Below, one piece after another: positions 1-64,000 of a DNA stretch of 64,000 nucleotides. The notes beneath the pieces are model-generated. The model was not told where the DNA came from. It did not search any database and was given only the letters and a program-made list of their open reading frames with translations. The stretch is taken from assembly GCA_002306085.1 (NCBI GenBank), contig DBRS01000017.1, positions 1,482 through 65,481 of the forward strand, in the 5' to 3' direction. Each line of letters begins with the position of its first letter. The stretch's first letter is position 1. The translations under genes and the position numbers were made by a program. The DNA comes from Candidatus Moranbacteria bacterium UBA1362 (GTDB lineage: Bacteria > Patescibacteriota > Minisyncoccia > Moranbacterales > GWC2-37-73).

Positions 1-2
1 GC

Positions 3-1046
3 TATTGGATTCCCGATATCAGCATGAGCGTCGAACCTGAAGAGCCCGATGGCAAGAAAGGGTTTTACAAAACCACACCTTGCGTGACTCTTTCAGCCGA
101 TATTCATGGAGAAAAAGACGGAATAGACATATTCTATGAATTTTCAAATGATGGAAATCCGATCAAAGGAGGCAAAAAATATGAAGGAAAATGCGTGAAA
201 ATTCCGGACGGCGATCCGACTCATTTTCAAGCGCAAGCCGTTAATGAAGACAATGACGATTGGAAAAGCGAGGTTGTTTCCAAAGACTTCAAGGTAAAGA
301 CCGGAGCCGATGAAGGCGATGTCGTGATCAATGAACTGATGTGGATGGGAAGCTTCGGCGATAGAGATGACGAGTGGATCGAGCTCAGGAACATGACAGA
401 CGAAGATATCGATATTTCAGGCTGGAGGATTCTGGGTGCGGGAAAAGGTTCGGGAGAAAACGCCCACATCCAGATACCGAATGGCTACACGATTGAAGCG
501 AACGGATATTTCCTTTTGACAAAAAACAAATGGAACAAGACCGAAATCAATCTTTCTGAAGATTTGGAAAAAAACGAGGGCAGAACGAATGTTTCAGGAA
601 TGAACCTTGCGGATTGCGGCGAAAAACTGGTCCTTGAGGATAAGAATAAAAATGTAATAGATGAAGTATGGAAGAATGACAGACATTGGCCGGACGGATG
701 GCATGGAATCTTTTTGCACATGTCCATGGCGAGAGACGGAAAGCCGGATGATGGAACTTCCTCTTCGAGCTGGCATACCTGCATAAATTCCAAGTGTAAC
801 AACAAAACCTATTGGCGCCATGAAGGACTGAATTTCGGAACGCCCGGCAAGGCAAATCTTTCACCTGACAACTCGGATGATCCTGAAATCATGGAGCAGA
901 AAATAGCGAAAGAAGAAGACAAAAAAGATGAGAAGAAAAAAGACGAAGAAAATCAAGGCAGTGAAAAAACAAAGCTTGAAATGAATCCGACGGCGGAAAA
1001 TTCGGATGCGGGAGAAAATGTTGAACCGCAAGCAACCGAAGAATAA
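3..1046 (+). CDS. Lamin-tail-domain (LTD) containing protein, 5'-partial (frame is open to window start); acidic Lys/Glu-rich C-terminal tail
   Basis: LTD signature VINELMW...DEWIELRN...DISGWRI...GYFLL; no stop between position 3 and the listed ATG at 24. Confidence 0.5.
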   Translation, partial: YWIPDISMSVEPEEPDGKKGFYKTTPCVTLSADIHGEKDGIDIFYEFSNDGNPIKGGKKYEGKCVKIPDGDPTHFQAQAVNEDNDDWKSEVVSKDFKVKTGADEGDVVINELMWMGSFGDRDDEWIELRNMTDEDIDISGWRILGAGKGSGENAHIQIPNGYTIEANGYFLLTKNKWNKTEINLSEDLEKNEGRTNVSGMNLADCGEKLVLEDKNKNVIDEVWKNDRHWPDGWHGIFLHMSMARDGKPDDGTSSSSWHTCINSKCNNKTYWRHEGLNFGTPGKANLSPDNSDDPEIMEQKIAKEEDKKDEKKKDEENQGSEKTKLEMNPTAENSDAGENVEPQATEE

Positions 1047-1060
1047 AAAATGTGAAATAT

Positions 1061-1092
1061 AAAAACGCAAGGACTATTCCCTTGCGTTTTTC
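1061..1092. terminator. Bidirectional rho-independent terminator between LTD gene (+) and alaS (-)
   Basis: AAAAACGCAAGG-actatt-CCTTGCGTTTTTC: 8-bp GC-containing stem flanked by A-run and T-run. Confidence 0.6.
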
Positions 1093-1127
1093 ATTTCCCT
1101 AAAAATTCAATGCCGTTCCTCAACAAG

Positions 1128-2999
1128 CTATTCCAAAACAGCCTTAATTCTTCTTACTCCGGCGCTTGACGATTCCTCTTTTACAAGCTTGAAATGTCCG
1201 AGTTCTCCTGTATTTTTCACATGCGGGCCTCCGCATATTTCACGGCTGACGATTTCACCTGCGTCATTAACGATGGAATATACCGTCACTTTTTCGCCAT
1301 ACTTTGAATCAAAAATTCCCATTGCATTTTTTTCTCGAGCCTCATCCAGTGTCATCTCCTCTTTGATAACGTCCAGCTTTGCTTCGATCGCGGCATTAAC
1401 AAGCTGCTGAACTTTTGTTTTTTGCTCTTCCGTCATTTTTTCCGGATGCGAAAAATCAAAACGGAGCCTTTCGGGAGTAATGTTCGAACCTTTTTGAACG
1501 ACATGATTCCCCAAAACCTGCCTGAGCGCCGCCAGCATCAAATGAGCAGCTGTGTGAAGTTTCACTGTCTGCTCGCTAGTATCTTGAAGCCCTCCTTTGA
1601 ACATTCCGGCAGAAGCAGTTTTTGAAAGCTCCTGATGTTTTTTGAATTCTTCCTTGAATTCCTCTATTTCAACAAACATCCCCTTTTTCTCTAATTCTTC
1701 CTGGATGAGTTCCAGGGGAAATCCATATGTTTGATATAAATCAAAAGCTATCTTTGCGTCAACTTTATTCATATATTCCCCTTTCTTCCACCCACCCTTC
1801 TTCCTTACTGGCAACCATTTGATTTTCTCCATGATTCTTAATCCCTGCTCCAAAGTCCTTTTAAATTTTTCTTCCTCTTTCTCCAGCTCTTCAAAAATCT
1901 TTTCTTTATTATCTTTAAGTTCTTTGTAAAAATCTTTATACATATCAACCACAACTTGGGCAATTTCTTTAGCAAAGTTTTTTTCAATTCCAAGAAGTTT
2001 TCCGTATCGCACAGCACGACGGATCAATCTGCGAAGAACATATCCCCTTCCGACATTTGCAGGAACGACACCTTCGGAAATGATGAAAGTCGCGGCTTTT
2101 ATGTGATCCGCAATGATGCGACAGCTTTTGGCTTCGGACTCGCAATTTTTTCCTGCAATTTCAAAAATTTTTGCAAAAATCGGTTGAAACAATTCGGTTT
2201 CAAAAACATTCTGCTTTCCGCTTATGACATAGAGCGTCCTTTCCAGACCCATTCCGGTATCAACATTGTGTTTCTTTAATTTTTCATATGTTCCGTCAGC
2301 CTTTTTTTCATATTCCATGAAAACGTCGTTCCAGACCTCAATGAGGCGTCCTGATTTTACAAGATCGGAAAATTTTCCGTTCATCTGCCCTTCTTCGGGT
2401 CTTGTATCATAGAACATTTCGGTGTCAGGACCGCACGGTCCCGTTTTCCCCGCAATCCAAAAATTATCGTCTTCTCCGAGCGGTATAATTTTTATGTTGC
2501 CCTTAATCATTTCATCATCGCCAGCCACTTCCGCGTCAAATCCGGTTTTTTGCTTGAAAACATCCTGCCAGATCAAAATCGATTCCTCGTCGCGCGGAAT
2601 GCCATCTTCGCCCTTAAAAACAGTGACGTACAACCTTTCGTGATCAAGTCCGAGCCCGTTTTCTTTGTCTGTCAAAAATTCAAAGCTCCACTCGATCGCT
2701 TCTTTTTTGAAATAATCTCCAAAGCTCCAGTTTCCGAGCATTTCAAAAAAAGTAAGATGTCTGTTGTCTCCGACGTCGTCAACATCGCTCGTGCGGATAC
2801 ACTTTTGAACGTTCGCAACTCTTTTACCGCCCGGATGCTCCTCGCCAAGAAGATACGGCACCAAAGGATGCATTCCGGCAGTCGTAAACAAAGTCGAAGC
2901 GTCGGTTTCGCGCGGAATTAAAGAAGCCGAAGGGATTATTGTGTGTCCCTTTGATTCAAAAAAATCCAGATATTTTTTTCTGAGTTCGTTTGCCGTCAT
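1128..2999 (-). CDS. alaS: Alanyl-tRNA synthetase (short form lacking C-terminal C-Ala domain)
   Basis: N-terminal class II AlaRS catalytic core (FFESKGH..., WSFGDYFK), editing-domain HxxxH region; 623 aa. Confidence 0.88.
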   Translation of the reverse strand: MTANELRKKYLDFFESKGHTIIPSASLIPRETDASTLFTTAGMHPLVPYLLGEEHPGGKRVANVQKCIRTSDVDDVGDNRHLTFFEMLGNWSFGDYFKKEAIEWSFEFLTDKENGLGLDHERLYVTVFKGEDGIPRDEESILIWQDVFKQKTGFDAEVAGDDEMIKGNIKIIPLGEDDNFWIAGKTGPCGPDTEMFYDTRPEEGQMNGKFSDLVKSGRLIEVWNDVFMEYEKKADGTYEKLKKHNVDTGMGLERTLYVISGKQNVFETELFQPIFAKIFEIAGKNCESEAKSCRIIADHIKAATFIISEGVVPANVGRGYVLRRLIRRAVRYGKLLGIEKNFAKEIAQVVVDMYKDFYKELKDNKEKIFEELEKEEEKFKRTLEQGLRIMEKIKWLPVRKKGGWKKGEYMNKVDAKIAFDLYQTYGFPLELIQEELEKKGMFVEIEEFKEEFKKHQELSKTASAGMFKGGLQDTSEQTVKLHTAAHLMLAALRQVLGNHVVQKGSNITPERLRFDFSHPEKMTEEQKTKVQQLVNAAIEAKLDVIKEEMTLDEAREKNAMGIFDSKYGEKVTVYSIVNDAGEIVSREICGGPHVKNTGELGHFKLVKEESSSAGVRRIKAVLE

Positions 3000-3277
3000 T
3001 ACAATCTATTTTTTAATTCTCTAAGATTATGCTCGATATCTTCCTTAATATCTTTCCAGTTTTTCCCCACCCAGATCGAACTTCCCAGTGAGTTTCTGAA
3101 AGCCCTTTCAAGCAACTCTTTGGTCCTGCGCAAAATTTCGTTCAAATCCGCATCGTTCCTGTTGGCCATGCCGTCAATCTCACGTTCTATATCATGTAAC
3201 TTATTGCCAATTTTCCCAAGGACATCTTCATCCGATATTTTTTCTTTCACGACTTTTTCAAATTTCGAATATATCAT
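2999..3277 (-). CDS. Hypothetical small protein (92 aa)
   Basis: ORF co-oriented and tightly packed with neighbours; no recognisable motif. Confidence 0.35.
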   Translation of the reverse strand: MIYSKFEKVVKEKISDEDVLGKIGNKLHDIEREIDGMANRNDADLNEILRRTKELLERAFRNSLGSSIWVGKNWKDIKEDIEHNLRELKNRL

Positions 3278-3294
3278 ATGAGTAAAATTAAATA

Positions 3295-3549
3295 TTAATG
3301 TCCCAGCATGTTCATCTGGCGCTTCAATTTTATTATTTCGTTGCGAAGCTGAGTAATATCTTCTTCAGTTCTTTTGAGCCTGCTCTCCTTTGATGCTTTA
3401 TCCGCCTGAAGCTGCGCTTCCTTTTGCTTGATATCGCGAAGCGCAATCTCCAGCTCAACCTTAACCCGCTCGAATTTTTTCACATCAGATTCCTTGAGCA
3501 GAATTTCCATCTGCATTTTTTTCTTTTGTGCCGAAATTTCAGGATTCAT
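3295..3549 (-). CDS. Hypothetical coiled-coil protein (84 aa)
   Basis: heptad-like charged repeat composition; co-oriented, tight spacing. Confidence 0.35.
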   Translation of the reverse strand: MNPEISAQKKKMQMEILLKESDVKKFERVKVELEIALRDIKQKEAQLQADKASKESRLKRTEEDITQLRNEIIKLKRQMNMLGH

Positions 3550-3620
3550 ATATTAGCTTTTTAGGTTTTTAATTTTTAGCTTCTATATTTTGCAGTTGCT
3601 TCAAGCTCGCATTCTGATGC

Positions 3621-4772
3621 CTATTTGATTATTCCTCCCCCCAGCACCTCGCTGTCGTCAGAATAGAACACAGCGGACTGGCCGGGAGTCACCGCTCTCT
3701 GAGGCTCCAAAAATTCCACTTTCAGGATTGTTTTCGATTTTTGCCCTTTTTCCGCCTGTTTTTTTATTATAGCACGAACCGCCCGATTCTTATAGCGGAT
3801 TTTCACATTGGCTTCAAGAGGAAATTTCGGCTCGCCCGAGATCCAATTTTCGGCTTCAACAAGCATCGTTTTTCTGCAGAGGCCGGGATCGTTGGGGTTA
3901 TTGGTGACAATAAGCCGGTTGCTTTTAAAATCGCGCTCCACAACATAATAAGGCCCGTTTCCGCCTATATTTATGCCCTTCCTCTGCCCGATTGTGTATA
4001 GCTCAAGTCCCTCATGGGTTCCTATTTTCGCTCCTGCTCCGGACTTCAGGGTGCTTTGTGCGCCGGCACAAAGTGAACTGTTCGCAAAAACTATATCGCC
4101 GGGCGAAAGATTGACATTGCGCCTGATAAATCCATCCGGGCTCTCGCCTCTTATGAAACAAATATTCTGCGAATCATCCCTGTCAAAAACCGGAAGGCTC
4201 ATTTTTTTGGCGATCTTTCTCGTTTCGGGTTTCTTGAGTGACTCCAGCGGAAACAGAATTTTAGCCAGCTGTTTTTCAGTAAGATTATACAAGAAATATG
4301 TCTGATCTTTTTGCGCGTCACTTGGCATATACAAGCGATATTTTCCGTTCTTTTTTTCTATTCTGGCATAATGTCCGGTAGCAACAAAATCGGCTTTCAT
4401 CTCAAGCATTTTTTCAAAAAGCACGTGAAATTTCACTTTTTTGTTGCATGTCACACAGGGATTCGGGGTTCTGCCGGCCTTAATTTCATCGATAAAATAT
4501 TTCACAACGTGTTTTTTAAATTCTCTCGAGACATCCACCGCATGAAACTCGATGCCCAACGTTTTTGCCACATTTTTCGCATCTTTTTCGGATTCCGCGA
4601 AGTAGTCATCGCTTTCTCCGGACGTTTCTTTTGGCTCTTTCCAGAAACGCAAAAACACTCCAACGACATCGTATCCCTGTTTCTTGAGCAGCGCTGCCGC
4701 GGTGGAGGAATCAACTCCCGCTGACATGCCGACAATTACTTTTTTTCTTTTATTCTTTTTATTCCTTTGCAT
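3621..4772 (-). CDS. mnmA: tRNA-specific 2-thiouridylase MnmA
   Basis: PP-loop SGGVDSS motif (VGMSAGVDSS), conserved Cys, full-length MnmA architecture. Confidence 0.88.
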   Translation of the reverse strand: MQRNKKNKRKKVIVGMSAGVDSSTAAALLKKQGYDVVGVFLRFWKEPKETSGESDDYFAESEKDAKNVAKTLGIEFHAVDVSREFKKHVVKYFIDEIKAGRTPNPCVTCNKKVKFHVLFEKMLEMKADFVATGHYARIEKKNGKYRLYMPSDAQKDQTYFLYNLTEKQLAKILFPLESLKKPETRKIAKKMSLPVFDRDDSQNICFIRGESPDGFIRRNVNLSPGDIVFANSSLCAGAQSTLKSGAGAKIGTHEGLELYTIGQRKGINIGGNGPYYVVERDFKSNRLIVTNNPNDPGLCRKTMLVEAENWISGEPKFPLEANVKIRYKNRAVRAIIKKQAEKGQKSKTILKVEFLEPQRAVTPGQSAVFYSDDSEVLGGGIIK

Positions 4773-4894
4773 AAAAATCCTCAGAAAAATAAAAACTCGG
4801 GACTGATGTCAGTCGCCAAGCTTGGTGATAAAACGGATTAAAAATACCGCTTACAGTTCGAACAATCTCAAGGAATTATCTGACATTTCGCCTA

Positions 4895-6808
4895 TTATTC
4901 TTGTTTTTTATTATTTTTTGAATTATCTATCAGCTTCCGAACTTCGTCAAGATTTATTTGAGGTCTTTTTCTTTGCGATCTGAATTTTTTCGGAGCAATA
5001 TATTTCATCTGTGAAAGTTTTAGCGATTTTTCATCGGGCGCATAGAGTTTGTGCTCCACATGTTTTTCGAAGGGTTTTTGAGATGAAAAATCTTTTTGGA
5101 AATCTCCCTCTTTTTCCCGATTCTCTTTCGCGCGTTTACTAGTTTTTTCTCCGCGATCCGCGCTTTTCCCAGATCCCGCTTCTTCTCTTTCGTGCTGGGC
5201 GCGCTTCTCCTGGGCAAGTTTCTCTTTCGCCATCATGCGCTGGTAGTCTTTTAGGCACTCTCTGCAGAAAGTCGGCCTCTTTCCGTCCGGCTGGAAAGGA
5301 ACCTGAATATTATTGCCGCACATGTCGCATATTGCGTCGAACATCGGCCTTGAAATTGCAGGTTCAGCATCACTTTCCTTTGGAGCCTTCACAGAATCTT
5401 TTCCGGCAGTTTCTTTTTTTACCTCCGCCTCGGGTTTTGTCCCTTGTTGCGCCTGTTGTTTTTGCCGCGGCTCGCTGACTGTTTGTTCCTGCTGCAGCTT
5501 GTTGACCGTTTGGAATCCTCCCGAAGGCATGATTCCAGACCAGCGTGCAATCTTATCTTCCACTTCAGCTTTTGTCGACGCGTAGCGTTCGCGAGAGATC
5601 TGTATAACTTTCTGTTCATTTTCCAGCGTGTCTTCTATAAATATGGGGGGCAGAGTCACCGCCGAAAAAGCGTCTCCCGCGATTCCATCAATCATCAATT
5701 TAAGATAGATGTTGTATTTTGCGAGATTGACAATATCATTTTCCGTAAAGATAGGCGCGAATTCTTTTTCCAAAAATTCAGCGTCAACCGCGCCGACCCT
5801 GAATGAGATTATTGTTCCGGCATTGCCGAAAATCGCGTCGCGCACCTTTTCATCGATTTGAGATATATACTGATTAGCCAAAATCAAATTAAGTCTGTAT
5901 TTTCTGGCCTCCGAGAGAATATTGGCAAAAGATTCCGTCGCGAAGTTCTGAAACTCATCGACATAAAGGTAGAAATCATTGCGTTCTTCTTCGGGAATAT
6001 CAACACGCGCCATCGCGGCAAGCTGAATTTTTGTTATCATCATCGCGCCCAAAAGAGCGCTGTTATCTTCGCCAATTCTTCCTTTGGAAAGATTCAGGAT
6101 GAGAATTTTTTTGGAATCCATGACTTCCCTGATATCAAAAGACGACTGCGTCTGGCCGACAATGTTTCTAATAAGCGAACTTGATAAAAATTGCCCGACT
6201 TTGTTTTGAATAGGTGAAATAACTTCCTGCAGAACTCTGTCGTTCCATTTTGTGAATTCCTCGTTCCAAAACTGTTTCACAACGGGATCCGTGACTTTGT
6301 CCACGACTTTCTCGCGATATCTCTTGTCCACAAGAATTCTTGTCACGCCCAAAAGCGTGCTGCCCGGATATTCCAAAAGCGCCAAAATTGCATTGCGCAA
6401 AATATATTCCAAACGGGGACCCCACGAATCCGCCCATATTTTTTTGAACACACCGATAAGACCGGACGCAACTAGATGTCGGTATTCCGGATTGACAGCT
6501 TCCATGACATTGAAAGCTATCGGAAACTTTTGGTCCGCTGGATTGAGATATATAACATCCTTGATGCGCTCGGACGGAATCGCTTTTATGAGCTTCTCGG
6601 CGGTGTCTCCGTGAGGATCAATATAGCAAACTCCGTTCCCTCTTCGAATATCCTGCACGGCCATATTCTCAAGCAGATTTGTCTTTCCCATTCCGGTCTT
6701 TCCGATGATGTAAATGTGTCTGCGCCTGTCATCGGTTTTTATTCCGAAGACCCGTTCCTGGTTTCTGAAATTTGTTTTTGCAAAAAAAGTTATATCATTA
6801 TTCATCAC
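4895..6808 (-). CDS. VirD4/TraG/HerA-like P-loop ATPase (FtsK-HerA superfamily) with C-terminal C4 zinc ribbon and Lys-rich tail
   Basis: Walker A GKTGMGKT, Walker B YLYVDEFQNF, C-terminal CDMCGN...FCRECL. Confidence 0.6.
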   Translation of the reverse strand: MMNNDITFFAKTNFRNQERVFGIKTDDRRRHIYIIGKTGMGKTNLLENMAVQDIRRGNGVCYIDPHGDTAEKLIKAIPSERIKDVIYLNPADQKFPIAFNVMEAVNPEYRHLVASGLIGVFKKIWADSWGPRLEYILRNAILALLEYPGSTLLGVTRILVDKRYREKVVDKVTDPVVKQFWNEEFTKWNDRVLQEVISPIQNKVGQFLSSSLIRNIVGQTQSSFDIREVMDSKKILILNLSKGRIGEDNSALLGAMMITKIQLAAMARVDIPEEERNDFYLYVDEFQNFATESFANILSEARKYRLNLILANQYISQIDEKVRDAIFGNAGTIISFRVGAVDAEFLEKEFAPIFTENDIVNLAKYNIYLKLMIDGIAGDAFSAVTLPPIFIEDTLENEQKVIQISRERYASTKAEVEDKIARWSGIMPSGGFQTVNKLQQEQTVSEPRQKQQAQQGTKPEAEVKKETAGKDSVKAPKESDAEPAISRPMFDAICDMCGNNIQVPFQPDGKRPTFCRECLKDYQRMMAKEKLAQEKRAQHEREEAGSGKSADRGEKTSKRAKENREKEGDFQKDFSSQKPFEKHVEHKLYAPDEKSLKLSQMKYIAPKKFRSQRKRPQINLDEVRKLIDNSKNNKKQE

Positions 6809-6877
6809 TGGCTTCGTCGTTTAATTTTTTATGTTTTTCATAGATTCATGTGTGATTCGTGGTTTCGTATCGGTGAT

Positions 6878-8155
6878 TTATTCCACGGGCAAATTTGCCG
6901 GAGCTCCTCCGCGTTTTGCCTCAACGCGCGTAATCGAAGGAGCAACCACGCTCATATCAGGCAGATGAAATACCGTTGCAAGTTCTTCCGAGCTCAAAGT
7001 CATCTTAAATCCATCCATGCTTCTCGATCTGTATCTGCGCAAAATTTTCCTTTGTCTGTATCTCAAACGAGATTCCTTGAAAAAATAGGCGGAGACAGTT
7101 TTGGTATCACTCCCCGGCTTGAAACCGTTCAAATTTTCGTCATTAAACTGCTTTATTCCACCGAAGAAAGAAGTGACTCCGAGCGACCTGTCGAAATTTT
7201 CCCTGCGTCCCACATAAATGAAACGTCCCTTTGTGAAAAATTGCAATTTACCCAGATTATCTTCGATCGCTTTAAGAACCTCTCTTTCCCCTGGTGACAG
7301 TCTGAATTCGAGCGGCTGTTCCTCTTTCTTTGACTCTTCCTTAAATTCAACCGGCTTGGTAAGCGCGATTATCAAATTGGAAAATACATCCATAATATCT
7401 TTCCAAAGCCTTTTTAGAATTTCTTCCTTTTTCTCCTCCCTGCCTTTCAGTTTATCCAATATTTTCTTTCCTTCAGTCACTCCCCAACTCGGCTTGGCGG
7501 GATAAATGACCCATTGAAGCCACATTTTCTGGCCGGGACCTATTTTTCCCATTGTTTCGACGAGTCCGGCCAAAGGATCGATCATTTTTCCCGTGACTGA
7601 TTCTTCAAATTTCGGATAGGTTCTTATGGGATAAGCGTCATGTTTGGTAAATTCCAAATCTGCTCCCCACAAGTCCCATTGGCTGTTGGGAACTATTCTG
7701 GGTATATCATCCACGTAATCGGGAACCTCGACTATCCCCACATCCGGATACTGGGCGTAGATGTGCGACTCAACAAGACTGCGATGCTTTTTCAACGTTC
7801 TAATGTAAAAATGCACATTGCCTTCATCGCTTACTAGTTCCAGACTCATTATGTCTGTGAACGCTCCGTCGAGATTTATTTCAAGCTGATTGAATGTTTT
7901 TTCAACTCCGGCAAAACCAGCAAAAAGAGCCTCCATGGGTTTAGGGCTTTTTTCAATATTTTTTGGAGGAATGATTTCAAGCAACGTCCAGGTAAGGGAA
8001 GAAAAATATTTGTCCTGTATATGATACAGCCAAAGGATTTTGAAAAACAGATAAAAGATGGGCGGCAGAGCGATAAACCAAGTATGTTCCAATACCTGGC
8101 CCGATAACGCCAATGAATTTCCGATCTGGATAAATGCGCTTGAAATTATTTCCAT
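6878..8155 (-). CDS. Hypothetical membrane-anchored protein, likely operon partner of the VirD4/HerA-like ATPase
   Basis: N-terminal hydrophobic helix (WFIALPPIFYLFFKILWLY); 70-bp gap to downstream ATPase gene on same strand. Confidence 0.45.
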   Translation of the reverse strand: MEIISSAFIQIGNSLALSGQVLEHTWFIALPPIFYLFFKILWLYHIQDKYFSSLTWTLLEIIPPKNIEKSPKPMEALFAGFAGVEKTFNQLEINLDGAFTDIMSLELVSDEGNVHFYIRTLKKHRSLVESHIYAQYPDVGIVEVPDYVDDIPRIVPNSQWDLWGADLEFTKHDAYPIRTYPKFEESVTGKMIDPLAGLVETMGKIGPGQKMWLQWVIYPAKPSWGVTEGKKILDKLKGREEKKEEILKRLWKDIMDVFSNLIIALTKPVEFKEESKKEEQPLEFRLSPGEREVLKAIEDNLGKLQFFTKGRFIYVGRRENFDRSLGVTSFFGGIKQFNDENLNGFKPGSDTKTVSAYFFKESRLRYRQRKILRRYRSRSMDGFKMTLSSEELATVFHLPDMSVVAPSITRVEAKRGGAPANLPVE

Positions 8156-8233
8156 ATTTTTGTCTCGTTAAACCCGCCCGGATGCAATTTTGCCCTTCAA
8201 ACAAGACATGATTTTTATTTTTTCGCAATACGG

Positions 8234-9328
8234 CTATTTTTTGATTGAATATGTGCCGCTTTTCGATTTAGTAAAGTAGTTGTTAAGATTGATCACTATG
8301 GTTGATTTCTTCACTTGTCTTACCTTCAGGACTTTTCCTATAATCTCATCTCTTTTGAGTGGTTTTTTTGCCGCCTTGATGATTTCCTCGATAACGTCTT
8401 TTACCGTACCTTTTTTGTACCCCCACTCTGCCAAAGCATATATGCCTCTTCCCACCAGCACAAAATTGTCATCTTTAATAAGCTCATTATGCACGGTCTG
8501 GGGATGCGTTTTCTTTTTGTTAAGGCTGTGCCTGTCGATTTCTTCCGCGATTTCCCGGAAATGCAACGGTTTCTTTGTTTCCTTGAGGATAAGATAGGCC
8601 TTTTCCCTTGTTCCTTTGGGAGAAACTTCTTTCCACTTTGCAATTCCCCATTTTCCAAAAGAATTTCTGGCCAATTCTTCCGATACATCCAGATAATGCG
8701 AAAGATTTTCTTTGCCGAAACCGGAGAAGGAATAATTTTCAACAATGGACTTGAATAATTCATCAAGAAGCAAAGTGCTTTTCTTTTTTTCAAGCATCTC
8801 AACAGCGGCATCCTTTATTGATTTCCATTTTTTGACATTGAATTCCGCGGTTGAATATGACGCCTTAAGCACGCCGGGAATTTCCTGATAATTTATCCCG
8901 TCCACGCATTCCAGAAAAAAACTTATGGCAGCTTCTTCGCTTTTATCACTTTTTCCCAACTCAGAAGCGAGTTTTTTCTTCTCTATTATACCACTGTTTG
9001 ACTGTATAGCCAATGTGATTTTTGTTTTAGCCTGAACAAGATATGGATTATCTTTTTTTTCACAGATTTTTCTCACGACTTCATGTACGATCTGCCTCAC
9101 TCGTTCCCGGGTAATGTTATATTTGTTTCCGATTTCTTCCAATGTCAAAGCGTTGCCGCCGTGAACCCCATAGCGGATAAAAATGATTTCCTGGGAACGT
9201 TTTGACAAACCGGAAATAATCTCTTTTAGCGCATCAGAAAAAAAGAAGTTTTCGGATATATTTTTTTGTGGCTGATTTGAGCTGGATTCCATATTTTTAA
9301 ACACAAAAATAAATATTAGACACTTCAT
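8234..9328 (-). CDS. Sigma-70 region-4 HTH fused to two HARE-HTH (RNAP delta-like) winged-helix repeats; putative transcription regulator
   Basis: region 4.2-like LTLEEIGNKYNITRERVRQIVHEVVRKI; C-terminal repeats ...FREIAEEI...VHNELIKDDNFVLVGRGIYALAEWGY. Confidence 0.55.
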   Translation of the reverse strand: MKCLIFIFVFKNMESSSNQPQKNISENFFFSDALKEIISGLSKRSQEIIFIRYGVHGGNALTLEEIGNKYNITRERVRQIVHEVVRKICEKKDNPYLVQAKTKITLAIQSNSGIIEKKKLASELGKSDKSEEAAISFFLECVDGINYQEIPGVLKASYSTAEFNVKKWKSIKDAAVEMLEKKKSTLLLDELFKSIVENYSFSGFGKENLSHYLDVSEELARNSFGKWGIAKWKEVSPKGTREKAYLILKETKKPLHFREIAEEIDRHSLNKKKTHPQTVHNELIKDDNFVLVGRGIYALAEWGYKKGTVKDVIEEIIKAAKKPLKRDEIIGKVLKVRQVKKSTIVINLNNYFTKSKSGTYSIKK

Positions 9329-9481
9329 ATTATATTACCATATATTAAATTTTTGTCAACCCCAAAACAGCTTTTTGAAACTTTTGATTTTTCTCCTGTT
9401 TTTAAGCTCTCGAAAGCCCAAAAATCGACCGCAACTCGCATACAGAAAGCACACATAATAAATGCACACCGGAAAGCAAAA

Positions 9482-9506
9482 AATTACGTAATTAATTACG
9501 TAATTT
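9482..9506. promoter_or_regulatory. Tandem palindromic TTACGTAA operator-like sites (2 copies, 12-bp spacing) upstream of the sigma4/HARE-HTH gene
   Basis: AATTACGTAATTAATTACGTAATTT; same motif recurs at 29469-29502, 46741-46788, 47960-47993. Confidence 0.5.
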
Positions 9507-9555
9507 TAAAGCAAGCGTTGAATTTTGATACTTATTTAGGTAAGGAATATATTCC

Positions 9556-12063
9556 TTACCGCCTCACCTTTACTTTAAGGCCCTCTTCCAGAGCTCTTGT
9601 AATCGCGCTTACCACATCATCTATTTCCTCGCTGGTCAAGGTCCTGTCATCGGCGCCCAAAATTATATGAAAAGCAAAGCTTGAAGTGCCGTCATCAAAA
9701 TCAATGGCATCAAACAAATCTACATCGAGCACGATGTTCCCGCCGGCCGCCTGAATGGTCTGCAATATTTCATCAACTTTTATTGTGCCGTCCGTAACCA
9801 TTGAGACATCCCTGGTGACGCTCGGAAACCTGTTAATCGGACTGTATTCCCTTTCTTGCTGCACGAAACTGAAAAGTTTTTGCATGTCAAATTCAAACAT
9901 AGCGACTCGAGTATGAATATTAAACTGCGCAAGAACAAACGGATTTATTTCTCCCATAAAACCTACGGCGTCTTCATGCCCTTCAATTTTCACTTCGGCG
10001 CTCCTGCTTTCATGCCATAATGATCTCGGCGTGTCGACAGGACTGCTGTTGAAGTTATCATAGTAATAATCCGTTATGCCGATCCGCGAAAGAAGGTTGT
10101 CTACCGAGGATTTTGCGATGAAGAAATTTGATTCATGCCTCTTTTCCCGCTTTTCTCCTTTTTTGCCCTTATTTTCGAGAATAATCGCGCCAACAAGCAT
10201 TTCCTTCTCTTCCGGTAAAATTTCCTTCAGTCTGCCTGCAGCGGAAGATTTTGTGGTTTTTCCCGAAATTTCTTGCGCAACTTGTTCGATGGCCAAGTTT
10301 TGGGCAGGCCAATATACCCTTCCTATTTCAAAAATTTCAAATTCCCTGAAATATTTGAGGTTTTCTCTGGTATTTTTGAGAATATTGGGAACGAGACTTA
10401 CTCTCATGAGAGCCTGATCGGGATTGGCCGGATTTTCCAGTTCAAGATGCTTGAGCGAACCGAGCTGAGCAAGATTGGCGTCGCGCTGTGAATAAAAAGA
10501 ATAGTTATACATTTCGGAAAATCCCTGCGAAACAAGTACGTCTTTCACGAGCCTTGCAAAAATCCTCTTTTCGTTTATCTTCGCCGGCTGAAGTGAAACG
10601 AGCGGCGCCCGCGATTTGATTTTTTCGTATCCGTAAATTCTTCCTATTTCTTCAATCAAATCCTCCTCGGTCCTGAGATCAAGCCTGAACGTGGGAATGC
10701 CGACGCTGATATTTTTTCCGGAACCCGCCACTTTTAGATCAAGAGATCTCAGGATTTTCTTGACCGTGCCGGCCGGAACAGTTTCCCCAAGAAGCTTGTT
10801 TGCATAATCAAGTCTCAGTTTAATTTTCCAAGGATTGACTTTTTTGGGATACACGTCTTTGACGCCTTCCAGCTCGGCGCCTGCAGTGTGCTCAAGAATT
10901 TCAATAATCCTTGCCATGGCTTTCTCGGCGATGTTCGAATCAATATCTTTTTCATAGCGCAAGGCCGCATCGCTTATTATTCCCAAACGCATCCTTGTGC
11001 GCCTTATGGAGCTGGCATTGAAATTCGCCGATTCTATTACGATCCTTTTTGTATTTTTCGAAACTCCGCTTCCAAGTCCGCCCATTACTCCGGCAAGAGC
11101 AATGGGTTCTTTTTCGTTAGCGATGACAATATCATTTTCACCAAGTTCTTTAACGCTTTCATCAAGAAGCTTAAGCTTTTCTCCTTTTGCAGCCTTTCGT
11201 ACTATAATATTGGCTTTTTGGCCGTCTGAAATTTTATCAAAATCAAAAGCATGCATAGGCTGCCCAAGTTCAAGCATCACATAGTTGGTCGCGTCAACAA
11301 TGTTGTTTATCGGCCTGATTCCTGACATTTTCAACCGATTTTGGATCCATTGAGGCGAATCTTCCACTGTTATCCCTTTCATCACGGCCCCGACGTAGCG
11401 AGGACAAAGATTTTTATCTTTCACTTCAATTAAAAGCGCTTCCGTTTTCTTTTTTGCAACGCCGAGTCCGTCATAATCATATTCAACTTTTTTTCCTTCG
11501 AGAGCCGCTATTTCGCGCGCCATGCCGACATGCGAGAGCGCGTCATGACCGCGATTTGCCAAAACATCAATTTCTATTGAAACGTCGTCAAGTCCAAAAA
11601 TTTTCGCGATGGGTTGCCCTAACTTGGCGTTCTTTTTTAAAATCATTATTCCGCTGTGATCGGTTCCCAGACCCAGCTCATCTTCCGCGCAAAGCATTCC
11701 GAACGATTTTACTCCCCTAATTTCGGCCTCTTTGATTTCAAAACCTTTCGATCCGCCCAAGGGCGAAGCGGGAAGTTTGGCTCCAACCAACGCGACGGGA
11801 ACCCTCTGTCCCACCTCGATATTCGGCGCTCCGCAAACGATCTGAAGCACTTCCTTGCCAATATTAACTTTTGCGATCCTGAGCTTGTCGGCATTCGGAT
11901 GTTTTGATATTTCCATGATTTCCCCCACGACCACGTCTTTTAAATTTTCCAACTTTTCAATCCCTTCGATTTCAAAAGAATGCAACATCAAATTGTCAGC
12001 CAGTTTTTCAACCGACATTTTCGTCCCTGATAATTCTTTGAGCCAATTGTAACTGTATTTCAT
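9556..12063 (-). CDS. pheT: Phenylalanyl-tRNA synthetase beta subunit
   Basis: 835 aa; tRNA-binding N-terminal domain, B3/B4, B5 and FDX-ACB regions; follows pheS. Confidence 0.88.
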   Translation of the reverse strand: MKYSYNWLKELSGTKMSVEKLADNLMLHSFEIEGIEKLENLKDVVVGEIMEISKHPNADKLRIAKVNIGKEVLQIVCGAPNIEVGQRVPVALVGAKLPASPLGGSKGFEIKEAEIRGVKSFGMLCAEDELGLGTDHSGIMILKKNAKLGQPIAKIFGLDDVSIEIDVLANRGHDALSHVGMAREIAALEGKKVEYDYDGLGVAKKKTEALLIEVKDKNLCPRYVGAVMKGITVEDSPQWIQNRLKMSGIRPINNIVDATNYVMLELGQPMHAFDFDKISDGQKANIIVRKAAKGEKLKLLDESVKELGENDIVIANEKEPIALAGVMGGLGSGVSKNTKRIVIESANFNASSIRRTRMRLGIISDAALRYEKDIDSNIAEKAMARIIEILEHTAGAELEGVKDVYPKKVNPWKIKLRLDYANKLLGETVPAGTVKKILRSLDLKVAGSGKNISVGIPTFRLDLRTEEDLIEEIGRIYGYEKIKSRAPLVSLQPAKINEKRIFARLVKDVLVSQGFSEMYNYSFYSQRDANLAQLGSLKHLELENPANPDQALMRVSLVPNILKNTRENLKYFREFEIFEIGRVYWPAQNLAIEQVAQEISGKTTKSSAAGRLKEILPEEKEMLVGAIILENKGKKGEKREKRHESNFFIAKSSVDNLLSRIGITDYYYDNFNSSPVDTPRSLWHESRSAEVKIEGHEDAVGFMGEINPFVLAQFNIHTRVAMFEFDMQKLFSFVQQEREYSPINRFPSVTRDVSMVTDGTIKVDEILQTIQAAGGNIVLDVDLFDAIDFDDGTSSFAFHIILGADDRTLTSEEIDDVVSAITRALEEGLKVKVRR

Positions 12064-12159
12064 TTCACTTATAACTTCACCAGCTCCGCTAGCTTCACCA
12101 GAATTTAGAAATTTGAATTTCCCAAAAACCGAAGAAGCTAAAAGCTAACAAAGTCAATC

Positions 12160-13194
12160 TTAGAACTGTTTTATAAATCTTATATCACCGCTATGAAAAA
12201 ATCTGATATCGGTAATTTTGTTGCGCATCATAAGAAGTCTTTCCAGTCCGAATCCCCACGCAAATCCCTGATATTTTCCTCTCGGATAGCCGGATGAGAC
12301 AAAAACATTCTGATTTACCATGCCCGCGCCTCCGACCTCAAGCCATCCTCCGCCTTTGCATGTTTGGCAGCCTTTTCCTCCGCAAACGGTGCAGCTTATG
12401 TCAAATTCAAAACTAGGTTCGGTGAACGGAAAAAAGCTTGGCCGCAGTCTCACTGTTATTTTTTTCTTGAAAAATCTGGAAAAAAATTGCTCGGCAATGA
12501 ATTTGAAGTTTGCCACACTCACATCTTCGCCAACCATAAGAGCTTCGAACTGATAAAAAGTGTGTTCGTGTTTGGCATCGGTAGCTTCATTGCGGAAGCA
12601 TTTTCCGGGAGATATTATCCGAAGCGGAGGTTCGTGATTTTCCATATGTCTTATCTGTACCGGGGAAGTATGCGGACGCAACAAAATTTTGTCTTTTTGT
12701 TCTCCGTCGCTTTTGATCCAAAACGTATCCCACTTGTCGCGCGCCGGATGATCGGGAGGCATATTGAGCGCATCAAAACTGTAAAAATCGGTTTCCACTT
12801 CCGGACCGTCTGCAATTTCAAATCCCAGCGAAATGAATATATCTTCCAATTCGTTCTGAATTTGCGTAAGCGGATGAAGATGCCCTCGTTTCATTTTAAC
12901 GGCAGGAATCGTAATATCGATTTTTTCAGCCGCAAAATCAAAACTTTTCTGTTTGATTTCCTGGCCTTTTTGCGCTAAAGCTTCCTCTATTTCCCTTTTG
13001 GCGGAGTTTGCAAGTTGTCCAACGGATTTTCTTTCGTCCGGCGAAAGATCCTTAAGCCCTTTCAGAATGGATGTGAATTCACTCTTCCTGCCCAAAAATT
13101 TCACCCTGATGGCGTTTATTTCATCCTCATTGGCGGCGCTTTGTATCTGCAAAATCGCCTCATTTCTGATTTTGTTTATTTTTTCGCTAAGCAT
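12160..13194 (-). CDS. pheS: Phenylalanyl-tRNA synthetase alpha subunit
   Basis: class II motifs (FRNEATD..., GFAWGFGLERL); 344 aa. Confidence 0.9.
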   Translation of the reverse strand: MLSEKINKIRNEAILQIQSAANEDEINAIRVKFLGRKSEFTSILKGLKDLSPDERKSVGQLANSAKREIEEALAQKGQEIKQKSFDFAAEKIDITIPAVKMKRGHLHPLTQIQNELEDIFISLGFEIADGPEVETDFYSFDALNMPPDHPARDKWDTFWIKSDGEQKDKILLRPHTSPVQIRHMENHEPPLRIISPGKCFRNEATDAKHEHTFYQFEALMVGEDVSVANFKFIAEQFFSRFFKKKITVRLRPSFFPFTEPSFEFDISCTVCGGKGCQTCKGGGWLEVGGAGMVNQNVFVSSGYPRGKYQGFAWGFGLERLLMMRNKITDIRFFHSGDIRFIKQF

Positions 13195-13202
13195 AGAAAA
13201 AA

Positions 13203-13643
13203 TTAAATATTTTTGAGATAATCTTCAATTATTTTGTTATGATCAAACGCCAATCGCGGCAAAGATTTCAGTGATTCCCATTTATAGTCATCAACATCAC
13301 TTCCTATTTTTACATTCCCTTCAATTTCTGCGGCAAAAGCTACATTTATATTCTGATCGGGATGCCTGCCTGGAGCGCTATACACTCCAATTATCTTTGA
13401 AGATTTTACGGATACGCCCAATTCCTCCAATACCTCACGCTTTACCGAATCTTCAACCGTTTCATCCCATTCTATGTACCCCCCGGGAAGAGCCCAATAT
13501 CCCTTGAACGGCTCGCTTCCTCTTTTTATAAGCAAGATTTTGCCGTTCTTGATAATAACGGCATCCACAGTAACGTTTCTGCCGGCAAACCTTCCGCATT
13601 TTGGACACGGTTTATTATTTTTCAAGTGCATACTACTTTTCAA
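13203..13643 (-). CDS. Nudix hydrolase with N-terminal CxxC
   Basis: Nudix box GGYIEWDETVEDSVKREVLEELG. Confidence 0.8.
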   Translation of the reverse strand: MKSSMHLKNNKPCPKCGRFAGRNVTVDAVIIKNGKILLIKRGSEPFKGYWALPGGYIEWDETVEDSVKREVLEELGVSVKSSKIIGVYSAPGRHPDQNINVAFAAEIEGNVKIGSDVDDYKWESLKSLPRLAFDHNKIIEDYLKNI

Positions 13644-14859
13644 ATTTTATTCTAACAAATCCCATTTTGCCTATCTTTAAAACCTTTTGGTCTTTTTCTT
13701 TCGTGACGACGCTTTGCACATCGGTTATTTTCTCATCGTCTAATGATACGCCTCCTTGTTCTATTTTTCTTCTCGCGTCGCTAAGACTCTTCGCATTTTT
13801 TGATTCCAAAATGAGCTGCGCGAGCTTTATGGAATCGCCCTTGACAACAAATTTCGGAGCTTCAGCAGGAATTTCTTTTTTTGAAAAAGTATTGATAAAA
13901 TACTGGCGAGCTTTGCGAGACTCCGTTTCCCCGTGATAAAGCTTCACTATTTCTCCTGCAAGGCGCAGTTTTGCATCGCGCGGATTAAGTTTTTCATCAT
14001 CCATCTCTTTTTTTATCTTTTCCACCTCATCAAGTGGCACTCTGGTGCAACTTATGAAATATTTCACAATAAGATCATCGCCCACGCTCATCACCTTACC
14101 AAACATGGTGTTTGGATCGTCCGTAATGTTGACTGTATTCCCCCAGCTCGAACTCATCTTTCGTCCGTCTATACCTTCAATAAGCTCATTTAATATTATG
14201 TCTTGCGGTTTTTGTCCGAAATGTTTCTGCATTTCCCTGCCTGCGAGGATATTGAACTTTTGATCTGTTCCTCCTATTTCAACATCCGCCTTAATCATTA
14301 CGCTGTCATATCCCTGCATAAGAGGATACAGAACTTCCCTGAGAGAAACTCTTTTTCCCGCGGTCAATCTTTTCCTGATATTTTCACGCGCGGAAAACTC
14401 AGCAAGAGAAAAAATATTTGCCTGCTCAGATATTTCAGAATACGTAAGCTTTCCAAGCCATTCGGAATTCCTGTGTGATTCAACTTTATTCATGTCCAAA
14501 ATCTTTCCAGCCTGCTGGAGATATGTCCTAAGATTGGACTCGACCGTTTCTTTTGAAAGCATGGGCCTTTCGCTTTCCTTGTCGGAAGTATCTCCAATTT
14601 GAGCGGTGAAATCTCCAATAATGAATACTATCTGATGTCCAAGTTGTTGCAAGTCGCGAAGTTTTAAAAGCGTAACGGCGCGGCCGAGATGAATATTCGA
14701 ACTTGTGGGATCAATTCCGAGCTTCACCCTGAGTTTCTCTCCGGCAAGAAGCCTTTTTTTAAGGTTTTCTTTGTCTATCACCTCTGTCACTCCTCGCGTG
14801 AGAATTTCATCAATTTGTTTTTCCAAGTTTTTGTCCATATACAGCCATAATAGCAACAA
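13633..14859 (-). CDS. tyrS: Tyrosyl-tRNA synthetase
   Basis: HIGH-type motif (SSNIHLG) and KMSKS-type motif (KMSSS), C-terminal S4-like domain. Confidence 0.88.
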   Translation of the reverse strand: MLLLWLYMDKNLEKQIDEILTRGVTEVIDKENLKKRLLAGEKLRVKLGIDPTSSNIHLGRAVTLLKLRDLQQLGHQIVFIIGDFTAQIGDTSDKESERPMLSKETVESNLRTYLQQAGKILDMNKVESHRNSEWLGKLTYSEISEQANIFSLAEFSARENIRKRLTAGKRVSLREVLYPLMQGYDSVMIKADVEIGGTDQKFNILAGREMQKHFGQKPQDIILNELIEGIDGRKMSSSWGNTVNITDDPNTMFGKVMSVGDDLIVKYFISCTRVPLDEVEKIKKEMDDEKLNPRDAKLRLAGEIVKLYHGETESRKARQYFINTFSKKEIPAEAPKFVVKGDSIKLAQLILESKNAKSLSDARRKIEQGGVSLDDEKITDVQSVVTKEKDQKVLKIGKMGFVRIKFEK

Positions 14860-15031
14860 AACGGCTTGGATGCAATATGCTTCAGACGCAATCTATTGAC
14901 AAATTATTCTTCTGTTGCATAATAAAAATAATATAGGATTTTCATCACGAATTATCTATATTTAGTTACTAGTAGTTTAAAAAATTTAATTAAAGTGCCG
15001 TGGAACATCTTTTAAAACAAGGAGGTTGAAA

Positions 15032-15742
15032 TTGAAAAAATGTCTGATGTCTCTGCGGTTATGGCATCTGAGATTGGAGAAGCAGAAAGGATTGATTTTT
15101 CTGGCGCTGTCTGCGTTCTCATTCGCAGGATGCATAATCTTCGGCGAATTCTTGGCGCCACATAGCAATGCCCTTTTGCTTTTTCCGGCAAAAGCGGTAA
15201 AATGTTTCGGTTTCTCTTTTCTTGTATTTGGAATGTTGCTGATTCTCTTCGGAAACAATAGTTGCCCGAGAGATTCTCTCACGGGACTGATCAACGGACG
15301 AATCTTCATGGAAACCGAAATGAAACGCCGTCGCTCGCTATTAGCCACAGAAAGCAGATTTGTCATCTTTTTCATTGACATAGACGGCCTCAAAAAAATA
15401 AACGACATCCACGGGCATAGGGCGGGAGACGAAGCAATTTTGGCTGTCGTAGCATGCATCAAGAAAATTCTTCGAAAAAATGACATTTTCATACGCTACG
15501 GCGGAGATGAATTTGTGGTGGCAACCACTTTCAGCAAAGACTCTTTGGATTATGACCCATGCGCCTTTGAGTTTAGAATCAGAGAATCTGTAAGGACCCA
15601 TCAGTTATTCTTCGAAGACGTACGAATACCTCTTTCAGTGTCCATAGGCAGAGAAGTATTCGAACCGCGCATGGACATAGACAAAGCAATAAAACTTGCC
15701 GACGAGAAAATGTATGAAGAAAAAAAGCGAAAAGCAGCATGA
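15032..15742 (+). CDS. Membrane-anchored GGDEF-domain diguanylate cyclase (start adjusted to TTG/ATG 6-20 nt after AAGGAGG RBS)
   Basis: two N-terminal TM helices; GGDEF domain with intact RYGGDEF active site; RBS AAGGAGG at 15019-15025. Confidence 0.75.
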   Translation: MKKCLMSLRLWHLRLEKQKGLIFLALSAFSFAGCIIFGEFLAPHSNALLLFPAKAVKCFGFSFLVFGMLLILFGNNSCPRDSLTGLINGRIFMETEMKRRRSLLATESRFVIFFIDIDGLKKINDIHGHRAGDEAILAVVACIKKILRKNDIFIRYGGDEFVVATTFSKDSLDYDPCAFEFRIRESVRTHQLFFEDVRIPLSVSIGREVFEPRMDIDKAIKLADEKMYEEKKRKAA

Positions 15743-15788
15743 AAAAAAGCCGGGAAGGTATACACCTATCCCGGCTTATATTTTTTCT
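15741..15788. terminator. Bidirectional rho-independent terminator (GGDEF gene + / small ORF -)
   Basis: AAAAAAAGCCGGGA-loop-TCCCGGCTTATATTTTTTCT, 8-bp GC-rich stem. Confidence 0.7.
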
Positions 15789-15796
15789 GGATGATT

Positions 15797-16069
15797 TTAG
15801 AGTAATCCTAATCTTTTTTTTGCTTCAAAAACCTGATGCGAGTTCATCTGCCCGGATTTCTGCATGGCTTCAAGAGTTTTAAGGATTTCAGCCTTGTTTT
15901 TCTGGATATTTTTTGGTGTCATTACCTTTTTTATAAGTTTGCCTCTTTCTTCGGGACTCATCTTTTCAAGTTTTTTCATTGCCATTCTCTGCATGAAACT
16001 CATGTTCTGCGGATCCAGAGGATTATCAGTTTTTTTATCTTTATCTTTTTTCTTAAAAATATTAAACAT
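15797..16069 (-). CDS. Hypothetical Lys-rich small protein (90 aa)
   Basis: ORF on dominant strand between terminator and secF; no motif. Confidence 0.35.
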   Translation of the reverse strand: MFNIFKKKDKDKKTDNPLDPQNMSFMQRMAMKKLEKMSPEERGKLIKKVMTPKNIQKNKAEILKTLEAMQKSGQMNSHQVFEAKKRLGLL

Positions 16070-16158
16070 ACTTTTAAAATTGTTAATTTGATATTTTGAT
16101 TATTAAGTCTTATGAATGAAAAACAAACTTACTGCTTATAGCATTTGTTATCTAAGGC

Positions 16159-17055
16159 TTATTTTTTTACCATCAGATTATAACTCGTCACAAGCAATGC
16201 CGACGCGATGAATATGGAAGAATATGTTCCGATAATGACACCTATGAGCAGTGCCAGCGCGAAATATTTTATCGACAAGCCTCCAAAAAGATATATTGCC
16301 AGCAGCGTTATCACCACAGTCAGCGAAGTATTAATCGAACGAACAAGAGTTTCATTAAGACTCCTATTTACTACGTCCGAAAAGCCTTCTTTATTCGACC
16401 CCCTGAGAAGATTCTCCCTTGTCCTGTCATAGACCACAATCGTATCGTGCACGGAAAATCCTAATATTGTCAAAAGTGCGGCTATGAACGGTATTCCGAT
16501 TTCCACCCCGTAGAAATGTCCGAGCACTGAAAACACTCCTGTTGTGATCAAGATGTCATGAGCGAGAGCAATCGCTGCGCCAAGTCCATATTTCCATGAT
16601 TCGACAGGGCGCGAAACCTTGCGGAAAGCCCAAGCAATATACGCCATGATCATCGCTATCGCCAACGCGATTGCTTGGAGCGATTTTGATTTGAGCTCTT
16701 TAGACACCGTGGAATTTATGAAATCCACGCTTTGTTGTGTGGCACCCGAATATTTTTCTCTGATAGCGTTCCAAACATCATCATTTGTTTTGTCATCATC
16801 CGCGGAATATCTAATGAGCGCTATATTTCCGTCCGAAGCTTGAATTATTAGACTGCCCAAATTTAAATGCTGAAGAGTTTCTGAAATTTCTTGATTGGAC
16901 GGAACGCTATCGGCAAATCCAACCTTCATAAGCGTCCCTCCTGTAAAGTCGATGTCATATTTAAGTCCCCAAAAAGACAAACTCAAAATACTGGCAAAAA
17001 CAAGTATTCCCGAAAATATATAAGCGTATTTGGCTTTACCGATAATATTGAACAT
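16159..17055 (-). CDS. secF: Protein translocase subunit SecF
   Basis: 6-TM SecD/F family C-terminal domain; immediately downstream of secD. Confidence 0.85.
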   Translation of the reverse strand: MFNIIGKAKYAYIFSGILVFASILSLSFWGLKYDIDFTGGTLMKVGFADSVPSNQEISETLQHLNLGSLIIQASDGNIALIRYSADDDKTNDDVWNAIREKYSGATQQSVDFINSTVSKELKSKSLQAIALAIAMIMAYIAWAFRKVSRPVESWKYGLGAAIALAHDILITTGVFSVLGHFYGVEIGIPFIAALLTILGFSVHDTIVVYDRTRENLLRGSNKEGFSDVVNRSLNETLVRSINTSLTVVITLLAIYLFGGLSIKYFALALLIGVIIGTYSSIFIASALLVTSYNLMVKK

Positions 17056-17117
17056 GTTCGTAAAATTTCTACCAATGTCTAAATATTTAATAAACCGAAT
17101 TTGTTAGAAATTAGCCA

Positions 17118-18812
17118 TTAAGTATTGGAAATTTTCACATCTTTTTTTCTGATGCCCACTATCCATACTCTCTCATGTATCCAATCGCTAACCAAAAACC
17201 TCAGCATGGTGCGAGTTATCACGATGGCTGTAAACATGGAAACGGCAACTCCGATAAAAAGAGATGCTGCGAATCCTTTCACGAAACCCGTACCCATGAA
17301 ATAGAGGATTCCCGCAGTCAACATGGATGATACGTTTCCGTCACGAATCGAAGTCCATGCGCGCTTGAATCCTTCTTCAATGGCGTTCTGCACAGTCCTC
17401 CCTCTTTTTATTTCTTCTTTCGTGCGTTCAAAAATCAAGATGTTTGCGTCAACGGCCATTCCAATGGAAAGAATAAATCCAGCGATTCCGGACAACGTCA
17501 GAGTAATCCCGCTGAATTTAAAAATAGTTATCATAAGTGCGGTATAGATCAGAAGCGAAATCGAAGCTACAAAGCCCAAAAACCTATAGAAAATAATCAT
17601 AAAAACTGTAACAGCAGCAAGTCCAACAACACCAGCAATAAGGCTTTTCTGGAGCGATTCAATGCCAAGAGACGCCTCGACGCTCTGTTGAGAAACAAGC
17701 GTTAACGGCACAGGCAATGCTCCCTGATTCAATCTTTCGGCTATTTCCTTGGCTTCTTGAAAAGTGTAATTACCGGTGATAACCGCCTGTCCGTTGGTTA
17801 TTTCTGATTGCACAACAGGAGCAATTTGAAGCTCTCCATCAAGAAATATCGCTATTTGCTTGCCCAGATTTTTTTTCGTAAGTTCGGCAAAAAGCTTAGT
17901 TCCCTCATCGTCGAACTGGAGCGCCACTTCCGGCTCTCCCAATCCCTGACCTTGGGAATATTGAGCCGTTGCAAATTTCAAATTCTTTCCGGAAAGACCG
18001 GTATCTTTATATATAAACTGTTCATATTGATATGGATCGTGTTTTGCAAAAAGGATATGGGCGGCATGAACTTCCCTCTCGTCCCCCTCACCTCTTGATT
18101 CAATAAACTTGATGATGTGCCAGCCGAATTGTGTTTCAACAAGTTCAGGATAAATTTCTCCCGATTTCAAACCCTTTTCAAAAAGCACTTCGTCAAATTC
18201 GGAAACAAATTGTCCCTTTTTTGCAAAATCAAGATCTCCCCCATTTTCTTTTGATCCCGGATCCTCACTATTATCTTTTGCGAGTTGTGAGAAATCTCCT
18301 CCATTTTTCACTTCTTCAAGAACTTTCTGCGCCTTCTCCTTCGCCTGCTTGTTTATCTGATCAAACATGTCTTTGGTCGATTGATCCGGTTCGCCCTCTT
18401 CTTTGAACTCCAAAAGCGGCGCATCTTTTATTTTTTCTTTCGCCTGCTCAATATCTTTTATACCGGGAAGCTCAACAATCACTCTGTGCTCATTGCCGCT
18501 TTTTGCTGTTTGCACCAACGGTTCGCCGACACCAAAAGCGTTGATTCTCCTTTCGATCACATCCTGCGCCCCCTGAAGCGCTTCATCAACATGCGACGAA
18601 TCTATGTTTGAAATATCCGCCTTATATTCCAAATGTATCCCTCCCTGCAGATCAAGGCCGAGATTAATTTTCAACCTGCTGATGGCATTATATGCCGGAG
18701 GAGCAAATTTCAGCACTTCGGGATATGAAAACAAGCCCGCAAAAACGGCCAGCAAAACGGTTCCCGCAAACTGAAGTTGTAGTTTCTTTTTCGCGCTTGT
18801 CATAGTTGGCAT
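17118..18812 (-). CDS. secD: Protein translocase subunit SecD carrying an inserted parvulin-type PPIase domain in the periplasmic head
   Basis: SecD motifs GLDLQGG, AIFLDG; insertion VLEEVKNGGDFSQLAKDNSEDPGSKENGGDLDF...FGWHIIKF matches the PpiC/PrsA rotamase signature. Confidence 0.8.
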   Translation of the reverse strand: MPTMTSAKKKLQLQFAGTVLLAVFAGLFSYPEVLKFAPPAYNAISRLKINLGLDLQGGIHLEYKADISNIDSSHVDEALQGAQDVIERRINAFGVGEPLVQTAKSGNEHRVIVELPGIKDIEQAKEKIKDAPLLEFKEEGEPDQSTKDMFDQINKQAKEKAQKVLEEVKNGGDFSQLAKDNSEDPGSKENGGDLDFAKKGQFVSEFDEVLFEKGLKSGEIYPELVETQFGWHIIKFIESRGEGDEREVHAAHILFAKHDPYQYEQFIYKDTGLSGKNLKFATAQYSQGQGLGEPEVALQFDDEGTKLFAELTKKNLGKQIAIFLDGELQIAPVVQSEITNGQAVITGNYTFQEAKEIAERLNQGALPVPLTLVSQQSVEASLGIESLQKSLIAGVVGLAAVTVFMIIFYRFLGFVASISLLIYTALMITIFKFSGITLTLSGIAGFILSIGMAVDANILIFERTKEEIKRGRTVQNAIEEGFKRAWTSIRDGNVSSMLTAGILYFMGTGFVKGFAASLFIGVAVSMFTAIVITRTMLRFLVSDWIHERVWIVGIRKKDVKISNT

Positions 18813-18919
18813 TATATATTAAGCCTGCGGATAAGGCAATAATAGCCTTACAGAGATAAAATATGCAAAATTTCTTTGCATTTTTGCAAATTTATGCAGG
18901 CTTTGTAATTATGCAAGCT

Positions 18920-19183
18920 TTACGGTTCTGGCAGTTTCTCTTTATGCCTTTCCAGTTGCTCCTTTATTTCCCCCCAACGAGAATCCAGGTCGCTTTTTAT
19001 TTTTTCGAGATTTTCATCCGGATGAAAAAAACCAAACGCTCTTTTTTCTTCCACAATTTCATCAACCAGCCCTTTGTATTCTTCATATGAAGTTATTTTT
19101 TCAAAAGCGACTCGCTGTCTCAGATCGCTCAAGAGCTGCTCTTCCGAATACTCCCCACCTGTATATGTTTCGAGTTTTTTCAT
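18920..19183 (-). CDS. Hypothetical acidic small protein (87 aa)
   Basis: ORF between secA and secD, same strand. Confidence 0.35.
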   Translation of the reverse strand: MKKLETYTGGEYSEEQLLSDLRQRVAFEKITSYEEYKGLVDEIVEEKRAFGFFHPDENLEKIKSDLDSRWGEIKEQLERHKEKLPEP

Positions 19184-19247
19184 GGATTATTTTTTGGCTG
19201 CTTATGAAAGATAGTACATCGCGGTCTTTTTTATTTTTTCACATAAC

Positions 19248-21881
19248 CTACCTCCCACAGCACTTCTTGTATTTCTTTCCGCTGCCGCAAGGACACGGAT
19301 CATTTCTTCCAACTTTGCTTTTGTTGATAATTGGCTGCTGCGGAGCAGGAGCTTCTCCTGTTTCAGTTTCTTTCGCCGCACCGAACTGCGAGACACTTTC
19401 TTCAGCGCCCTTATACTGGACATTTTTCGGCTGCTGCGGTTGCTGCGGACCTGCTGAAACCAACGAAACCCTAAAAATTGTTTTCACGGTTGTCGATCGC
19501 ATATTTTCAACAAGATGTGAAAACAAATTGTATGCCTCTTTCTTGTACTCAACAAGCGGATCGCGCTGCCCATATCCCCTGAGACCGATTCCCTGCCGCA
19601 AGTAGTCAATTTCATCAAGATGGTTCATCCAAAGAGTGTCTATGGTCTGCAGGATTACCGCCTTTTCAACTTGCCTCATAACTTCAGGACCGATTTCTTT
19701 TTCCTTTTGAATATATGCTTCTTTTGCTTTGCCTATCGCATATTCTGTCATTGCGGAAATTTTTTCAGCCACATCTTTGGCCTTATCGCTCCTGATGCCC
19801 TCAATTTTTTTGCGGTCTTGTCCTGAAAAAGGAAAAACATTTTGCAGTTCGGTGGAAATTAATTCCATGTTCCAGTCCTGTTCTTCTCCTACGCATTGAT
19901 TGGCAACAGTCCTCTCAATTTCTTCCTCTATGTAATTCGTCATCTCTTGCCTTGCGTCTTTGGATGCCAATATTTCTTTGCGTTTCTTGTAGATGACTTC
20001 ACGCTGCTTGTTCATCACGTCGTCATAGTCAAGCACGTGCTTTCGGATGTCGAAGTTATATCCTTCAATTTTCGATTGAGCGCTTTCAATTGTTTTAGAA
20101 ATGATTGAATTCTGGATAGGCTGATCTTCCGGAAGGCCAAGATTGTCCATCATATTCTTCAACTTATCACCACCAAATCTTCGCATAAGCTCATCCTCAA
20201 GTGAAACATAGAATTGGCTCATTCCCGGATCGCCCTGGCGACCGGCACGACCGCGAAGCTGATTGTCGATGCGCCGCGCCTCATGGCGTTCCGTTCCGAT
20301 AATATATAGTCCGCCAACCTCCCTCACTCCTTCTCCAAGTTTTATGTCTGTTCCGCGGCCGGCCATGTTGGTCGCGATTGTGACAGCGCCTTTCTGTCCC
20401 GCATTGGTAATGATGGAAGCTTCTTTTTCGTGATGCTTCGCGTTTAAAACTTCATGTTTGATGCCTTCGCGTTCAAGAAGCGCGCTCAGATATTCCGATT
20501 TCTCAATAGCAATCGTTCCGACCAAAAGAGGCTGTCCCTTTTTGTTCGCTTCTTTGATAAGCTCGACAATCGCATCGAATTTTCCTTTCTCAGTCTTATA
20601 GACCACATCCGGAAGATCTTTCCTGATCATCTGTTTGTTTGTCGGAATCTCGAGAACATCAAGCTTATATACTTTCGCAAATTCCTCCGCGCTTGTTGAC
20701 GCTGTTCCTGTCATTCCGGCAAGCTTCTTGTACATCCTGAAATAGTTCTGAAAAGTTATCGTCGCGAGTGTCCTGGATTCTTTCTGCACTTCCACACGTT
20801 CTTTTGCTTCGATTGCCTGATGCAGTCCGTCGCTGTAACGCCTTCCTTCCATGAGGCGTCCCGTAAAATCATCAACAATGATTACTTGACCGTCCTTCAC
20901 GACATAGTCACGATCACGCTTGAAAATCACCTGCGCTTTCAAAGACTGTTCAAGATGATGGACATAGTTTATCTTACCTACTTCGTAGATATTACCGACT
21001 CCAAGCTCTTTTTCAACTTTGGAAATTCCGGCTTCCGTGAGAGTCGCAGCTTTCATCTTTTCATCGACTTCATAATCTTCTTTTTCTTTGAGACGCGGAA
21101 CGATCTGCGCAAAGCGCTGATAGAGTTTCGTCGATTCGCTGTCGGGAGCGGAAATGATCAAAGGGGTTCTTGCTTCATCTATAAGTATCGAGTCAACTTC
21201 ATCCACAATCGCATAGTTCAATTCCCTTTGTGACATCTGATCAAGGCTCTGCACCATGTTGTCGCGGAGATAGTCAAAACCAAATTCATTATTAGTTCCG
21301 TACGTGATGTCTGCGGCATATGCCTCCCTACGCGTAATCTCCTTAAGATTTTCCATCTCAACGCTGACTTCATTCTTGTCGATCACTTTCGGTTCATAAA
21401 CATATGAAACGTCATGCATGATGCACGCAGTCGAAAGTCCCAACGCGTGATAGATCGAGCCCATCCAGTTGCAATCGCGTTTTGCGAGATAATCGTTGAC
21501 CGTTATCACGTGTACGCCTTTTCCTTCAATAGCATTAAGATATATAGCAAGAGTCGATGTCAGCGTTTTTCCTTCACCGGTCTTCATTTCAGTTATGGTT
21601 CCCTTATGAAGCGCTATCCCTCCCATGAGCTGAACGTCGTAGTGCCGTTCGCCAATGATCCTTTTTGCCGTTTCACGAACGACTGCAAATGCCTCAGGCA
21701 AAATATCGTCAAGAGTTTCGCCTTTTTTGAGCCTTTCCCTGAATTCATCGGTTTTAGTCTTGAGCCCTTCATCGGAAAGCGCAGATATTTTTTCTTCCCA
21801 CGCATTAACAGCCGCAACGATCGGCTGCAGCCTCCTTATTTCCCTCTCATTTGATCCAAATATCTTGCTTAAAAAATCCAT
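19248..21881 (-). CDS. secA: Preprotein translocase ATPase SecA
   Basis: DEAD-like motor domains, C-terminal zinc finger [14 protein letters not shown]. Confidence 0.92.
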
Positions 21882-22031
21882 ACAATAGTTTTTAGAAATT
21901 CAGCATGTTTAAAAGTTAGTCAAGTAGATTTAAATTGTACTTCTTGATGAACTTGTTGCTTGATAAAAATATAATCAGGGCTCCGCCAGAAGCCAATATA
22001 CATTACGTCTTCAAAATCGCTTTCTTTGCAC

Positions 22032-22060
22032 ATTTTATACCCAAAAAAGCCCCGAGTCAA
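22032..22060 (-). promoter_or_regulatory. Putative sigma-70-type promoter for secA (-35 TTGACT, 17-bp spacer, -10 TAAAAT) overlapping a hairpin
   Basis: minus-strand TTGACTcggggcttttttgggTATAAAAT ~150 nt upstream of the secA ATG. Confidence 0.3.
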
Positions 22061-22208
22061 AGGCTTTCCATATTATAAATACGACCTATTTTTACTGCCG
22101 CATATACTATTATGTATGGCAGCGGATGCATTATCTTATTTGCCATTAACTTTTTTAACAACAACTTGGGTCAAAGGATTCTTGGTAAGGAGTATGGTAA
22201 GTAATATA

Positions 22209-22610
22209 TTACTTACTTATACAGCCCTCTTCCCATGTTCTTAGGCATTTTTGTTTTTCTTCGCACCAAACGTAGCCTGCAGAACCTATGCACCCGTGTT
22301 CATCCCGATCGTTTCCGACCACTTGTTGCGGACCGTTGTTCACTGCATCCTGTTTGCCGTTTTCCGGACATGGCGCAAATTCACAACTCGGTCCTGTCCT
22401 GCCGACGCTAGATCCGTCAGGACAAATTTTCGCTTCTTCCGTACAAGCCCTTTGATGATCATCACCTGCTGGTTGTTGGCCATTTATCTTATTCTGCCAA
22501 TAAAATACTCCTCCTATTGCAACAGCAACTAATAAAATTATTCCTACTGCAACTTCGCTTGCGATTTTTTTGTTCATATTTTTGCAAAATTTATCGGCCG
22601 TAAACTGCAC
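22209..22610 (-). CDS. Small Cys-rich secreted/anchored protein (likely true start at second Met, ~22577)
   Basis: signal-anchor MNKKIASEVAVGIILLVAVAIGG then an 8-Cys domain. Confidence 0.5.
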   Translation of the reverse strand: MQFTADKFCKNMNKKIASEVAVGIILLVAVAIGGVFYWQNKINGQQPAGDDHQRACTEEAKICPDGSSVGRTGPSCEFAPCPENGKQDAVNNGPQQVVGNDRDEHGCIGSAGYVWCEEKQKCLRTWEEGCISK

Positions 22611-22611
22611 A

Positions 22612-22962
22612 TTATTCCTCCCCGACCATTTTCTTCTTGAGATCTCTCGCTCCCTTCTTCTGAAGAGTCTCGGTCTTGCCTTTTACGTGTGTGATCTGAT
22701 TTTGGAGCTCATCAACAACCATATCAACGGAGCCCTCAATGCTGTCCGTCGTGTTGTCGGCCCTAAACATGTCGCGCGGAGTAAACAGCATCACCTCAAC
22801 TCTGAATTTTCCCTTTTTGTCCTTATCAATTTCCACTTCAGCTTTCAGTATATTTTCAATATACCTGTCCAAACCGTTCAGCCGTTTCCTCACATATCCC
22901 TCGGTCCTTTCATCGATCTTCACGCCTTTGAACAAAAATTTCATGTTTTCTTTGATTGCCAT
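22612..22962 (-). CDS. hpf: Ribosome hibernation promoting factor / RaiA family
   Basis: sigma-54 modulation protein / S30EA-family fold-length and motif pattern (FKGVKIDE..., EVEI..KGKFRVEV). Confidence 0.75.
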   Translation of the reverse strand: MAIKENMKFLFKGVKIDERTEGYVRKRLNGLDRYIENILKAEVEIDKDKKGKFRVEVMLFTPRDMFRADNTTDSIEGSVDMVVDELQNQITHVKGKTETLQKKGARDLKKKMVGEE

Positions 22963-23008
22963 GATTTTATTTTTAAATTATTAACAGATAACAAATTAAA
23001 ATAGCTTA

Positions 23009-23971
23009 TTAAAACCCGACATAATTAACTTCTTCCTGCAGCTGCACTCCGAACTTGCTGCGAATCTGTTGCTTGATAAAACTTGCCAATATTATTACAT
23101 TTTCGGCAGTGGCATTATCCGCGTTTATCAGGAAGTTGCCATGCTTCTCGCTAACAGCAGCCCCTCCGATTTTTTTCCCGCAGAGACCGGCTCTTTCAAT
23201 CAGCCACCCGGCCGGGATGGTGCTGCCCCTCAGCCGCTGTCCGGTATCTTTTTCGAATTCAGATCTCAATTTTTCATCAGACACTTCGGGATTCATAAAA
23301 AATGAACCGGCACTCTTGAGACCATAGAGTCCACTGCTGTTCCTTTTGGAAAGTAATTCCTTCACCTTTTGCAGAAGCTCCTCTGAGTTTCCTTTTTCCA
23401 AAACAAAACTCACTGAAACAATAATGAGATGCTTGTTTTTCTTAAAGATACTCTTCCTGTATCCGAATTCCGACTCTTCTTTCCCGTACTCTTTTTCCTG
23501 AGATGTCTTAGCATCAAAAACGCTGATGCTTTTTATGCGTTCGCTTATTTCCGATCCATACGCTCCGGCATTGCCGCGCACGGCTCCTCCCAATGTTCCG
23601 GGAATTCCGGCAAGCGATTCCAAGCCTGCAAGACCGGCTTCCGCAACAGCATTTACGATTCCCAAAAGAGACGCACCTGCCCCCGCCGTCACTTCATTTC
23701 CTTCTATTTTCACTCTTTCGTTCCTAATCCTAATAATTAATCCGGAAAATCCTTTGTCACTGAACAAAACATTCGTGCCGCCTCCGAGAACATAGAAATC
23801 AAGCCTGTTTTCCTTTGCAAACTTCAAGGCTTCTTTGAGCTCACTGACAGTTTTTACTTCCGCATAAAAATCAGCGTTTCCGCCGATCTTGAAAGAGGAC
23901 ATCGGCGCTAACGGCGCATTTTTTTCGATATTGATCATTTGTTTTTGATTAGTTTTGTTTGTTAATTTCAA
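23009..23971 (-). CDS. murB: UDP-N-acetylenolpyruvoylglucosamine reductase
   Basis: FAD-binding GGGTNVL motif, MurB C-terminal domain; overlaps murC by 23 nt. Confidence 0.85.
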   Translation of the reverse strand: MKLTNKTNQKQMINIEKNAPLAPMSSFKIGGNADFYAEVKTVSELKEALKFAKENRLDFYVLGGGTNVLFSDKGFSGLIIRIRNERVKIEGNEVTAGAGASLLGIVNAVAEAGLAGLESLAGIPGTLGGAVRGNAGAYGSEISERIKSISVFDAKTSQEKEYGKEESEFGYRKSIFKKNKHLIIVSVSFVLEKGNSEELLQKVKELLSKRNSSGLYGLKSAGSFFMNPEVSDEKLRSEFEKDTGQRLRGSTIPAGWLIERAGLCGKKIGGAAVSEKHGNFLINADNATAENVIILASFIKQQIRSKFGVQLQEEVNYVGF

Positions 23972-25385
23972 CCAGTTTCTTCGCTATTTTCCAAACATCG
24001 CCCGCTCCCATCGTGATAAGCACGTCATATCTTCCATAAGTTTCGACAAGATAACGCACTGCCTCATCCATTGTCGGAATATAGTCGGCACGTCCAGGAA
24101 GATATTTGTTGATCAATTCTACCAGATCCTTTGAAGAAATTCCGCCATGAAGTTCGCGAACACTTCCGTAGATATCAATCACTATCACTCTATCCGTATC
24201 TTCAAAGCTTTGCGAAAATTCCTGAAGTAAGGCTTTTGTTCTTGTGAACGTGTGCGGATGAAAAACCGTCCATATGTTTTTTTCCGGGAAATATCCGCGC
24301 GCTCCCTGAAGGGTCGCTTTTATTTCATCAGGATGATGCGCGTAATCATCAATCACAATAACATCTTGAAACATTCCAACCTTTTCAAATCTCCTCGATG
24401 TTCCCTTAAATTCCTTAATTGCCTTTCTGATTTTTTCTATGTCCAGTTTCATCTCGAAACAAAGGGCAATGACGGATGCCGCGTTGAGCACGTTATGCCT
24501 CCCAACAAGCGCGATTTCAAAGTTTCCCAAATTCTTGTCTTCACAGACAATTTCAAAGCTTTGCGTTCCGCCTTTTTCCATGCTTTTTTGTTCATGGTTC
24601 ACAATTCTATAATAATTATCCTCTCCAAAACCGTAGGTGACTACAGGGCAACGCGCATTTTCGGCAATTTCCAGCGTATCACTGCTGTCTCCCCAAACGA
24701 CCAAGAAGCCCGTAATCGGGATTTTTTTCACAAACTCCCTGAAAACATCTTTATAAGACGAAAAATTAACGAAAAAATCCGGATGATCCCAGTCCACACT
24801 CGCAAGAATAACGGACCATGGATTATAATACTGAAGCTTGTTCTGATATTCGTCGGCTTCTGCTATGAAATATTCTCCTTTACCCAGAAGAACATTCGTT
24901 TTCCAATCTGCAACCTGGCTTCCCACCAGAGCGATCGGCGAAGCATTAAGTTTCAACATCACGTCGGCGAGCAGCGCCGTCGTCGTTGTTTTTCCGTGAG
25001 TGCCGCAAACTGCTATGCCCGCTTTTTCATTAAAAAGTCTTCCGAGCGCTTCGCTGTAGGAATAAATTCGTATTCCCCTTTTCTTCAGTTCCGCAATTTC
25101 CACATTGTCATCGTTAAAAGCGCTCGATTTTATCGCAAATTCAATCCCGTCGGGAATGTTTTTTTTGTCGAAATTTTGAAAAACCTTAATATTTTTCCCC
25201 TCCAAAACACGCCAATAAAAATGATCCCCGTTATCGCTCCCCAAAACTTCATAACCCATGCTTGCATATATTTGAGCAAGCGCTGATGTTCCGGATCCTT
25301 CAATTCCCACAATATAGATTTTTCTCCGATTTTCCATATGCGTGTTTCTGAAAATGTTAAGCGATGTTTCAGGATACCATACCAC
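23949..25385 (-). CDS. murC: UDP-N-acetylmuramate--L-alanine ligase
   Basis: Mur ligase P-loop GTHGKTTTT; 478 aa. Confidence 0.88.
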   Translation of the reverse strand: MVWYPETSLNIFRNTHMENRRKIYIVGIEGSGTSALAQIYASMGYEVLGSDNGDHFYWRVLEGKNIKVFQNFDKKNIPDGIEFAIKSSAFNDDNVEIAELKKRGIRIYSYSEALGRLFNEKAGIAVCGTHGKTTTTALLADVMLKLNASPIALVGSQVADWKTNVLLGKGEYFIAEADEYQNKLQYYNPWSVILASVDWDHPDFFVNFSSYKDVFREFVKKIPITGFLVVWGDSSDTLEIAENARCPVVTYGFGEDNYYRIVNHEQKSMEKGGTQSFEIVCEDKNLGNFEIALVGRHNVLNAASVIALCFEMKLDIEKIRKAIKEFKGTSRRFEKVGMFQDVIVIDDYAHHPDEIKATLQGARGYFPEKNIWTVFHPHTFTRTKALLQEFSQSFEDTDRVIVIDIYGSVRELHGGISSKDLVELINKYLPGRADYIPTMDEAVRYLVETYGRYDVLITMGAGDVWKIAKKLVEINKQN

Positions 25386-25406
25386 AAGATATGCGCAACA
25401 AAAAAA

Positions 25407-26516
25407 TCAGGATTTCGCTATTTCAATCACGGCGTTCGCCACAACTTCGGCAGCATTCGGATGATAGAAAGTCTTTATTTTTTCAGACATTGCCTGATAC
25501 AAATCATTATCGCCCAAAATATAATCTACTTTATCAATCAATATATTCTCTACAAGATTGGGCTCTTCCAACACGATCGCCGCTCCTATTTTTGCAAGAG
25601 AATAGGCATTCATGCGCTGGTGGTCATTGGCGCTTTCAGCGATCGGAACCAGGATAGCCGGTTTAGCATTAGCAGCTATTTCTGTGATAAAAGTGGCTCC
25701 CGCACGACTTATCACTAGATCAGCAAGCGCAAACGAATCTCTGATCTGATTCGAGTTCATGAAGGGAACTGCAAAATATCCGCCACGCCCGCTTTTCACT
25801 CCCATATAAGCCGCATTACTTTTAACTTCGGCAAAGTTCGCTTCGCCTGTCTGATGGATGACCTGATAGCGCTGTAGAAGTTTTGGCAAAATTTTGACAA
25901 TCGCATCATTTATAACTTTTGAACCCTGGCTTCCGCCCAGGACCAGGACGGTCTTCTTCCCTTCGGTGAAATTCAGCTGGTTGCGCAGCATAACAGGATC
26001 CCCATCAGTGACCTGAAAACGAATCGGATTTCCAATGAGGGCTGTTTTTTCTTTCGGAAAATATTCTCCAGCAGAAGGATAGGCAATGGCAATACGCCTC
26101 GCAAATTTCGACAAAAATCTATTCGCGGTTCCGGGAATCGAATCGGATTCATGAATCATGACCGGTATGCGATAGACCCACGCAGCCAAAACGACAGGAA
26201 TTGCAACATATCCGCCTTTGGAGAACACAGCATCGGGCATATATCTCAGAAGTATCCACAGTGACTGAAAAAACCCCACAGGCACTCTGAAAAAATCAAT
26301 GAAATTCTGCAGCGAAAAATATCTTCTCATTTTTCCGCTTTGCACAAATTTTACGGGGATATTCTCCTCCGCCATCATTTTCTTTTCCATTTCGGCGCCA
26401 GACCCGATATACAGAATATCCGCCTCCGGTCCGAGCTTCTCCTTTATCTTTTTTGCAACTGCTATAAGGGGCGTTAAATGCCCTCCTGTTCCGCCTCCGG
26501 TCAATACTATACGCAT
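25407..26516 (-). CDS. murG: Undecaprenyl-PP-MurNAc-pentapeptide-UDP-GlcNAc GlcNAc transferase
   Basis: GT28 architecture, N-terminal GGTGGH motif. Confidence 0.88.
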   Translation of the reverse strand: MRIVLTGGGTGGHLTPLIAVAKKIKEKLGPEADILYIGSGAEMEKKMMAEENIPVKFVQSGKMRRYFSLQNFIDFFRVPVGFFQSLWILLRYMPDAVFSKGGYVAIPVVLAAWVYRIPVMIHESDSIPGTANRFLSKFARRIAIAYPSAGEYFPKEKTALIGNPIRFQVTDGDPVMLRNQLNFTEGKKTVLVLGGSQGSKVINDAIVKILPKLLQRYQVIHQTGEANFAEVKSNAAYMGVKSGRGGYFAVPFMNSNQIRDSFALADLVISRAGATFITEIAANAKPAILVPIAESANDHQRMNAYSLAKIGAAIVLEEPNLVENILIDKVDYILGDNDLYQAMSEKIKTFYHPNAAEVVANAVIEIAKS

Positions 26517-26675
26517 AGAAATTTGATTGATTATTAGTTACACAGGCAATAAATTTGGTTTTTGGCCACAAACCCTTAATGACCAATAATAGGTGACTTG
26601 TTCTACATCTAATGACTTATCAGCTTATAGTTTTATTTAATAATATCAATTTTACATCGAAAAATCCAATATTTT

Positions 26676-27776
26676 TTATATTCTCGAATGCCTGGACAAG
26701 TTAAGCAAAATTCCTACAGCCGACATCAAAAACACCAGCGACGTTCCTCCATAACTTATAAAAGGCATGGGAACTCCGGTTAACGGCACCAGTGCAACGT
26801 TGGCGCTTATGTTTATGAATGCCTGAAACACGATCCACATGGTTATGCCTATAGCCAGAAGCCGTCCGAAAAAATCAGGCGCGTTTTTTGCGATCTTTAT
26901 ACCCCTCAGGGCAAGCATAAAGAACAGGATAATTAACACCGACGCTCCTAATATTCCCAACTCTTCGCCTATTATCGCAAAAATGGAATCCCCCACCGGT
27001 TCGGGAAGATAGTTAAATTTCTGCCTGCTATGACCGAGCCCTACTCCCAAAATCCCTCCCGATCCTATCGCAAGCAAAGCCTGATTTATCTGATAGCCCG
27101 TTCCTTGAGGATCAGCCTGCGGATTTAAAAACGTCATTATCCGGTTTAACCGATAAGGCTCCAGTTTAATCAGCACCCAAAGAATAAGCAAACCCATCAG
27201 ACCCAACAAGCCTATATGCCTGAAATTCGCTCCTGCCACAAAAAAAATAGCCAGCGAAGTCAACACTATTATGCCAAAGGTTCCCGTATCAGGTTGATTC
27301 ATAATAAGAACTCCTATCAATCCCAATATTCCGACAAACGGGAGCAGTCCTTCATAGACATCCTTTATTCTATTTATTCCTCGGCTCTCCAGCCATGCAG
27401 CCAGATATAAAACCATGGACAATTTGGCCATTTCTGAAGGCTGAAATGAGAAAGGACCGAGCTGTATCCAACGGCTTGCGCCGTACACCTTCGATCCAAT
27501 TCCTGGCACAAAAACCAAAAGCAGGAAAATTATCGACAAAAAAAAGAAAGGCACTGATATTTTTTTCCAAAAAGAATAATTTATTTTCGAAAAAAAATAT
27601 AGCGCGGCCAAGCCTGGAATGACCCCGTAAATCAGCTGATGCTTGAAAAAATAATATTTGTCTTCAAAGCGCGTCTCGCTATAGATCACTCCCGCACTCG
27701 CTATCATGACCAAGCCGAAAACAAGAAGGATCAAGACGATACTCAGCAATATTTTGTCAGCATTTCTTGAATGCAT
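26676..27776 (-). CDS. ftsW: SEDS-family peptidoglycan glycosyltransferase FtsW/RodA
   Basis: 10-TM SEDS protein adjacent to murG. Confidence 0.8.
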   Translation of the reverse strand: MHSRNADKILLSIVLILLVFGLVMIASAGVIYSETRFEDKYYFFKHQLIYGVIPGLAALYFFSKINYSFWKKISVPFFFLSIIFLLLVFVPGIGSKVYGASRWIQLGPFSFQPSEMAKLSMVLYLAAWLESRGINRIKDVYEGLLPFVGILGLIGVLIMNQPDTGTFGIIVLTSLAIFFVAGANFRHIGLLGLMGLLILWVLIKLEPYRLNRIMTFLNPQADPQGTGYQINQALLAIGSGGILGVGLGHSRQKFNYLPEPVGDSIFAIIGEELGILGASVLIILFFMLALRGIKIAKNAPDFFGRLLAIGITMWIVFQAFINISANVALVPLTGVPMPFISYGGTSLVFLMSAVGILLNLSRHSRI

Positions 27777-27862
27777 GGGAATAACTAATTATCAATAACT
27801 ATATTAATAAAACTTATAATCTTTTTACAAATCCTGCTAACTTGATAAGTTTTATAAACTTT

Positions 27863-29464
27863 TTAGCTCACGTTCAATCCCGTTGGATTCGCCGGCGCGG
27901 CCATGTCAAGATCGGCATAATAACCCATATTGGGACAAATACTCGGATCCTGCAGATGAAAATTGCTTTGAGCGGCATCAACAAATATCGATTGCGGATC
28001 GCTTCTAATTATTATCAGCGAATCGGGATCGAAGCCGAAAATGTTCCGAGCTTGAGTATAGGTATAATGTTCCACTCCTGACGGCATATAACGGGAAGCA
28101 AATTGAAAATCCGAATGAGGAGAAATGAAGCAGTTGTTGTTTGATGTCACCTGCTGCAACAAAGATTCCGCCACGTTTTCGGCGTCGGTATAAACTTCGC
28201 TTTTTGAAATATACGCGGGAGTGTCCCAATTGGCCCCCTGAACCCTCGAATTCAAACCACAGAAAATATTGTTGCGGATCGTATGTCCGGTGCCAGTCCA
28301 CAAAGACATCAAAAGATCAAGCCCGACGAAAGTATTATACTCAACAGTGGCGTTTTGTCCGGCAATAGCAACCAACCTGGGATCATTCATGATACCGTCA
28401 CTGTTGTTTCCCATTGCCCTAAACCCCCTGTCAACATTGTAGCTGAGATTGCGCACAAAATGCATATTTGAAGCTACAATAGTGCCAAGGCTTCCGCAAT
28501 CATGAATAATATTGTTTTCTATAAGAACAGGTCCGGCGGTGCAATTCTTAAAAAAGAACGCTTGAGGAACTTCATATATTTCATTATTCTTTATTTCTAT
28601 ATATCCCGTTCCTCCGCCTTCAAATCCCAAATACGATTGCCTTGAAAGCATCGTTACTGCTCCAAAATGCTGCGCATCAATAACGCCGTCCCATTGGTTC
28701 GGTTGCTCCCAATCATATATTCCATGTAACTTGTTGCCGTGTATGAAAATATTATACGGGCCTCCCCAGTCTCCTCTGTCGATCCGGACAATTCCCGGAT
28801 TATCTCCGCCGTCACAGGCAATGTCATGAATATTGTTATTTTTTATAGTTATATCATGTGTTTGAGCACTTTGTGTTCCTCCTTCAACATTCACAATGCC
28901 ACCCATTATTTCAAATCCCTCGATAACCCAATATGCCTTGAGGCCCACCGTGACAGCTCTCTTGAAAACTTCGCCATTGGGAGGAAATCCGGGATCAAAC
29001 CTTTGATCCGTTAAATCCAAAATTGGGGTCTCACCCGGATAGTTTCTGACAGTAATCGGATTGTTTTCCGCACCGCTGGCTATGGAATACGCGGGATGAT
29101 TCGACGCCCAGCCGCTAAAGTCTTTTATGCTTATAAATCCATAAGCGTCCTTGAAGCAATATCCATCTGTTAGTTTCTGCCCTTCCGGACAACTGGTTGC
29201 GCCAGCGCTGCTGGCGTCTCTTGCAATGCCTCTCACCATCGCATTGTCAAAATCATACGTGCCGCCACGCGCATATATCGTGTCCCCCGCTTGCGCCCTT
29301 GTGAGCGCCGGTAAAAATGTCTTGAATGGTTCCACTATGGTTCCGGATGCGACATCGTTTCCGTCAGGTGCGACATAATATTCCGCCGCTTCGGAATTTT
29401 TCGTAAAGCAAAAAAAACTGAGAAAAAGCACTGATAAAATTAATTTTCGAGCATGTCTTTTCAT
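27863..29464 (-). CDS. Secreted right-handed parallel beta-helix protein 1 (pectate-lyase-like fold); start moved to second in-frame ATG (track start 29494)
   Basis: signal peptide MKRHARKLILSVLFLSFFCF...SEA; PbH1-type repeats (NNNIHD, NNIIHD); TTACGTAA repeats between the two ATGs. Confidence 0.7.
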   Translation of the reverse strand: MKRHARKLILSVLFLSFFCFTKNSEAAEYYVAPDGNDVASGTIVEPFKTFLPALTRAQAGDTIYARGGTYDFDNAMVRGIARDASSAGATSCPEGQKLTDGYCFKDAYGFISIKDFSGWASNHPAYSIASGAENNPITVRNYPGETPILDLTDQRFDPGFPPNGEVFKRAVTVGLKAYWVIEGFEIMGGIVNVEGGTQSAQTHDITIKNNNIHDIACDGGDNPGIVRIDRGDWGGPYNIFIHGNKLHGIYDWEQPNQWDGVIDAQHFGAVTMLSRQSYLGFEGGGTGYIEIKNNEIYEVPQAFFFKNCTAGPVLIENNIIHDCGSLGTIVASNMHFVRNLSYNVDRGFRAMGNNSDGIMNDPRLVAIAGQNATVEYNTFVGLDLLMSLWTGTGHTIRNNIFCGLNSRVQGANWDTPAYISKSEVYTDAENVAESLLQQVTSNNNCFISPHSDFQFASRYMPSGVEHYTYTQARNIFGFDPDSLIIIRSDPQSIFVDAAQSNFHLQDPSICPNMGYYADLDMAAPANPTGLNVS

Positions 29465-29468
29465 ATTT

Positions 29469-29502
29469 TTTACGTAAGGTTTTACGTAAAACATTACGTA
29501 CT
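29469..29502. promoter_or_regulatory. Three tandem TTACGTA(A/C) sites (12-bp spacing) at or overlapping the translation start of beta-helix protein 1
   Basis: TTTTTACGTAAGGTTTTACGTAAAACATTACGTACTT; 24-mer nearly identical to 47970-47993. Confidence 0.55.
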
Positions 29503-29569
29503 TATACCATTTTTATCGAAATCAGATTTTTCAGATGAGGAGTTTAATTCCCAAAACCTTTTTGTATTT

Positions 29570-31309
29570 TCAGCTCACGCTTAATCCCTGCGGTGAAGCC
29601 GGAGCGATCTCATCTCCCGAAGTCGTTGCGCCTTCGATCCAATCAGGGTCTCCCAAAGCGTTTTGCAAAATTGAAACATCAGCAAGATTCAGGACTCCTT
29701 CAACCCAATCGTTATCATCTGGGTTTGTCGCTCCGATGTAAGAAGGGATCGTAACGTCATCAAGATACGGATGTCCGCTTCCGATTCCGCCGTTTGAAAT
29801 GGTGGCCGAACCCGACACCGCATGCTCTTCACGAGTGATATAGCGGCTTGATCCGGAAGTGCCGCTCATCAAATTGTCGATTCCCTCAGAGCTTGCTTTG
29901 CGATAATTGCCGGAAATTTGAGGATAATTTGTCTCCCAATTGGAAATGAGCCCTATATCCCTGTGTCCGGGCGCGACCAAGTCCGCATTCCAAACGTCAT
30001 TGTTATTGTCAGGACGATAAAGATAGTTGTTTTTAAAATGGAAATCGTTCAGATTAAGAACCGTCGAATCGTCATAATAAGAAGCGCAACCGGAATCACC
30101 GGTGTTACACATATAGTCCCTAAAGCCCACCTGCCTGTTCCGATCACTGTCTACAAAGTTATCGATAATATTGTTATAGGTCCAGTCTTTGCGAAATGCC
30201 ACATCTCCCGCAGGATCCCAAAAATAATACTTGTTGCTTGTCGTGACGTATGAAAGAGAATAGTGAAGCCTCTTTACGTAATTATTATATATGCATGAAT
30301 AGAGCGGAGCGTAATCTCCGGTATACCCCACGCTTATATGGCTGTCCGGAATTATATTGTTGTAAATTTGCGCCAGATCCTGATTGGTCTCTATCATTTC
30401 CGACCCCAAAACAAGATTATGATGGATCTTGTCGCCGAAATGCTTGCGTGATTCCGTGATTGTTCCATTCACGGCGTGCGGGATTATTGTCTGACCAGCC
30501 TTGTGTTTGAAAGCTCTCGTCGACCTGTCGGTTGTTTCTTTGAAAAGGTTGTATCTGACAATATTCCTTGCAATCAAAGAATTTTCATTATAAGCCCCGT
30601 CAGCCAAAACATTTGTTTTCGAAATGAGCTCATATGAAACCGCATAGTCGCTCAAAAAAACTATCTGCGCGCAATTTGTTCCCGCGGTATCGGACGCTCC
30701 ATTGGAATCAAAAAAGTTATATTCAATCACCGAATCCATCGGGACATTGGCATAGATTCCGGCAGGATTATCTCCGCCAGTACCGGCATAATTGTCGTGT
30801 ATGTAACAATACCTCACAGTAAATGGACCGCCGGAAAGAGCGATTCCGGCGTTAGTCCCTCCGGATATCTCCAGACGCTCAAATCTCCAATATTTGACAC
30901 ATCCCGGTCCGGGACATTGGTTTTGATATGCTCTTAGTCCGATGACGCACCAGTCTCCGGAGCCCTGAATACGCGCCCATTCGCCGGGATAGGATTGTAT
31001 GGAGCTATAATCATCGGCGGTCCCGTCAGCTTTTATTTCAAACGTCTCGCGCCCGTCTCCCGAACTCGCATAAGTTCCGCCGCGAAGGTATATGTCATCC
31101 CCTCCTGCCATCGCGTCAAGGGCGGCCTGCACGTTCACGTATGCATCGCCGTCGCTTCCGCCGCAATTTCTGGCAGCGGTTGAATAGTTGCCCGACGTGC
31201 AATTTGCCGCAAGCGTCTGGTCGACATAAATATTCGCCGCTTCGGATTTTCCGGCAAACGCAAAAACACTCAGCAACGCGAAAAAAAATAATATCTTTTT
31301 TTGGTTCAT
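29570..31309 (-). CDS. Secreted right-handed parallel beta-helix protein 2 (paralogue of 27863-29464)
   Basis: signal peptide MNQKKILFFFALLSVFAFAGKSEA; beta-helix repeats; shared N- and C-terminal motifs with paralogue. Confidence 0.7.
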   Translation of the reverse strand: MNQKKILFFFALLSVFAFAGKSEAANIYVDQTLAANCTSGNYSTAARNCGGSDGDAYVNVQAALDAMAGGDDIYLRGGTYASSGDGRETFEIKADGTADDYSSIQSYPGEWARIQGSGDWCVIGLRAYQNQCPGPGCVKYWRFERLEISGGTNAGIALSGGPFTVRYCYIHDNYAGTGGDNPAGIYANVPMDSVIEYNFFDSNGASDTAGTNCAQIVFLSDYAVSYELISKTNVLADGAYNENSLIARNIVRYNLFKETTDRSTRAFKHKAGQTIIPHAVNGTITESRKHFGDKIHHNLVLGSEMIETNQDLAQIYNNIIPDSHISVGYTGDYAPLYSCIYNNYVKRLHYSLSYVTTSNKYYFWDPAGDVAFRKDWTYNNIIDNFVDSDRNRQVGFRDYMCNTGDSGCASYYDDSTVLNLNDFHFKNNYLYRPDNNNDVWNADLVAPGHRDIGLISNWETNYPQISGNYRKASSEGIDNLMSGTSGSSRYITREEHAVSGSATISNGGIGSGHPYLDDVTIPSYIGATNPDDNDWVEGVLNLADVSILQNALGDPDWIEGATTSGDEIAPASPQGLSVS

Positions 31310-31315
31310 TTTTAT

Positions 31316-31969
31316 TTAAATACTTTTGGATTTTTTCTTCCTCCATTTTTCAATTTCACCGTGATTCCCGGAAAGAAGAATTTCGGGCACTTTCCAGCCA
31401 TTAAAAATTTCCGGCTTTGTGTATTGAGGATATTCAAGATAACCTTCCTTGCTGTGAGACTCGATAAGAGGACTTTGTTCGTTGCCCAAAACGCCCGGAA
31501 TCAATCTTGCAATGGAATCAACAACAACCATTGCCGGAATTTCTCCTCCTGTCAAAACAAAATCTCCGATTGAAATTTCCTCGCCGGCAACATGCTGGGC
31601 AACTCTTTCATCCACTCCTTCATAACGTCCGCAAATCAAGATTAGTCGGTCATATTTGGAAAGCCTTTTCACATCTTTTTGTGTGAATCGCTTTCCCTTT
31701 GCCGAAAATAATATTGTTCTTGTTTTTTGGCTTTCGCCCTGCGATTTTATGGACTCTACAACTTTAGATATCGGCTCAACCTTCATCACCATTCCGGCGC
31801 CACCGCCATAAGGAGTGTCATCGACTGTTTTGTGCTTATCCGTGGCATAATCGCGCAAATTATGGACATTGATTTTCACCGCCCCAGCCTTTCGGGCGCG
31901 CTTGATGATGGACTCATTGAAGTATGAATCGAAAATTTTCGGAAAAATTGTTATTATGTCAAAATTCAT
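31316..31969 (-). CDS. trmD: tRNA (guanine37-N1)-methyltransferase
   Basis: SPOUT knot motifs ([14 protein letters not shown]). Confidence 0.9.
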
Positions 31970-32083
31970 GCCAGATTTTAAAAATTTATTCTTAATTTTT
32001 AACCATAAATCAATTAAATTTTAGCATATTTCCATGCGCTTTGAAAGCTTGCAACTGTTTATGATTATAGCTAATATTATTGA

Positions 32084-33523
32084 ATGGAAATCGACAGCTT
32101 TAAACAATTTGAAAAATTCCTCGCTTCGCACGTGCCGCCCAAAGAGGCAGTTTTTAAGAATGACGCCGGAATAAAAAGAATGGGATATTTTATGAAGCTT
32201 TTGGGAAATCCCCAAAACAAAATCAAAGTTATCCATATTGCCGGCACTTCAGGAAAAGGATCGACCGCATATCTCACAGGCCACATCCTTTGGAGTCAGG
32301 GCTTTCGTGTCGGACTCTCGGTTTCTCCGCACATTCTCGACATCCGTGAAAGAATGCAAATTTTCGATCTGCCTAGAAAATCAAAACCGCAAGCAAGAGC
32401 AAAAAACACAAGATGCGCAAGCAACCTGCCAAGCAAGAAGCTGATTTTAAAATATTTCAGCGAGATACAACCTACCATCAAAGTTATGGGAAAAAGCAAA
32501 TACGGACCGCCAACTTTTTTCGAAATTTGCATCGGACTTGCTTATTATATTTTCGCGAAAGAAAAACTCGATTATGCCGTAATGGAGACGGGTCTTGGTG
32601 GAAAAATCGACGCGACCAACTGTGTTTCCCGCAGGGATAAAGTAGCCGTAATCACGAGAATAGGACACGATCATATGAGTCTTCTGGGAAACACGATATC
32701 GAAAATAGTTAATAAAAAATGCGGCATAATTAAAAATCAAAATTCAGTAATCAGCATAAGGCAGAAGGCGGCGAACATCATCAAAAAGAAATGCGAAGAA
32801 AAAAATTCCGATTTGTTTCTGCTTGATAAGAAAAATTACAAAATCATTTCTGCAAATGCACAAAAAACTGTCTTCGATTTTCAATTTTTCCCTTTTTCCA
32901 AAAAAGGAATTAGAGAAGCAGAAAAAAGAGAAAATTTAAAAATTAAAAACTTGAATCTTGGACTGATTGGAAAACATCAAGCAGAAAACTGTTCGCTTGC
33001 GCTTGCCTGCCTTTGCCTTCTTTCAAAACGCGACAGGTTCAAAATAAATGAAAAAAATCTTCGGAAATCGCTTGAAAACATAAATATTCCCGGCCGTTTC
33101 AACATTCTGAAATATTACGGAAAAAAAGTAATCATTGACGGCGCGCATAATAAACAAAAAATGGGTATTTTTACTGAAAATCTTTCGAAAATTTACTCTG
33201 GCAAACAGTTTGACTTTATTGTCGCGTTCAAAAAAGGAAAAGATTTTCGTTCTATGCTAGAAAAAATAGTTCCGCTCGCGGAAAAAGTATTCTTATCGTC
33301 CCTTTCAATCGTCAATGGCAAAAAGTCCGTTGACTCTGTAGAAAATGATTTGGTATCCAAATACCTCCGGATGAGAAAATTTGAGAATTTTAAAATCATA
33401 AAAAATAATAGAAAAGAAATCATAAGCGCAATCAAGTCATCAAAAAATCCTGTCGTAATCACAGGTTCCCTATATTTTATCGGCTCGATTTATCCCTATC
33501 TTATTAAAAATAATCCTTCTTAA
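32084..33523 (+). CDS. folC: Mur-ligase-family folylpolyglutamate synthase/dihydrofolate synthase-like protein
   Basis: P-loop HIAGTSGKGST, Mur ligase middle and C-terminal domains. Confidence 0.65.
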   Translation: MEIDSFKQFEKFLASHVPPKEAVFKNDAGIKRMGYFMKLLGNPQNKIKVIHIAGTSGKGSTAYLTGHILWSQGFRVGLSVSPHILDIRERMQIFDLPRKSKPQARAKNTRCASNLPSKKLILKYFSEIQPTIKVMGKSKYGPPTFFEICIGLAYYIFAKEKLDYAVMETGLGGKIDATNCVSRRDKVAVITRIGHDHMSLLGNTISKIVNKKCGIIKNQNSVISIRQKAANIIKKKCEEKNSDLFLLDKKNYKIISANAQKTVFDFQFFPFSKKGIREAEKRENLKIKNLNLGLIGKHQAENCSLALACLCLLSKRDRFKINEKNLRKSLENINIPGRFNILKYYGKKVIIDGAHNKQKMGIFTENLSKIYSGKQFDFIVAFKKGKDFRSMLEKIVPLAEKVFLSSLSIVNGKKSVDSVENDLVSKYLRMRKFENFKIIKNNRKEIISAIKSSKNPVVITGSLYFIGSIYPYLIKNNPS

Positions 33524-33529
33524 AGATAC

Positions 33530-33562
33530 AAAAACCCTCCGACTAAATCGGAGGGTTTTCAA
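33530..33562. terminator. Bidirectional rho-independent terminator (folC + / KH gene -)
   Basis: AAAAACCCTCCGA-ctaaa-TCGGAGGGTTTTC. Confidence 0.7.
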
Positions 33563-33576
33563 AATTCAAGTGAGAA

Positions 33577-33918
33577 TTATATGCTGCCAATCACATCATC
33601 AATGCTCTTTTTGTCATTGTTTGATTCGGCAGGTTTTGCCGACCTTTCGCCTCTTGTTGAACCCTCAGGTTCATTGATTTTGAGGTTAACGCGAGCATTG
33701 TTTCTTGCACCGATCACTCTCAAAATTGTGCGAAGGGCTTTTGCGGTCTGACCTTCCCGGCCAATTACCATTCCCATGTCCTGAGGATTTACATCCAGCG
33801 TAATGAGAACGCCCATTTCATCAATTTTTCTCTCAACCTTCACATCGTCAGGATTGTCGACGAGCGCCTTGACGGCAAACTCCAAAAATTCCTGATCTGT
33901 GGCTCTTTTGTCTGTCAT
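33577..33918 (-). CDS. KH-domain RNA-binding protein (UPF0109/YlqC-like) with basic C-tail
   Basis: KH GxxG loop VIGREGQTAKAL. Confidence 0.75.
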   Translation of the reverse strand: MTDKRATDQEFLEFAVKALVDNPDDVKVERKIDEMGVLITLDVNPQDMGMVIGREGQTAKALRTILRVIGARNNARVNLKINEPEGSTRGERSAKPAESNNDKKSIDDVIGSI

Positions 33919-34065
33919 AAGAGTACTTCTTTAATTACTGATTAAGAACCGAGAAGATAGGATGAAGCAGTCGACCAAACCGTTTTCATCGATCTTCCAT
34001 ATTATAATTATAGTCTATTTTTCATATTTTGTCAAACTTATCCACAACCGCATCAAGCTTTGGCG

Positions 34066-35481
34066 CTAATTCTTCCTTTTTTTGAATAAAGTTAATACTG
34101 TTTTAAGACAAATCTGAATGTCCAACCAAAGAGACCAATTTTCAATATAATAAACATCCAACTTATACTCGTCTTCAAATTCAAGATCGCTTCTACCGGA
34201 AACCTGCGCCATACCTGAGACTCCGGGCTTTATCGTAAGAAGACGCCTGTGATATTCGTTGTATTTCTCCACCTCTCTTTCCTGGTGTGGACGCGGCCCT
34301 ATAAGACTCATGTCTCCCCTTAAAACATTAAAGAGTTGGGGAAGCTCGTCAATGGAATATCTCTCAATAAACGTTCCGACTTTCGTCTTCCGGGGATCAT
34401 TTTTGATCTTATATAACGGTCCCTGTTTGATGGAACGTTCGGCAATCAATTTTTGCTCAAAATCGAGCGCGTCTTTGAGTTTTTTGTTTTCCCTTGTCAC
34501 GCAATATTCCCATTTCATGTAGCGAAACTTGTAGACGAAAAATTTCTTTCCGTCACTGCCGATTCTTTCGTTTTTATATATTATCGGACGGCCGGTTTCA
34601 ATCCATATCGCCAGAGCCGTGATAAGCATTACCGGAGACAAGATTGCTATCAGTATGGCTGATGCGACAATGTCAAATGCTCTCTTGAGTATTCTTCCCC
34701 ATCCCTCGAGAGGAGTGTGCTTTATTTCTATGATCGGCTCTCCGCCAAAAATTCCGGTTTCGAAGCGCGCGGTCTGAAGCGTCGTCGGAATAAATTTGTA
34801 TGCAATATTGTTTATCGCGCAGTAATCTATGAGCTTCTCCTGTTCAGCATCCGTGAGCGAAGGATCACACACTATTATTTCATCGACACCTCTTTGCTCC
34901 TTTATATCCTTGATCGCATGAATGCTTGCGCTGTCTATGTGTTCCACTATTCTGTATCCAAGCTGCGGATTGCCGCTGATCGTGTCTATCAGCCTGTCTA
35001 TTTTCCCGTTGCGCCCGACAAGAAGCAACCTATGCACTCCAAGACCTTTCTTTTTTAGGAGCCATTTTTGAGCTTTTTGAAGCAGATAGCGCGCGGTCGT
35101 CACATACAGAACCGCCAAAAGCCATCCCGACAAGATTATGAAACGGGAAGAAAACCATTCTCTTTTGAGAAATATTGCAACAATTATCGCAACAAGACCG
35201 ATTGAAGTAGCAGAAAAAATCTTGAGCGATTCCTTCCAAAATCTTCTGGTCACTCTTAGATCATAGAGGCCTTCCAAGGCGTATATCAATATGAAAAAAG
35301 GAATTATCATTGAAACAACGACAAGGTAGTCGTTGAACGGAAATTTATAAAGTTTTGGCTGCAAAGTAACAACTTGCGGAATGTCGCGGATTGCAAATGC
35401 GCTGATGGCCGCAAGCATTATCATTGCCATATCAAGCGGAACTTGTATGGCACTGAAGAATAATTCGGATCTTTTCTTCAT
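34066..35481 (-). CDS. Polyprenyl-phosphate sugar phosphotransferase (WbaP/EpsB-type bacterial sugar transferase)
   Basis: N-terminal TM bundle; C-terminal bacterial sugar-transferase domain (…PGVSGMAQVSGR…). Confidence 0.8.
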   Translation of the reverse strand: MKKRSELFFSAIQVPLDMAMIMLAAISAFAIRDIPQVVTLQPKLYKFPFNDYLVVVSMIIPFFILIYALEGLYDLRVTRRFWKESLKIFSATSIGLVAIIVAIFLKREWFSSRFIILSGWLLAVLYVTTARYLLQKAQKWLLKKKGLGVHRLLLVGRNGKIDRLIDTISGNPQLGYRIVEHIDSASIHAIKDIKEQRGVDEIIVCDPSLTDAEQEKLIDYCAINNIAYKFIPTTLQTARFETGIFGGEPIIEIKHTPLEGWGRILKRAFDIVASAILIAILSPVMLITALAIWIETGRPIIYKNERIGSDGKKFFVYKFRYMKWEYCVTRENKKLKDALDFEQKLIAERSIKQGPLYKIKNDPRKTKVGTFIERYSIDELPQLFNVLRGDMSLIGPRPHQEREVEKYNEYHRRLLTIKPGVSGMAQVSGRSDLEFEDEYKLDVYYIENWSLWLDIQICLKTVLTLFKKRKN

Positions 35482-35587
35482 ATAAACTGCGATTATAAAA
35501 CACTAATCAAACCACAGACAAAAACTAATGAAAAGCTTAGTTTTTAATGCCAGTACTTGCTTCTTTAGTGTTTATCCTTTGAGAAAC

Positions 35588-36016
35588 AAATCATCAAGAC
35601 AACCTGTAAGCCGGATTCTGTCATCGTGCCTTGCGCGAACAAAGCACGGCGGACAATCATTTATCTTGATCTACCGTTGCCGGCAGATTCCAGCGGCACT
35701 CCCCGATAAATCGGGGCACGGCCTTGCACCACGCAGGGTTTGCCATCTTTCATTGTCGCCAATGAAGAACTTCCGTAGCAAAAGTATTTCGCTAATCAGC
35801 TGATAGAGCGAAAACTTGCACACCGAAAAACTTTTCACCTTTGCCCGACGCATGGCGTCGGATAGTATAGTCTCTGTGGCACTTTCCCTTCTGCGATGTC
35901 GCCATCGCAGCGGTGGGCATTACCCACTGCGCATAATCCCGACAAAACGAGAATGGTGTCCGGACTTTCCTCTCCACCCAAAGCGGAGCGATTGCCCGGT
36001 TGCCTTGATGATTTAT
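35588..36016 (-). ncRNA. rnpB: RNase P RNA (bacterial type)
   Basis: minus strand GGUGGAGAGGAAAGUCCGGACACC (P4 5' half), ...ACAGAAUCCGGCUUACAGG (P4 3' half); 17-bp P1 helix AAAUCAUCAAGGCAACC / GGUUGUCUUGAUGAUUU; GC-rich island in AT-rich DNA covered only by short conflicting ORFs. Confidence 0.8.
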
Positions 36017-36137
36017 TCTTCAAAGAACCGACTATTGTATTATACCACAACCGGTTAAGTATATTAAAAAATCCCATTTTTGTCAATAGGAAACACTAGA
36101 AAAATGCCTAATATAAGGGAAATTTGGCAAGCCAACC

Positions 36138-38021
36138 TCAATTTTTGTCTCCAAAATACCATTCATAAATCTCTTTCGTGGCTGGAACGGCGCTTGAATT
36201 CCCGTCGCTTTCACCTTCGGAAAGAATCACCAATGCGATTTCGGGGTTGTCATATGGCGCGAAAGAAACAAACCATCCATGGGTTTTGTCTTCGGATCCG
36301 AATTGCGCGGTGCCTGTTTTTCCGGCAACCTCCACCGGCAAGTCTTTAAGTGATTGCGCAGTGCCGTCCGTGACAGTTTTTCTCATTCCTTCCTTGACTA
36401 CATTGATAAAATTTGCAGAAGCAAATCCACTCCGAATAATTTCCGGCTCAAGTTCGATTGTTTCGCCGCTGTTTTTTTTGATTTTAGAAACAATACGAGG
36501 CTTATACAGCGTTCCGCCATTGGCTACTGCGACAACATAGTTGGCAAGCTGAAGCGGAGTTGCTGCCACATATCCCTGTCCGATCGAAGCATGATAGCTG
36601 TTTCCTATGGTCCACCTTTCGCCGATCTTTTCTTTTTTCCACTGCTCATCGGGGATAAGCCCTTCGCTTTCTCCACCGATATCAATGCCCGTTTTTTCTC
36701 CCAGCCCGAAAAGATTGTACCACTTCTTCATTCTGCTTATGCCGAGTCCCTGAATATTTCCATATCCACCTCCGATGGTATAGAAAAAAATGTCATTGCT
36801 TTCAGCGATTGCGGTTCTGACATCGCTGGGCCCGTGCACTTTCCAGTCCCCGAAAGAATAACTTCCAATTCTGAGAACTCCTCCAAGTCCGTCTATTATC
36901 GTCGAAGGTGTTATTACACCTTCTGAAAGAGCTGCTACGGAAATTATGGGTTTTATCGTGGATCCCGGCGGATATTCTCCCGAAACAGCGCGATTGAAAA
37001 GCGGTTTGTCCGGATCCTGAATGAGCTTGCTATATTCTTCTCCCGATATTTTTTTCGCAAAAAGATTGTTGTCAAAGCTTGGCAAATTTACCACCGCCAA
37101 AACCCCGCCATCTCTTGGGTCTATCGCGACTGCGGCTGCCGTTTTCGTTCCGGTTTTCTCAAGTATCGCATTCAGGCTGTCATATATTTTTTTCTGCAGT
37201 CCGCTGTCAATGTTAAGAATCAAATCATTTCCGGGTTTCGGATGAATTATACCAACCTCACGCTTCATGTTTCCCATGGAATCGACCTCAATCTGATTGG
37301 CTCCGTGAACGCCCCTCAGATGCTGCTCATATGATTTTTCGATTCCCTGTTTTCCGATATAGTCGGTGAGCAGATAGCCTTTGTTTTGCTCGAGTTCTTT
37401 CTTTTCAATCTTCCCTTCATATCCCAGCACGTGTGAAAATATGGCGCCGTCTATATATTCCCTGATAGCCGTCTTCTCTATTCCGATTCCGGGAAGTTCA
37501 ACCGCCTTTTCAAGAAGCATCAAAGATTCATCTTGAGATATGTTTTCCTTTAGTAAGACAGTGTTGAACGATTTCGACATATTGCTTTCCAACGCTATGC
37601 GCACTTCTGCCTCGTTCATCCCGAGTATCGACGAAACTTTGTTTGATATTTTTTTCAACTGCGCGCTGTCGCGCGGAATGTCACCAGGCACAATCACCGC
37701 ATCGATGCTCGGAACATTATTGACAAGCGGAACATTGTTTCTGTCAAAAATTCTTCCCCTCGGAGCTTTCATGACGACAGACCTTATGCTGTTTCCTTTT
37801 GAAACTTCCCTGTAATATGCACCTTTTATTACATTGAGAAAAATCACCCGGAACGCGAGAACAACCATAAGAAAAATCACCAGCCAATACAAAACATCAA
37901 ACCATTTTTTTTGGAACGGCTTTTCCATCCTGGCAGCCTCCTTCTCGGTAGCAGTCAGCACATAATCCTCTATTTCCAATCCGGATGGCATCTTGTTCGT
38001 TTTTCGAGCACCTTTAAACAT
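36138..38021 (-). CDS. mrdA: Penicillin-binding protein 2 (elongasome transpeptidase)
   Basis: PBP dimerisation + transpeptidase domain (SxxK STIKP, SxN, KTGTA); adjacent to mreBCD. Confidence 0.82.
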   Translation of the reverse strand: MFKGARKTNKMPSGLEIEDYVLTATEKEAARMEKPFQKKWFDVLYWLVIFLMVVLAFRVIFLNVIKGAYYREVSKGNSIRSVVMKAPRGRIFDRNNVPLVNNVPSIDAVIVPGDIPRDSAQLKKISNKVSSILGMNEAEVRIALESNMSKSFNTVLLKENISQDESLMLLEKAVELPGIGIEKTAIREYIDGAIFSHVLGYEGKIEKKELEQNKGYLLTDYIGKQGIEKSYEQHLRGVHGANQIEVDSMGNMKREVGIIHPKPGNDLILNIDSGLQKKIYDSLNAILEKTGTKTAAAVAIDPRDGGVLAVVNLPSFDNNLFAKKISGEEYSKLIQDPDKPLFNRAVSGEYPPGSTIKPIISVAALSEGVITPSTIIDGLGGVLRIGSYSFGDWKVHGPSDVRTAIAESNDIFFYTIGGGYGNIQGLGISRMKKWYNLFGLGEKTGIDIGGESEGLIPDEQWKKEKIGERWTIGNSYHASIGQGYVAATPLQLANYVVAVANGGTLYKPRIVSKIKKNSGETIELEPEIIRSGFASANFINVVKEGMRKTVTDGTAQSLKDLPVEVAGKTGTAQFGSEDKTHGWFVSFAPYDNPEIALVILSEGESDGNSSAVPATKEIYEWYFGDKN

Positions 38022-38024
38022 TTT

Positions 38025-38540
38025 CTAACTTTCTATCTTAAAAAATTCTTTGCACTTTTTGATGACAAAAAACCAGAAGAAAAACAAAACGAAATTATGC
38101 GCGAGTTGCCAAACAATGCCGGCTGGTGAAGCAAAAATTTTCCAGAATCCGTTCAGTGAAAGATTTCCCCATGAGTTAACAAGAAAAAGAATTATTCGCG
38201 AAAAAATTGTCACCGAAACGACAAAAACAATAAATAAAACAATTCTGACGCCTTTCGATTCCATCGTGAAGCGTCTTGAAAAAAAACTTACAAAATAGAG
38301 CACCGGGAGAATGACAAGCACATGCATCCCGATCGGAGAATAACTTATAATGTCATACAGCAGTCCCAGCAGGATAGCCCAGGGGAAAAAAGCGAAGAAG
38401 CCGTCCAGGATTGACCACGCGAGTGCCGCCATAATAACCGAATCACCCGGCATCTTTGTTTCCGTTACTACCGGAATGACGCTTGTCTGAAACAAGATAG
38501 CAATCAAACCTATGAATATGTAGACTAACTTCTTTTTCAT
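38025..38540 (-). CDS. mreD: Rod shape-determining protein MreD
   Basis: small polytopic membrane protein directly after mreC. Confidence 0.6.
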   Translation of the reverse strand: MKKKLVYIFIGLIAILFQTSVIPVVTETKMPGDSVIMAALAWSILDGFFAFFPWAILLGLLYDIISYSPIGMHVLVILPVLYFVSFFSRRFTMESKGVRIVLFIVFVVSVTIFSRIILFLVNSWGNLSLNGFWKIFASPAGIVWQLAHNFVLFFFWFFVIKKCKEFFKIES

Positions 38541-38576
38541 GGGCTTCCTGTTTTATGGAAAAATGCCGATGTTTGC

Positions 38577-39389
38577 CTATTGCTTAACTCCCTTCACGAC
38601 GAAAACTATCTTCAATTTTGAAGGCTGAATGGGTGAAATCACGATGGCTTGTTGAAAAAGATGATCGTCCGACGGACGGACTTCCTGCACTTTTCCGACA
38701 TAAAGGCCGCGCGGAATTTCTCCGCCTATCCCGGAAGTCACAACATTGTCGCCCGCTTGAATCGAATCAGTCTGCAAAACCATATCAAAAATGATTCCAA
38801 GCCCGTATTCTCCTTTGGCAACACCCTTCGAACTGTTTTCAAGAGTCATTGCGTTCACCGCACTTGTGGGATTAGTCAAAAGAATTACTTTGGAACTTTT
38901 CAGCCCCACATCCTTAATTTTTCCGACCAAAATACCTTTGGAAACTATTACGGGCATCCCTTCGGTCATCCCATCTTCGCTTCCGCGATCTATTTCAATC
39001 CAGTTTCCGGAATTACCCGGATCCTCGCTGACTATAAATGCGGGAACAAGATCGTATCGCGCGCGCGGAAGAAGATTCAGTTGTTCGCGAAGAAGCTCAT
39101 TCTCGTTTCCAACTTCCTTAAGAGACGCGTTTTCCGCAACCAATTCCTGCTTTTCACGGATGAGTTGCTCATTTTCTTTCTTGATTTCACCGATAGAAGA
39201 CAGAAAATCCATTGTGTTTTGAACGTTCACCGAAAAAGAATAAAAAACTTTCTGAAAAGGTAAAGTAAAAACGCTTAATCCGGAACGGATCGAATTGGAT
39301 GCGGAAACCGGATTAAAATAGACAATCAAGCCGAAAATGGCGGAAGCGACCAGAACTACAAACAGTTTTGTTTTGGTAAATCTTTGCAT
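38577..39389 (-). CDS. mreC: Rod shape-determining protein MreC
   Basis: N-terminal TM, coiled coil, C-terminal beta domains; downstream of mreB. Confidence 0.75.
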   Translation of the reverse strand: MQRFTKTKLFVVLVASAIFGLIVYFNPVSASNSIRSGLSVFTLPFQKVFYSFSVNVQNTMDFLSSIGEIKKENEQLIREKQELVAENASLKEVGNENELLREQLNLLPRARYDLVPAFIVSEDPGNSGNWIEIDRGSEDGMTEGMPVIVSKGILVGKIKDVGLKSSKVILLTNPTSAVNAMTLENSSKGVAKGEYGLGIIFDMVLQTDSIQAGDNVVTSGIGGEIPRGLYVGKVQEVRPSDDHLFQQAIVISPIQPSKLKIVFVVKGVKQ

Positions 39390-39424
39390 AAGCCGATTCG
39401 AAACTGCAAATCAAATACAAATCT

Positions 39425-39456
39425 ACGAAAATATTTAAATCTGCTTCAGCAGATTC
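39425..39456 (-). terminator. Hairpin/terminator downstream of mreB
   Basis: AATCTGCT-tc-AGCAGATT followed by T-rich tract on minus strand. Confidence 0.45.
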
Positions 39457-39483
39457 AAATATTTTATAGGCTCGTATCGGTTA

Positions 39484-40575
39484 TTATTTAAACGCTTTCT
39501 CTCTTTGATCTTCAACAAGTACTTCTCTGAGAGTTTCCAAATCTTCAAGAACGATTCCTATGCCCCTCACGACTGCGGTAAGCGGATCTTCCATAACTCT
39601 AACAGGCATTTTGGTCTGGTTGGCAATAAGCTTATCAAGATTTCTGATCATGCTTCCTCCTCCAGCTATGATCACGCCTCTTTGCATAACATCCGAGAGC
39701 AGTTCCGGGGGAGTTTCTTCAATAACGGTCTTTATATTGTTTATTATTATTCTTATTGATCTTGAAAGACCTTCCCTGATCTGCTCATCAGTCACCATGA
39801 CTTCTTTCGGCAGTCCGCTCACCAGATCACGCCCGCGAACAGGCATGGAAAGCCCCTCCTTGAGAGAAAAAGCACTTCCAACGGCAATCTTTATGTCTTC
39901 CGCAGTTTTTTCTCCGACCAACAGATTAAATTCATCCCTGCAATACCTCACTATATCTTCGTTCATCTCATCTCCAGCAACCCGAAGGCTTCTCGCGCTG
40001 ACAATGCCTCCCAACGAAATCACGGCAATTTCCGAAGTTCCTCCGCCAATATCAACAATCATGTTTCCGCGCGCGTCCGTCACCGGAAGTCTTGCTCCGA
40101 TCGCCGCTGCCATCGGTTCTTCAATAAGATACGCTTCGCGGGCACCGGCATTCATGGCGGCATCTATCACAGCTTTCTTCTCAACCTCAGTGATTCTCGA
40201 AGGAATCCCAATCAAAACCCGCGGCCTCGGTGAGAGAGCAAAAGAATCTTTGTTTATCTTGTCGATAAAATATTTAAGCATCTGCGTGGTCACTTCAAAA
40301 TCACTCACCACGCCGTCTACGAGCGGTCTTGTCGCTACAATATGGCCGGGAGTTTTCCCTACCATTCTTTTCGCCTCCCTGCCGATTGCCAGAACTTGTC
40401 CGGTACGCTTATTGATTGCCACCACTGAAGGCTCGTTTATTATTATTCCTTTCCCCTTGAGATAAACAAGCGTATTGGCGGTACCTAAATCAATGCCGAT
40501 ATCTCTCGACACATTACTGAAAAACCCTTCCGAAAACCTTTGAAAAATGCTTTTTGCTTTTTCTGTCATATTCAA
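39484..40575 (-). CDS. mreB: Rod shape-determining actin homologue MreB
   Basis: actin-fold motifs (DLGTANT, DIGGGT). Confidence 0.92.
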   Translation of the reverse strand: MNMTEKAKSIFQRFSEGFFSNVSRDIGIDLGTANTLVYLKGKGIIINEPSVVAINKRTGQVLAIGREAKRMVGKTPGHIVATRPLVDGVVSDFEVTTQMLKYFIDKINKDSFALSPRPRVLIGIPSRITEVEKKAVIDAAMNAGAREAYLIEEPMAAAIGARLPVTDARGNMIVDIGGGTSEIAVISLGGIVSARSLRVAGDEMNEDIVRYCRDEFNLLVGEKTAEDIKIAVGSAFSLKEGLSMPVRGRDLVSGLPKEVMVTDEQIREGLSRSIRIIINNIKTVIEETPPELLSDVMQRGVIIAGGGSMIRNLDKLIANQTKMPVRVMEDPLTAVVRGIGIVLEDLETLREVLVEDQREKAFK

Positions 40576-40816
40576 AAAATTTTTTTCTTTTTTAAAATGC
40601 GTGCAAAAGAAAAAATGGCGTATTTAAAAGAAAATATCGCTTAAAAAAGTGATCTGTATTTTTGTATTATTTCCTATATATAGTAGATTAAATACTTTCT
40701 TATGTCAAAAAGGCAAAATCAGGCAATTTTCCTGTTCGACAGCAAACAGCAGAACGCTTCATAGAGACCTCTACAGAGGTCTCCAACGTACACTCTGTTT
40801 TCCTTTGGGTTTACGC

Positions 40817-41833
40817 TTATAGCCCATATTTCTGCTTATTCTTCACGTGCTCTTCGAAGGTCACAGAATATACCGTGTTTTTAAGATTGTTAGGATCGGT
40901 TAAAAAGTAGAGATAATTTGTTTTTTTGGGACGCAAAGCCGCTGAAATTGTTTCCAAGCCGGGATTTGAAACCGGCCCGGGCGGCAGGCCTTTGTTGATA
41001 TAGGTATTGTACGGAGAATCGATTCTGGTTTGTTCAAAGGAGTGTTGAAAATCTCTCGTCTTAAGCACATATTCCAAAGTTGCATCGCTCTGAAGAGCCT
41101 GCCCGATCGCAATCCTGCGCCAAAATATTCCGGAAACAATTTGAAAATCTTCCGGCGTGCTTACTTCTCTCTCCAGGATACTTGCCATCGTAAGGATTTC
41201 AAATACCGTTTTCCCCTGTTTTTTCGCCTCCTCGCGCAATTCTTCGTCAAATTTATTTTCAGTATTGCTAAGAATTTTCTTCAAGATTCCCTCCGGAGTG
41301 GCATCTTTTGAAAATTTATACGTGTCGGGAAAAATATATCCTTCGAGCGAAGCCTTTTGCGGCTTGTCTGCCAGCACTGAAAATTGAGAAACAATATCTT
41401 CCGACGGATTGTTTACCAGCTCGAGAAAAGCGCCGCCGTCAAACCCATTCTCGTTAAGGCGTCCGGCAATCTGCTCGGCAGTCCAGCCTTCGGGAAACGT
41501 CAGTTTCACAAAAACTTTCTGTGGATTAGTTATTATCTCGGCAATTTCCGGAATCGTAAGGTTTCCGCTAAGCATATAATCTCCGGGATATATTTTTCCC
41601 AAAAGATTGCGCCCGCTCAAATAGATAAGAAAATAGAACCTGTTGGGCACAAGACCTTCTTTTTGAAGATTGAACGCAATTTCCTCATTACCCTCTCCTT
41701 TTTTTATCGAAAACATCACATTCGCTTCCGAATTTCCGTGGGAAAAATAAATCTGGTTGTACAGATAAAAAAAGCCGGCGATGGCTAAGGCGAACGACAA
41801 TACTATGATACTGGTTCTTCTTCTTAATTTCAT
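40817..41833 (-). CDS. mltG: Endolytic murein transglycosylase MltG (YceG family)
   Basis: N-terminal TM anchor, YceG-like domain. Confidence 0.75.
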   Translation of the reverse strand: MKLRRRTSIIVLSFALAIAGFFYLYNQIYFSHGNSEANVMFSIKKGEGNEEIAFNLQKEGLVPNRFYFLIYLSGRNLLGKIYPGDYMLSGNLTIPEIAEIITNPQKVFVKLTFPEGWTAEQIAGRLNENGFDGGAFLELVNNPSEDIVSQFSVLADKPQKASLEGYIFPDTYKFSKDATPEGILKKILSNTENKFDEELREEAKKQGKTVFEILTMASILEREVSTPEDFQIVSGIFWRRIAIGQALQSDATLEYVLKTRDFQHSFEQTRIDSPYNTYINKGLPPGPVSNPGLETISAALRPKKTNYLYFLTDPNNLKNTVYSVTFEEHVKNKQKYGL

Positions 41834-41901
41834 AAATTAATTATTAAAATTAATCACTAAAATATATTACAAACTGGAAAATATTTCGTTGCCTTGCCGA
41901 C

Positions 41902-42534
41902 CTACGCCCCGCCTTTGGTATCTTTCACAAAAGGCACAAACGCAAAGCCGGGAAATTCTTCAACATGAAATTTGTCCTGACCGCGCTTCTCCACAAGACA
42001 TATGCTGTCCGAAACCGGTATCACCATTTTGCCGCCAACTGCCAACTGATTCTTGAAAACTTCCGGAATTTCTTTGGTGTCCGCCGAAACCAAAATTCTG
42101 TCATAGGGCGCGTTCCTCTCAAATCCCTTTTCCGCCGAAATGCAATAGAATTCAACAATATTTTTTTTGATAAAACCGAACTTGGCAACATTTTTCTTTC
42201 CAAACTCGCAAAGACCCTCTACCTTTTCCATCGCCGTAACTCTTCCGCTTGCTCCCACAATGTGAGCAAGAAGCGCCGTCGTCCAGCCGCTTCCGCTTCC
42301 CACGTCAAGAATGTTCTGTCCTTCTTGGGGATCCAATAGTTCAAGCATAAAAGCAACCGTAAGCGGCTGCGAAATTGTCTGGCCGTATCCTATCGGAAGA
42401 GCGATGTCTTCATACGCCTGTCCCGCCATGTCCGCGGGCACAAACTCAGCTCTATCAATTTGTCGGAACGCTTCGATAATCCTTTCGCTTTTCAGATGTC
42501 CTCTTTCAATCAAGTCTTTTACAAGTATACTCAT
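41902..42534 (-). CDS. pcm: Protein-L-isoaspartate O-methyltransferase
   Basis: SAM motif VLDVGSGSGWTTA. Confidence 0.82.
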   Translation of the reverse strand: MSILVKDLIERGHLKSERIIEAFRQIDRAEFVPADMAGQAYEDIALPIGYGQTISQPLTVAFMLELLDPQEGQNILDVGSGSGWTTALLAHIVGASGRVTAMEKVEGLCEFGKKNVAKFGFIKKNIVEFYCISAEKGFERNAPYDRILVSADTKEIPEVFKNQLAVGGKMVIPVSDSICLVEKRGQDKFHVEEFPGFAFVPFVKDTKGGA

Positions 42535-42555
42535 AAATTTGATTTGAATCTCAGA

Positions 42556-43002
42556 CTAAATTCCCATCACATGAATTATTACATCCCTCTTCCTCGATCC
42601 GTCGAATTCTATCGCAAGAATGCTCTGCCTCTCATTGAGAAGCATTTTTCCTTTTTCAATCGGAATCGTCTGGCCTACTCCAAGCAGGAACGACTTACAA
42701 TGCGAATGCCCGTTACTTCTGCCGTCGGATTTTGATCCTCTGCGAAGCTCAAAAAGATCATGAGAATACCTGTCATCCATTGGCGCTAGCTTGTAAAGAA
42801 TACGCATAAAGTCCTGCACCAACATCGGCTCATTCTGGTTAACGGCAATCCCCATGGTGGTATGAGGAGCAAAAACGGTGACGATTCCTTCCCTGATTCC
42901 GCTGTCCGAAATTACTTTCTGCACATCGTCGGTGATGTCCATGAATTCTATCTGATTTTTGCTTTCAAGACTTAGTTTTTGTTTGTGTATTTTTACATCC
43001 AT
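42556..43002 (-). CDS. yjbQ: YjbQ/UPF0047 family protein (secondary thiamine-phosphate synthase-like)
   Basis: family-typical length and motifs (TDDV...GIVTVF.PHTTMG). Confidence 0.6.
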   Translation of the reverse strand: MDVKIHKQKLSLESKNQIEFMDITDDVQKVISDSGIREGIVTVFAPHTTMGIAVNQNEPMLVQDFMRILYKLAPMDDRYSHDLFELRRGSKSDGRSNGHSHCKSFLLGVGQTIPIEKGKMLLNERQSILAIEFDGSRKRDVIIHVMGI

Positions 43003-43165
43003 ACGACTTCACACAAATTCAACGAATATTTTAAAGTTTCGATCAAATTCTATTCGTTTAATTTGTGTTTTATTATTTTGGCGTCTGCCACTCGGGCAAC
43101 CGCCTATTTTATTTGTTTATATGATAATTTTATCACGGCTAAAGCCATTCACCAAACAGGCACAA

Positions 43166-44086
43166 CTATTTTTTAACAAGCTTTAATTTCTTGTAGACGC
43201 TTCCGGCCGCAACGGCGCCTTCCGCAACCGCCGTAATTATTTGCCTGAACTTGTTCGAACCTGTCGTAACGTCTCCCGCGGCATAAACGTTCTCAATATT
43301 AGTGCTCTGATCCTGCTTTACCACTATGTAATTTTGTTCATCGGTCTCCACTCCAAGATCTTTGGCAAGCATGACTCCGGGAGTAGAACCGATCTCGATG
43401 AAAATACCCTGCACTTTTAATTCTTTCTTTTTGCCGTCTTTTGTTTCATACACAATTCCCGCCACGCTTTCGCTTCCGAGAATCTCGTCAATTTTTTCAA
43501 AAGAAGCAACCGCAATTTTTCCGGTTTCGGCCATTCGCTGTTCCCACGCAGGCTCAAAAACTTTCGTACCGTCTTTGAAAAGAAGCTGCACTGAATTCAC
43601 AAATTCTGCAAGATGAAGAGCGGCTGTCGCCGCGCTGTCGCCTCCTCCGATCACGACCACATCCTTGCCGCGCGAAAACATGGCGTCGCACGTCGCGCAA
43701 TATGAAATTCCCTTGCCTATAAACTTGTCCTCGTTCGGGATATTAAGCTTGCGCGGTTTCATTCCGAGCGCGAGAATAACCGACTTTGCCTCCCTTTTCT
43801 TTCCGTCGTCGGTAATTATTTCAAACCCATCATAATTTTTAGAAATTTTAGTCACGGTGGCGGAAACGATAGTGCCTCCCAGATCTATGGTCTGTTTCTT
43901 AAATTTTTCCATGAGATCTTTTCCCGAAATGGATTCGATGCCGGCATAGTTTTCAATCTCCCAGGCTTCAACAACCTGCCCTCCCACTTCCGCACCAAGA
44001 ACCAAGTGATTGAGTTTGTAACGTGAAGCATAAATGGACGCTCCGAGCCCTGCAGGACCGGCCCCGATTATCACCAGATCATACAT
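43166..44086 (-). CDS. trxB: Thioredoxin reductase
   Basis: FAD motif GAGPAG, redox CATC, NADPH motif GGGDSA. Confidence 0.9.
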   Translation of the reverse strand: MYDLVIIGAGPAGLGASIYASRYKLNHLVLGAEVGGQVVEAWEIENYAGIESISGKDLMEKFKKQTIDLGGTIVSATVTKISKNYDGFEIITDDGKKREAKSVILALGMKPRKLNIPNEDKFIGKGISYCATCDAMFSRGKDVVVIGGGDSAATAALHLAEFVNSVQLLFKDGTKVFEPAWEQRMAETGKIAVASFEKIDEILGSESVAGIVYETKDGKKKELKVQGIFIEIGSTPGVMLAKDLGVETDEQNYIVVKQDQSTNIENVYAAGDVTTGSNKFRQIITAVAEGAVAAGSVYKKLKLVKK

Positions 44087-44207
44087 ACTTGTCTTTTTGA
44101 TGTTTATGTTTGTTGCCTAATTATATCACATGTCAACAATTTTATAAAACAAGCACTCATGAAAATTTCCGACTTTGAGTTTTGAATTTCGAATAAAATT
44201 TTGGCAA

Positions 44208-44236
44208 ATGAAAAAGAATCTGCCTGCAGGCAGATC
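44208..44236 (-). terminator. Rho-independent terminator downstream of trxA
   Basis: ATCTGCCTG/CAGGCAGAT 9-bp palindrome followed by T-run on minus strand. Confidence 0.6.
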
Positions 44237-44262
44237 CTTTCAGTAAACGCGACAGCAAAAAA

Positions 44263-44604
44263 CTATGCGAGTTTTTCCAGCGCTTTTTGCAACGCTTCTT
44301 TCGACTGCACTCCTATGAATTCCTGCTGCACTTTTCCGTTTTTAAATATTTTTATAGAAGGTATTGACATTATTCCGAATTTTTCGGCAGTTGCCGAATT
44401 TTCATCGACGTTGCATTTCCCGACTTTGGCCCTGTCTCCCATCTCTTTGGCAAGCTCCTCAACAATAGGTCCCATCATCTGGCAAGGTCCGCACCAAGGA
44501 GCCCAAAAATCAACCAGGACAGCTTTGTCACTTTCCAGCACTTCGCTTTGGAAATTTTGATCGGTAAATTGCATTTCCATAAAGATTGCAACAATTGGAA
44601 TCAC
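44263..44604 (-). CDS. trxA: Thioredoxin
   Basis: WCGPC active site. Confidence 0.92.
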   Translation of the reverse strand: MIPIVAIFMEMQFTDQNFQSEVLESDKAVLVDFWAPWCGPCQMMGPIVEELAKEMGDRAKVGKCNVDENSATAEKFGIMSIPSIKIFKNGKVQQEFIGVQSKEALQKALEKLA

Positions 44605-44649
44605 GCATTGCGCGCAAAATTCAACTATATTAATGATTAAGTTTTAAAC

Positions 44650-45360
44650 TTATTTTCCCAGCCTTCTCCCCCTCTTCATGAAATCCTCGATGGCGATCCT
44701 GAATTCGTCACCGTTGAAATCCGGATAAAATTTTTCCGAAAAATACAGCTGAGCGTTGGCAGTGTCCCACATCATGAAACCCGCGCTGAGATGGGGTTCG
44801 CCTCCCGTGCGGATCATGTAATCAACCGGAGGGAGGTCTTTTGTCATGAGATGATTTTTAATGGTCTCGTCGGTTATATCTTCCGGCTCAATCTTCTCGC
44901 CGGCAATTTTCTTGATAGCTTCCTTCATTTCATCGTCACCGCTATAGGCAAGCAAAAAATTCAGCGTGTGCCGGCCATAGTTTTTGGTCGCTTCAATACA
45001 TTTATATATTATCTTCTTGAGCGCTTCGGGAAATTGCTGTTCCCATTTGCCGATGAAATTTATTTTCACTTCATTTTCATGTACCTCCTTGCTTTTGGAA
45101 AGTTTTTCAAAATACTGCGCGTAAATTTCAAGCAACGCTTTTTTTTCTTCGATGGGACGCTTCTTGAGATTTTCAAGCGACGATCCCCAGAGCGACAGGC
45201 ATTTTATTTTCATCTCAAGCGCTTTTTTCATCAGGTTTTCCGTGTTCTTGGCTCCTTCAATGTGCCCTTCCCAAGGCTTCAATCCTCTTTGTTTGGCCCA
45301 TCTCCTGTTCCCGTCCGGAATTATGGCGACATGATTAGGGATGCTGGATATATCAGACAT
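44650..45360 (-). CDS. uppS: Undecaprenyl diphosphate synthase
   Basis: cis-prenyltransferase motifs HVAIIPDGNRRWA. Confidence 0.9.
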   Translation of the reverse strand: MSDISSIPNHVAIIPDGNRRWAKQRGLKPWEGHIEGAKNTENLMKKALEMKIKCLSLWGSSLENLKKRPIEEKKALLEIYAQYFEKLSKSKEVHENEVKINFIGKWEQQFPEALKKIIYKCIEATKNYGRHTLNFLLAYSGDDEMKEAIKKIAGEKIEPEDITDETIKNHLMTKDLPPVDYMIRTGGEPHLSAGFMMWDTANAQLYFSEKFYPDFNGDEFRIAIEDFMKRGRRLGK

Positions 45361-45547
45361 ATAAAATAATTTTTTTAATTAAGGATTTCAAATTTTTAAT
45401 CAATGCCAAACTTCAATTGTTTTAGTTCTAATTTTTCTTCAGCCGTTTATCGTCGGTTTTGATTGGAAATTAAAATTTAAATCAATTGAAAATTGTCGTC
45501 TTTTAGATTGTACCATACTTGCCCGAAAGCTAAAAGACAGAATCGAC

Positions 45548-46621
45548 CTACACGTTCCTCTTCTCGAGATAGTCCACAAGTCCGAAAAAAAATTCTTTCG
45601 CATTCGGCAAAATTACCGCTTTTTCCATGGCGCGCCTGCCTTTTTTGAAATTTTTGCGAGCCGTTTCTAAGGCATAGTCCAATGAACCGGTTTCTTTCAG
45701 GATGTTCCGGAACGCTTCTATTTCGTTTCGCCCGATATTTTTCTTTCCGAGAATGTCGCCCAGAATTTTTTTCTGCCGCCTGTTGCCCCTCTCGCGCGCC
45801 TTAACAACAAGAAGAGACTGTTTGCCTTCCTCGATGTCGGAAGCATTTGATTTTCCGATCTTTTTGGCATCGCCGAACACCCCGAGAATGTCGTCCTGAA
45901 TCTGAAACGCTATCCCGAGCGGAACGGCATAGGCGCTGAATGCTTTGAACACTTTTCTGTTATTGCATCCGGCAAGTTTCGCTCCCATATGCAACGGACC
46001 TTCAAAGGTATAGCGCGCTGTCTTGTTGCGATACATCGAAAGCACCTGTTCTTCTGTAACGTTTTTTTCATAGGCGATCGCAATATCCTGCGACTGTCCG
46101 ATGATTGTCGTGGCGACAACCGACTGAAGATTCGCAAGAACTTTCGCCGCAATATCTCCGCCAAAACCGGCTTCGGCAATGATTCTGTTGGCCATGGCAT
46201 AGAGCATGTCCCCGCCGATGATTGCCATCGAGTTTCCGAAATGCTCTGCATCCTTTCCCGCGATCTTTTCATCCGCAAAAAAGACATTGAGCGTCTTTTG
46301 CCCGTGCCGGGATTTTCCGCGATCGATTATGTCATCGTGCGCAAGCAGGAAAAGATGCACAAGCTCGATTGCGGCTGCCGCTTTCAGAATTTTCTTCTTT
46401 TCCCTGCCTCCCACCGCAAAATACGCCCAGCACAAAAGCGCGCCGCGAATCCTCTTTCCTCCGGAAAGCGCAATTTTCTTGGCCTGCACGAGCGCGTCGG
46501 CCATAATCGGATCTTCCTTGAGAGTCTTCGCTATTTCCTTGCTAAACTGACGTTCAAGTTCCCCGCTTATGGCGCCTTTCAGGTTTTTTAGTTCTTGCTT
46601 GAAATCCATAATAAAAAACAA
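45548..46621 (-). CDS. trans-Polyprenyl diphosphate synthase (IspA/GGPPS family)
   Basis: FARM LLAHDDIID and SARM QIQDDILG aspartate-rich motifs. Confidence 0.85.
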   Translation of the reverse strand: MFFIMDFKQELKNLKGAISGELERQFSKEIAKTLKEDPIMADALVQAKKIALSGGKRIRGALLCWAYFAVGGREKKKILKAAAAIELVHLFLLAHDDIIDRGKSRHGQKTLNVFFADEKIAGKDAEHFGNSMAIIGGDMLYAMANRIIAEAGFGGDIAAKVLANLQSVVATTIIGQSQDIAIAYEKNVTEEQVLSMYRNKTARYTFEGPLHMGAKLAGCNNRKVFKAFSAYAVPLGIAFQIQDDILGVFGDAKKIGKSNASDIEEGKQSLLVVKARERGNRRQKKILGDILGKKNIGRNEIEAFRNILKETGSLDYALETARKNFKKGRRAMEKAVILPNAKEFFFGLVDYLEKRNV

Positions 46622-46707
46622 AAATGATTTATTTTTGTCTTTTAAGCCTACTATTTCCGGCCCAAAAAAGCAAGCGCGCCAACATCACATCAGTGCGCGT
46701 AAAATCA

Positions 46708-46736
46708 CAAAAAAGCGCTAATCGGCGCTTTTTTCA
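46708..46736. terminator. Bidirectional hairpin terminator downstream of the nuclease gene
   Basis: AAAAAAGCGC-taatcg-GCGCTTTTTT. Confidence 0.5.
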
Positions 46737-46740
46737 AACT

Positions 46741-46788
46741 TATTACGTATTTTATTACGTAAAATTTTACATATTTAAATATGTAAAA
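46741..46788. promoter_or_regulatory. Array of four TTACGTA-type half-sites, ending in a perfect 24-bp palindrome
   Basis: TATTACGTATTTTATTACGTAAAA + TTTTACATATTTAAATATGTAAAA (46765-46788, perfect palindrome). Confidence 0.5.
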
Positions 46789-46808
46789 AGATTTGAAAAT
46801 TAGCAAAA

Positions 46809-47645
46809 TTATTTTTCCACTTTGCTGGCGGCCTGGCGATAGTTGCAGTAGTCGCAATCGGGATGAGCTTCGGGCATCTCGCCGTCCAGACACTTTTTAA
46901 TTTCAAAAATCGTGCCCTCAATCCAAGAATCATCTCCCGTGTACGGGATAATTTTGATATCAAATTCCAGTTTTCCGTCAAAAGCCTCTTTGTCTGTAAC
47001 TCCGTTGCAATAAACAAAATATCCGGTCTTTGAAACCGCAAAATCATTTTTCCGAAACAGCCACTGATAAATTTCCATCTGCCTTTTATATTCAATCTGC
47101 CAGTCGGCATCTAAATTTACTTCCTCCTTTTTGGAAGTCGACTTATAGTCAACAATAATCAGTTCGCCTTTGGGATTGACCCACACGTCATCCACTCCGC
47201 CTGTCAAAAGCAAATTGGTTTCCTTATGCAGATATTGGATGCCTCCGCGCAATGAATCCCGCCATTCATCCATTCTCGGATCCTGAAACGGCACAGCGTC
47301 AATGCCATATTTTTCCATCAGCGGATGAGCTTTTTCTTTGGCGCGATGCAGATCAAATTCTTTTTTAAGCAAAGCATCAACAGCTGAATTAAGATTAAAA
47401 GGAAATCCCGGCGGACGTCCTATCCCTAGCCGCCTGTCCAGATAAAAACATCTTGGGCAATTCAAAAACAAACTGATTTTCGAACGGGACAACTTGAACG
47501 CTTCCGCCTTTTCAGGATCGTATACATTCCGCGTTCTGTTTGCCTTGTAGTACACAGACATAGGATATTTTTTATTATTTAATGGATTTTTAAAGTCATG
47601 TAATCCTTTAATAGAAAAAGGTTCTTGATTTGTAATAACTATCAT
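46809..47645 (-). CDS. PD-(D/E)XK nuclease, RecB/Cas4 family, with CxxC...CxxC cluster
   Basis: motifs GGVDDV, ELIIVDYK, QMEIYQ (QxxxY), Cys pairs CPRC and CDYC. Confidence 0.6.
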   Translation of the reverse strand: MIVITNQEPFSIKGLHDFKNPLNNKKYPMSVYYKANRTRNVYDPEKAEAFKLSRSKISLFLNCPRCFYLDRRLGIGRPPGFPFNLNSAVDALLKKEFDLHRAKEKAHPLMEKYGIDAVPFQDPRMDEWRDSLRGGIQYLHKETNLLLTGGVDDVWVNPKGELIIVDYKSTSKKEEVNLDADWQIEYKRQMEIYQWLFRKNDFAVSKTGYFVYCNGVTDKEAFDGKLEFDIKIIPYTGDDSWIEGTIFEIKKCLDGEMPEAHPDCDYCNYRQAASKVEK

Positions 47646-47764
47646 TTTAGTTTTCGGCCAATATTTATCTAGCTACGCTCTTTCCCACTCAGCATTTCTT
47701 CTCGATTTTCTATTTCCTAAATATCTTACCGCCACAAACATTATATTTTTCGCTCGGATTTAAG

Positions 47765-47947
47765 TTATTTTCTAGAATAAAAATCTCTGATTATAATACC
47801 GCCTTTTATTTTTTTGACCACGACTTTCTGTTTTTCTTTCCAGCCGAAAGCGCGGATAATTTCGATTGGCAATGTCAGGCCGATGGAATGATTGCCCAAT
47901 TTTGTAAGTTTTCTTACATTGGATTCTTCCCTTTTTCTTGTTGACAT
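47765..47947 (-). CDS. AbrB/MazE/SpoVT-family small DNA-binding protein (60 aa)
   Basis: swapped-hairpin pattern KLTKLGNHSIGLTLPIEIIRAFGW. Confidence 0.5.
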   Translation of the reverse strand: MSTRKREESNVRKLTKLGNHSIGLTLPIEIIRAFGWKEKQKVVVKKIKGGIIIRDFYSRK

Positions 47948-47959
47948 ATGTTTGTTCTA

Positions 47960-47993
47960 AGTATGTAAAATATTACGTAAAATATTACGTACT
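47960..47993. promoter_or_regulatory. Tandem TTACGTA(A/C) sites 14-45 nt upstream of the AbrB-like gene start
   Basis: TATGTAAAATATTACGTAAAATATTACGTACTT. Confidence 0.55.
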
Positions 47994-48080
47994 TTGATAT
48001 ATTTCATTTTACGCCCAAAGCTTTTTTCAAGCAAACTGATGCTTTTTTTATCTTAAGACGGCTACAGAATTTTGGAAATT

Positions 48081-48113
48081 TTAAAAACCCTCTTTCAAAC
48101 AAAGAGGGTTTTG
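48081..48113. terminator. Bidirectional rho-independent terminator immediately 3' of tRNA-Glu
   Basis: AAAAACCCTCTTT-caaac-AAAGAGGGTTTTG. Confidence 0.7.
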
Positions 48114-48120
48114 AGAACTG

Positions 48121-48195
48121 TACCGCGTATGGGATTCGAACCCATGATTTCTTGGATGAGAACCAAGTGTCCTAGACCAACTAGACGAACGCGGC
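48121..48195 (-). tRNA. tRNA-Glu (anticodon CUC)
   Basis: cloverleaf: acceptor GCCGCGU/ACGCGGU, 3-bp D stem, anticodon stem CUUGG/CCAAG, loop UUCUCAU, T-arm AUGGG-UUCGAAU-CCCAU, discriminator A. Confidence 0.75.
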
Positions 48196-48273
48196 ATGCG
48201 CTTTGAACGGCAAAATCAACACGCCAAAAGCATGGGGTTTATTATAACGAAATTGGCAAATTAATCAAGATTT

Positions 48274-49569
48274 CTAAGGATTTGCAAATTCCTTTTTCTT
48301 CCACTCCGAATTTTGCCTGCAAAGCAGCTCATGCGCTTTTGAGCCGTCCACGATTAATTTCTCAACGATCTTTTCCATGCGCATTCCCTGTGAACCTTTC
48401 ACCAAAACAAGATCTCCTTTCTGAATAATCCTGAAAACTTTTTCAGCGGCGGAAACCGGATCGTTGAACCGCATTATACGCGAAGATGGAAATCCCGAAG
48501 AAATCAAAAACCCCGCGGCATGCTCCATTCTTTTTCCGACCGCAATGAAATTGTCTATTTTCAAATCCAAGATGCGCTTGGCAACTTCCCTGTGTCCGTT
48601 TTCCGTTTCGTTTCCAAGCTCCAGCATATCTCCGAGCACGGCAATTTTTCTTTTTCCGGGAAGCGCGGCAAGAACTTCAAGCGCGGAGATCGTTGAAGCC
48701 GGCGAAGCGTTATATGTGTCGTCGATAATACCGCTTCCGTTTATGCCTTCGAGAAGATTCAATCTTCCCGCGGCGGGCTTGAGCGTTTCCAGGGATTTTG
48801 CTATGTCCACAAGATTTATTTTAAAAACTATCCCCGTGCTTATCGCCGCAAGCGCGGCATAGACGTAGTGAAGCGCAAAGAAATTTCTCATTCTTATCGG
48901 CATGTTCTTTCCTTCGTAATTCAGCTTAAAGCTTATCCCCTCGGGCTTTCCATTTTCAAGGTTGTATATGATGTTGGACGCGTTGACAACGGCTTCCGTG
49001 TCCGTTCCGAACGTCATGACTTCCGCCTTGGTGTGTTTTTTCATTTCCAAAACAAGCTCGTCGTCCATGTTGAGAATTGCAACTCCGTCGGCGCCAAGAG
49101 ATTCAATTAGTATTCTTTTTTCTCTTGCGGTGTTTTCTATGGTTTTGAAAAATTCAACGTGGCTCAGGGAAACATTTGTGACAATTCCGACATCAGGTTT
49201 TATGAACGACATGAAATATTTCATGTCTCCCGGCCTGTCCACTCCGAGCTCAAAGACAAGGATTTCAGGATAGAAAGGCGTCACCAGATCATAGAGCCAT
49301 TTCAAAAAAACCCAAGCCCATTTGAAAATATTTTTTCCGCCGCTCTCGGCGCCTATGATGACCAGAGGAATTCCGATTTCATTGTTGTAGTTTTTTTCGG
49401 ATTTTCGAACGTCGAATTTTGAAGAAAGTACGGCAAAAACAGCTTCTTTCGTCGAAGTTTTTCCCATGGAACCCGTTATCGCCACAATCTTGGGTTTATG
49501 GCGTTTCAGAACGGCAACAGCTGCAAGACGCAATATTTTTTCGAGCATGAGCAGTTTTTTCGACTTCAT
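48274..49569 (-). CDS. murF: UDP-MurNAc-tripeptide--D-Ala-D-Ala ligase
   Basis: Mur ligase P-loop GSMGKTSTKE. Confidence 0.85.
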   Translation of the reverse strand: MKSKKLLMLEKILRLAAVAVLKRHKPKIVAITGSMGKTSTKEAVFAVLSSKFDVRKSEKNYNNEIGIPLVIIGAESGGKNIFKWAWVFLKWLYDLVTPFYPEILVFELGVDRPGDMKYFMSFIKPDVGIVTNVSLSHVEFFKTIENTAREKRILIESLGADGVAILNMDDELVLEMKKHTKAEVMTFGTDTEAVVNASNIIYNLENGKPEGISFKLNYEGKNMPIRMRNFFALHYVYAALAAISTGIVFKINLVDIAKSLETLKPAAGRLNLLEGINGSGIIDDTYNASPASTISALEVLAALPGKRKIAVLGDMLELGNETENGHREVAKRILDLKIDNFIAVGKRMEHAAGFLISSGFPSSRIMRFNDPVSAAEKVFRIIQKGDLVLVKGSQGMRMEKIVEKLIVDGSKAHELLCRQNSEWKKKEFANP

Positions 49570-49691
49570 GTGTTTTTCTGCGAATTATAAATCCTTACGA
49601 ATATACGAATATGAGTTAAGCATATTTTTAATACTATAGCCAGCAAGCTCGCATTCGCATATTCATTAAATCAGCAGTTTGCATAAAATAC

Positions 49692-51584
49692 TCAATCGCT
49701 TGACGTTATTATTCTGGAGTTTGATCTCTTTTCTTCCTTCTTTTTCTTATTCTTGTCATTCTTTTCTTTCTCGCCGCTGCTGTTTTCCGCTTGTCCGGCA
49801 TTTGCGACTGGCGCCAGTTTATAGATCGGACTTGTCTTCGGATCTTCGGTGGGTTTGACTTTGTAGTATTCAAGCAAGAATTTCATCACTTCGCCAAACG
49901 TGGGAGCCGCCGACGATTCCGCCCAGACTACTCCCTTGGGGTTTGAAATCTTCACCAAAACCACGAATTGGGGATCATTGATCGGAGCATATCCCGCGAA
50001 CGATCCTATGTTGATTCCTTCTTCATAACCTTTAGCTCCCGTTTTGGCAACCTGAGCCGTTCCCGTTTTTCCTCCGACCAAATATCCCGGCACGTCAGCC
50101 CTTTTGCCGTGTCCGTTCATCACGACCGCCCGCAACATCTTTGAAACCTGTCTTGCCGCGTCTTCCGAGACAACTTGCCGCACCTGTTGAGGCTCAACTT
50201 CTTCTTCGCGCCCGTCTTTGTGGCGAAACCTGTCAATAATCTGCGGCTTCATGAGAATCCCGTCGTTCGCAAGCGCGGCAAAAGCGGAAGCAAGCTGAAT
50301 CGGCGTGACGGAAATTCCCTGCCCGAACGAAGCCGTATAGAAATTGATTGTTATTCTCGGATTGCTCAGGTTTTTGATGTTGCCCGCAACCTCTCCGGGA
50401 AGCTCTATGCCGCTTTTTTCTCCAAAACCGAACCTTTTAATATATTCGGCAAATTTCACGTTGCCGACAAGCTTTTCTATGTATATCACTCCCGTGTTCA
50501 AAGACTTTTCAAGAACTTCAGTCATCGTCTGTTTTCCGTATGCCTTCATGTCGGAATTGTGGATTTCATAGCCTGCTTCATGCACAACTCCCGTGTCCGT
50601 GAAAGTGGTGTCCGGATTTATTTTCCCGTCATCAATTCCAATTGCCGCAGTGAACGGTTTGAAAACCGAACCGCATTCATACGGAAGACTCAAAGCCGGA
50701 TTCAGAAATTTTGAAATATCATCGACGGACGAAAATTCGTTGGGATTGAAGCTGGGCTGATTCGCAAGCGCCAAAATCTTTCCGGTTTTCGGTTCCATGA
50801 CCACGATCGTGCCTCCGTCGGCGCCGAATTTCTCCATTGTTGCTTTCAGGATTTTCTCCACTTCGAATTGCACCGTATGGTTTATCGTGAGGATTATGTC
50901 GAGTCCGTCTCTCGTCTCATGCACGTTCCTGTCGGAAATCGGGATCCATCTTCCTCTGGAATCGCTTTCCTGCTTTAGCATTCCCGACTCCCCCTTCAAT
51001 TCTTCCTCCCAGAAAGCCTCTACGCCATACATCCCTTTCTGTTTGGCGCCGTCCGAGCCTACAAATCCGATGATTTGCGCCGCAAGCTCCCCCGCCGGAT
51101 AGTATCTGAAACTTTCCGGAGCAAGATAGATGCCCGAAATTTTCGCTTCTTTTATTTTTGCGACTTCTTCGTCGTTCAGCTTATGCTTGAGAATCTCGAA
51201 CATGTCATCGCGGTCGCTGAATTTTTCAAGGAGCATTCCCTTATCAAGACTCAAGATGGACGACAGGGATTCTGCGGCAGAATTTGTATCTTCCATTTCT
51301 TTCGGGACGGCATACGCCATTTGCAATTCCTTGTTGACGGCCACCGGATACGGTCCGCCCTCGTCCCGCAAAAATATCTCTCCCCTTTCGGGCAGAATTT
51401 GAATAGTGCTTTGATGCTGGTTTTCCGCCAATTCTTCGAACGCGTCGTGGCGAACAACCTGAAGAAAGTAAAGTCTTGCCAGAATACAGAAAGCGGCAAC
51501 CAACACGAAAATCGTCAATATATAAATCCGCCAATTCTTCTCCGAAACTTCAGAAGTTTGAATTTTTTCCTTTGGTAGTTTCAT
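49692..51584 (-). CDS. ftsI: Peptidoglycan D,D-transpeptidase FtsI (PBP3-like)
   Basis: PBP dimerisation and transpeptidase domains (SxxK, SxN, KTGTA); dcw context. Confidence 0.82.
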   Translation of the reverse strand: MKLPKEKIQTSEVSEKNWRIYILTIFVLVAAFCILARLYFLQVVRHDAFEELAENQHQSTIQILPERGEIFLRDEGGPYPVAVNKELQMAYAVPKEMEDTNSAAESLSSILSLDKGMLLEKFSDRDDMFEILKHKLNDEEVAKIKEAKISGIYLAPESFRYYPAGELAAQIIGFVGSDGAKQKGMYGVEAFWEEELKGESGMLKQESDSRGRWIPISDRNVHETRDGLDIILTINHTVQFEVEKILKATMEKFGADGGTIVVMEPKTGKILALANQPSFNPNEFSSVDDISKFLNPALSLPYECGSVFKPFTAAIGIDDGKINPDTTFTDTGVVHEAGYEIHNSDMKAYGKQTMTEVLEKSLNTGVIYIEKLVGNVKFAEYIKRFGFGEKSGIELPGEVAGNIKNLSNPRITINFYTASFGQGISVTPIQLASAFAALANDGILMKPQIIDRFRHKDGREEEVEPQQVRQVVSEDAARQVSKMLRAVVMNGHGKRADVPGYLVGGKTGTAQVAKTGAKGYEEGINIGSFAGYAPINDPQFVVLVKISNPKGVVWAESSAAPTFGEVMKFLLEYYKVKPTEDPKTSPIYKLAPVANAGQAENSSGEKEKNDKNKKKKEEKRSNSRIITSSD

Positions 51585-51633
51585 CTTTTTGCTCCCCCCG
51601 TCTTAACTATCTTCCCGCATATTCTTTCCGGGC

Positions 51634-52041
51634 TTACTCCGTTCCGTAGGCAACCGATGAATTCTCTTCGATATATTTGACATCGGGACAATCAACCATA
51701 TTAAGTTCTTTGGATTGCTGCTCGATGCGATACAATGATTTAAGCTCCGCTTCCTTTATCTTAAGCGCTTCGTTGGTTTTTTTCTGATTGGCAATCTCCT
51801 GCTCGACGCGCCTCATTTCTATGCCTTTGACTGCCGTCTGATTGATTGAGTAGATATACAACAATCCGGAAAACGCCGTGCATGCGAGAACCACAAACAC
51901 CGGACTGATAAATCCGGAAAAGCGGGGCCTGTTTGACGCCTGCAATTGAATTTTTCTTTTTATGTTTGGTTGCCACCTATGGGTTTTTCTGATGACAACA
52001 GTTCTTTTTGTCATTTCTCGTGGATCCCCCCAGAGAAACAA
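51634..52041 (-). CDS. ftsL: Cell division protein FtsL-like (single TM + coiled coil); true start may be internal
   Basis: position between rsmH and ftsI; TM then coiled coil. Confidence 0.5.
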   Translation of the reverse strand: MFLWGDPREMTKRTVVIRKTHRWQPNIKRKIQLQASNRPRFSGFISPVFVVLACTAFSGLLYIYSINQTAVKGIEMRRVEQEIANQKKTNEALKIKEAELKSLYRIEQQSKELNMVDCPDVKYIEENSSVAYGTE

Positions 52042-52109
52042 ATGATTAACTAAAAACCTTTCAAACTTATAAAGTCTGTGAAGCCGACAATTTTTGCGAC
52101 TTTACGGAT

Positions 52110-53069
52110 TTATATTTTCTCTATCACTCTCAATTTTGCGCTTCTTGCGCGCGGATTTTTGGAAATTTCATCCTCTCCCGGCGCAATCGGCTTTCGAGTG
52201 ATCAGTTTCACCTTTGGCGTCCTGTGACATCTGCATACTGGAAATTCACTCGGGCAAATGCATCCCCTAGCATTTTCCCTGAACGTATGTTTCACAAGCG
52301 AATCCTCTCCGGAATGGAAAGTGATTATCGCCAGACGCCCCCCAGGCTTCAGCGTTTCAATTGCCTGGGACAGAAATGATTCAAGGGCTTCAAGCTCCCT
52401 GTTCACTTCTATCCTTAGCGCTTGAAATGTTTTGGTGGCGTAGTGGATTTTTTTGTGCTTGTACGCGGATGGCACAGAATTTCCGATCAGTTCCACAAGT
52501 TCGGAAGTCCAGGTGACCGGTTTTTCTTTCCGGCGAGCAACGATTTTGCGGACGATGGAGTTTGCGTACTGCTCATTGCCATATTCTCTTAGAATTTTTT
52601 TGAGCTCGTCTTCCTTATATGTGTTGAGCACATCGGCAGCCGTGATTCCCTTTGACCTGTCCATGCGCATATCCAGAAATCCCTCAGACTGGAAACTTAT
52701 CCCGCGGCTTTCGTCTTCCAGCTGGTCGGAAGATATTCCCAAATCCGCCAAGATCGCATCCACTTTTTCTATTTTCAAATCAGCTAAAATATTTTTTAAA
52801 TTTTTGAAATTGTCATGAATCAAACAAACGTTTGTCATTTTCGTGCCGCTTCCGCCCGCCTCTTTCGCATCATCCGTAAATTTTGCGAATCTCTTGAGCG
52901 CTTCCTCGTCCTGATCTATCGCCGCAAGCGTTCCAGTATTGCCTATTTTTTTGAGTATTTCGCGGCTGTGTCCTCCTCCGCCGAGCGTCGCGTCAACAAC
53001 AACCATTCCCTTTTTTAATTTCAGAGCATCAACTGTTTCTTCGACTAATACGGATTTATGGATGGACAT
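52110..53069 (-). CDS. rsmH: 16S rRNA (cytosine1402-N4)-methyltransferase
   Basis: MraW motifs (VDATLGGGGHS). Confidence 0.9.
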   Translation of the reverse strand: MSIHKSVLVEETVDALKLKKGMVVVDATLGGGGHSREILKKIGNTGTLAAIDQDEEALKRFAKFTDDAKEAGGSGTKMTNVCLIHDNFKNLKNILADLKIEKVDAILADLGISSDQLEDESRGISFQSEGFLDMRMDRSKGITAADVLNTYKEDELKKILREYGNEQYANSIVRKIVARRKEKPVTWTSELVELIGNSVPSAYKHKKIHYATKTFQALRIEVNRELEALESFLSQAIETLKPGGRLAIITFHSGEDSLVKHTFRENARGCICPSEFPVCRCHRTPKVKLITRKPIAPGEDEISKNPRARSAKLRVIEKI

Positions 53070-53114
53070 GACCTAAATTTTAAATTTTTAAAGTCTTTAA
53101 AAATTAAAAATTTT

Positions 53115-53549
53115 CTAATATATTCCCAGTTTTCCAAGTTGCTCTGCCACTTCATCAGTGTTCTCTTCCGCTTTCGCTCTGTACGATTTCCATTTGTCTT
53201 CCGCCCAGACCTCCAGCCTGTTATAAAGTCCCGCGACGACAACAGAGCGGTCAAGCCCCGCATATTCTTTGAGATATTCCGGAAGCAAAATTCTTCCCTG
53301 GCTGTCCACGTCGCTGTCGATCGCCCCCGCAAGCATCAATCTCACAAAGCTTCTTGTTGAAGATTCACCCATCGGAAGCGTTCCAAGTTTTTCAGCAAGT
53401 TCTTTCCATGTTTTCAGCGGATACACAAACAGACATTTGTCCAATCCCCTTGTGATGACAACTTTGCCTCCAAGCTCTTTTCTGAACTTTGAAGGAAGCG
53501 CGAGGCGCTTTTTCGGATCCAAACTGTGCTGATATTCTCCGATAAACAT
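53115..53549 (-). CDS. mraZ: Transcriptional regulator MraZ
   Basis: tandem SpoVT/AbrB-like MraZ repeats (DPKKRLALP). Confidence 0.88.
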   Translation of the reverse strand: MFIGEYQHSLDPKKRLALPSKFRKELGGKVVITRGLDKCLFVYPLKTWKELAEKLGTLPMGESSTRSFVRLMLAGAIDSDVDSQGRILLPEYLKEYAGLDRSVVVAGLYNRLEVWAEDKWKSYRAKAEENTDEVAEQLGKLGIY

Positions 53550-53662
53550 TTGCCTTGAATTTTAGCTGATAAAAATGCGGACGATTTCTAAAAAAATAGG
53601 AGACGTAAAATTACGGCTACCCCCTATAGCATAATTCAGATATCATTCATTATTGTTATACT

Positions 53663-53720
53663 TGTCAATGCCCCACTTTCTTCCACTTTATGGCATTACA
53701 ATGTAATTCTACCCCACCCT
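53663..53720 (-). promoter_or_regulatory. Putative mraZ promoter (-35 TTGACA) with MraZ-box-like AAAGTGG direct repeats immediately upstream
   Basis: minus strand GGGTGGGG...AAAGTGGAAGAAAGTGGGGCATTGACA (10-bp phasing). Confidence 0.45.
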
Positions 53721-53917
53721 ATGGCATGCGTCAACACAAATCAAGCATCAAAAAAATGGCTATATATAGCCATTATTTTAAGTTATCCACAGCTCGGGAA
53801 GCGGAATTTTGAACAAAATTTCATCAAATCAGTTAATGCAACCGCCGAATTTGATCCTGCTTAGCAACACACTTTCTGCCGCTTATCGCACACAAAATAC
53901 ATCCGGCGTCGAGAAGT

Positions 53918-53951
53918 TGTTATATAAATTGTTATATAACAAGTTATATAA
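53918..53951. repeat. Three direct repeats of GTTATATAA(C) with 12-13 bp periodicity
   Basis: GTTATATAAattGTTATATAAcaaGTTATATAAca inside a 454-bp non-coding gap. Confidence 0.6.
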
Positions 53952-54003
53952 CACTTTGCGGACACTCGAGAATTTGCTGCTTGCGCTTGCCAAATTGTAA
54001 AAG

Positions 54004-55210
54004 CTACTTTCTGTCTATTTTGCTTTTGAGATACGCGTAATATTCTTTGTTTATTTCCCCTTCGGTCGAATATGCCTTTATGGCTTTTTGTCTTGCGTTA
54101 TCTCCCATGTTCTCCCTGAATTCCCTGTCGGCAACAAGCTTGTCAAGCTTTTCACACCATTCCTCAGTTCCGCTTGCCACAAAACCGTCAACTCCGTCTT
54201 CGATTGCTTCACGAAAAGTTCTTGTGGCCGTGGCGATTGTCGGAACACGCAAGATTCCGGCTTCAAAAAATTTAAGTTCCGATTTTGCTTCACAAAAAGG
54301 ATTGCCAATTTCAAGAGGCGCTATGTTTATATCCATTCTAGCCACATTGAAAAAGTGCTCCTTGCGCGGAACGAAAGAAAGTTTTTTGATTCTGTCGCGG
54401 AAAGTGTTGAGTTTGTTTGTAAATTCAAGATAACCAGCAACATACAATTCAACTTCGGGATATTTTTCCATTATCATGTAGAGCGGCTCGATGACGGTTT
54501 CAAAATCCCTGTTATGGCTTGCGCTTCCCGAAAAATATCCTATTCTCACTTCGCTATGCGCTTCATATTTTTTATTGATGATGTCCTTGGCAAGTTTAAG
54601 ATCTTCGGCAGAAAGTTTGTTGCGAACAATAAAAACTTCTTTTCCCTTTTCGCGCAGCTTGTCGGCCAAAAACGATGTTGTTGTCGTGCACGTTTTGACA
54701 TAAGGATCGTTTAGAATTTCTGCTCCAAGACCGTTTTCAAAAAACTTTTTTTCCGTCTCGTTGAGATTTTTGTAGAAATCCTGCTGCTTTACGCATTCAA
54801 AGTCGAAAGTCAAATCGTCCGTTTCAAATATGATTTCTCCTCCGCATTCTTTTATTTTATCAATAAAGGACGCGATGTTCGCCGAATACGGAACTCTGTG
54901 AAAAATGAACACTTTGAAGTTTCGGACATATAAATCCAACCAGAGATTTTCCTGAATCGTGATTGAAGCGGAAATCCCGTGAAAGTTCAGCTCCTCGGCG
55001 ACATTCTTCACGCGATAGCGCCAGCTGTCTCCGACTGCGCCGCTTGAAATGAAAAGCACGTCCCCCGACCCGGCATGTCTCAAAACAGCCCAAAGCCCCA
55101 AAAAAGTTTTTTTGGAACCGGCGACAAGACCCTCATCCCTGAGCAGTAAACGTATTTTATTCAGATATCTTCCAAGCATAGAGTTAGGTTTATGTTTAGC
55201 TATATCCATT
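54004..55210 (-). CDS. Glycosyltransferase family 1 (GT4-type); start moved to ATG (track TTG start at 55248 overlaps a terminator hairpin)
   Basis: GT-B C-terminal domain pattern. Confidence 0.7.
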
Positions 55211-55212
55211 AT

Positions 55213-55243
55213 AGATAAAAACCCGTTTAAAGCCAAACGGGTG
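55213..55243 (-). terminator. Rho-independent terminator after secreted protein gene
   Basis: CCCGTTT-ggcttt-AAACGGG followed by TTTTTAT on minus strand. Confidence 0.6.
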
Positions 55244-55341
55244 GTCAAATAGCATGTTCAAATTATGGTCATTGAGATTAGGCGCGGGGCATGACCGCTT
55301 TTTTGCGTTCCTGACATGACACACGGACCTGATATATGGCG

Positions 55342-56154
55342 CTATTTCACTGTCAGACTGCTTGGCATTGCGGGGGGCGACAAGTCGACGTCAGGAATCC
55401 CGTTCCATATCTCATAGTCGTCGAATTGCCACCAACCCTCTCCCGGAAGGCATTCTACCGTAGCTTTGATGCTTGGAATATCCAAGGGTCTTGTGAAATC
55501 TCCCGTGATGATCGCATTGTCGTTGAAAGCATATGCGCCATCAAATTTCGCCCACGCAATGCCGTCCATGTTCTGGAATGTGGCGCCTGAGGATTTTTTC
55601 ATATATATCTCGACATGCAGCCAGTCGCCAATCACATAAGGGACACTCGCATATTTTGTCACTGTGGAATTGCCGTCCCAACTCATGCCCTGCTCCATCT
55701 GCCACTCCAGTCCCATGGTTTTGCTCGACGAATCATAAGATTGCCAGATGAGCTCAGTGTGAGGACCGGATCCGGTCGGAGCAGACATGATCTTCACATT
55801 CCAAATACCGCTATAATTTCCCCAGTAACCGCTTTCGTATTTTGCCCAATAAGAAACATATATCTCGCCCGAAGGAGGAAATCCGGCAGGCAACCTGAAG
55901 ATCAAGTCGCCTCCTCCGTCCTCATCGTTATGAGAAGTCCTTACGGATCTACCCGTGTGGCCCGAAGGATACGTGGGAACGCCCTCGCCATATAACCAAA
56001 GGGTGTTGACATATCCTAACATATCAACCAGACTGCTTTCATCAAATGTGACTCGGGAAAGCCTGTCCGCAGCTTTCCCTTCTGACGCAAAACTAAAAAT
56101 TCCGAAGGATAGAACGAAGAAGATCAATATATTTTTTTTCACAAGCCTTTTCAT
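55342..56154 (-). CDS. Secreted hypothetical protein (270 aa) ending in the same C-terminal tail as the beta-helix proteins
   Basis: signal peptide MKRLVKKNILIFFVLSFGIFSFASEGKA; C-terminus ...SPPAMPSSLTVK. Confidence 0.6.
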   Translation of the reverse strand: MKRLVKKNILIFFVLSFGIFSFASEGKAADRLSRVTFDESSLVDMLGYVNTLWLYGEGVPTYPSGHTGRSVRTSHNDEDGGGDLIFRLPAGFPPSGEIYVSYWAKYESGYWGNYSGIWNVKIMSAPTGSGPHTELIWQSYDSSSKTMGLEWQMEQGMSWDGNSTVTKYASVPYVIGDWLHVEIYMKKSSGATFQNMDGIAWAKFDGAYAFNDNAIITGDFTRPLDIPSIKATVECLPGEGWWQFDDYEIWNGIPDVDLSPPAMPSSLTVK

Positions 56155-56156
56155 AT

Positions 56157-58637
56157 TTATAGGCTTATCTTTTCACCTTTCTTTAGGTCGCCTGAAATGA
56201 TTTTTTTGGCAATGACGCTCTCAATTTTGTCTTCGATATACCTGTTGAGCGACCTTGCGCCGAAAATCGGGCTATATCCTTTGTCTATGATATCCAGAAC
56301 AACGTTTTCGTCAAACTCCAGTTGGATGTTTTTTTCCTTTGCAACCCTGCGGGCAAGTTTTTGGAGCTGAAGCCGCACGACGCTCTTTAGTTCGTTTCCG
56401 GCAAGCGGCCTGAAAAAGATCACGCCGTCGAAACGGTTCAAAAATTCTGTGCGGAATATATTATTTTCGATGGCATAGTCTACCGCGGCTTTTTTTATCT
56501 CTTCGGCGGCGCTTCCCTCATCAACCATCTTTTTGATTAGAGCCGCTCCGACATTTGAAGTAGCAATGATGATTGTGTTTCGAAAATTAATTTTTTCACC
56601 GAAAGCATCCGTAACGAACCCTTCATCCAAAATTTGCAAAAATAAATCCAGGATGTCCGGATAGGCTTTTTCTATCTCATCAAGCAAAACTATGGAATAA
56701 GGATTGTCTTTTATTTTAGTGGCAAGTCTTCCGGGCTGGTTCAGGTGGCTCGAGCCGAGAAGCCTGTCGACCGAACTGGGATTTTGGAATTCACTCATAT
56801 CAAAGCGCATCAATTTGTTCTCGTCACCGAAATACATTTTTGCAAGAGCTTTCGCCGTTTCCGTCTTCCCGACTCCGGTCGGACCGAGAAACATGAAGCT
56901 TCCAACCGGCTTTTGGGAATTTCTTATGCCGCTTCGCGCGCGTCTTAAGGCTTCCGAAACTTGTTTAATCGCTTCTTCCTGGCCGATTACTTGCCCATGC
57001 AAACGCTTTTCGAGATTAAGAAGTTTCTTCTTTTCGTCAGCGTCTATTTCCCCGTGCTGAATTCCGGTTTTCATTGTGAGATAGTCAGCAACAGTCTGTT
57101 CTTCAATGAGATGTTCCTGCGATTTTTTCTCCCAAAACATAAGTGTTTCCATCGCAAGATCTATCGCCCTTTCCGGAAGCGGAATCTTCCAATTGTATTT
57201 TTCCGACTCTTTGACAACCAATTTGAGCGCTTTGTATGTGAAAATCACTCTTTTGCTTTCGTGCTTTTCCAGTTCCATCAAAAGTATTTTGACGGCTTCC
57301 GTTTCGGAAGGCTCGCGCATTTCGATAACTTCAAAATATTTCGTGATTTCCTGATGCTTTTCAATCAATTCATGATATTCCTTCATGGTTGAAGTGGCGA
57401 TTATCCTGAACGAAGGAATGTCAAGAAATTCTCCGAGCACTGCGGAAATGTCGGGATGAAATGCGCTTTGATTTTTCCCCAAAAAATGCTCGACGTGTTC
57501 GATTGCCAGAATAACATTTCCCGCATAGCAACTTTCGGAAAAAATGAGCCGCAATTTGTTTTCAACATCTTCTCCGCGATTGATTGCATCGGCAATAACC
57601 CTGCCGAGATCCAGGAGCAGAATTCTTGCTTCGGCAAAACTTTTTTCATTCCTGAGACGCACATTGAGCGCAAACGCGTGAATAAGCGTTTTCTTGCCTA
57701 TGCCGCTGTCTCCCGCAAGCAAAACACAATTCTGATCGGGCCTCAGCATGATCATTTTTAGAAGTTCGTATTCATTATTCCTGCCCACAAGTTCCGATTT
57801 GAAATAACCTGTCGGATCGCCCTTCGAAAGATCCGTGCAATATCTGTCGAGATTGACGGTATATCCAAAACGCCACTGCCTTCCTATGGGAGTAGTTTTC
57901 TTGAGATTCTCGCTAAGCCAAAATTTTCCCGCATTATTTTTATCCCGCCAACGCTTGGTTTCCCATCTGACGATACTTTCAAATTCTTCGCCGCTTATAT
58001 TTTTTTCCTCAAGGAAATTTGCCAGCGATTTCTCGTCAGAAAAAATTGCGGAAAAAGTTTTTGGATCGGTTTCCACCCGATCGCATATTCTTTTGAAGAG
58101 CGGCTGCTTTGCGAGAAGCTCTGGTTTCATTTCGGATAATTCCGGTTTTGTGCTGCTGAAAAAAGACAGAAGCGAGGTCGCAAGCCATACCAGAACAATT
58201 GCAGCTACCGCAATCCAATTCAAACCAAGATAGAAATGCAAGGCAACAGTCGAAAACGGCGCACTGATCCAAAAGAAAACAAGAGCGAGACCAAGTGACA
58301 TTAAAACAAGAAGAAAAAATATCCCCAAAAGAATGACACAGAGGCGAACAAACGCTCCAAGCAACCTTGAAAACATGTTTTCAAAAAAAATTTCCAAACT
58401 CTTCAGCGGATGCCATCCGCGCCAATTTCCGGCTACGGCGTCGCGGTGCCATGGAGAAAAAAGCGTCAAAGAAAGTTCTTTAAGCGAAAAAAAATCCAAA
58501 ACAAAAACCAGGAAATTTTTCCAGATTTCAAATATTCCATGGATTCCTTCATTGAAGTACCAGGACAAAAAATTGAGACGTTTCATTTTGAAATTATTTA
58601 AATTTCTCACACATCTGAAAGCGCGCGGAAAGCACAA
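56157..58637 (-). CDS. Membrane-anchored ClpA/ClpB-like double AAA+ ATPase (no M-domain, no ClpP IGF loop seen)
   Basis: N-terminal ~4 TM helices; D1 Walker A GDSGIGKKT; D2 Walker A GPTGVGKTE plus sensor regions. Confidence 0.7.
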   Translation of the reverse strand: MCFPRAFRCVRNLNNFKMKRLNFLSWYFNEGIHGIFEIWKNFLVFVLDFFSLKELSLTLFSPWHRDAVAGNWRGWHPLKSLEIFFENMFSRLLGAFVRLCVILLGIFFLLVLMSLGLALVFFWISAPFSTVALHFYLGLNWIAVAAIVLVWLATSLLSFFSSTKPELSEMKPELLAKQPLFKRICDRVETDPKTFSAIFSDEKSLANFLEEKNISGEEFESIVRWETKRWRDKNNAGKFWLSENLKKTTPIGRQWRFGYTVNLDRYCTDLSKGDPTGYFKSELVGRNNEYELLKMIMLRPDQNCVLLAGDSGIGKKTLIHAFALNVRLRNEKSFAEARILLLDLGRVIADAINRGEDVENKLRLIFSESCYAGNVILAIEHVEHFLGKNQSAFHPDISAVLGEFLDIPSFRIIATSTMKEYHELIEKHQEITKYFEVIEMREPSETEAVKILLMELEKHESKRVIFTYKALKLVVKESEKYNWKIPLPERAIDLAMETLMFWEKKSQEHLIEEQTVADYLTMKTGIQHGEIDADEKKKLLNLEKRLHGQVIGQEEAIKQVSEALRRARSGIRNSQKPVGSFMFLGPTGVGKTETAKALAKMYFGDENKLMRFDMSEFQNPSSVDRLLGSSHLNQPGRLATKIKDNPYSIVLLDEIEKAYPDILDLFLQILDEGFVTDAFGEKINFRNTIIIATSNVGAALIKKMVDEGSAAEEIKKAAVDYAIENNIFRTEFLNRFDGVIFFRPLAGNELKSVVRLQLQKLARRVAKEKNIQLEFDENVVLDIIDKGYSPIFGARSLNRYIEDKIESVIAKKIISGDLKKGEKISL

Positions 58638-58731
58638 ATTTTTTGTAAAGATGAATCAAGCTTCTTTATTACATAATTTTACATCATCAAATATCGCTTT
58701 GCAAATATGAAAATTTGATTGTATAATTGGA

Positions 58732-60609
58732 ATGTCGCCAGCTGAAAAACTCTCGGTTTACAGCCAAAAAATATTTAAATTGCGGTCATCTAAACTACGC
58801 AAAAAACCGATGGAAAACAAAAAATTATCACTTTCGGATTATCATATATTCTTTCTGAAATCAATCTTTTTTCTGGGAATAGTTTGGGTAAGCTTTATCC
58901 TCGCGCTTTTGGGATTTTTTTATGCTTCTTTTATTTGGATCGCCGCCGTAATTTGCGGAATTTTTTTCTTTTGGAACGCCGCTTCGCGCGGTATGCGTCT
59001 CACGCCTTCTGCAGAAATGATGATCGCAAGCGCAGTCATCGCGCTTATTGCGCTGTCATTTTCAATCTTTTCCACTCCCACTGTATTTTCCGGACGCGAT
59101 CAGGGATCCATAAGCGAGGCAGCGATACGGCTTGCCCAAAACCATACGATCGAATTTTCAACTCCAGCAAGCAGTGAATTTTTCAAGATATACGGACCGG
59201 GACGCGCCCTGAATTTCCCGGGCTTTTATTATACCGAAAACGGCCAGCTGACAAGCCAGTTTCCTTTGGTCTACATCGTTTGGCTTGCGCTGTTTTTTGC
59301 CTTATTTGGAACAACTGGATTTGCAGTCGCAAACGCCATTTTGGGATTCATGTTCCTAATGGCGCTATATCTGTTGCTGCGATTTTTCCTGAAGATCCCT
59401 TCTTCTTCTCTCGGAATCGCTTTCATCGCGACATCATTCATCTTTATGTGGTTCTCAAAGTTTACGCTGAGCGAAAATATGGCACTGCCCATACTTTGGA
59501 TTTCCATATTGTCTCTTATTCTTTTTTTAAGAAGACCCCGCAAACTCAGCTACGCGGTTCTTCTCGCGTCATCAGCTCTTATATGCTTTACAAGAATAGA
59601 AGGATTCGCTTTTTTTGTGGTATCCATAGCAATAATTTTTCTCAGCAGAGATGCTAGGGAATTCATCAAGGCCAAAATATTAAAAAGAATATTGCTGCCA
59701 CTGGGCTTCTTTGTCGCGATCCTGCTCTTGAATGCGGTGCAAGACATAAGCTTTTATATCGAACTTGCCAAAACATTAATCCCCAAAGTGACTCCTCCAC
59801 AGGCCCAGCAACTCGGAGAAATGAAAAACACGGTGCTTCCTCCTTTTTATACAGGAAAAATATTTCATTTGTACGGTCTTCTCGGATTCTTCATTTTGGG
59901 CATGCTGGGAGCAGTTGTGCAGGCGCTGAAAAAAGACGTCAGCAAACTTATCCCCCTGTTTGTCGTTGCTCCCACATTCATATATTTCCTGAATTCCCAC
60001 ATCACACCGGATCATCCCTGGATGCTCAGAAGATTCGCTTTCTCTATCTTTCCTGCCGCTGTTTTCTATACAGCGATCCTGGTTGGAGAGCAAATTGAAA
60101 AAAATCAGGCAAGCAGCAGAGAAAAGAAACTGAAATTTATTTCTATTTTTATTTCCCTGGCACTTATCGCTGGAAATCTTGTAGCATTTGTTCGCTATTT
60201 CCCGTTTTCTGAACACAAAAATCTTCTTGCGCAAACGGAAATGATCAGCGAACAATTCTCATCGAACGATCTCGTCCTTCTGGACCGTGAAGTCACAGGT
60301 GACGGCTGGTCGATGATAAGTGGACCGATGAGTTCCCTTTTTGGGAAAAATGCAGTATATTTTTTCAATAACCAGGATTTCAACAAATTAGATTTGGATA
60401 AGTTTGAAAAAGTCTATCTTATGGCACCTGCAAGCAAAGCCAATTATTATCTTAACAGCACCATAGGAAACAGACTATCACCCGTAAACAATTACAGCTT
60501 TACCTTTCCGAAGCTGAATATGGGGCAAAAGGATCCGCTTAAAAAAGTGATCTTTCCTGAAAAGAAAGAATTCTTAGTGACAGGAAAAATTTTCCAAGTA
60601 TCAAAATAA
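58732..60609 (+). CDS. Polytopic GT-C-type glycosyltransferase (PMT/ArnT/GT39-like); true start possibly at Met 58810
   Basis: ~12 TM helices over N-terminal 450 aa then soluble C-terminal domain; sigma-70-like TTGCAA-17-TATAAT at 58700-58728. Confidence 0.5.
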   Translation: MSPAEKLSVYSQKIFKLRSSKLRKKPMENKKLSLSDYHIFFLKSIFFLGIVWVSFILALLGFFYASFIWIAAVICGIFFFWNAASRGMRLTPSAEMMIASAVIALIALSFSIFSTPTVFSGRDQGSISEAAIRLAQNHTIEFSTPASSEFFKIYGPGRALNFPGFYYTENGQLTSQFPLVYIVWLALFFALFGTTGFAVANAILGFMFLMALYLLLRFFLKIPSSSLGIAFIATSFIFMWFSKFTLSENMALPILWISILSLILFLRRPRKLSYAVLLASSALICFTRIEGFAFFVVSIAIIFLSRDAREFIKAKILKRILLPLGFFVAILLLNAVQDISFYIELAKTLIPKVTPPQAQQLGEMKNTVLPPFYTGKIFHLYGLLGFFILGMLGAVVQALKKDVSKLIPLFVVAPTFIYFLNSHITPDHPWMLRRFAFSIFPAAVFYTAILVGEQIEKNQASSREKKLKFISIFISLALIAGNLVAFVRYFPFSEHKNLLAQTEMISEQFSSNDLVLLDREVTGDGWSMISGPMSSLFGKNAVYFFNNQDFNKLDLDKFEKVYLMAPASKANYYLNSTIGNRLSPVNNYSFTFPKLNMGQKDPLKKVIFPEKKEFLVTGKIFQVSK

Positions 60610-60621
60610 CAGGATTTTCTC

Positions 60622-61956
60622 ATGATCAATCTGACAAAGGAAATTAAGCTAAAACACGACCTGCAAAAAAAATATGTGGCGGCCCTGGTTGTCCTTTATG
60701 TTACTTTTTTGGCCGGCATGTTTTTTGTTGCGTATCGTATACTCTTTCCGTCAGCGCCTCTCTTTTTCTCTTTCAGCAATGCCAATGCTCTTAAAAATAA
60801 TTTGCTGTTTCCAAGAACAAGCGGTTGGGACACTCCGGAGAAAGGCATCATCAAAGCCGGAGAAAAATTTATTTTTAATGCGGCTCCTTCCGGTTTTTTT
60901 TCAAAGGCAAAAATTTCTTTCGCGCCTGAAAGCAGTGCCGACATCAAAGGAACACGCGTAGATGCCAGAAAATCATACATGGCATTTTTCTTGCCCGATG
61001 GCAATCCGGTGGGCTTTAAGGATGGCACACTTCTTACATCGAAAGAAAAATATTACATTGTTTCAAACGGAGTGTTGCGCGAATTTGAAAATCAGAGTTT
61101 GATGCAGGAAATGGGATATTCCAAAAACGCGTTCACGCAAGTCAAAGAAGATGATCTGGGATATAACGCGCACGGAGAAATGATTTCAGATCCGCAAAAA
61201 TACCCCGATAACACCGCTTTTTTCGTGGATGACATCTATTATCAACTAAAAAATGGCGAGCTTTTTCCTTTTGTGAGTGAAAAAGCGTTTCTTTCGTCTT
61301 TCGATCCGTCGCAAGCAATAACTAAATCAAGTGATTTTCTTTCACTTTATCCAGTTTCAGAAGACCTGCTCGGCTACGCAGATGGAACGCTTGGTTCATT
61401 TGACGGATCAGTTTACATCTTAAGCAACATGAAAAGCTATCCGATTATAAATCCTGAAACTTTCGTTTCCATGGGATACGACTGGAACACAGTTATTCCT
61501 CTTGATTCTGAAGAAATAAGTATATATGAAAAACAAAAAACTTTTACCCGCAGCCAAATGCATCCGGATGGCACACTTTTTCTGGATGAAAAAAGTGGAA
61601 AATATTATGTGGTTTCTAGCATGACAAAACACCCCATTGAATCTGACGCGGTGGCAAAAACATACCGCAAGCAAAAACCGGTTCTCGCAAGCCTTGAAGA
61701 CAGCGAGAAAGTTTTTTCCTGCGACCTTAAGGATGAAGACCTTACTTTGAACATATATTCCTGCACAATTCCCGTTGTTGAAATGGAGTTATTCCCCGGT
61801 AACGCATACGAAATCAGCACTATATTCGGCGACGACGCCAATCTACAGACAATGAACATGACTTTCCGCACGTCTTTTACATGGAAAAATTTCATGCTTT
61901 CGCTTTCCAATATAAAAAACAGGATTCTGACCAACTACAACATAACTCCGGAATAA
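60622..61956 (+). CDS. Hypothetical N-terminally anchored extracytoplasmic protein (444 aa)
   Basis: single N-terminal TM (VAALVVLYVTFLAGMFFVAY) then large soluble domain; 12-bp gap to upstream gene. Confidence 0.5.
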   Translation: MINLTKEIKLKHDLQKKYVAALVVLYVTFLAGMFFVAYRILFPSAPLFFSFSNANALKNNLLFPRTSGWDTPEKGIIKAGEKFIFNAAPSGFFSKAKISFAPESSADIKGTRVDARKSYMAFFLPDGNPVGFKDGTLLTSKEKYYIVSNGVLREFENQSLMQEMGYSKNAFTQVKEDDLGYNAHGEMISDPQKYPDNTAFFVDDIYYQLKNGELFPFVSEKAFLSSFDPSQAITKSSDFLSLYPVSEDLLGYADGTLGSFDGSVYILSNMKSYPIINPETFVSMGYDWNTVIPLDSEEISIYEKQKTFTRSQMHPDGTLFLDEKSGKYYVVSSMTKHPIESDAVAKTYRKQKPVLASLEDSEKVFSCDLKDEDLTLNIYSCTIPVVEMELFPGNAYEISTIFGDDANLQTMNMTFRTSFTWKNFMLSLSNIKNRILTNYNITPE

Positions 61957-61957
61957 A

Positions 61958-62368
61958 ATGCGCAAAATCGATCTTAGAAAAATTTGCAAAGATAAAGACA
62001 TACATATGGCAGCCTACAAATTACTCAACAATTTGTTGCTGCTTTTGCTTATCGCTTTCACGGGCACAATATTCGCCGAAAGCCTTCTTCCGGGAATCAT
62101 AACTTCCCAGATAGGCTTCACGAGCATAGCGTCAGCCATTCTCCTGACAATGCTCGCGCTAATTTGGATTGGAAACAAATATCAGATAAGATATGAAAAG
62201 CTTCCTCTTAGAAAAACAAGGATCGTTCCGATTTTGGCTTTCGTTTCTTTTCTGCTCTTGGGCAACTCCATGTTAAAATTCGACCTGTGGGAAAATATCA
62301 TAATAACAATGTCTGTTTTATTTTTTATGCTTCTGCTTTACCAGCAGATATTTGAAGCAAAAAAATAG
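61958..62368 (+). CDS. Small polytopic membrane protein (136 aa)
   Basis: 3-4 hydrophobic helices; 1-bp gap to upstream gene. Confidence 0.45.
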   Translation: MRKIDLRKICKDKDIHMAAYKLLNNLLLLLLIAFTGTIFAESLLPGIITSQIGFTSIASAILLTMLALIWIGNKYQIRYEKLPLRKTRIVPILAFVSFLLLGNSMLKFDLWENIIITMSVLFFMLLLYQQIFEAKK

Positions 62369-62404
62369 AAATTACAGACGGAATTTCGCCGCACTTCCTA
62401 TAAT

Positions 62405-62446
62405 AAAAAATGAAACGGCATCATAAAGCCGTTTTTTATTTTTATG
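62405..62446. terminator. Bidirectional rho-independent terminator
   Basis: AAACGGC-atcataaa-GCCGTTTTTTATTTTT. Confidence 0.65.
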
Positions 62447-62475
62447 TTTTATACAAGAATTATTGCCACGGTTAA

Positions 62476-63615
62476 TCACCTGTTTTTTCGCGCATCAAGT
62501 AAAACCTTCAGCGTTTCTTCGGCACACTTCCGCCATGAAAATTTTTGCGCCTGCTTAAATCCTTTTTCTATCAATTCTTTTCTTTTGTCATCATAAGCAA
62601 TAATTTTCTCAATATTTTCTGCTAAAGCAACGGGATTTTCCGCATCGAAAAACAATGCCGCATTTCCGGCCACTTCGGGAATGCTTGAATTTTTTGCAGA
62701 AATGACGGGAACTCCTGAAGCCATTGCTTCAAGAATCGGAATTCCAAAACCTTCGTACAGTGAGGGAAAAATGAAAATTAAGGCGTTTTGATAAAACGCC
62801 GGAAGATGCTCAAAAGGCATTGTGTCTGTTATAACAATATCCTCCTTGAAACTGCTTTGGGAAATTTTTTCAAATACTTCTTCATATTTCCAGGCTGGAG
62901 CTCCGGCAATGGCAAGCTTGATTTTGCTGTTGCCTTTTTTAATGATTTCAAAAGCATCTATCAAAACATTGATGTTTTTCCTAGGCTGGATAGCTCCAAC
63001 ATAAAGAAGGTAATTGCCGGATTCCAGCCCATATTTTTTCAGAATATCGATTGCCGCCACCTCTGAGCTTATTTTCTTTTCAAACAATTCGCGATCAAAA
63101 CCGTTGTGCACCACAGAAATTTTTCCTTCTTTCACGTCGGGATAAAACTTCAATATGTCTTTTTTTGTAGAATTGGAAATCGCGATTATGTGGTCTGCCG
63201 ACCGCACCGCTTTGTCTGTAAGCATATTAAGTTTGAATAAATCTTTTGCGGTAAAATGCTCAGGAAAAATCTTAAAAGCCAAATCATGAATAGTGACCAC
63301 AGTCTTGAGATTTCTTCTTCGCAATATGGGCAAATTCTGAACCGGCATCCAAAGAACATCAGAACTGTCTCTGAAAATTCGGAACGCGAATGCCGTTTGA
63401 GTCCAAAACGCCCGCGATTGACATCTTTCAAAAAAATAATTTGGAAATTTGGGAGGTTTAAGTTTCGGATTAAAGTTTGATTTGTGATAGATGAAAAAAG
63501 AATTTTCCCTGTCGATCTTTCCGAAATTTTTAAGAATATTTAAAAGATAGACCCTGGTGCCGTCTATCCTTTGATGATCCAAATCTGCTGCGTGAACTGC
63601 AATTTTCATATTCAA
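62476..63615 (-). CDS. Glycosyltransferase family 1 (GT4)
   Basis: GT-B E-x7-E region YEGFGIPILEAMASGVPVI. Confidence 0.8.
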   Translation of the reverse strand: MNMKIAVHAADLDHQRIDGTRVYLLNILKNFGKIDRENSFFIYHKSNFNPKLKPPKFPNYFFERCQSRAFWTQTAFAFRIFRDSSDVLWMPVQNLPILRRRNLKTVVTIHDLAFKIFPEHFTAKDLFKLNMLTDKAVRSADHIIAISNSTKKDILKFYPDVKEGKISVVHNGFDRELFEKKISSEVAAIDILKKYGLESGNYLLYVGAIQPRKNINVLIDAFEIIKKGNSKIKLAIAGAPAWKYEEVFEKISQSSFKEDIVITDTMPFEHLPAFYQNALIFIFPSLYEGFGIPILEAMASGVPVISAKNSSIPEVAGNAALFFDAENPVALAENIEKIIAYDDKRKELIEKGFKQAQKFSWRKCAEETLKVLLDARKNR

Positions 63616-64000
63616 AGCGCTCTAAAAACATTTTGATGACGTTTTACGCCAATACTATCTAAAAAATCGGCAAGCTCCTTTCCTTTTATTTCCCTAAACG
63701 CTCCGGCAGCAAGATTTCCCAAACATATGTTTGCGATTCTTACTCTCGAGATATCCACGGCCGTCCATCCCAAATTCGCGCACATACGCCTTATCTCATG
63801 CTTTTTTTCTTCAAACATGATAATCCTGAATGCCGTGTCGCTTTTTTTCTTGACTTCAGCCGGTCTTGTTTTGACGTCTTCAAGCTGGACACCATGGCTC
63901 ATGGCCTTAAGAAAAGTATTTGTGATAGACTTGTCTGTTGAAACGACGTATTCCCTTTCGTACTGCTGTTGCTGATCAAGAAGCCTGCTTGCTATCCTTC
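63612..64000 (-). CDS. Pseudouridine synthase (RsuA/RluB family), C-terminal part; gene continues beyond window end
   Basis: minus frame stays open from 63902 to 64000 (...EYVVSTDKSITNTFLKAMSHGVQLEDVKTRPAE...); RsuA-like catalytic-domain C-terminus. Confidence 0.6.
   Translation of the reverse strand, partial: RIASRLLDQQQQYEREYVVSTDKSITNTFLKAMSHGVQLEDVKTRPAEVKKKSDTAFRIIMFEEKKHEIRRMCANLGWTAVDISRVRIANICLGNLAAGAFREIKGKELADFLDSIGVKRHQNVFRAL

Follow-up and report, generated by a model that had tools for sequence, protein, structure and literature searches.

Which protein, if any, reads the short palindromic boxes that recur in tandem between the genes of a Candidatus Moranbacteria genome, and what would it control by doing so? 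Members of the CPR/Patescibacteria have been cultured in few cases, and their tiny genomes encode few regulators that can be recognised; to our knowledge almost nothing is known about the control of transcription in this group. We analysed one stretch of Moranbacteria (Patescibacteria/CPR) DNA, 64 kb in full and hereafter called the window, the genes of which lie nearly all on the − strand. An initial annotation of this DNA had described recurring arrays of an 8-bp palindrome and had proposed that they define a small regulon with two candidate regulators. In this study, the arrays were found to accompany a family of small AbrB-like proteins across CPR genomes. Based on these observations, we consider the TTACGTAA arrays to be operators of a 60-residue protein of the AbrB/MazE fold encoded in the same window, a reading to which we assign a probability of about 0.78.

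The palindrome TTACGTAA occurs in seven exact copies in the 64 kb. In dinucleotide-preserving shuffles of the window (n = 100), the expected count was 0.47 ± 0.63, and none of the 100 shuffles reached seven. When one mismatch was permitted, 18 TTACGTAA-like boxes were found against 19.5 expected, which is no enrichment; the signal is therefore carried by exact and near-exact copies. Similarly, the core TACGTA occurs 11 times in the window, and nine of these copies lie within four non-coding arrays of two to four boxes (s1–s4, Table 1), while the only coding copy of the box is a single one at 30274. The recurrence of the palindrome in non-coding arrays, as initially annotated, is thus confirmed. 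Every spacing from 8 to 24 bp was then scored for pairs of near-consensus boxes. Pairs appeared at 12 bp and at the multiple, 24 bp, and the sole other pair in this range was a weak one, 10 bp apart, at 58669. The array spacing is accordingly exactly 12 bp and not the 12–13 bp first reported. The pair at 58669 corresponds to a fifth, degenerate site that had been proposed at 58662–58686; it consists of one box matching at 7 of 8 positions and a partial second copy 10 bp off, and we rejected it. In contrast, the near-identical 24-mer noted at two sites was recovered, with s2 and s4 sharing 22 of 24 positions. Furthermore, a generic scan of the window for xTAxxTAx-N4-xTAxxTAx returned 12 matches, compared with 0.3 in simulated sequence, and revealed two further arrays, at 22197 and 53920. 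Collectively, the arrays appear to behave as the phased protein-binding sites of a small regulon, as the initial annotation had suggested.

Table 1. Box arrays, associated genes and the putative promoter in the window (positions in the window).
Feature	Position	Strand	Description
Array s1	9484–9503		Two boxes forming a perfect 20-bp palindrome, TTACGTAATTAATTACGTAA, with an A-run and a T-run on its flanks
Array s2	29470–29501		Three boxes; the ATG (29464) of a secreted beta-helix protein gene follows after 6 bp
Array s3	46743–46786		Four boxes, TTACGTAT / TTACGTAA / TTACATAT / ATATGTAA
Array s4	47961–47992		Three boxes, GTATGTAA / TTACGTAA / TTACGTAC, 14 bp upstream of the regulator ATG
Extra array	22197–22216		GTAAGTAA-tata-TTACTTAC, 316 nt upstream of the secA ATG (21881)
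Extra array	53920–53951		Three TTATATAA palindromes with a 12-bp period, between a glycosyltransferase stop (54004) and mraZ
AbrB/MazE/SpoVT-fold protein gene	47765..47947	−	60 aa; proposed cognate regulator
Putative regulator promoter	48006..48034	−	TTGCTT (48034–48029), 17-nt spacer, TAAAAT (48011–48006)
Cas4-like PD-(D/E)XK nuclease gene	46809..47645	−	PF12705; sub-threshold cas4 match
Polyprenyl synthase gene	45548..46609	−	PF00348; candidate target of s3
Secreted beta-helix protein gene	27863..29464	−	Candidate target of s2 (Pfam search)
Sigma-70 region 4 + HARE-HTH gene	8234..9292	−	Likely start at 9292, which matches the 352-aa P0121
mraZ	53115–53549		True MraZ (TIGR00242, 146 bits), ahead of rsmH; own GTGG boxes

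The arrays differ in how they are placed relative to their neighbours. Read on the − strand, s4 has the form GTACGTAA-tatt-TTACGTAA-tatt-TTACATAC, and its position suggests that it is the autoregulatory operator of the AbrB-like gene. The Cas4-like nuclease gene follows 120 nt downstream of the regulator, in a variable 'cargo' slot that in this window holds no methyltransferase. The s3 array is flanked by the stop of the nuclease gene (46809) on one side and by a GC-rich hairpin and its T-run (46709–46734) on the other. The ATG of the polyprenyl synthase gene (46609) follows approximately 130 nt downstream, and an extended −10-like element, TGcTAATTT (46805–46797, − strand), is located 10 nt upstream of the array. 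The s1 array is found between pheT and the sigma4/HARE-HTH gene; the pheT stop is 53 nt upstream of it, and the conserved TTGACA/TATAAT promoter of the sigma4/HARE-HTH gene lies approximately 125 bp downstream. Both s1 and s3 are unlike classical operators of their neighbour genes, s1 being promoter-distal and s3 standing before a terminator-like hairpin. Additionally, the GTAAGTAA/TTACTTAC variant seen at 22197 is common upstream of homologues of the AbrB-like gene elsewhere (loci L139, L166, L199 and L203).

The proposed regulator gene follows tRNA-Glu and is the sole member of its family in the window. Its product is 100% identical to P0001 of Candidatus Moranbacteria. An AF2 model of the monomer, for which the input alignment was restricted to database proteins, adopts a beta-beta-alpha-beta-beta arrangement (strands 13–17, 21–25, 42–47 and 50–55; helix 28–34) with a pLDDT of 72.7. 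The ten best Foldseek matches in the PDB were MazE, AbrB-N, SpoVT and VapB structures, with probabilities up to 0.96 and, for this short query, E-values of 0.12 or higher. Precomputed annotations place PF04014 on most homologues and flag it as weak for the window's own protein; the family profile reached AbrB chains in the PDB at E = 0.6–0.7 only, and the best NCBIfam match, doc_partner, scored 19 bits against a cut-off of 55.9. Moreover, R12 and K13 are invariant across 47 family sequences, which is consistent with contact to DNA, although it is no proof of it. The family is compact, with approximately 60% identity from Saccharibacteria to Moranbacteria and 447 clusters at 50% identity (E ≤ 1e-3). 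Its members are 53–60 aa long and end 3–5 residues past the last strand, so that the C-terminal extension with which type II antitoxins wrap their toxins is absent. A conserved toxin gene immediately downstream is absent as well, whereas an operator is, as judged by its position, present at the own promoter. Because the toxin-binding tail is missing and no downstream partner is constant, the AbrB-like protein is not a classical antitoxin. In the searchable literature, including that on AbrB-type controllers of restriction-modification (RM) systems and on CPR regulons, neither the family nor its operator was found to have been described.

To evaluate the pairing of protein and array beyond the window, both directions of search were used. 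A scan for TTACGTAA-N4-TTACGTAA in one genome per species returned at least 120 loci. Among the matches listed, approximately one third came from CPR genomes, which make up a small share of the collection, and in the CPR loci among them approximately 42 of 50 arrays are intergenic. Six of the listed CPR loci encode a homologue of 53–60 aa (39–66% identity) beside the array, and in five of the six the array ends 4–12 bp before the homologue's ATG. Since these loci were retrieved by the DNA pattern alone, they constitute independent evidence for the pairing of AbrB-like protein and array. Clustering of the genes beside the pattern yielded three recurrent neighbours, namely this homologue in CPR genomes and two others outside the CPR. 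The latter, MarR-GNAT fusions in Bacteroidota and LacI-family proteins in Firmicutes, were set aside as other systems; a match in Acinetobacter fadD, which reflects a coding LRKDLRK repeat, was also set aside.

For the reverse direction, 80 metagenome loci encoding homologues were collected, of which 65 were left after dereplication. The pattern xTAxxTAx-N4-xTAxxTAx was present within 60 nt upstream of 45 of the 65 homologues, compared with 14 of 607 control genes from these loci, and several of these 14 are further genuine arrays. In the 45 positive loci, the upstream arrays lie 0–32 nt before the homologue's ATG, while the other 20 homologues fail the upstream-array test. With a stricter box definition, 52 arrays were counted in 521 kb of these related CPR loci, of which 33 accompany the regulator gene itself and 19 lie elsewhere; none falls in coding sequence. 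By the measure of strict arrays, the confinement to non-coding DNA that the initial annotation had named as a test extends to these relatives.

Conservation among Moranbacteria was then compared at two distances. A sister species at 70–73% protein identity (Logan runs SRR29093022-24) keeps s1, s3 and s4. In two of its loci (L217 and L218), s1 is exactly kept together with its A-run and T-run, in a spacer that has otherwise diverged. In another (L214), a four-box array lies upstream of a polyprenyl synthase of 73% identity, although the upstream neighbour differs. A further locus (L219) keeps the order murF, tRNA-Glu, AbrB-like gene with three boxes, and the own-gene promoter is kept as TTGCCC-17-TAAAAT; an EcoRI-like methyltransferase takes the place of the Cas4-like nuclease. 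Farther off, in four Moranbacteria with sigma4/HARE-HTH orthologues of 55–61% identity, the order of the genes is unchanged and the TTGACA/TATAAT promoter is strongly conserved, yet no array is present there or in the 84 kb around. Likewise, two Moranbacteria with polyprenyl synthases of 61–62% identity have no arrays, and the same pair has no AbrB-like gene at the tRNA-Glu slot. Conservation at orthologues, which the initial annotation had named as a test, was thus found for s1, s3 and s4 in the sister species, but did not extend to Moranbacteria at 55–62% identity. As judged by these sequence comparisons, the putative regulon is real at the genus level and young at the phylum level.

The sequence of the boxes also varies with that of the protein. 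The majority protein type, KLTK(I/L/V)G(G/K)KSIGL, is accompanied by TTACGTAA or GTAAGTAA/TTACTTAC; SRIGN(K/R) proteins go with ATACCTAT/ATAGGTAT boxes, VGxTSLAV proteins with ATAxxTAT boxes, and TKSGNG proteins with TTCAGTAA or TTCAGGAA boxes. Protein identity and box similarity were correlated in a Mantel test with r = 0.305, a value that none of 2000 permutations reached and that shared descent can inflate. Moreover, some lineages carry direct, non-palindromic repeats, with TTCAGTAA in two copies or TTCAGGAA in three. Direct repeats of this kind are unable to form hairpins, which favours protein–DNA recognition over RNA structure.

This point bears on the explanation that the arrays act as hairpins in RNA or single-stranded DNA, serving as terminators or controlling stability or translation from the 5′-UTR, with no dedicated protein. 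The boxes are self-complementary, and neighbouring boxes can therefore pair. At s1, the predicted RNA hairpin (−11.4 kcal/mol, z = −4.3) has a 12-bp stem closed by a 4-nt loop, with U6 after it; pheT has no other obvious terminator, distant orthologous loci carry an ordinary GC-rich terminator at the same place, and it is precisely the A-run, palindrome and T-run that the sister species retains. The s3 array also folds well (z = −4.4). However, s2 and s4 fold no better than shuffles (z = −1.8 and −1.5, respectively), the stems contain only two G-C pairs per box, and s1 falls outside the criteria of a terminator scan despite its U6 and its position after pheT. Pairing is impossible in L137 and L149, where direct, non-palindromic repeats precede the regulator gene. 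An Rfam search of the window returned RNase P and tRNA-Glu only, with no family at the arrays. Furthermore, hairpin formation leaves the three-box arrays, the strict 12-bp period, the association with a single protein family and the covariation of protein and box unexplained. We therefore regard hairpins as an unlikely basis for the arrays in general, while s1 may double as the pheT terminator.

Alternatively, another DNA-binding protein, such as the sigma4/HARE-HTH protein, MraZ or some other factor, could bind the boxes, with the AbrB-like gene being merely the commonest target. The sigma4/HARE-HTH protein was the second candidate regulator of the initial annotation, and it has an array upstream of its own gene; as a conserved core CPR gene with 7810 homologues, it could in principle serve many lineages. 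In addition, some AbrB-like proteins, such as P0003 (L125) and P0008 (L128), have no good array at their own genes, and arrays are present elsewhere in the L125 and L128 loci. Nevertheless, the four sigma4/HARE-HTH orthologues described above combine a conserved promoter with the lack of any strict array, and s1 itself is far from the promoter that it would have to control. MraZ was rejected as the binder, since mraZ has its own GTGG boxes upstream and no TTACGTAA array. The box sequence follows the sequence of the AbrB-like protein, which a third-party binder does not predict. A binder other than the AbrB-like protein is thus quite improbable, and of the two regulators first proposed, only the AbrB-like protein stands, on the strength of the homologues beside arrays retrieved by DNA pattern, the upstream arrays (45/65 against 14/607) and the covariation. 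The sigma4/HARE-HTH gene is possibly a distal target of s1 instead of a regulator, a role that we retain because s1 is conserved in the sister species.

The neighbourhood of the family is diverse, with the downstream genes falling into 40 clusters among 53 loci and both flanks being highly variable. At least 13 of the 33 same-strand downstream genes scanned encode RM components, including N6_Mtase, N6_N4_Mtase, EcoRI-type and C5 methyltransferases, a Bsp6I endonuclease and ResIII; others encode RadC, MazG-like proteins and, in one case, Fic. The gaps between the regulator and the downstream gene are often 3–40 nt. Extra arrays in the loci of the family precede genes for an HD protein, a DNA methyltransferase, a staphylococcal-type nuclease and an epimerase, as well as a Schlafen/AlbA_2 protein, ScpB, a PaaX-like protein and a transposase. 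It is very unlikely that the arrays are remnants or ends of mobile cassettes, or iteron-like replication or partition sites, and not transcriptional operators: s3 and s4 do flank the AbrB–nuclease pair beside tRNA-Glu, relatives carry other genes in the interval from tRNA-Glu to polyprenyl synthase, the neighbours of the family vary as described, and L170 has two identical array-bearing segments 1.07 kb apart, but the family is absent from the 2.9 million viral contigs searched, no recombinase or replication gene is nearby, the sister species keeps regulator, promoter and array while only the downstream cargo changes, s3 stays with polyprenyl synthase under a changed upstream neighbour (L214), and the arrays keep a constant, short distance to start codons and lie next to −10-like hexamers.

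Returning to operators of the AbrB-like protein, the position of the boxes relative to promoter elements suggests how they might work. At the regulator's own gene, the TAAAAT −10 element, as read from the sequence, lies 13 nt upstream of the first s4 box, and at many homologous loci a TAnnnT hexamer ends 4–6 nt before the first box. The two elements even overlap at s1 (TAAAAT), at s2 (TGgTATAAG, − strand) and at 22197 (TATAAG, abutting on the − strand), where the −10-like hexamer and the first box share one base, the last of the former and the first of the latter; the same overlap is observed in L176, L191 and L214. Because −10-like hexamers abut or closely precede the arrays, the boxes would cover the transcription start. 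In the proposed mechanism, the AbrB-like protein would form a swapped-hairpin dimer, and each 8-bp box would take one dimer, by analogy with the MazE-dimer sites of mazEF and with the MraZ boxes. The 12-bp spacing would then allow two to four dimers to bind side by side and cooperatively. At its own gene, the bound protein would mask the transcription start and the early transcribed DNA and turn the promoter off; the location of s4 between the −10 element and the ATG points to such negative autoregulation. The boxes would occupy approximately −1 to +35, as would suit repression at the step of open-complex formation or of promoter escape. The protein may also act at the arrays of the beta-helix gene, the polyprenyl synthase leader and pheT, and probably at 22197 (secA). 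From these positions, we infer that the direction of regulation would be cooperative repression.

Several known systems share part of this design. The mazEF operator, of 47 bp, contains three consecutive MazE-dimer sites, one of them with a 6-bp palindrome, and each MazE dimer reads one major groove (PMC4333400). MazE, which autoregulates its promoter via this row of sites, resembles the CPR protein in its small swapped-hairpin domain and in having several consecutive short sites at its own promoter, and MazE structures gave the best Foldseek matches. In contrast, the CPR protein has neither the C-terminal toxin-binding tail nor a conserved toxin partner, its boxes are 8-bp units with a strict 12-bp period, and it has extra putative operators at unrelated genes. 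MraZ, the gene of which heads the dcw cluster, represses its own operon via three to four equally spaced boxes just downstream of the promoter (PMC12957436). It belongs to the AbrB superfamily and, like the CPR protein, has phased short boxes at its own promoter. However, MraZ consists of two fused AbrB-like domains (~145 aa) that assemble into rings of 8–12 subunits and bind direct GTG(T/G) boxes, whereas the CPR protein is a single 60-aa domain with mostly palindromic boxes. B. subtilis AbrB, Abh and SpoVT have the same N-terminal fold and repress at several promoters; AbrB forms tetramers by means of a multimerisation domain at its C-terminus and lacks a sharp consensus site, whereas the CPR protein is the DNA-binding domain alone with a sharply defined, phased operator.

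Similarities also extend to other folds. The controller (C) proteins of RM systems are small and autoregulated, are encoded immediately upstream of RM genes, often within one operon, and have repeated palindromic operators at their own promoters. They are Xre-type helix-turn-helix proteins with two C-boxes, whereas the CPR family has an AbrB fold, two to four boxes with a 12-bp period and further putative operators at genes of a housekeeping type. The ribbon-helix-helix repressors (MetJ with its met-boxes, omega with its heptads, CopG and Arc) read head-to-tail boxes through a beta-sheet as cooperative dimers, but their fold is different, as are their periods (8 bp in MetJ, 7 bp in omega). From computation only, the system described here would be an AbrB/MazE-type autoregulator with phased boxes.

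In CPR genomes, the promoter, operator and regulator would form a unit that occurs in variable neighbourhoods, often fused into one operon with RM or defence genes, and whose box drifts with its protein. We tentatively extend this picture: the CPR AbrB-like proteins of 58–60 aa might constitute a portable promoter-operator-regulator unit that gates whichever RM or defence gene lies behind it and from which, in some lineages including the present Moranbacteria genus, copies of the 12-bp-phased operator have spread to host genes, a possibility that we hold to be less likely than not to be correct in full. Such a unit would fill the role that helix-turn-helix controller proteins play elsewhere. 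The candidates for spread operators in the window are those at the secreted beta-helix protein gene, in the leaders of polyprenyl synthase and secA, and at the 3′ end of pheT.

The sequence specificity of the AbrB fold has so far been hard to define. The present results offer a testable pairing of a compact protein family with a sharply defined operator grammar, in which 8-bp boxes with invariant TA steps recur every 12 bp directly beside the −10 element, and the natural specificity variants could help to read the recognition code of this fold. The frequent pairing with RM genes suggests a route for controlling RM systems that does not depend on a helix-turn-helix protein. If the portable unit exists as outlined, cell-envelope functions would be tied to the state of a defence module. 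Finally, if binding is confirmed, the operator would predict regulons in thousands of uncultured genomes.

Beyond the 8-bp palindromic boxes of the TTACGTAA type, proposed as operators of the AbrB-like protein, the window holds two further arrays with the same 12-bp period (table below). The first is located at the stop codon of a 133-aa ORF, with secA 316 nt downstream. In other CPR lineages, its box variant is common in front of AbrB-like genes. On the minus strand this array directly adjoins a TATAAG hexamer, and approximately 130 nt downstream of the array there is a hairpin with a T-run. The second array has a GT1 glycosyltransferase gene on one side and mraZ on the other; its grammar is that of the TTACGTAA arrays, although its core differs (TA). 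Additionally, a separate series of GTGG/GTGGG boxes is immediately preceded by a promoter-like pair, TTGACG...TAGAAT; these are the boxes expected for MraZ autoregulation.

Coordinates of features in the window
Feature	Position	Strand	Description
sigma4/HARE-HTH promoter	9330-9358	-	gGGTTGACAAAAatTTAATATatGgTAATATAAT
Two-box array	22197-22216		perfect 20-bp palindrome GTAAGTAATATATTACTTAC, boxes 12 bp apart
Bacterial class A RNase P RNA	35591-36007	-	Rfam RF00010, 181 bits
Conserved polyprenyl synthase leader	46620-46700	-	counterpart in sister species: L214, 190-290
tRNA-Glu(CTC)-to-polyprenyl synthase slot	46709-48195		variable gene content
GTGG/GTGGG boxes	53660-53720	-	upstream of mraZ, ~10-11 nt spacing, ataaaGTGGaagaaaGTGGGgc
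Three-box array	53920-53951		TTATATAA palindromes (GTTATATAAC-type), period exactly 12 bp

In comparison locus L170, identical array-bearing segments (ccttaaataTTACGTAACCCATTACGTACcaatctctaattcgc) occur at 3984-4003 and 5055-5074, 1071 bp apart, each with a small gene downstream. This arrangement suggests a duplicated promoter-operator module.

The pattern TTACGTAA-N4-TTACGTAA is also found outside CPR. Among the matches listed, it stands in Bacteroidota immediately 5' of a conserved gene of approximately 316 aa (L004, L016, L041, L052, L072, L074, L080, L089, L112, L117, and others), the product of which was judged by eye to be a fusion of a MarR-type HTH with a GNAT acetyltransferase. These arrays probably belong to a separate autoregulated system that shares the same DNA words. 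Also among the matches listed, LacI-family regulator genes, mostly of Firmicutes, adjoin the pattern (L013, L026, L029, L035, L049, L058, L067, L104, and L106), with spacers such as ACGT, TCGT, and CCGG; in Halobacillus (L049), one such gene is flanked by two copies.

At the sigma4/HARE-HTH locus, the promoter is strikingly conserved across Moranbacteria (L210-L213 and L217) whose proteins are otherwise only 55-70% identical. Gene order is likewise conserved in Moranbacteria: pheS-pheT-sigma4/HARE-DUF8128-TrwB-like ATPase.

A leader of approximately 100 nt separates the four-box array (site 3) from the start of the polyprenyl synthase gene. The sister species has a conserved counterpart of this leader, in which a GC-rich hairpin is present with TTGCTTTTTT after it. 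Rfam returned no match in this leader at the gathering threshold; it may represent an attenuator or some leader element that has escaped recognition. The adjoining slot beside tRNA-Glu(CTC) varies in gene content among Moranbacteria (L215, L216, and L219): the AbrB-like gene is accompanied by a Cas4-like nuclease in the window and by an EcoRI-like methyltransferase in the sister species, while more distant relatives carry an unrelated gene on the opposite strand. The slot appears to be a hot spot for accessory genes next to a tRNA gene.

What the first reader, a model, noticed from the sequence alone, without database searches (positions are those of the whole stretch)
18010..18370. Parvulin-type PPIase domain inserted into the periplasmic head of SecD
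Within SecD, between the GLDLQGG region and the P1-base/TM region, lies a ~100-aa segment (…VLEEVKNGGDFSQLAKDNSEDPGSKENGGDLDF…ETQFGWHIIKF…) that matches the PpiC/PrsA/SurA rotamase signature essentially residue for residue. An HILF element (EVHAAHILF) follows the GWHIIK motif rather than preceding it, hinting at a permuted or tandem arrangement. Fusing a foldase to the translocon accessory subunit would place a chaperone at the exit of SecYEG, functionally analogous to PpiD/PrsA, which are separate proteins in model bacteria.
Basis: seen in the sequence. Interest (0 to 1): 0.6.

Follow-up and report, generated by a model that had tools for sequence, protein, structure and literature searches.

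The report
SecD with built-in permuted parvulin foldase
The protein-export motor subunit SecD of this uncultured ultra-small bacterium (Candidatus Moranbacteria) carries, spliced into its outward-facing moving arm, a rearranged copy of a prolyl-isomerase folding domain, so the machine that pulls secreted proteins out of the membrane channel probably also helps to fold them.

Summary
secD (17118-18812, minus strand, 564 aa) holds a clean 118-residue insertion (aa 144-261; window 18030-18383). It scores as a parvulin PPIase (Pfam Rotamase_3 E=2e-25, Rotamase E=4e-21). It sits between the P1-base strand LLEFK and the P1-head subdomain.

The profile match lacks the first strand. The trailing EVHAAHILF hairpin supplies that strand, and moving it to the front restores full-length profile coverage and adds 7-10 bits. 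The insert aligns to E. coli SurA as [quoted passage not shown], which fits origin from a tandem parvulin.

Active-site residues (D184, T227, H232, H252) are kept in about 90-99% of 137 orthologous inserts. The architecture is not an assembly artefact. It recurs in 72 species-level genomes carrying many Patescibacteria lineage names, eleven of them with two units.

The likely function is a translocon-tethered foldase or holdase. This would be a covalent version of the SurA-SecDF, PpiD-SecDF and Mycoplasma Mdp444-SecDF contacts. That function is inferred, not shown. I found no publication describing this fusion or a permuted parvulin. I rate it a new variant of a known kind, of moderate interest.

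The parts
17118..18812 (-). secD, 564 aa, carrying the insert
   Evidence: Single ORF. TIGR01129 scores 382.8 bits against a cut-off of 244.4. Foldseek matches SecDF crystal structures 5YHF, 5XAN and 3AQP at E about 1e-20 to 1e-23.
18726..18794 (-). TM1 of SecD (aa 7-29). It places everything up to TM2 outside the cytoplasm.
   Evidence: AF2 helix 7-29, hydrophobic sequence, and standard SecD topology (PMC5974789).
18396..18575 (-). N-terminal part of P1 (Pfam SecD_1st, aa 80-139), ending in the base strand LLEFK
   Evidence: PF21760 at E=7e-16. It aligns to T. thermophilus SecDF residues 30-116.
18030..18383 (-). The insertion as a whole (aa 144-261, 118 aa): a circularly permuted parvulin domain
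   Evidence: Deleting it gives a P1 colinear with solved SecDF. The domain-only AF2 model has pLDDT 89.6 and pTM 0.81. Its best PDB matches are parvulins.
18093..18383 (-). Parvulin core, helix 1 through strand 4 (aa 144-240). It contains D184 (18261-18263), T227 (18132-18134) and H232 (18117-18119).
   Evidence: PF13616 covers aa 154-239 but only profile positions 33-115 of 116. PF00639 covers positions 13-96 of 97. Secondary structure is H144-169, H174-181, H185-188, E193-198, H204-212, E230-240.
18045..18074 (-). Relocated first strand of the parvulin (EVHAAHILFA, aa 247-256), with the active-site His252 (18057-18059)
   Evidence: Predicted strand 247-256 forms a hairpin with strand 230-240 at pLDDT above 90. 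Placing it N-terminally extends Pfam coverage to positions 1-96 of 97 and adds 6.6-9.5 bits. It aligns to the first strand of SurA parvulin 2, EVHARHILLK. H252 is kept in 131 of 137 inserts.
17709..18023 (-). P1-head subdomain (aa 264-368), the swinging, preprotein-binding part of SecD
   Evidence: PF22599 at E=7e-28. The role of the P1 head is taken from PMC5974789.
17181..17699 (-). TM2-TM6 proton-conducting domain (aa 372-544), with D455 (17448-17450) equivalent to T. thermophilus D340
   Evidence: PF02355. The alignment to 3AQP puts D455 opposite residue 340. D455 is invariant in 22 orthologues.
16159..17055 (-). secF, 298 aa, the partner subunit immediately downstream
   Evidence: PF02355 at E=1.6e-54. 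SecF matches lie immediately downstream of secD in related loci (126 matching ORFs across the 80 loci).
19248..21881 (-). secA, 877 aa, upstream on the same strand
   Evidence: ORF translation with SecA motifs. SecA matches were found in 17 related loci, those listed lying upstream of secD.

Best explanation
This is a functional SecD whose extracytoplasmic P1 domain has acquired a circularly permuted parvulin-type peptidyl-prolyl isomerase domain. The domain sits exactly at the connection between P1-base and P1-head.

The domain runs helix1-helix2-helix3-strand2-helix4-strand3-strand4. A tight hairpin then leads to the strand that is normally first in a parvulin. The new ends fall at the old strand1/helix1 loop. 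Its two ends should therefore lie close together, as a domain inserted into a loop requires (inferred from the canonical parvulin fold; not measured on the model).

The order of the parts matches an out-of-register slice of a tandem parvulin protein: unit 1 without its first strand, plus the first strand of unit 2. That is the classical duplication route to circular permutation.

Inferred mechanism: the P1 head captures the polypeptide emerging from SecYEG and swings under proton-motive force. The parvulin riding at the hinge meets the same unfolded chain, binds it and isomerises Xaa-Pro bonds, or at least holds it. Pulling and first folding steps would then be done by one polypeptide.

What is shown: identity, position and permuted order of the domain, conservation of active-site residues, and wide recurrence. 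What is inferred: PPIase activity, action on translocating substrates, and replacement of a free PrsA/PpiD-type foldase.
For: - Domain identity and position.
- Permutation: the Pfam matches start at profile position 33/116 and 13/97. With the trailing 20 aa moved to the front, PF13616 rises from 94.0 to 103.5 bits and PF00639 from 79.5 to 86.1, with coverage 1-96 of 97. Simply deleting the segment leaves 93.2 and 80.2 bits.
- Structure: AF2 predicts a strand 230-240 / strand 247-256 hairpin. The insert has the highest confidence in the whole protein and scores pLDDT 89.6, pTM 0.81 as an isolated domain. Foldseek's top PDB hits are parvulin proteins: 8HM4 at rmsd 1.9 A over 105 columns, plus PrsA and SurA.
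- Tandem origin: insert aa 150-256 aligns to SurA residues 169-273, that is SurA parvulin 1 running into EVHARHILLK of parvulin 2. The closest non-SecD relatives are proteins with 2-6 parvulin units.
- Active site: among 137 SecD inserts, D184 is kept in 135, T/S227 in 136, H232 in 123 and H252 in 131. Of 61 single-unit species representatives, 60 keep H232.
- SecD itself is intact: the proton-relay Asp D455 is invariant and secF is adjacent.
- Recurrence: 72 of 80 GTDB species-representative loci carry the insert. Their record titles name Moraniibacteriota, Buchanan-, Kerfeld-, Falkow-, Komeili-, Kuenen-, Uhr- and Magasanikbacteria.
- Independent precedent for SecDF-parvulin cooperation: AlphaFold places both SurA parvulin domains on the SecDF P1 head, and SurA binds the holo-translocon (PMC9987972). 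PpiD contacts the periplasmic domain of SecD (PMC9643414). The PrsA-like PPIase Mdp444 cross-links to SecD(F) and sits over the translocon in M. pneumoniae (bioRxiv 10.1101/2025.04.25.650208 and 10.1101/2024.09.05.611430).
Against: - No activity or substrate data exist; these organisms are uncultured.
- About 10% of the orthologous inserts examined have H232 replaced by Glu or Phe. The first unit of two-unit variants has lost that His in 10 of 11 cases. Catalysis is therefore dispensable in some lineages.
- Parvulin domains of PpiD and SurA P1 are known to be catalytically inactive or dispensable for chaperone function (my own knowledge; PMC9643414 notes that the importance of PpiD's parvulin domain has been questioned).
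- I could not obtain model coordinates. The packing of strand 247-256 beside strand 230-240, with the two His side by side, rests on the predicted secondary structure, confidence and profile evidence, not on measured distances.
- Sequence-order-dependent aligners such as Foldseek cannot confirm a permutation.
- I could not check whether the genome also encodes a separate PrsA/PpiD. The 64-kb window has no other parvulin.
Confidence: 0.7

Rival explanations
1. The insert is a chaperone-only module. The parvulin fold serves as an additional binding surface (holdase) for unfolded chains on the P1 arm, and prolyl isomerisation is irrelevant, as argued for the parvulin domains of PpiD and SurA P1.
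For: H232 is replaced by Glu or Phe in 14 of 137 inserts, which otherwise remain well conserved. Examples are P0096 and P0104, which read GWEIIK. In two-unit variants the first unit has lost the strand-4 His in 10 of 11 cases yet is retained. PMC9643414 notes that the functional importance of PpiD's parvulin domain has been questioned.
Against: The full Asp-His-His-Thr/Ser set and the hydrophobic proline-pocket residues (L194, F/M202, F206) are kept in the great majority of inserts, across lineages whose insert regions are only 35-60% identical to this one. This is more than fold maintenance should need. In two-unit variants one unit always keeps the His pair.
Confidence: 0.2
2. The insert is a structural or regulatory appendage of the motor. 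For example it could act as a spacer or brake that tunes the swing of the P1 head, or as a docking site for another envelope protein, with no direct action on substrates.
For: It lies exactly on one of the two connections between P1-base and P1-head, the region whose movement defines the F, I and Super-F forms. The segment between the base strand and the head start also differs in length between the solved homologues.
Against: Nothing in the sequence points to a role other than that of a parvulin. Conservation is concentrated on catalytic and substrate-pocket residues. Parvulin foldases are independently known or predicted to meet SecDF.
Confidence: 0.07
3. The feature is an artefact: a chimeric metagenome assembly or a mis-joined ORF fusing a parvulin gene fragment into secD.
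For: None found. It was considered only because the window comes from an uncultured organism.
Against: The ORF is continuous. The identical protein is on 24 contigs, and a variant 3 aa shorter on 33 contigs, from NCBI, JGI, ENA and Logan. All 120 closest homologues carry PF13616/PF00639. The same architecture is found in 72 independent species-level genomes.
Confidence: 0.01

Closest known systems
Canonical SecD/SecDF (T. thermophilus 3AQP/5YHF, D. radiodurans 5XAN/5XAP)
   Same: GG motif, P1-base, P1-head and the TM2-6 proton-conducting domain with the essential Asp are all present. A separate SecF lies downstream. Once aa 144-261 are removed, P1 is colinear with these structures.
   Different: The solved proteins have only a short linker of about 40 residues between the base strand (LEFR) and the head start. 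Here that connection carries a 118-aa parvulin domain.
Parvulin PPIases (E. coli PpiC/Par10, B. subtilis PrsA parvulin domain, SurA P2, human Pin1/Par14)
   Same: The fold and sequence signature match (PF00639, PF13616). The Asp/Cys-His-His-Thr/Ser active-site set and the hydrophobic pocket residues are present. There is no Pin1-type basic phosphate-binding loop, so the domain is of the non-phospho-specific type; that assignment is my inference from the sequence.
   Different: The domain is circularly permuted. The strand carrying the first catalytic His follows strand 4 instead of opening the domain. I found no paper mentioning a circularly permuted parvulin.
PrsA (Firmicutes lipoprotein foldase) and PpiD (E. 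coli membrane-anchored chaperone at SecYEG)
   Same: Each presents a parvulin domain held at the outer face of the cytoplasmic membrane next to the Sec translocon. PpiD contacts the periplasmic domain of SecD.
   Different: They are separate proteins, anchored by a lipid or by their own TM helix. Their parvulin is embedded in a SurA-N/trigger-factor-like chaperone domain. Here there is no such chaperone domain, the anchor is SecD itself, and NCBIfam PrsA and SurA models score far below their cut-offs.
SurA tandem parvulins docking on SecDF (E. coli holo-translocon)
   Same: The best PDB sequence match of the insert is SurA. The insert reproduces the SurA order 'P1 core, linker, first strand of P2'. 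AlphaFold models place SurA's parvulin domains on the SecDF P1 head.
   Different: SurA is soluble and binds transiently. It has an N/C chaperone core and serves outer-membrane protein delivery, a pathway these organisms are not expected to have (my own knowledge, not tested here).
Mycoplasma pneumoniae 'dome' complex (Mdp436/444/489 PrsA-like lipoproteins on SecDF-SecYEG-SecA)
   Same: A genome-reduced bacterium without an outer membrane couples a parvulin (PPIC) foldase physically to SecDF at the translocon exit.
   Different: The coupling there is non-covalent, through very large trimeric lipoproteins that form a folding chamber. Here a single small domain is covalently built into SecD.

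Membership tests
SecD (TIGR01129 / PF21760 + PF22599 + PF02355) | Profile score above the curated cut-off over the full length | tested here: met
   TIGR01129 scores 382.8 bits against 244.4. PF22599 scores 97.3 against 27, PF21760 57.8 against 27, and PF02355 48.4 against 20.5.
SecD (TIGR01129 / PF21760 + PF22599 + PF02355) | N-terminal TM helix, large extracytoplasmic P1 domain, and five C-terminal TM helices with the conserved proton-relay Asp in TM4 | tested here: met
   AF2 helices 7-29 and 384-544. D455 aligns with T. thermophilus residue 340 and is invariant in 22 orthologues.
SecD (TIGR01129 / PF21760 + PF22599 + PF02355) | Partner SecF encoded alongside | tested here: met
   secF lies at 16159-17055, 62 nt downstream. 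SecF matches lie immediately downstream of secD in related loci.
SecD (TIGR01129 / PF21760 + PF22599 + PF02355) | PMF-dependent stimulation of protein export | not testable with these tools
   This needs genetics or biochemistry.
Parvulin PPIase domain (PF00639 / PF13616) | Profile score above the gathering threshold | tested here: met
   PF13616 scores 89.8 bits against 22.5 and PF00639 76.3 against 21.7. PDB parvulins match at E down to 8e-20.
Parvulin PPIase domain (PF00639 / PF13616) | Canonical order strand1-helix1-3-strand2-helix4-strand3-strand4 | tested here: not met
   The profile match lacks the first 12-32 positions. The strand-1 equivalent follows strand 4. The fold is the same but the connectivity is permuted.
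Parvulin PPIase domain (PF00639 / PF13616) | Active-site residues equivalent to Pin1 H59, C113/Asp, T152 and H157 | tested here: met
   H252, D184, T227 and H232 are present in the window protein. Across 137 inserts they are kept in 131, 135, 136 and 123. The equivalence to Pin1 numbering comes from motif alignment and my own knowledge.
Parvulin PPIase domain (PF00639 / PF13616) | Measurable cis-trans isomerase activity | not testable with these tools
   This needs an enzyme assay on the purified domain.
PrsA foldase lipoprotein | Equivalog score, lipoprotein signal, and N- and C-terminal chaperone (SurA-N-like) domain around the parvulin | tested here: not met
   NF002846 scores 60.5 bits against a cut-off of 361, and NF002827 scores 44 against 343. 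Pfam reports no SurA_N-type domain. The insert is flanked directly by SecD sequence.
SurA | Equivalog score; N-terminal chaperone domain plus two complete parvulin domains in a soluble protein | tested here: not met
   NF008038 scores 47.2 bits against 394. Only one core plus one extra strand is present.
PpiD | Own N-terminal TM anchor followed by a SurA-N-like domain and a parvulin domain | tested here: not met
   No such domains appear in the Pfam scan. A PpiD-like relative (P0162, 612 aa) has a quite different architecture and none of the SecD modules.

The most novel reading that the evidence does not exclude
In a large part of the Patescibacteria, the proton-driven SecDF motor and the extracytoplasmic prolyl isomerase may have merged into one 'pull-and-fold' machine. 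A catalytically competent, circularly permuted parvulin rides on the swinging P1 arm. Its access to the emerging chain would then be gated by the PMF-driven F/I cycle, and it would replace free PrsA/PpiD-type foldases in these minimal cells. It would also be the first natural circularly permuted parvulin. As a 'Rosetta-stone' fusion it would show that the SecDF P1 head is the physiological docking site of parvulin chaperones in bacteria generally.
Probability: 0.3. Interest if true: 0.75.

Novelty: new variant of a known kind. Interest (0 to 1): 0.55.

Why it matters
How proteins leaving SecYEG are handed to folding factors is still debated. The evidence for SecDF-chaperone contacts is recent and largely indirect. 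It consists of SurA and PpiD in E. coli and the Mdp dome in Mycoplasma.

A natural covalent fusion of a parvulin to the SecD P1 arm, conserved across many candidate phyla, is independent evolutionary evidence that these two activities work on the same substrate at the same place.

It also offers a compact, single-polypeptide system for structural and single-molecule studies of coupled pulling and folding. The permuted connectivity is a textbook-quality example of circular permutation by capture of an out-of-register slice of a tandem repeat, in a fold where I found no published report of a permutation.

For annotation, these proteins are currently named only 'protein translocase subunit SecD', which hides the foldase.

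Tried and rejected
1. First representative-library query used the wrong frame and was repeated correctly.
2. Foldseek of the whole model returned only SecDF and RND transporters. This confirms SecD but says nothing about the insert, so a domain-only model was built and searched.
3. Foldseek cannot test a permutation because its alignments follow sequence order. The longer 8HM4 alignment (105-121 columns) probably reflects the long first helix, not the relocated strand, so I do not count it as evidence for the permutation.
5. Tsukazaki 2011 (PMC3697915) is not held. Head and base roles were taken from the 2018 review instead. Exact published subdomain boundaries were not retrieved, so the insertion point is given relative to aligned T. 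thermophilus residues (LEFR 113-116; LTGADL from 160).
6. I considered that the E. coli SecD P1 expansion might sit at the same site. It does not: E. coli goes from LEFR (286-289) to the head (about 321) with a short linker, and its extra residues lie upstream.
7. I considered that LLEFK could act as the parvulin's first strand. I rejected this because it is the conserved SecD base strand, it lacks the His, and the profile gain comes only from the trailing strand.
8. A search for another parvulin in the window found none. The rest of the genome could not be examined.
9. An assembly chimera was rejected.
10. Some record titles for SecD-plus-insert loci read 'uncultured Bdellovibrionales', 'Gammaproteobacteria' or 'Bathyarchaeia'. 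I did not take these as evidence for spread outside Patescibacteria, because they come from automated third-party assemblies and the sequences fall among Patescibacteria ones. This was not verified.
Full report
**1. What is at the coordinates**

The interval 18010-18370 lies inside one uninterrupted 564-codon ORF on the minus strand (17118-18812). Residue i is encoded at 18813-3i to 18815-3i, so the interval covers residues about 148-268.

The ORF is SecD. NCBIfam TIGR01129 scores 382.8 bits against a cut-off of 244.4. Pfam finds the following:

- Sec_GG at aa 48-66
- SecD_1st at aa 80-139
- SecDF_P1_head at aa 264-368
- SecD_SecF_C at aa 372-540

Between SecD_1st and P1_head, Pfam reports Rotamase_3 (aa 154-239, E=2.3e-25) and Rotamase (aa 152-237, E=3.8e-21). 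Both are far above their gathering thresholds.

secF follows 62 nt downstream (16159-17055) and secA lies upstream (19248-21881). The wider neighbourhood is housekeeping: pheS/pheT, tyrS, murB, murC, murG and ftsW.

**2. The insert is a clean insertion at the P1 base/head junction**

I removed aa 144-261 and searched the remaining P1 domain against PDB sequences. It aligned in one colinear stretch with Deinococcus SecDF (query 49-265 to chain 44-266), and in two overlapping stretches with Thermus SecDF.

In the full-length comparison the N-terminal part stops at the base strand. LLEFK here corresponds to LEFR 113-116 in T. thermophilus. The match resumes at the start of the head, where TGLSGKNL here corresponds to LTGADL from residue 160.

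The solved proteins bridge these points with about 40 residues. Here the bridge holds a 118-residue domain.

The motor part looks intact. D455 aligns with T. thermophilus residue 340, the essential TM4 Asp, and is invariant among 22 orthologues. The whole-protein AF2 model matches SecDF crystal structures at E=1e-20 to 1e-23.

TM1 (aa 7-29) precedes P1, so the insert lies outside the cytoplasm.

**3. The parvulin appears to be circularly permuted**

- **The profile match is truncated at its N-terminus.** The Pfam matches begin at profile position 33 of 116 (PF13616) and 13 of 97 (PF00639). The first strand of a parvulin, which carries the first catalytic His in the motif xHILV, is missing in front of the domain.
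- **The missing strand follows the domain.** Directly after the last strand (FGWHIIKFIESRG) comes a short turn (EGDER) and then EVHAAHILFA.
- **The predicted structure agrees.** AF2 predicts strands 230-240 and 247-256 as a hairpin. Confidence here is the highest in the whole protein. The isolated domain gives pLDDT 89.6 and pTM 0.81.
- **A re-ordering test supports it**:

| Construct | PF13616 (bits) | PF00639 (bits) |
|---|---|---|
| Native order | 94.0 | 79.5 |
| Trailing 20 residues deleted | 93.2 | 80.2 |
| Trailing 20 residues moved to the front | 103.5 | 86.1 |

With the segment moved to the front, PF00639 coverage extends to positions 1-96 of 97 and PF13616 coverage to 14-115 of 116. 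The segment therefore scores as parvulin strand 1, but only when placed where strand 1 belongs.

- **The geometry is compatible.** In canonical parvulins strands 1 and 4 are antiparallel neighbours that carry the two active-site histidines (my own knowledge of the fold). A 4-to-1 hairpin is therefore feasible. The new termini fall at the old strand1/helix1 loop, which suits a domain that must enter and leave through one point of a host protein.
- **Limits of the evidence.** Foldseek finds parvulin proteins as best PDB matches: 8HM4, B. anthracis PrsA 6XD8, NmPin 2M08 and SurA 1M5Y. Because it aligns in sequence order, it cannot test the permutation. I had no access to model coordinates, so the side-by-side placement of H232 and H252 remains an inference.

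**4. Likely origin from a tandem parvulin**

The best PDB sequence match is E. coli SurA. One of the two alignments runs from insert residue 150 to 256 against SurA 169-273. That SurA stretch is parvulin 1 without its own first strand, then the linker, then EVHARHILLK, the first strand of SurA parvulin 2.

In the 1.84-billion-protein representative library the closest non-SecD relatives are proteins with two to six parvulin units. Many of them align through the trailing strand.

The insert therefore looks like an out-of-register slice of a tandem array. This is the standard duplication-then-truncation route to circular permutation.

**5. Distribution**

All 120 best homologues (64-100% identity) are SecD proteins with PF13616/PF00639. 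Where named, all but three are called Candidatus Moranbacteria or Moraniibacteriota; the other three are labelled 'uncultured bacterium' (two) and 'Patescibacteria group bacterium' (one). The identical sequence occurs on 24 contigs and a version 3 aa shorter at the N-terminus on 33, so this is not a chimera.

Among the top 150 clusters at 50% identity, 24 are SecD proteins or SecD fragments with the insert.

A scan of one genome per GTDB species returned 80 loci, and 72 are SecD with the insert in the same place. Their record titles name Moraniibacteriota, Buchanan-, Kerfeld-, Falkow-, Komeili-, Kuenen-, Uhr- and Magasanikbacteria and 'Parcubacteria/Patescibacteria group'. The other eight are free tandem-parvulin proteins of Ignavibacteria and Bacteroidota.

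Some titles from automated third-party assemblies (Bdellovibrionales, Gammaproteobacteria, Bathyarchaeia) are probably unreliable, and I do not take them as spread beyond Patescibacteria.

Eleven loci, and Falkowbacteria OGF28036.1 (P0272, 691 aa), carry two units.

**6. Is it likely to be catalytic?**

By motif alignment, the Pin1 residues H59, C113, T152 and H157 correspond to H252, D184, T227 and H232. Asp replaces Cys in most bacterial parvulins. The Mycoplasma Mpn444 preprint likewise reports Asp at the Pin1 C113 position and states that this substitution supports full activity in Pin1 point mutants.

Conservation in 137 SecD inserts:

| Residue | Kept in |
|---|---|
| D184 | 135 |
| T/S227 | 136 |
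| H232 | 123 (11 Glu, 3 Phe) |
| H252 | 131 |

The pocket residues L194, F/Y/L/M202 and F206 are also kept. Of 61 single-unit species representatives, 60 keep H232 and all keep D184. This pattern favours an active, non-phospho-specific parvulin. The roughly 10% of His-to-Glu/Phe variants show that catalysis is not indispensable everywhere.

The two-unit variants show an informative pattern:

- The first unit has lost the strand-4 His in 10 of 11 cases.
- The strand between the units keeps its His in 11 of 11.
- The second unit keeps its strand-4 His in 11 of 11.
- The final strand keeps His in only 4 of 11.

The conserved pair is therefore 'middle strand plus unit 2'. This suggests a canonical parvulin nested in the hairpin of a degenerate permuted one. 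It is an inference that a structure prediction could test.

**7. How it most likely works**

Published work describes the P1 head as a mobile, preprotein-binding module that swings between membrane-facing and upright forms under proton flow (PMC5974789). A parvulin fixed on one of the two base-head connections would travel with, or next to, the head and meet the same emerging chain. I propose that it binds the chain and isomerises Xaa-Pro bonds, or at least shields it, as it is pulled out.

Three independent lines show that free parvulin chaperones meet SecDF:

- SurA binds the E. coli holo-translocon, and in all AlphaFold models its two parvulin domains contact the SecDF P1 head (PMC9987972).
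- In genome-reduced Mycoplasma pneumoniae the PrsA-like PPIase Mdp444 cross-links to SecD(F) and forms a dome over the active translocon.

The Patescibacteria protein is the covalent, minimal version of the same partnership. Identity, position, permuted order, conservation and recurrence are shown. Activity, substrate contact and replacement of a free foldase are inferred.

**8. Comparison with known families and novelty**

The protein is a member of the SecD family, with all sequence-testable features met. The insert is a parvulin by profile and fold, but it fails the canonical connectivity.

It is not PrsA, SurA or PpiD. The equivalog scores are 44-60 bits against cut-offs of 343-394. There is no SurA-N-type chaperone domain, no lipoprotein signal and no anchor of its own.

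Full-text searches found no paper describing a SecD-parvulin fusion. None pairs 'circular permutation' with 'parvulin'. The library lacks most subscription journals, so this is absence of evidence only.

The architecture is visible in routine Pfam annotation of public proteins, which are named only 'SecD'. I rate it a new variant of a known kind. It is interesting to Sec-pathway and protein-evolution specialists, but it is built from familiar parts.

**9. Limits**

- No coordinates, activity data or whole-genome census were available.
- The 64-kb window contains no other parvulin. Whether the genome does is unknown.

Noticed in passing
L056, L057, L059, L062, L063, L065, L066, L067, L069, L076, L078 (SecD ORFs); P0272: SecD variants of about 680-725 aa with two parvulin units in the same insertion site. 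The first unit has lost the strand-4 His in 10 of 11 cases, while the inter-unit strand and the second unit keep their His in 11 of 11. This suggests a canonical parvulin nested inside a degenerate permuted one.
   Followed up: partly
P0096 and P0104; 14 of 137 inserts: Some Moranbacteria SecD inserts read GWEIIK instead of GWHIIK (His232 to Glu, or to Phe) but are otherwise well conserved. This points to lineages in which catalysis may have been given up.
   Followed up: partly
window 15797-16069 (-): A 90-aa lysine-rich ORF just downstream of secF has no Pfam match. It is conserved at the same position downstream of secF in 11 related loci (E down to 9e-21). It may be an uncharacterised small partner of the secDF operon.
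   Followed up: partly
window 18920-19183 (-): An 87-aa acidic ORF lies between secA and secD, with no credible Pfam match. Only one of the 80 related loci has a homologue. It is not YajC-like, as it has no TM segment.
   Followed up: partly
window 15026-15742 (+): A 238-aa GGDEF diguanylate-cyclase-domain protein (E=2e-28) with a hydrophobic N-terminus. It is one of the few genes on the plus strand, and a GGDEF protein may be uncommon in so reduced a genome.
   Followed up: no
window 1-64000: Strong strand bias. Nearly all long ORFs are on the minus strand, and GC skew is negative in every 2-kb bin (cumulative -4.08). This is consistent with the whole window lying on one replichore.
   Followed up: no
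window 19248-19310 (-), C-terminus of SecA: SecA ends in [20 protein letters not shown], which I recognise from my own knowledge as the zinc-binding C-terminal tail that binds SecB or ribosomes in other bacteria. It is preceded by a Gln/Pro-rich low-complexity linker.
   Followed up: no
L001, L004, L005, L008, L009, L014, L021, L023, L024, L040 and others: Loci with Patescibacteria-type SecD plus insert carry record titles such as 'uncultured Bdellovibrionales', 'uncultured Gammaproteobacteria', 'Lysobacteraceae' or 'Bathyarchaeia archaeon'. These are probably mislabelled MAGs or placeholder names from automated submissions.
   Followed up: no
L070-L080: In Ignavibacteria and Bacteroidota loci, two tandem-parvulin genes (about 430 aa and about 580-690 aa) sit a few hundred bases to about 1 kb apart. 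Their parvulin units are the closest free relatives of the SecD insert in the species-representative set (46-54% identity).
   Followed up: no

Follow-up and report, generated by a model that had tools for sequence, protein, structure and literature searches.

Two adjacent genes, here termed A and B, lie between trmD and ftsW in the 64,000-nucleotide stretch of Candidatus Moranbacteria DNA that we analyzed (the window). They probably encode lineage-specific, glycan-active exoproteins that are docked at the cell surface by a short C-terminal tail, with A under the control of a TACGTAA element and an AbrB-type protein. Each protein has three parts, i.e., a Sec signal peptide, a DUF1565/Pel9A-like right-handed beta-helix passenger and a tail of 14 residues. 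The passengers would cleave or bind glycans, acting on polysaccharide of the host or the environment, while the tail would be a docking or sorting tag that retains the exoprotein repertoire on the cell surface. Attachment to other cells is the way of life of CPR/Patescibacteria, and to our knowledge little has been described of their surface equipment beyond type IV pili and the recent Pam pili.

Both open reading frames were confirmed on the minus strand. Gene B (29570-31309) encodes an exported right-handed beta-helix protein of 579 aa, as judged from the ORF and the fold model (family B), and starts 6 nt past the stop codon of the upstream flanking gene trmD (31316-31969, minus strand; Pfam tRNA_m1G_MT on the identical gene in locus L003). 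Gene A (27863-29464) encodes an exported right-handed beta-helix protein of family A and is followed by ftsW (26676-27776, minus strand), the downstream flank of the insertion; no terminator was predicted between A and ftsW. The mechanical ORF of gene A has 543 aa and reaches 29494. The likely start lies 10 codons further in, at 29464 (MKRHARKLIL...), which gives 533 aa: the start of the orthologue in the relative L001 matches this position, and the initial 30 nt of the longer ORF are occupied by a TACGTAA array.

The surrounding cluster, trmD-ftsW-murG-murC-murB, consists of housekeeping cell-wall genes, and the original prediction that A and B interrupt it was borne out by synteny. Our scan of related loci gave 80 ftsW orthologous loci, and trmD and ftsW were adjacent or overlapping in 73 of the 76 other loci with both genes; 72 of these 73 came from the GTDB scan of Moranbacteria-like loci. 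No homologues of A, B or a third gene, C (see below), were found in the GTDB trmD-ftsW loci, except for one weak A-family match in L004. Since trmD and ftsW normally abut, the A and B pair is lineage-specific cargo in an otherwise contiguous junction. The relative L001, with 76.5% identity to the window for FtsW, 82.5% for TrmD and 79% for A, carries A and five other genes in its trmD-ftsW gap, and B is absent there.

Classical Sec-type signal peptides were found on both proteins, in agreement with the original prediction, and each was modelled as an N-terminal helix. That of B (31238-31309, minus strand) has 24 aa, MNQKKILFFFALLSVFAFAGKSEA followed by ANIY, with a helix at residues 3-22, and that of A (29387-29464, minus strand) has 26 aa, MKRHARKLILSVLFLSFFCFTKNSEA followed by AEYY, with a helix at residues 3-19. 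The PbH1-type repeats noted earlier (NNNIHD/NNIIHD) are present in A, and structure prediction and fold search confirmed a right-handed parallel beta-helix for A (AF2 pLDDT 93, pTM 0.91) as well as for B (pLDDT 86.9, pTM 0.91). The top Foldseek matches were all beta-helix proteins, and the two alignments contain recurrent invariant Asn residues, as expected of an Asn ladder. The best PDB match of A was the PL9 rhamnogalacturonan lyase 5olq (E 7e-10), while B matched Pel9A, 1ru4, best (E 2.7e-6), followed by PL6 lyases. The enzymes among the neighbours (PL9, PL6, GH120 and GH136; E 7e-10 to 1e-5) resemble A and B at the level of fold only, with TM-scores no higher than 0.35-0.5, and the adhesin PfbA and phage tailspikes were matched too.

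Matches to sequence models were scarce. A gave weak Pfam matches to DUF1565, Beta_helix and Pel9A-like models, and B had no sequence match in Pfam, NCBIfam or the PDB. The DUF1565 (PF07602) match of A scored 21.4 bits against a cut-off of 20.3 and covered only the cap, residues 45-83 of the 543-aa ORF; the Pfam scan gave no such match for B. For Pel9A-like_beta_helix (PF22842) A reached 16.0 bits, below the gathering cut-off of 25.2 and over residues 38-83 only, and the Pfam scan found none in B. Neither protein qualified as a member of PL9/PF22842 on these scores and on a PDB profile match confined to the N-terminal cap. Precomputed PF22842 matches are present on many homologues of A and B.

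The suggestion that A and B are glycan-degrading or host-surface-active exoenzymes is plausible for secreted proteins with a pectate-lyase-like superfold, but membership of the PL1, PL9 or GH28 families could not be demonstrated. No catalytic constellation of these families, or of any other known lyase or hydrolase, could be mapped on A or B by sequence comparison with solved enzymes, to which the similarity was limited to the N-terminal cap. For PL6, the catalytic residues are presumably a Lys and Arg pair in S-x-K-S ... R-H-G motifs; in a weak HMMER alignment to 7dmk of unreliable register (domain E 3.2) these two faced a Gly and a Trp of A. A different residue stood out in the family alignments. 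K306 of A and K270 of B are paired in the hhalign alignment, and Lys was found at this position in 71/71 and 116/116 sequences, respectively. We regard this invariant Lys as a candidate catalytic residue, and because it is common to both families we favour an enzymatic role. Nearly invariant in family B are also E144, E147, R166, H171, D172, E196, H296, H297 and D311.

The extreme C-terminus of both proteins carries the 14-residue consensus D-x-x-[AP]-P-x-x-P-x-G-L-x-V-x-COOH. In B (29570-29614, minus strand) the tail reads DEIAPASPQGLSVS plus the stop codon, and in A (27863-27907, minus strand) DMAAPANPTGLNVS plus the stop codon. Both tails are disordered and without secondary structure in the AF2 models: the last two 10-residue blocks of B have pLDDT of about 51-53, with residues 564-569 below 50, and those of A have 55 and then 40. 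No transmembrane segment follows the motif in the A or B sequences. The window holds one more gene for a secreted protein with this tail, gene C (55342-56154, minus strand), whose product of 270 aa has no known domain and ends in DLSPPAMPSSLTVK. It is named hypothetical protein of Candidatus Moranbacteria at NCBI, and its sole homologue, 49% identical, ends in DTTAPNAPSGLSVS. The tail also ends all six proteins of the L001 gap, which are secreted and unrelated, and a beta-helix protein of L004. Of 1153 ORFs with 150 aa or more, 9 carry it, where 0.105 were expected.

The original prediction described near-identical 3' ends of A and B at the DNA level. This was true for about 18 nt only; other tail copies are encoded by different synonymous codons, nothing is conserved past the stop codon, and the likeness of the 3' ends is a by-product of the conserved peptide. 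Judged from this codon pattern, the tail is under selection at the peptide level. The shared end had been seen without its meaning, and we consider the modular tail the most interesting feature of the locus. Among 53 non-redundant tails, P-10 and P-7 were present in all 53, L-4 in 52, G-5 and V-2 in 47 each and D-14 in 45. Signal peptides were found on all 48 complete tail proteins (45 by heuristic and three by eye), and the passengers comprise beta-helix, BNR_4, He_PIG, fn3 and TIG proteins as well as proteins without a known domain. When metagenome DNA was scanned, 15 low-GC loci were obtained, and in 13 of these the match was the C-terminus of an ORF with a signal peptide. The metagenome genes were often in tandem arrays of 2-5 on low-GC, CPR-like contigs; variant tails also occur in proteins that do not look like CPR proteins (e.g., P0020, P0024 and P0030). 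The tail has the properties of a C-terminal tag in being position-specific, conserved as a peptide and carried by unrelated proteins with signal peptides.

Only gene A, the distal copy, has its own motif-bearing upstream region, as had been proposed. The sequence TTACGTAA occurs seven times in the window against 0.47 expected. Three TACGTAA units with a 12-bp period (29470-29500) end 6 nt upstream of the gene A ATG and form a candidate operator. The two-unit pattern gave 14 strand-wise matches at four sites (0.07 expected), and the array was found at three other promoters besides that of gene A. One of these arrays (47961-47991) lies directly upstream of a small gene for a MazE/AbrB-type DNA-binding protein of 60 aa (47765-47947, minus strand; PF04014, E 2e-5, 24.9 bits against a cut-off of 24.7). 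This protein is a candidate regulator of the TACGTAA motif, an assignment whose sole basis is the array in front of its gene. We suggest that B is co-transcribed with trmD, while A would additionally be controlled through the TACGTAA operator, probably by the AbrB/MazE-type protein.

A and B had been taken for a tandem duplicated pair that diversified and acquired divergent regulation. The genes are indeed adjacent, co-directional and of similar size, and besides the common 3' nucleotides there is 73% identity between a 55-nt stretch in the signal-peptide region of B and its counterpart in A. However, BLASTP aligned the proteins at 25% identity over the N-terminal 235 aa only (E 1e-5), and their homology is otherwise seen at the profile level (hhalign: 99.35% probability and E 6e-21, with 339 aligned columns at about 20% identity). 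Family A has 275 homologues and family B 147, no member of the other family was listed among the best 120 matches of each, and the best non-self match was 79% for A and 45% for B. Moreover, L001 carries A without B, and the matching ends are the common signal-peptide and tail modules of this lineage, present on unrelated proteins too. A recent duplication is therefore hardly credible, and by their sequences A and B are two old sister families of remote homologues. We find it similarly hard to believe that A and B are the remnant of a prophage or mobile element with tailspike-type depolymerases. They are an insertion, and beta-helix proteins of uncultured phages and tailspikes matched in fold as strongly as cellular enzymes (E 7.5e-11), but no phage, integrase or transposase genes and no flanking repeats were found nearby, Sec signal peptides take the place of virion-attachment N-termini, the GC content is similar to the flanking DNA, and the divergence of A matches that of the housekeeping genes next to it. 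The place of A and B among cell-wall and division genes, with which they are probably co-transcribed, could mean that they remodel the cell's own envelope polysaccharide during division, and some homologues carry PG_binding_1. We consider this quite improbable, since the junction is empty in nearly all related loci and family B genes of other CPR contigs sit among unrelated housekeeping genes, so that the location looks incidental.

More weight has to be given to the possibility that the passengers lack enzymatic activity and are beta-helix adhesins or structural proteins of the surface, similar to PfbA or pertactin-type helices, and would attach an episymbiont to its host. PfbA (4mr0) is among the fold matches (E 8.5e-6), homologues are fused to a prepilin N-terminus or to Ig-like, FG-GAP/VCBS or PG-binding domains typical of surface display, and known catalytic motifs did not map on A or B. 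Against this, every one of the closest structural neighbours is a lyase or glycosidase, one Lys is invariant in two deeply diverged families, and family B has near-invariant acidic, His and Arg residues, a pattern seen more often in active sites than in scaffolds. We therefore hold an adhesin or scaffold to be possible but the less likely role. For the tail, the corresponding doubt is that it has no function of its own, being the leftover linker and first strand of deleted Fn3/Ig modules or a scar of domain-shuffling recombination between array genes. Longer homologues do contain Fn3/Ig-like modules that begin like the tail (DTTAPT..., DTTPPVISS...), the fn3 match of one array protein starts at a motif of this kind, and AF2 models the tail as disordered. 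A mere leftover is nevertheless improbable: the ten proteins from the window, L001 and L004 all have their stop codon exactly one residue after V/I, as do most of the metagenome cases; conservation at seven positions is 85-100% although the synonymous codons change; and the tail is kept both in gene C and in its homologue. In family B, the motif was found at most four residues from the C-terminus in 30 of 119 homologues and internally in none.

From its conservation, position and modularity, and by analogy with known systems, the tail appears to be a so far undescribed tag for docking at the surface or for sorting. On its own it is unstructured, and it resembles the linker and the first strand of Fn3; beta-strand addition to a surface partner would therefore be its most likely mode of binding. 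A more specific and frankly speculative version, to which we give a small chance, is that the tail is an orphan Fn3-type first strand acting in trans, which docks a whole set of exoenzymes and adhesins, by strand complementation, onto an incomplete Ig/Fn3 domain belonging to a scaffold or filament of the surface. No partner or acceptor was found in the window or beside the other tail genes.

Arrays of exported proteins, mostly without annotation, are encoded in Moranbacteria-like genomes and have in common a short tail that is strictly C-terminal. Should this tail serve for docking or sorting, it would give a simple sequence rule for the surface-displayed proteome, the acceptor or processing factor should be findable by phylogenetic profiling, and a compact peptide tag for surface display might result. 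Families A and B, in turn, are large and uncharacterised; they are candidates for glycan activity and offer an obvious residue for mutagenesis.

Among known enzymes, the PL9 lyases (Pel9A 1ru4 and the Bacteroides rhamnogalacturonan lyase 5olq) and the PF22842/DUF1565 proteins share the right-handed parallel beta-helix with A and B, as well as the N-terminal cap motif YYVAxxGxDxNxGTxxxPFxTxxxAxxxAxxGDxIxxxxGTY. PL9 enzymes are the best Foldseek matches of both, yet with TM-scores of only 0.34-0.50; the sequence-profile similarity ends after the cap, and the catalytic Lys and the Ca site have no mapped counterpart. PL6 alginate lyases and chondroitinase B, the GH120 xylosidase XylC and the GH136 lacto-N-biosidase likewise have the superfold and the cap (Foldseek E 1e-8 to 1e-4), whereas a family-level sequence match is absent.

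With respect to anchoring, homologues of A and B carry alternatives to the tail, i.e., a prepilin N-terminus, FG-GAP/VCBS, PG_binding_1, dockerin-like ends (found in archaeal homologues), a TM-type C-terminus or a T9SS CTD. This is the situation of the NCBIfam choice-of-anchor proteins (e.g., choice-of-anchor Q, NF041518), in which one passenger has alternative surface anchors across lineages. The tail-bearing beta-helix relative in L004 (4057-5565) matches NF041518 just above the cut-off, while A and B themselves do not match. A 14-residue anchor tail without a transmembrane segment was not found in the literature searched, and no NCBIfam match to one was obtained among the tail-bearing proteins. 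The signals of sortase (LPXTG) and exosortase (PEP-CTERM), PGF-CTERM and GlyGly-CTERM are, like the tail, short C-terminal motifs on many unrelated secreted proteins of one genome. However, the tail lacks the transmembrane helix and basic cluster of sortase- and exosortase-type sorting signals, as which it was rejected, and ends four residues past the conserved Gly; its core, P-[ST]-G-L-x-V-x, also differs from LPXTG in having no residue between P and T/S. Cohesin-dockerin systems resemble it in that an exoprotein repertoire shares one C-terminal docking element. The tail is not itself a dockerin, since it has 14 residues against the approximately 60-70 of a duplicated Ca2+-binding F-hand and Pfam finds none. 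Donor-strand exchange, as in chaperone-usher pili, type V pili and CPR Pam pili, shares with the tail a strand-like element that is unstructured alone. A and B were rejected as pilus subunits of this kind, being beta-helices that lack the truncated Ig-like acceptor domain; the neighbouring genes included none resembling a chaperone, and neither scaffold, chaperone nor acceptor gene was identified. In the Pam pili, CPR surface filaments are reportedly formed by donor-strand exchange and an Fn3-type anchor protein is predicted to donate its terminal strand; Pam homologues are reported mainly from Saccharimonadia and Microgenomatia, not in Moranbacteria (bioRxiv 10.64898/2026.03.03.709456). By analogy, they may serve as a precedent for strand complementation on CPR surfaces. 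If the tail did work in this way, Moranbacteria and related ultra-small bacteria without the usual anchors would have a minimal system for display, comparable in function to cohesin-dockerin or donor-strand exchange.

Genes A (27863-29494) and B (29570-31309) were both found to be complete open reading frames on the minus strand, encoding 543 aa (as a mechanical ORF) and 579 aa, respectively. Sec signal peptides are present at both N-termini, ending in ...KSEA↓A and ...NSEA↓A, and form N-terminal helices in AlphaFold2 models. The original prediction of two adjacent secreted genes was thus borne out, and the NNNIHD and NNIIHD repeats quoted in it are present in A. Translation of A probably begins with the ATG at 29464 (MKRHARKLIL...), giving a product of 533 aa; a related contig has an orthologue (MKHKIALIF...) whose start aligns with this ATG, and a TACGTAA repeat array fills the 30 nt 5' of the ATG.

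Both proteins end in the same 14-residue motif, D-x-x-[AP]-P-x-x-P-x-G-L-x-V-x-COOH, here termed the tail (the part before it being the passenger). A ends in ...DMAAPANPTGLNVS and B in ...DEIAPASPQGLSVS, each followed directly by the stop codon. The tail was also found on the product of gene C (55342-56154, minus strand), which has a signal peptide and no known domain, and ends in ...DLSPPAMPSSLTVK. Of the soluble proteins noted in the 64-kb window, only A, B, and C combine a signal peptide with an unknown function, and all three carry the tail. A homology search with C returned C itself and one relative only, the latter ending in DTTAPNAPSGLSVS. In NCBI, a protein with the locus tag GYA69_06270 from a Candidatus Moranbacteria MAG was 100% identical to C (99% query cover). 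Gene C starts 3 nt after the stop codon of a gene for a ClpB-like AAA+ protein of 826 aa (56157-58637, minus strand), which has four predicted N-terminal transmembrane segments, unusual for a Clp ATPase, and a GT4 glycosyltransferase gene is located downstream of C.

The 3' ends of A and B had been described as near-identical at the DNA level. The shared end is present; however, it is a by-product of selection on the peptide, since the Ser, Leu, Val, and Pro codons of the tail differ between copies and nothing is conserved among them after the stop codon. At the 5' ends, A (29371-29425) and B (31222-31276) are 73% identical over 55 nt running from the last part of the signal peptide into the start of the mature protein (...K/N-SEA↓A-x-x-YV). 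Other tail proteins have signal peptides with similar ends, and both termini therefore look modular.

The related loci contain 1153 ORFs of 150 aa or more, nine of which end in the strict motif, compared to 0.105 expected from its internal frequency. The motif lies at most four residues from the C-terminus in 30 of 119 homologues of B, with no internal occurrence, and in 6 of 74 homologues of A. Scanning metagenomes with the back-translated pattern A-P-x-x-P-[ST]-G-L-[ST]-V-[ST]-stop resulted in 22 loci, 15 of low GC content (0.37-0.41) and seven of high GC content; the latter were dropped as chance matches. In 13 of the 15 low-GC loci the match was the in-frame end of a tail-bearing ORF, and each such ORF with a complete 5' end encodes a signal peptide; no tail ORF was recovered from the remaining two loci, both short. 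In seven scan loci, two to five tail genes are arranged in tandem.

The consensus of 53 non-redundant tails is [SG]-D-[TV]-[TVI]-[AP]-P-[AS]-[SA]-P-[ST]-G-L-S-V-[SQ]-COOH. P-10 and P-7 are conserved in all 53, L-4 in 52, G-5 and V-2 in 47 each, and D-14 in 45. Every tail protein with a complete N-terminus (48/48) has a signal peptide, 45 assigned by a heuristic and three by eye. The passengers include beta-helices, a BNR_4 propeller, He_PIG, fn3, and TIG segments, and many have no Pfam match. A conserved tail of this kind, at the extreme C-terminus of exported proteins that are unrelated and encoded in arrays, does not seem to have been described; nothing relevant was found in the literature on the motif, on Patescibacteria sorting signals or on Moranbacteria beta-helix proteins. 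We consider the tail the feature of this locus that deserves follow-up.

Two deviating ends were observed. The ENA copy of B (P0121; contig L003, 10001-11740) differs from that of the window by one residue, located in the tail (APASLQGLSVS compared to APASPQGLSVS). The residue changed is the Pro that is invariant in the 53 other tails, and the change may reflect natural variation or an error in sequencing. In contig L098 (5041-7023), two tail-bearing genes are directly followed by secreted proteins ending in ...NDFT(L/I)LA(D/T)DYG(Q/I)SF, apparently a C-terminus of dockerin-like type, and differing C-terminal modules may therefore coexist within one array.

A and B are located between trmD (31316-31969) and ftsW (26676-27776), the latter being followed by murG, murC, and murB. 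A search of GTDB species representatives with FtsW gave 80 loci with identities of at most 76%, mostly labeled Moranbacteria/Moraniibacteriota or Parcubacteria/Patescibacteria; the labels of many others were generic or evidently wrong. Several records (among them L005, L020, and L023) were titled "uncultured Bdellovibrionales" and one "Bathyarchaeia archaeon" despite a clear Moranbacteria-type FtsW and synteny; these are probably mislabeled bins. Both trmD and ftsW were present in 76 other related loci (75 from GTDB and the Logan contig L001), and in 73 of these the two genes abut, i.e., are separated by at most 272 bp or overlap. Intervening DNA was found only in L001 (10.1 kb), L004 (1.1 kb, a single ORF without the tail), and L006 (1.7 kb), compared to 3.5 kb in the window. 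Elsewhere in the related loci no homologues of A, B or C were found, save a weak A-family match in L004. This confirms the proposed interruption of a housekeeping gene neighborhood, and the pair is not a universal feature of the site. Independent assemblies agree with the arrangement: the ENA contig L003 carries trmD, B, and A in the same order as the window, and a JGI contig carries an A identical to that of the window (P0001).

In L001, FtsW, TrmD, and A are 76.5, 82.5, and 79% identical to those of the window. Here A directly follows trmD, B is absent, and five other genes follow. From these sequences A seems to have been kept at the junction by both organisms from their common ancestor on, with the remaining array having turned over. 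The six consecutive genes in the L001 gap (3049-13086) all encode signal-peptide proteins and all end in the tail (LPAMPTGLSVS, LPVSPSGLSVS, APTSPSGLSVS, PPSNPTELVVS, LPSMPSGLSVL, and LPAIPSGLNIS). Only the first, an A-type beta-helix, is an orthologue of A; four of the others have TIG-like segments and one He_PIG with a possible beta-helix (by eye). In L004 the tail was found on a 502-aa beta-helix protein matching the NCBIfam choice-of-anchor Q domain. The trmD-ftsW site behaves as a hot spot where arrays of tail genes expand and turn over.

How the pair arose was considered in two ways. The original prediction regarded A and B as a tandem duplication. The BLASTP alignment of the two proteins (E 1e-5) covers 235 N-terminal residues, with 25% identity and 31% gaps, and each protein has a large family of its own: 275 matches for A (best non-self match 79% identical, the next at most 60%) and 147 for B (best non-self match 45% identical). 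Homology between the families is found through profiles (probability 99.35%, E 6e-21, 339 columns, approximately 20% identity). A recent duplication was therefore rejected, and judged from these comparisons A and B are old sister families, paralogous in a deep sense only. A phage origin was likewise rejected, since mobile-element genes are absent from the region and neither target-site duplications nor mobile-element repeats flank it; the GC content of the inserted region is only slightly above that of its flanks.

The closest non-CPR relatives of A (P0003-P0019, e.g., P0012; 51-60% identity) mostly have lipoprotein-type N-termini and Gly/Asp-rich linkers. The sole named sequence among them is from Polyangiaceae, which suggests transfer between Myxococcota-like bacteria and CPR. 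In the Patescibacteria-like homologues P0027 and P0063 the beta-helix lacks the tail and is fused to a prepilin-type N-terminal methylation domain and Ig/Fn3-like domains, so that in other lineages type IV pili may display the passenger.

AlphaFold2 with family alignments confidently gave right-handed parallel beta-helices (pLDDT 93.0 for A and 86.9 for B, pTM 0.91 each), and Foldseek found lyase and glycosidase neighbors in PDB, in agreement with the fold originally proposed. For A these were the PL9 rhamnogalacturonan lyase 5olq (E 7e-10), the GH120 xylosidase 3vst, PL6 alginate lyases, GH136 lacto-N-biosidases, and Pel9A (1ru4), and for B Pel9A (E 2.7e-6) followed by PL6 chondroitinase B and alginate lyases. 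TM-scores were 0.3-0.5 only, and matches at levels comparable to the enzymes were obtained for the adhesin PfbA and for many tailspike-like helices of phages. Sequence likeness to enzymes of solved structure does not extend beyond the N-terminal cap (YYVAxDGxD...GD.IY.RGGTY), whose motif is common to beta-helix proteins of differing activities. Since the profile search of A against PDB aligned this cap alone, catalytic residues are not transferable. Pfam matches to A were sub-threshold or cap-only, and B had no match in Pfam, NCBIfam or the PDB sequence search. Membership of PL9, PL1 or GH28, the families named in the original prediction, or of PL6 is thus not established by Pfam, PDB sequence and profile searches or Foldseek. 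Conservation within the families points to an enzyme: a Lys aligned between them is invariant in both (K306 of A, in QAFFFKN, 71/71; K270 of B, 116/116), both contain a GGDNP motif, R230 and H266 are nearly invariant in family A, and E144, E147, R166, H171, D172, E196, H296, H297, and D311 are kept in family B. Together these sequence features favor an enzymatic function, and A and B are new members of a known superfold.

As predicted, only the distal gene has a motif-bearing promoter region of its own. B starts 6 nt past the trmD stop codon, which leaves no room for a promoter, while the 75-nt spacer 5' of A contains three TACGTAA units with a 12-bp period (29470-29500), the last one 6 nt before the ATG. 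TTACGTAA occurs seven times in the window compared to 0.47 expected, and the two-unit TACGTAA pattern at four intergenic sites compared to 0.07 expected, as arrays of two to three units with a strict 12-bp period. The other three arrays, as read on the minus strand, are located upstream of genes for a HARE-HTH/sigma-70 region 4 protein (9484-9503), a polyprenyl synthase (46743-46773), and, directly upstream, a 60-aa MazE/AbrB-type protein (array 47961-47991, gene 47765-47947). The position of the last suggests that this small DNA-binding protein is the motif-binding factor and is autoregulated, and the four sites look like those of a small regulon whose repressor controls its own gene. A single tRNA-Glu (CTC) gene (48120-48195, minus strand) is located just upstream of this array and gene. 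No terminator was predicted between A and ftsW, and the inserted genes are therefore probably inside the trmD-ftsW transcription unit.

With respect to known C-terminal signals, the tail has neither a transmembrane segment nor a basic cluster and is therefore not a sortase- or exosortase-type signal, and it is far too short for a dockerin. The tail is unstructured in the AlphaFold monomers of A and B, which argues against the tail packing onto the protein that carries it. Where the tail would be, A/B homologues of other lineages have FG-GAP/VCBS repeats, dockerin-like modules (archaeal), a transmembrane-type C-terminus or a T9SS CTD, and prepilin leaders (N-terminal) and PG_binding_1 are found elsewhere in such homologues. 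These alternative attachment devices follow the same pattern as "choice-of-anchor" proteins, for which a literature search gave nothing on CPR by title or abstract. By this comparison the tail is best read as a tag that would dock or sort proteins so as to retain them at the surface. Neither the window nor the surroundings of other tail genes yielded an acceptor, a chaperone or a processing enzyme for it, and the tail-bearing family B genes P0171, P0236, and P0166 (DNA available for all but one) have no recurrent partner gene nearby.

Docking would most plausibly occur by beta-strand addition to a partner. The tail resembles the opening linker and first strand of bacterial Fn3/Ig-like modules; the Pfam fn3 consensus begins PsaPtnLtvt. 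Longer homologues have a complete additional domain that begins with a tail-like motif (DTTAPT..., DTTPPVISS...), and the fn3 match in one array protein starts at such a motif. A recent preprint shows that the Pam pili of CPR bacteria are assembled by donor-strand exchange, and predicts that an Fn3-type membrane anchor donates a terminal strand (bioRxiv 10.64898/2026.03.03.709456). Pam pili are a precedent for a strand-addition mechanism, but not evidence that the tail uses it.
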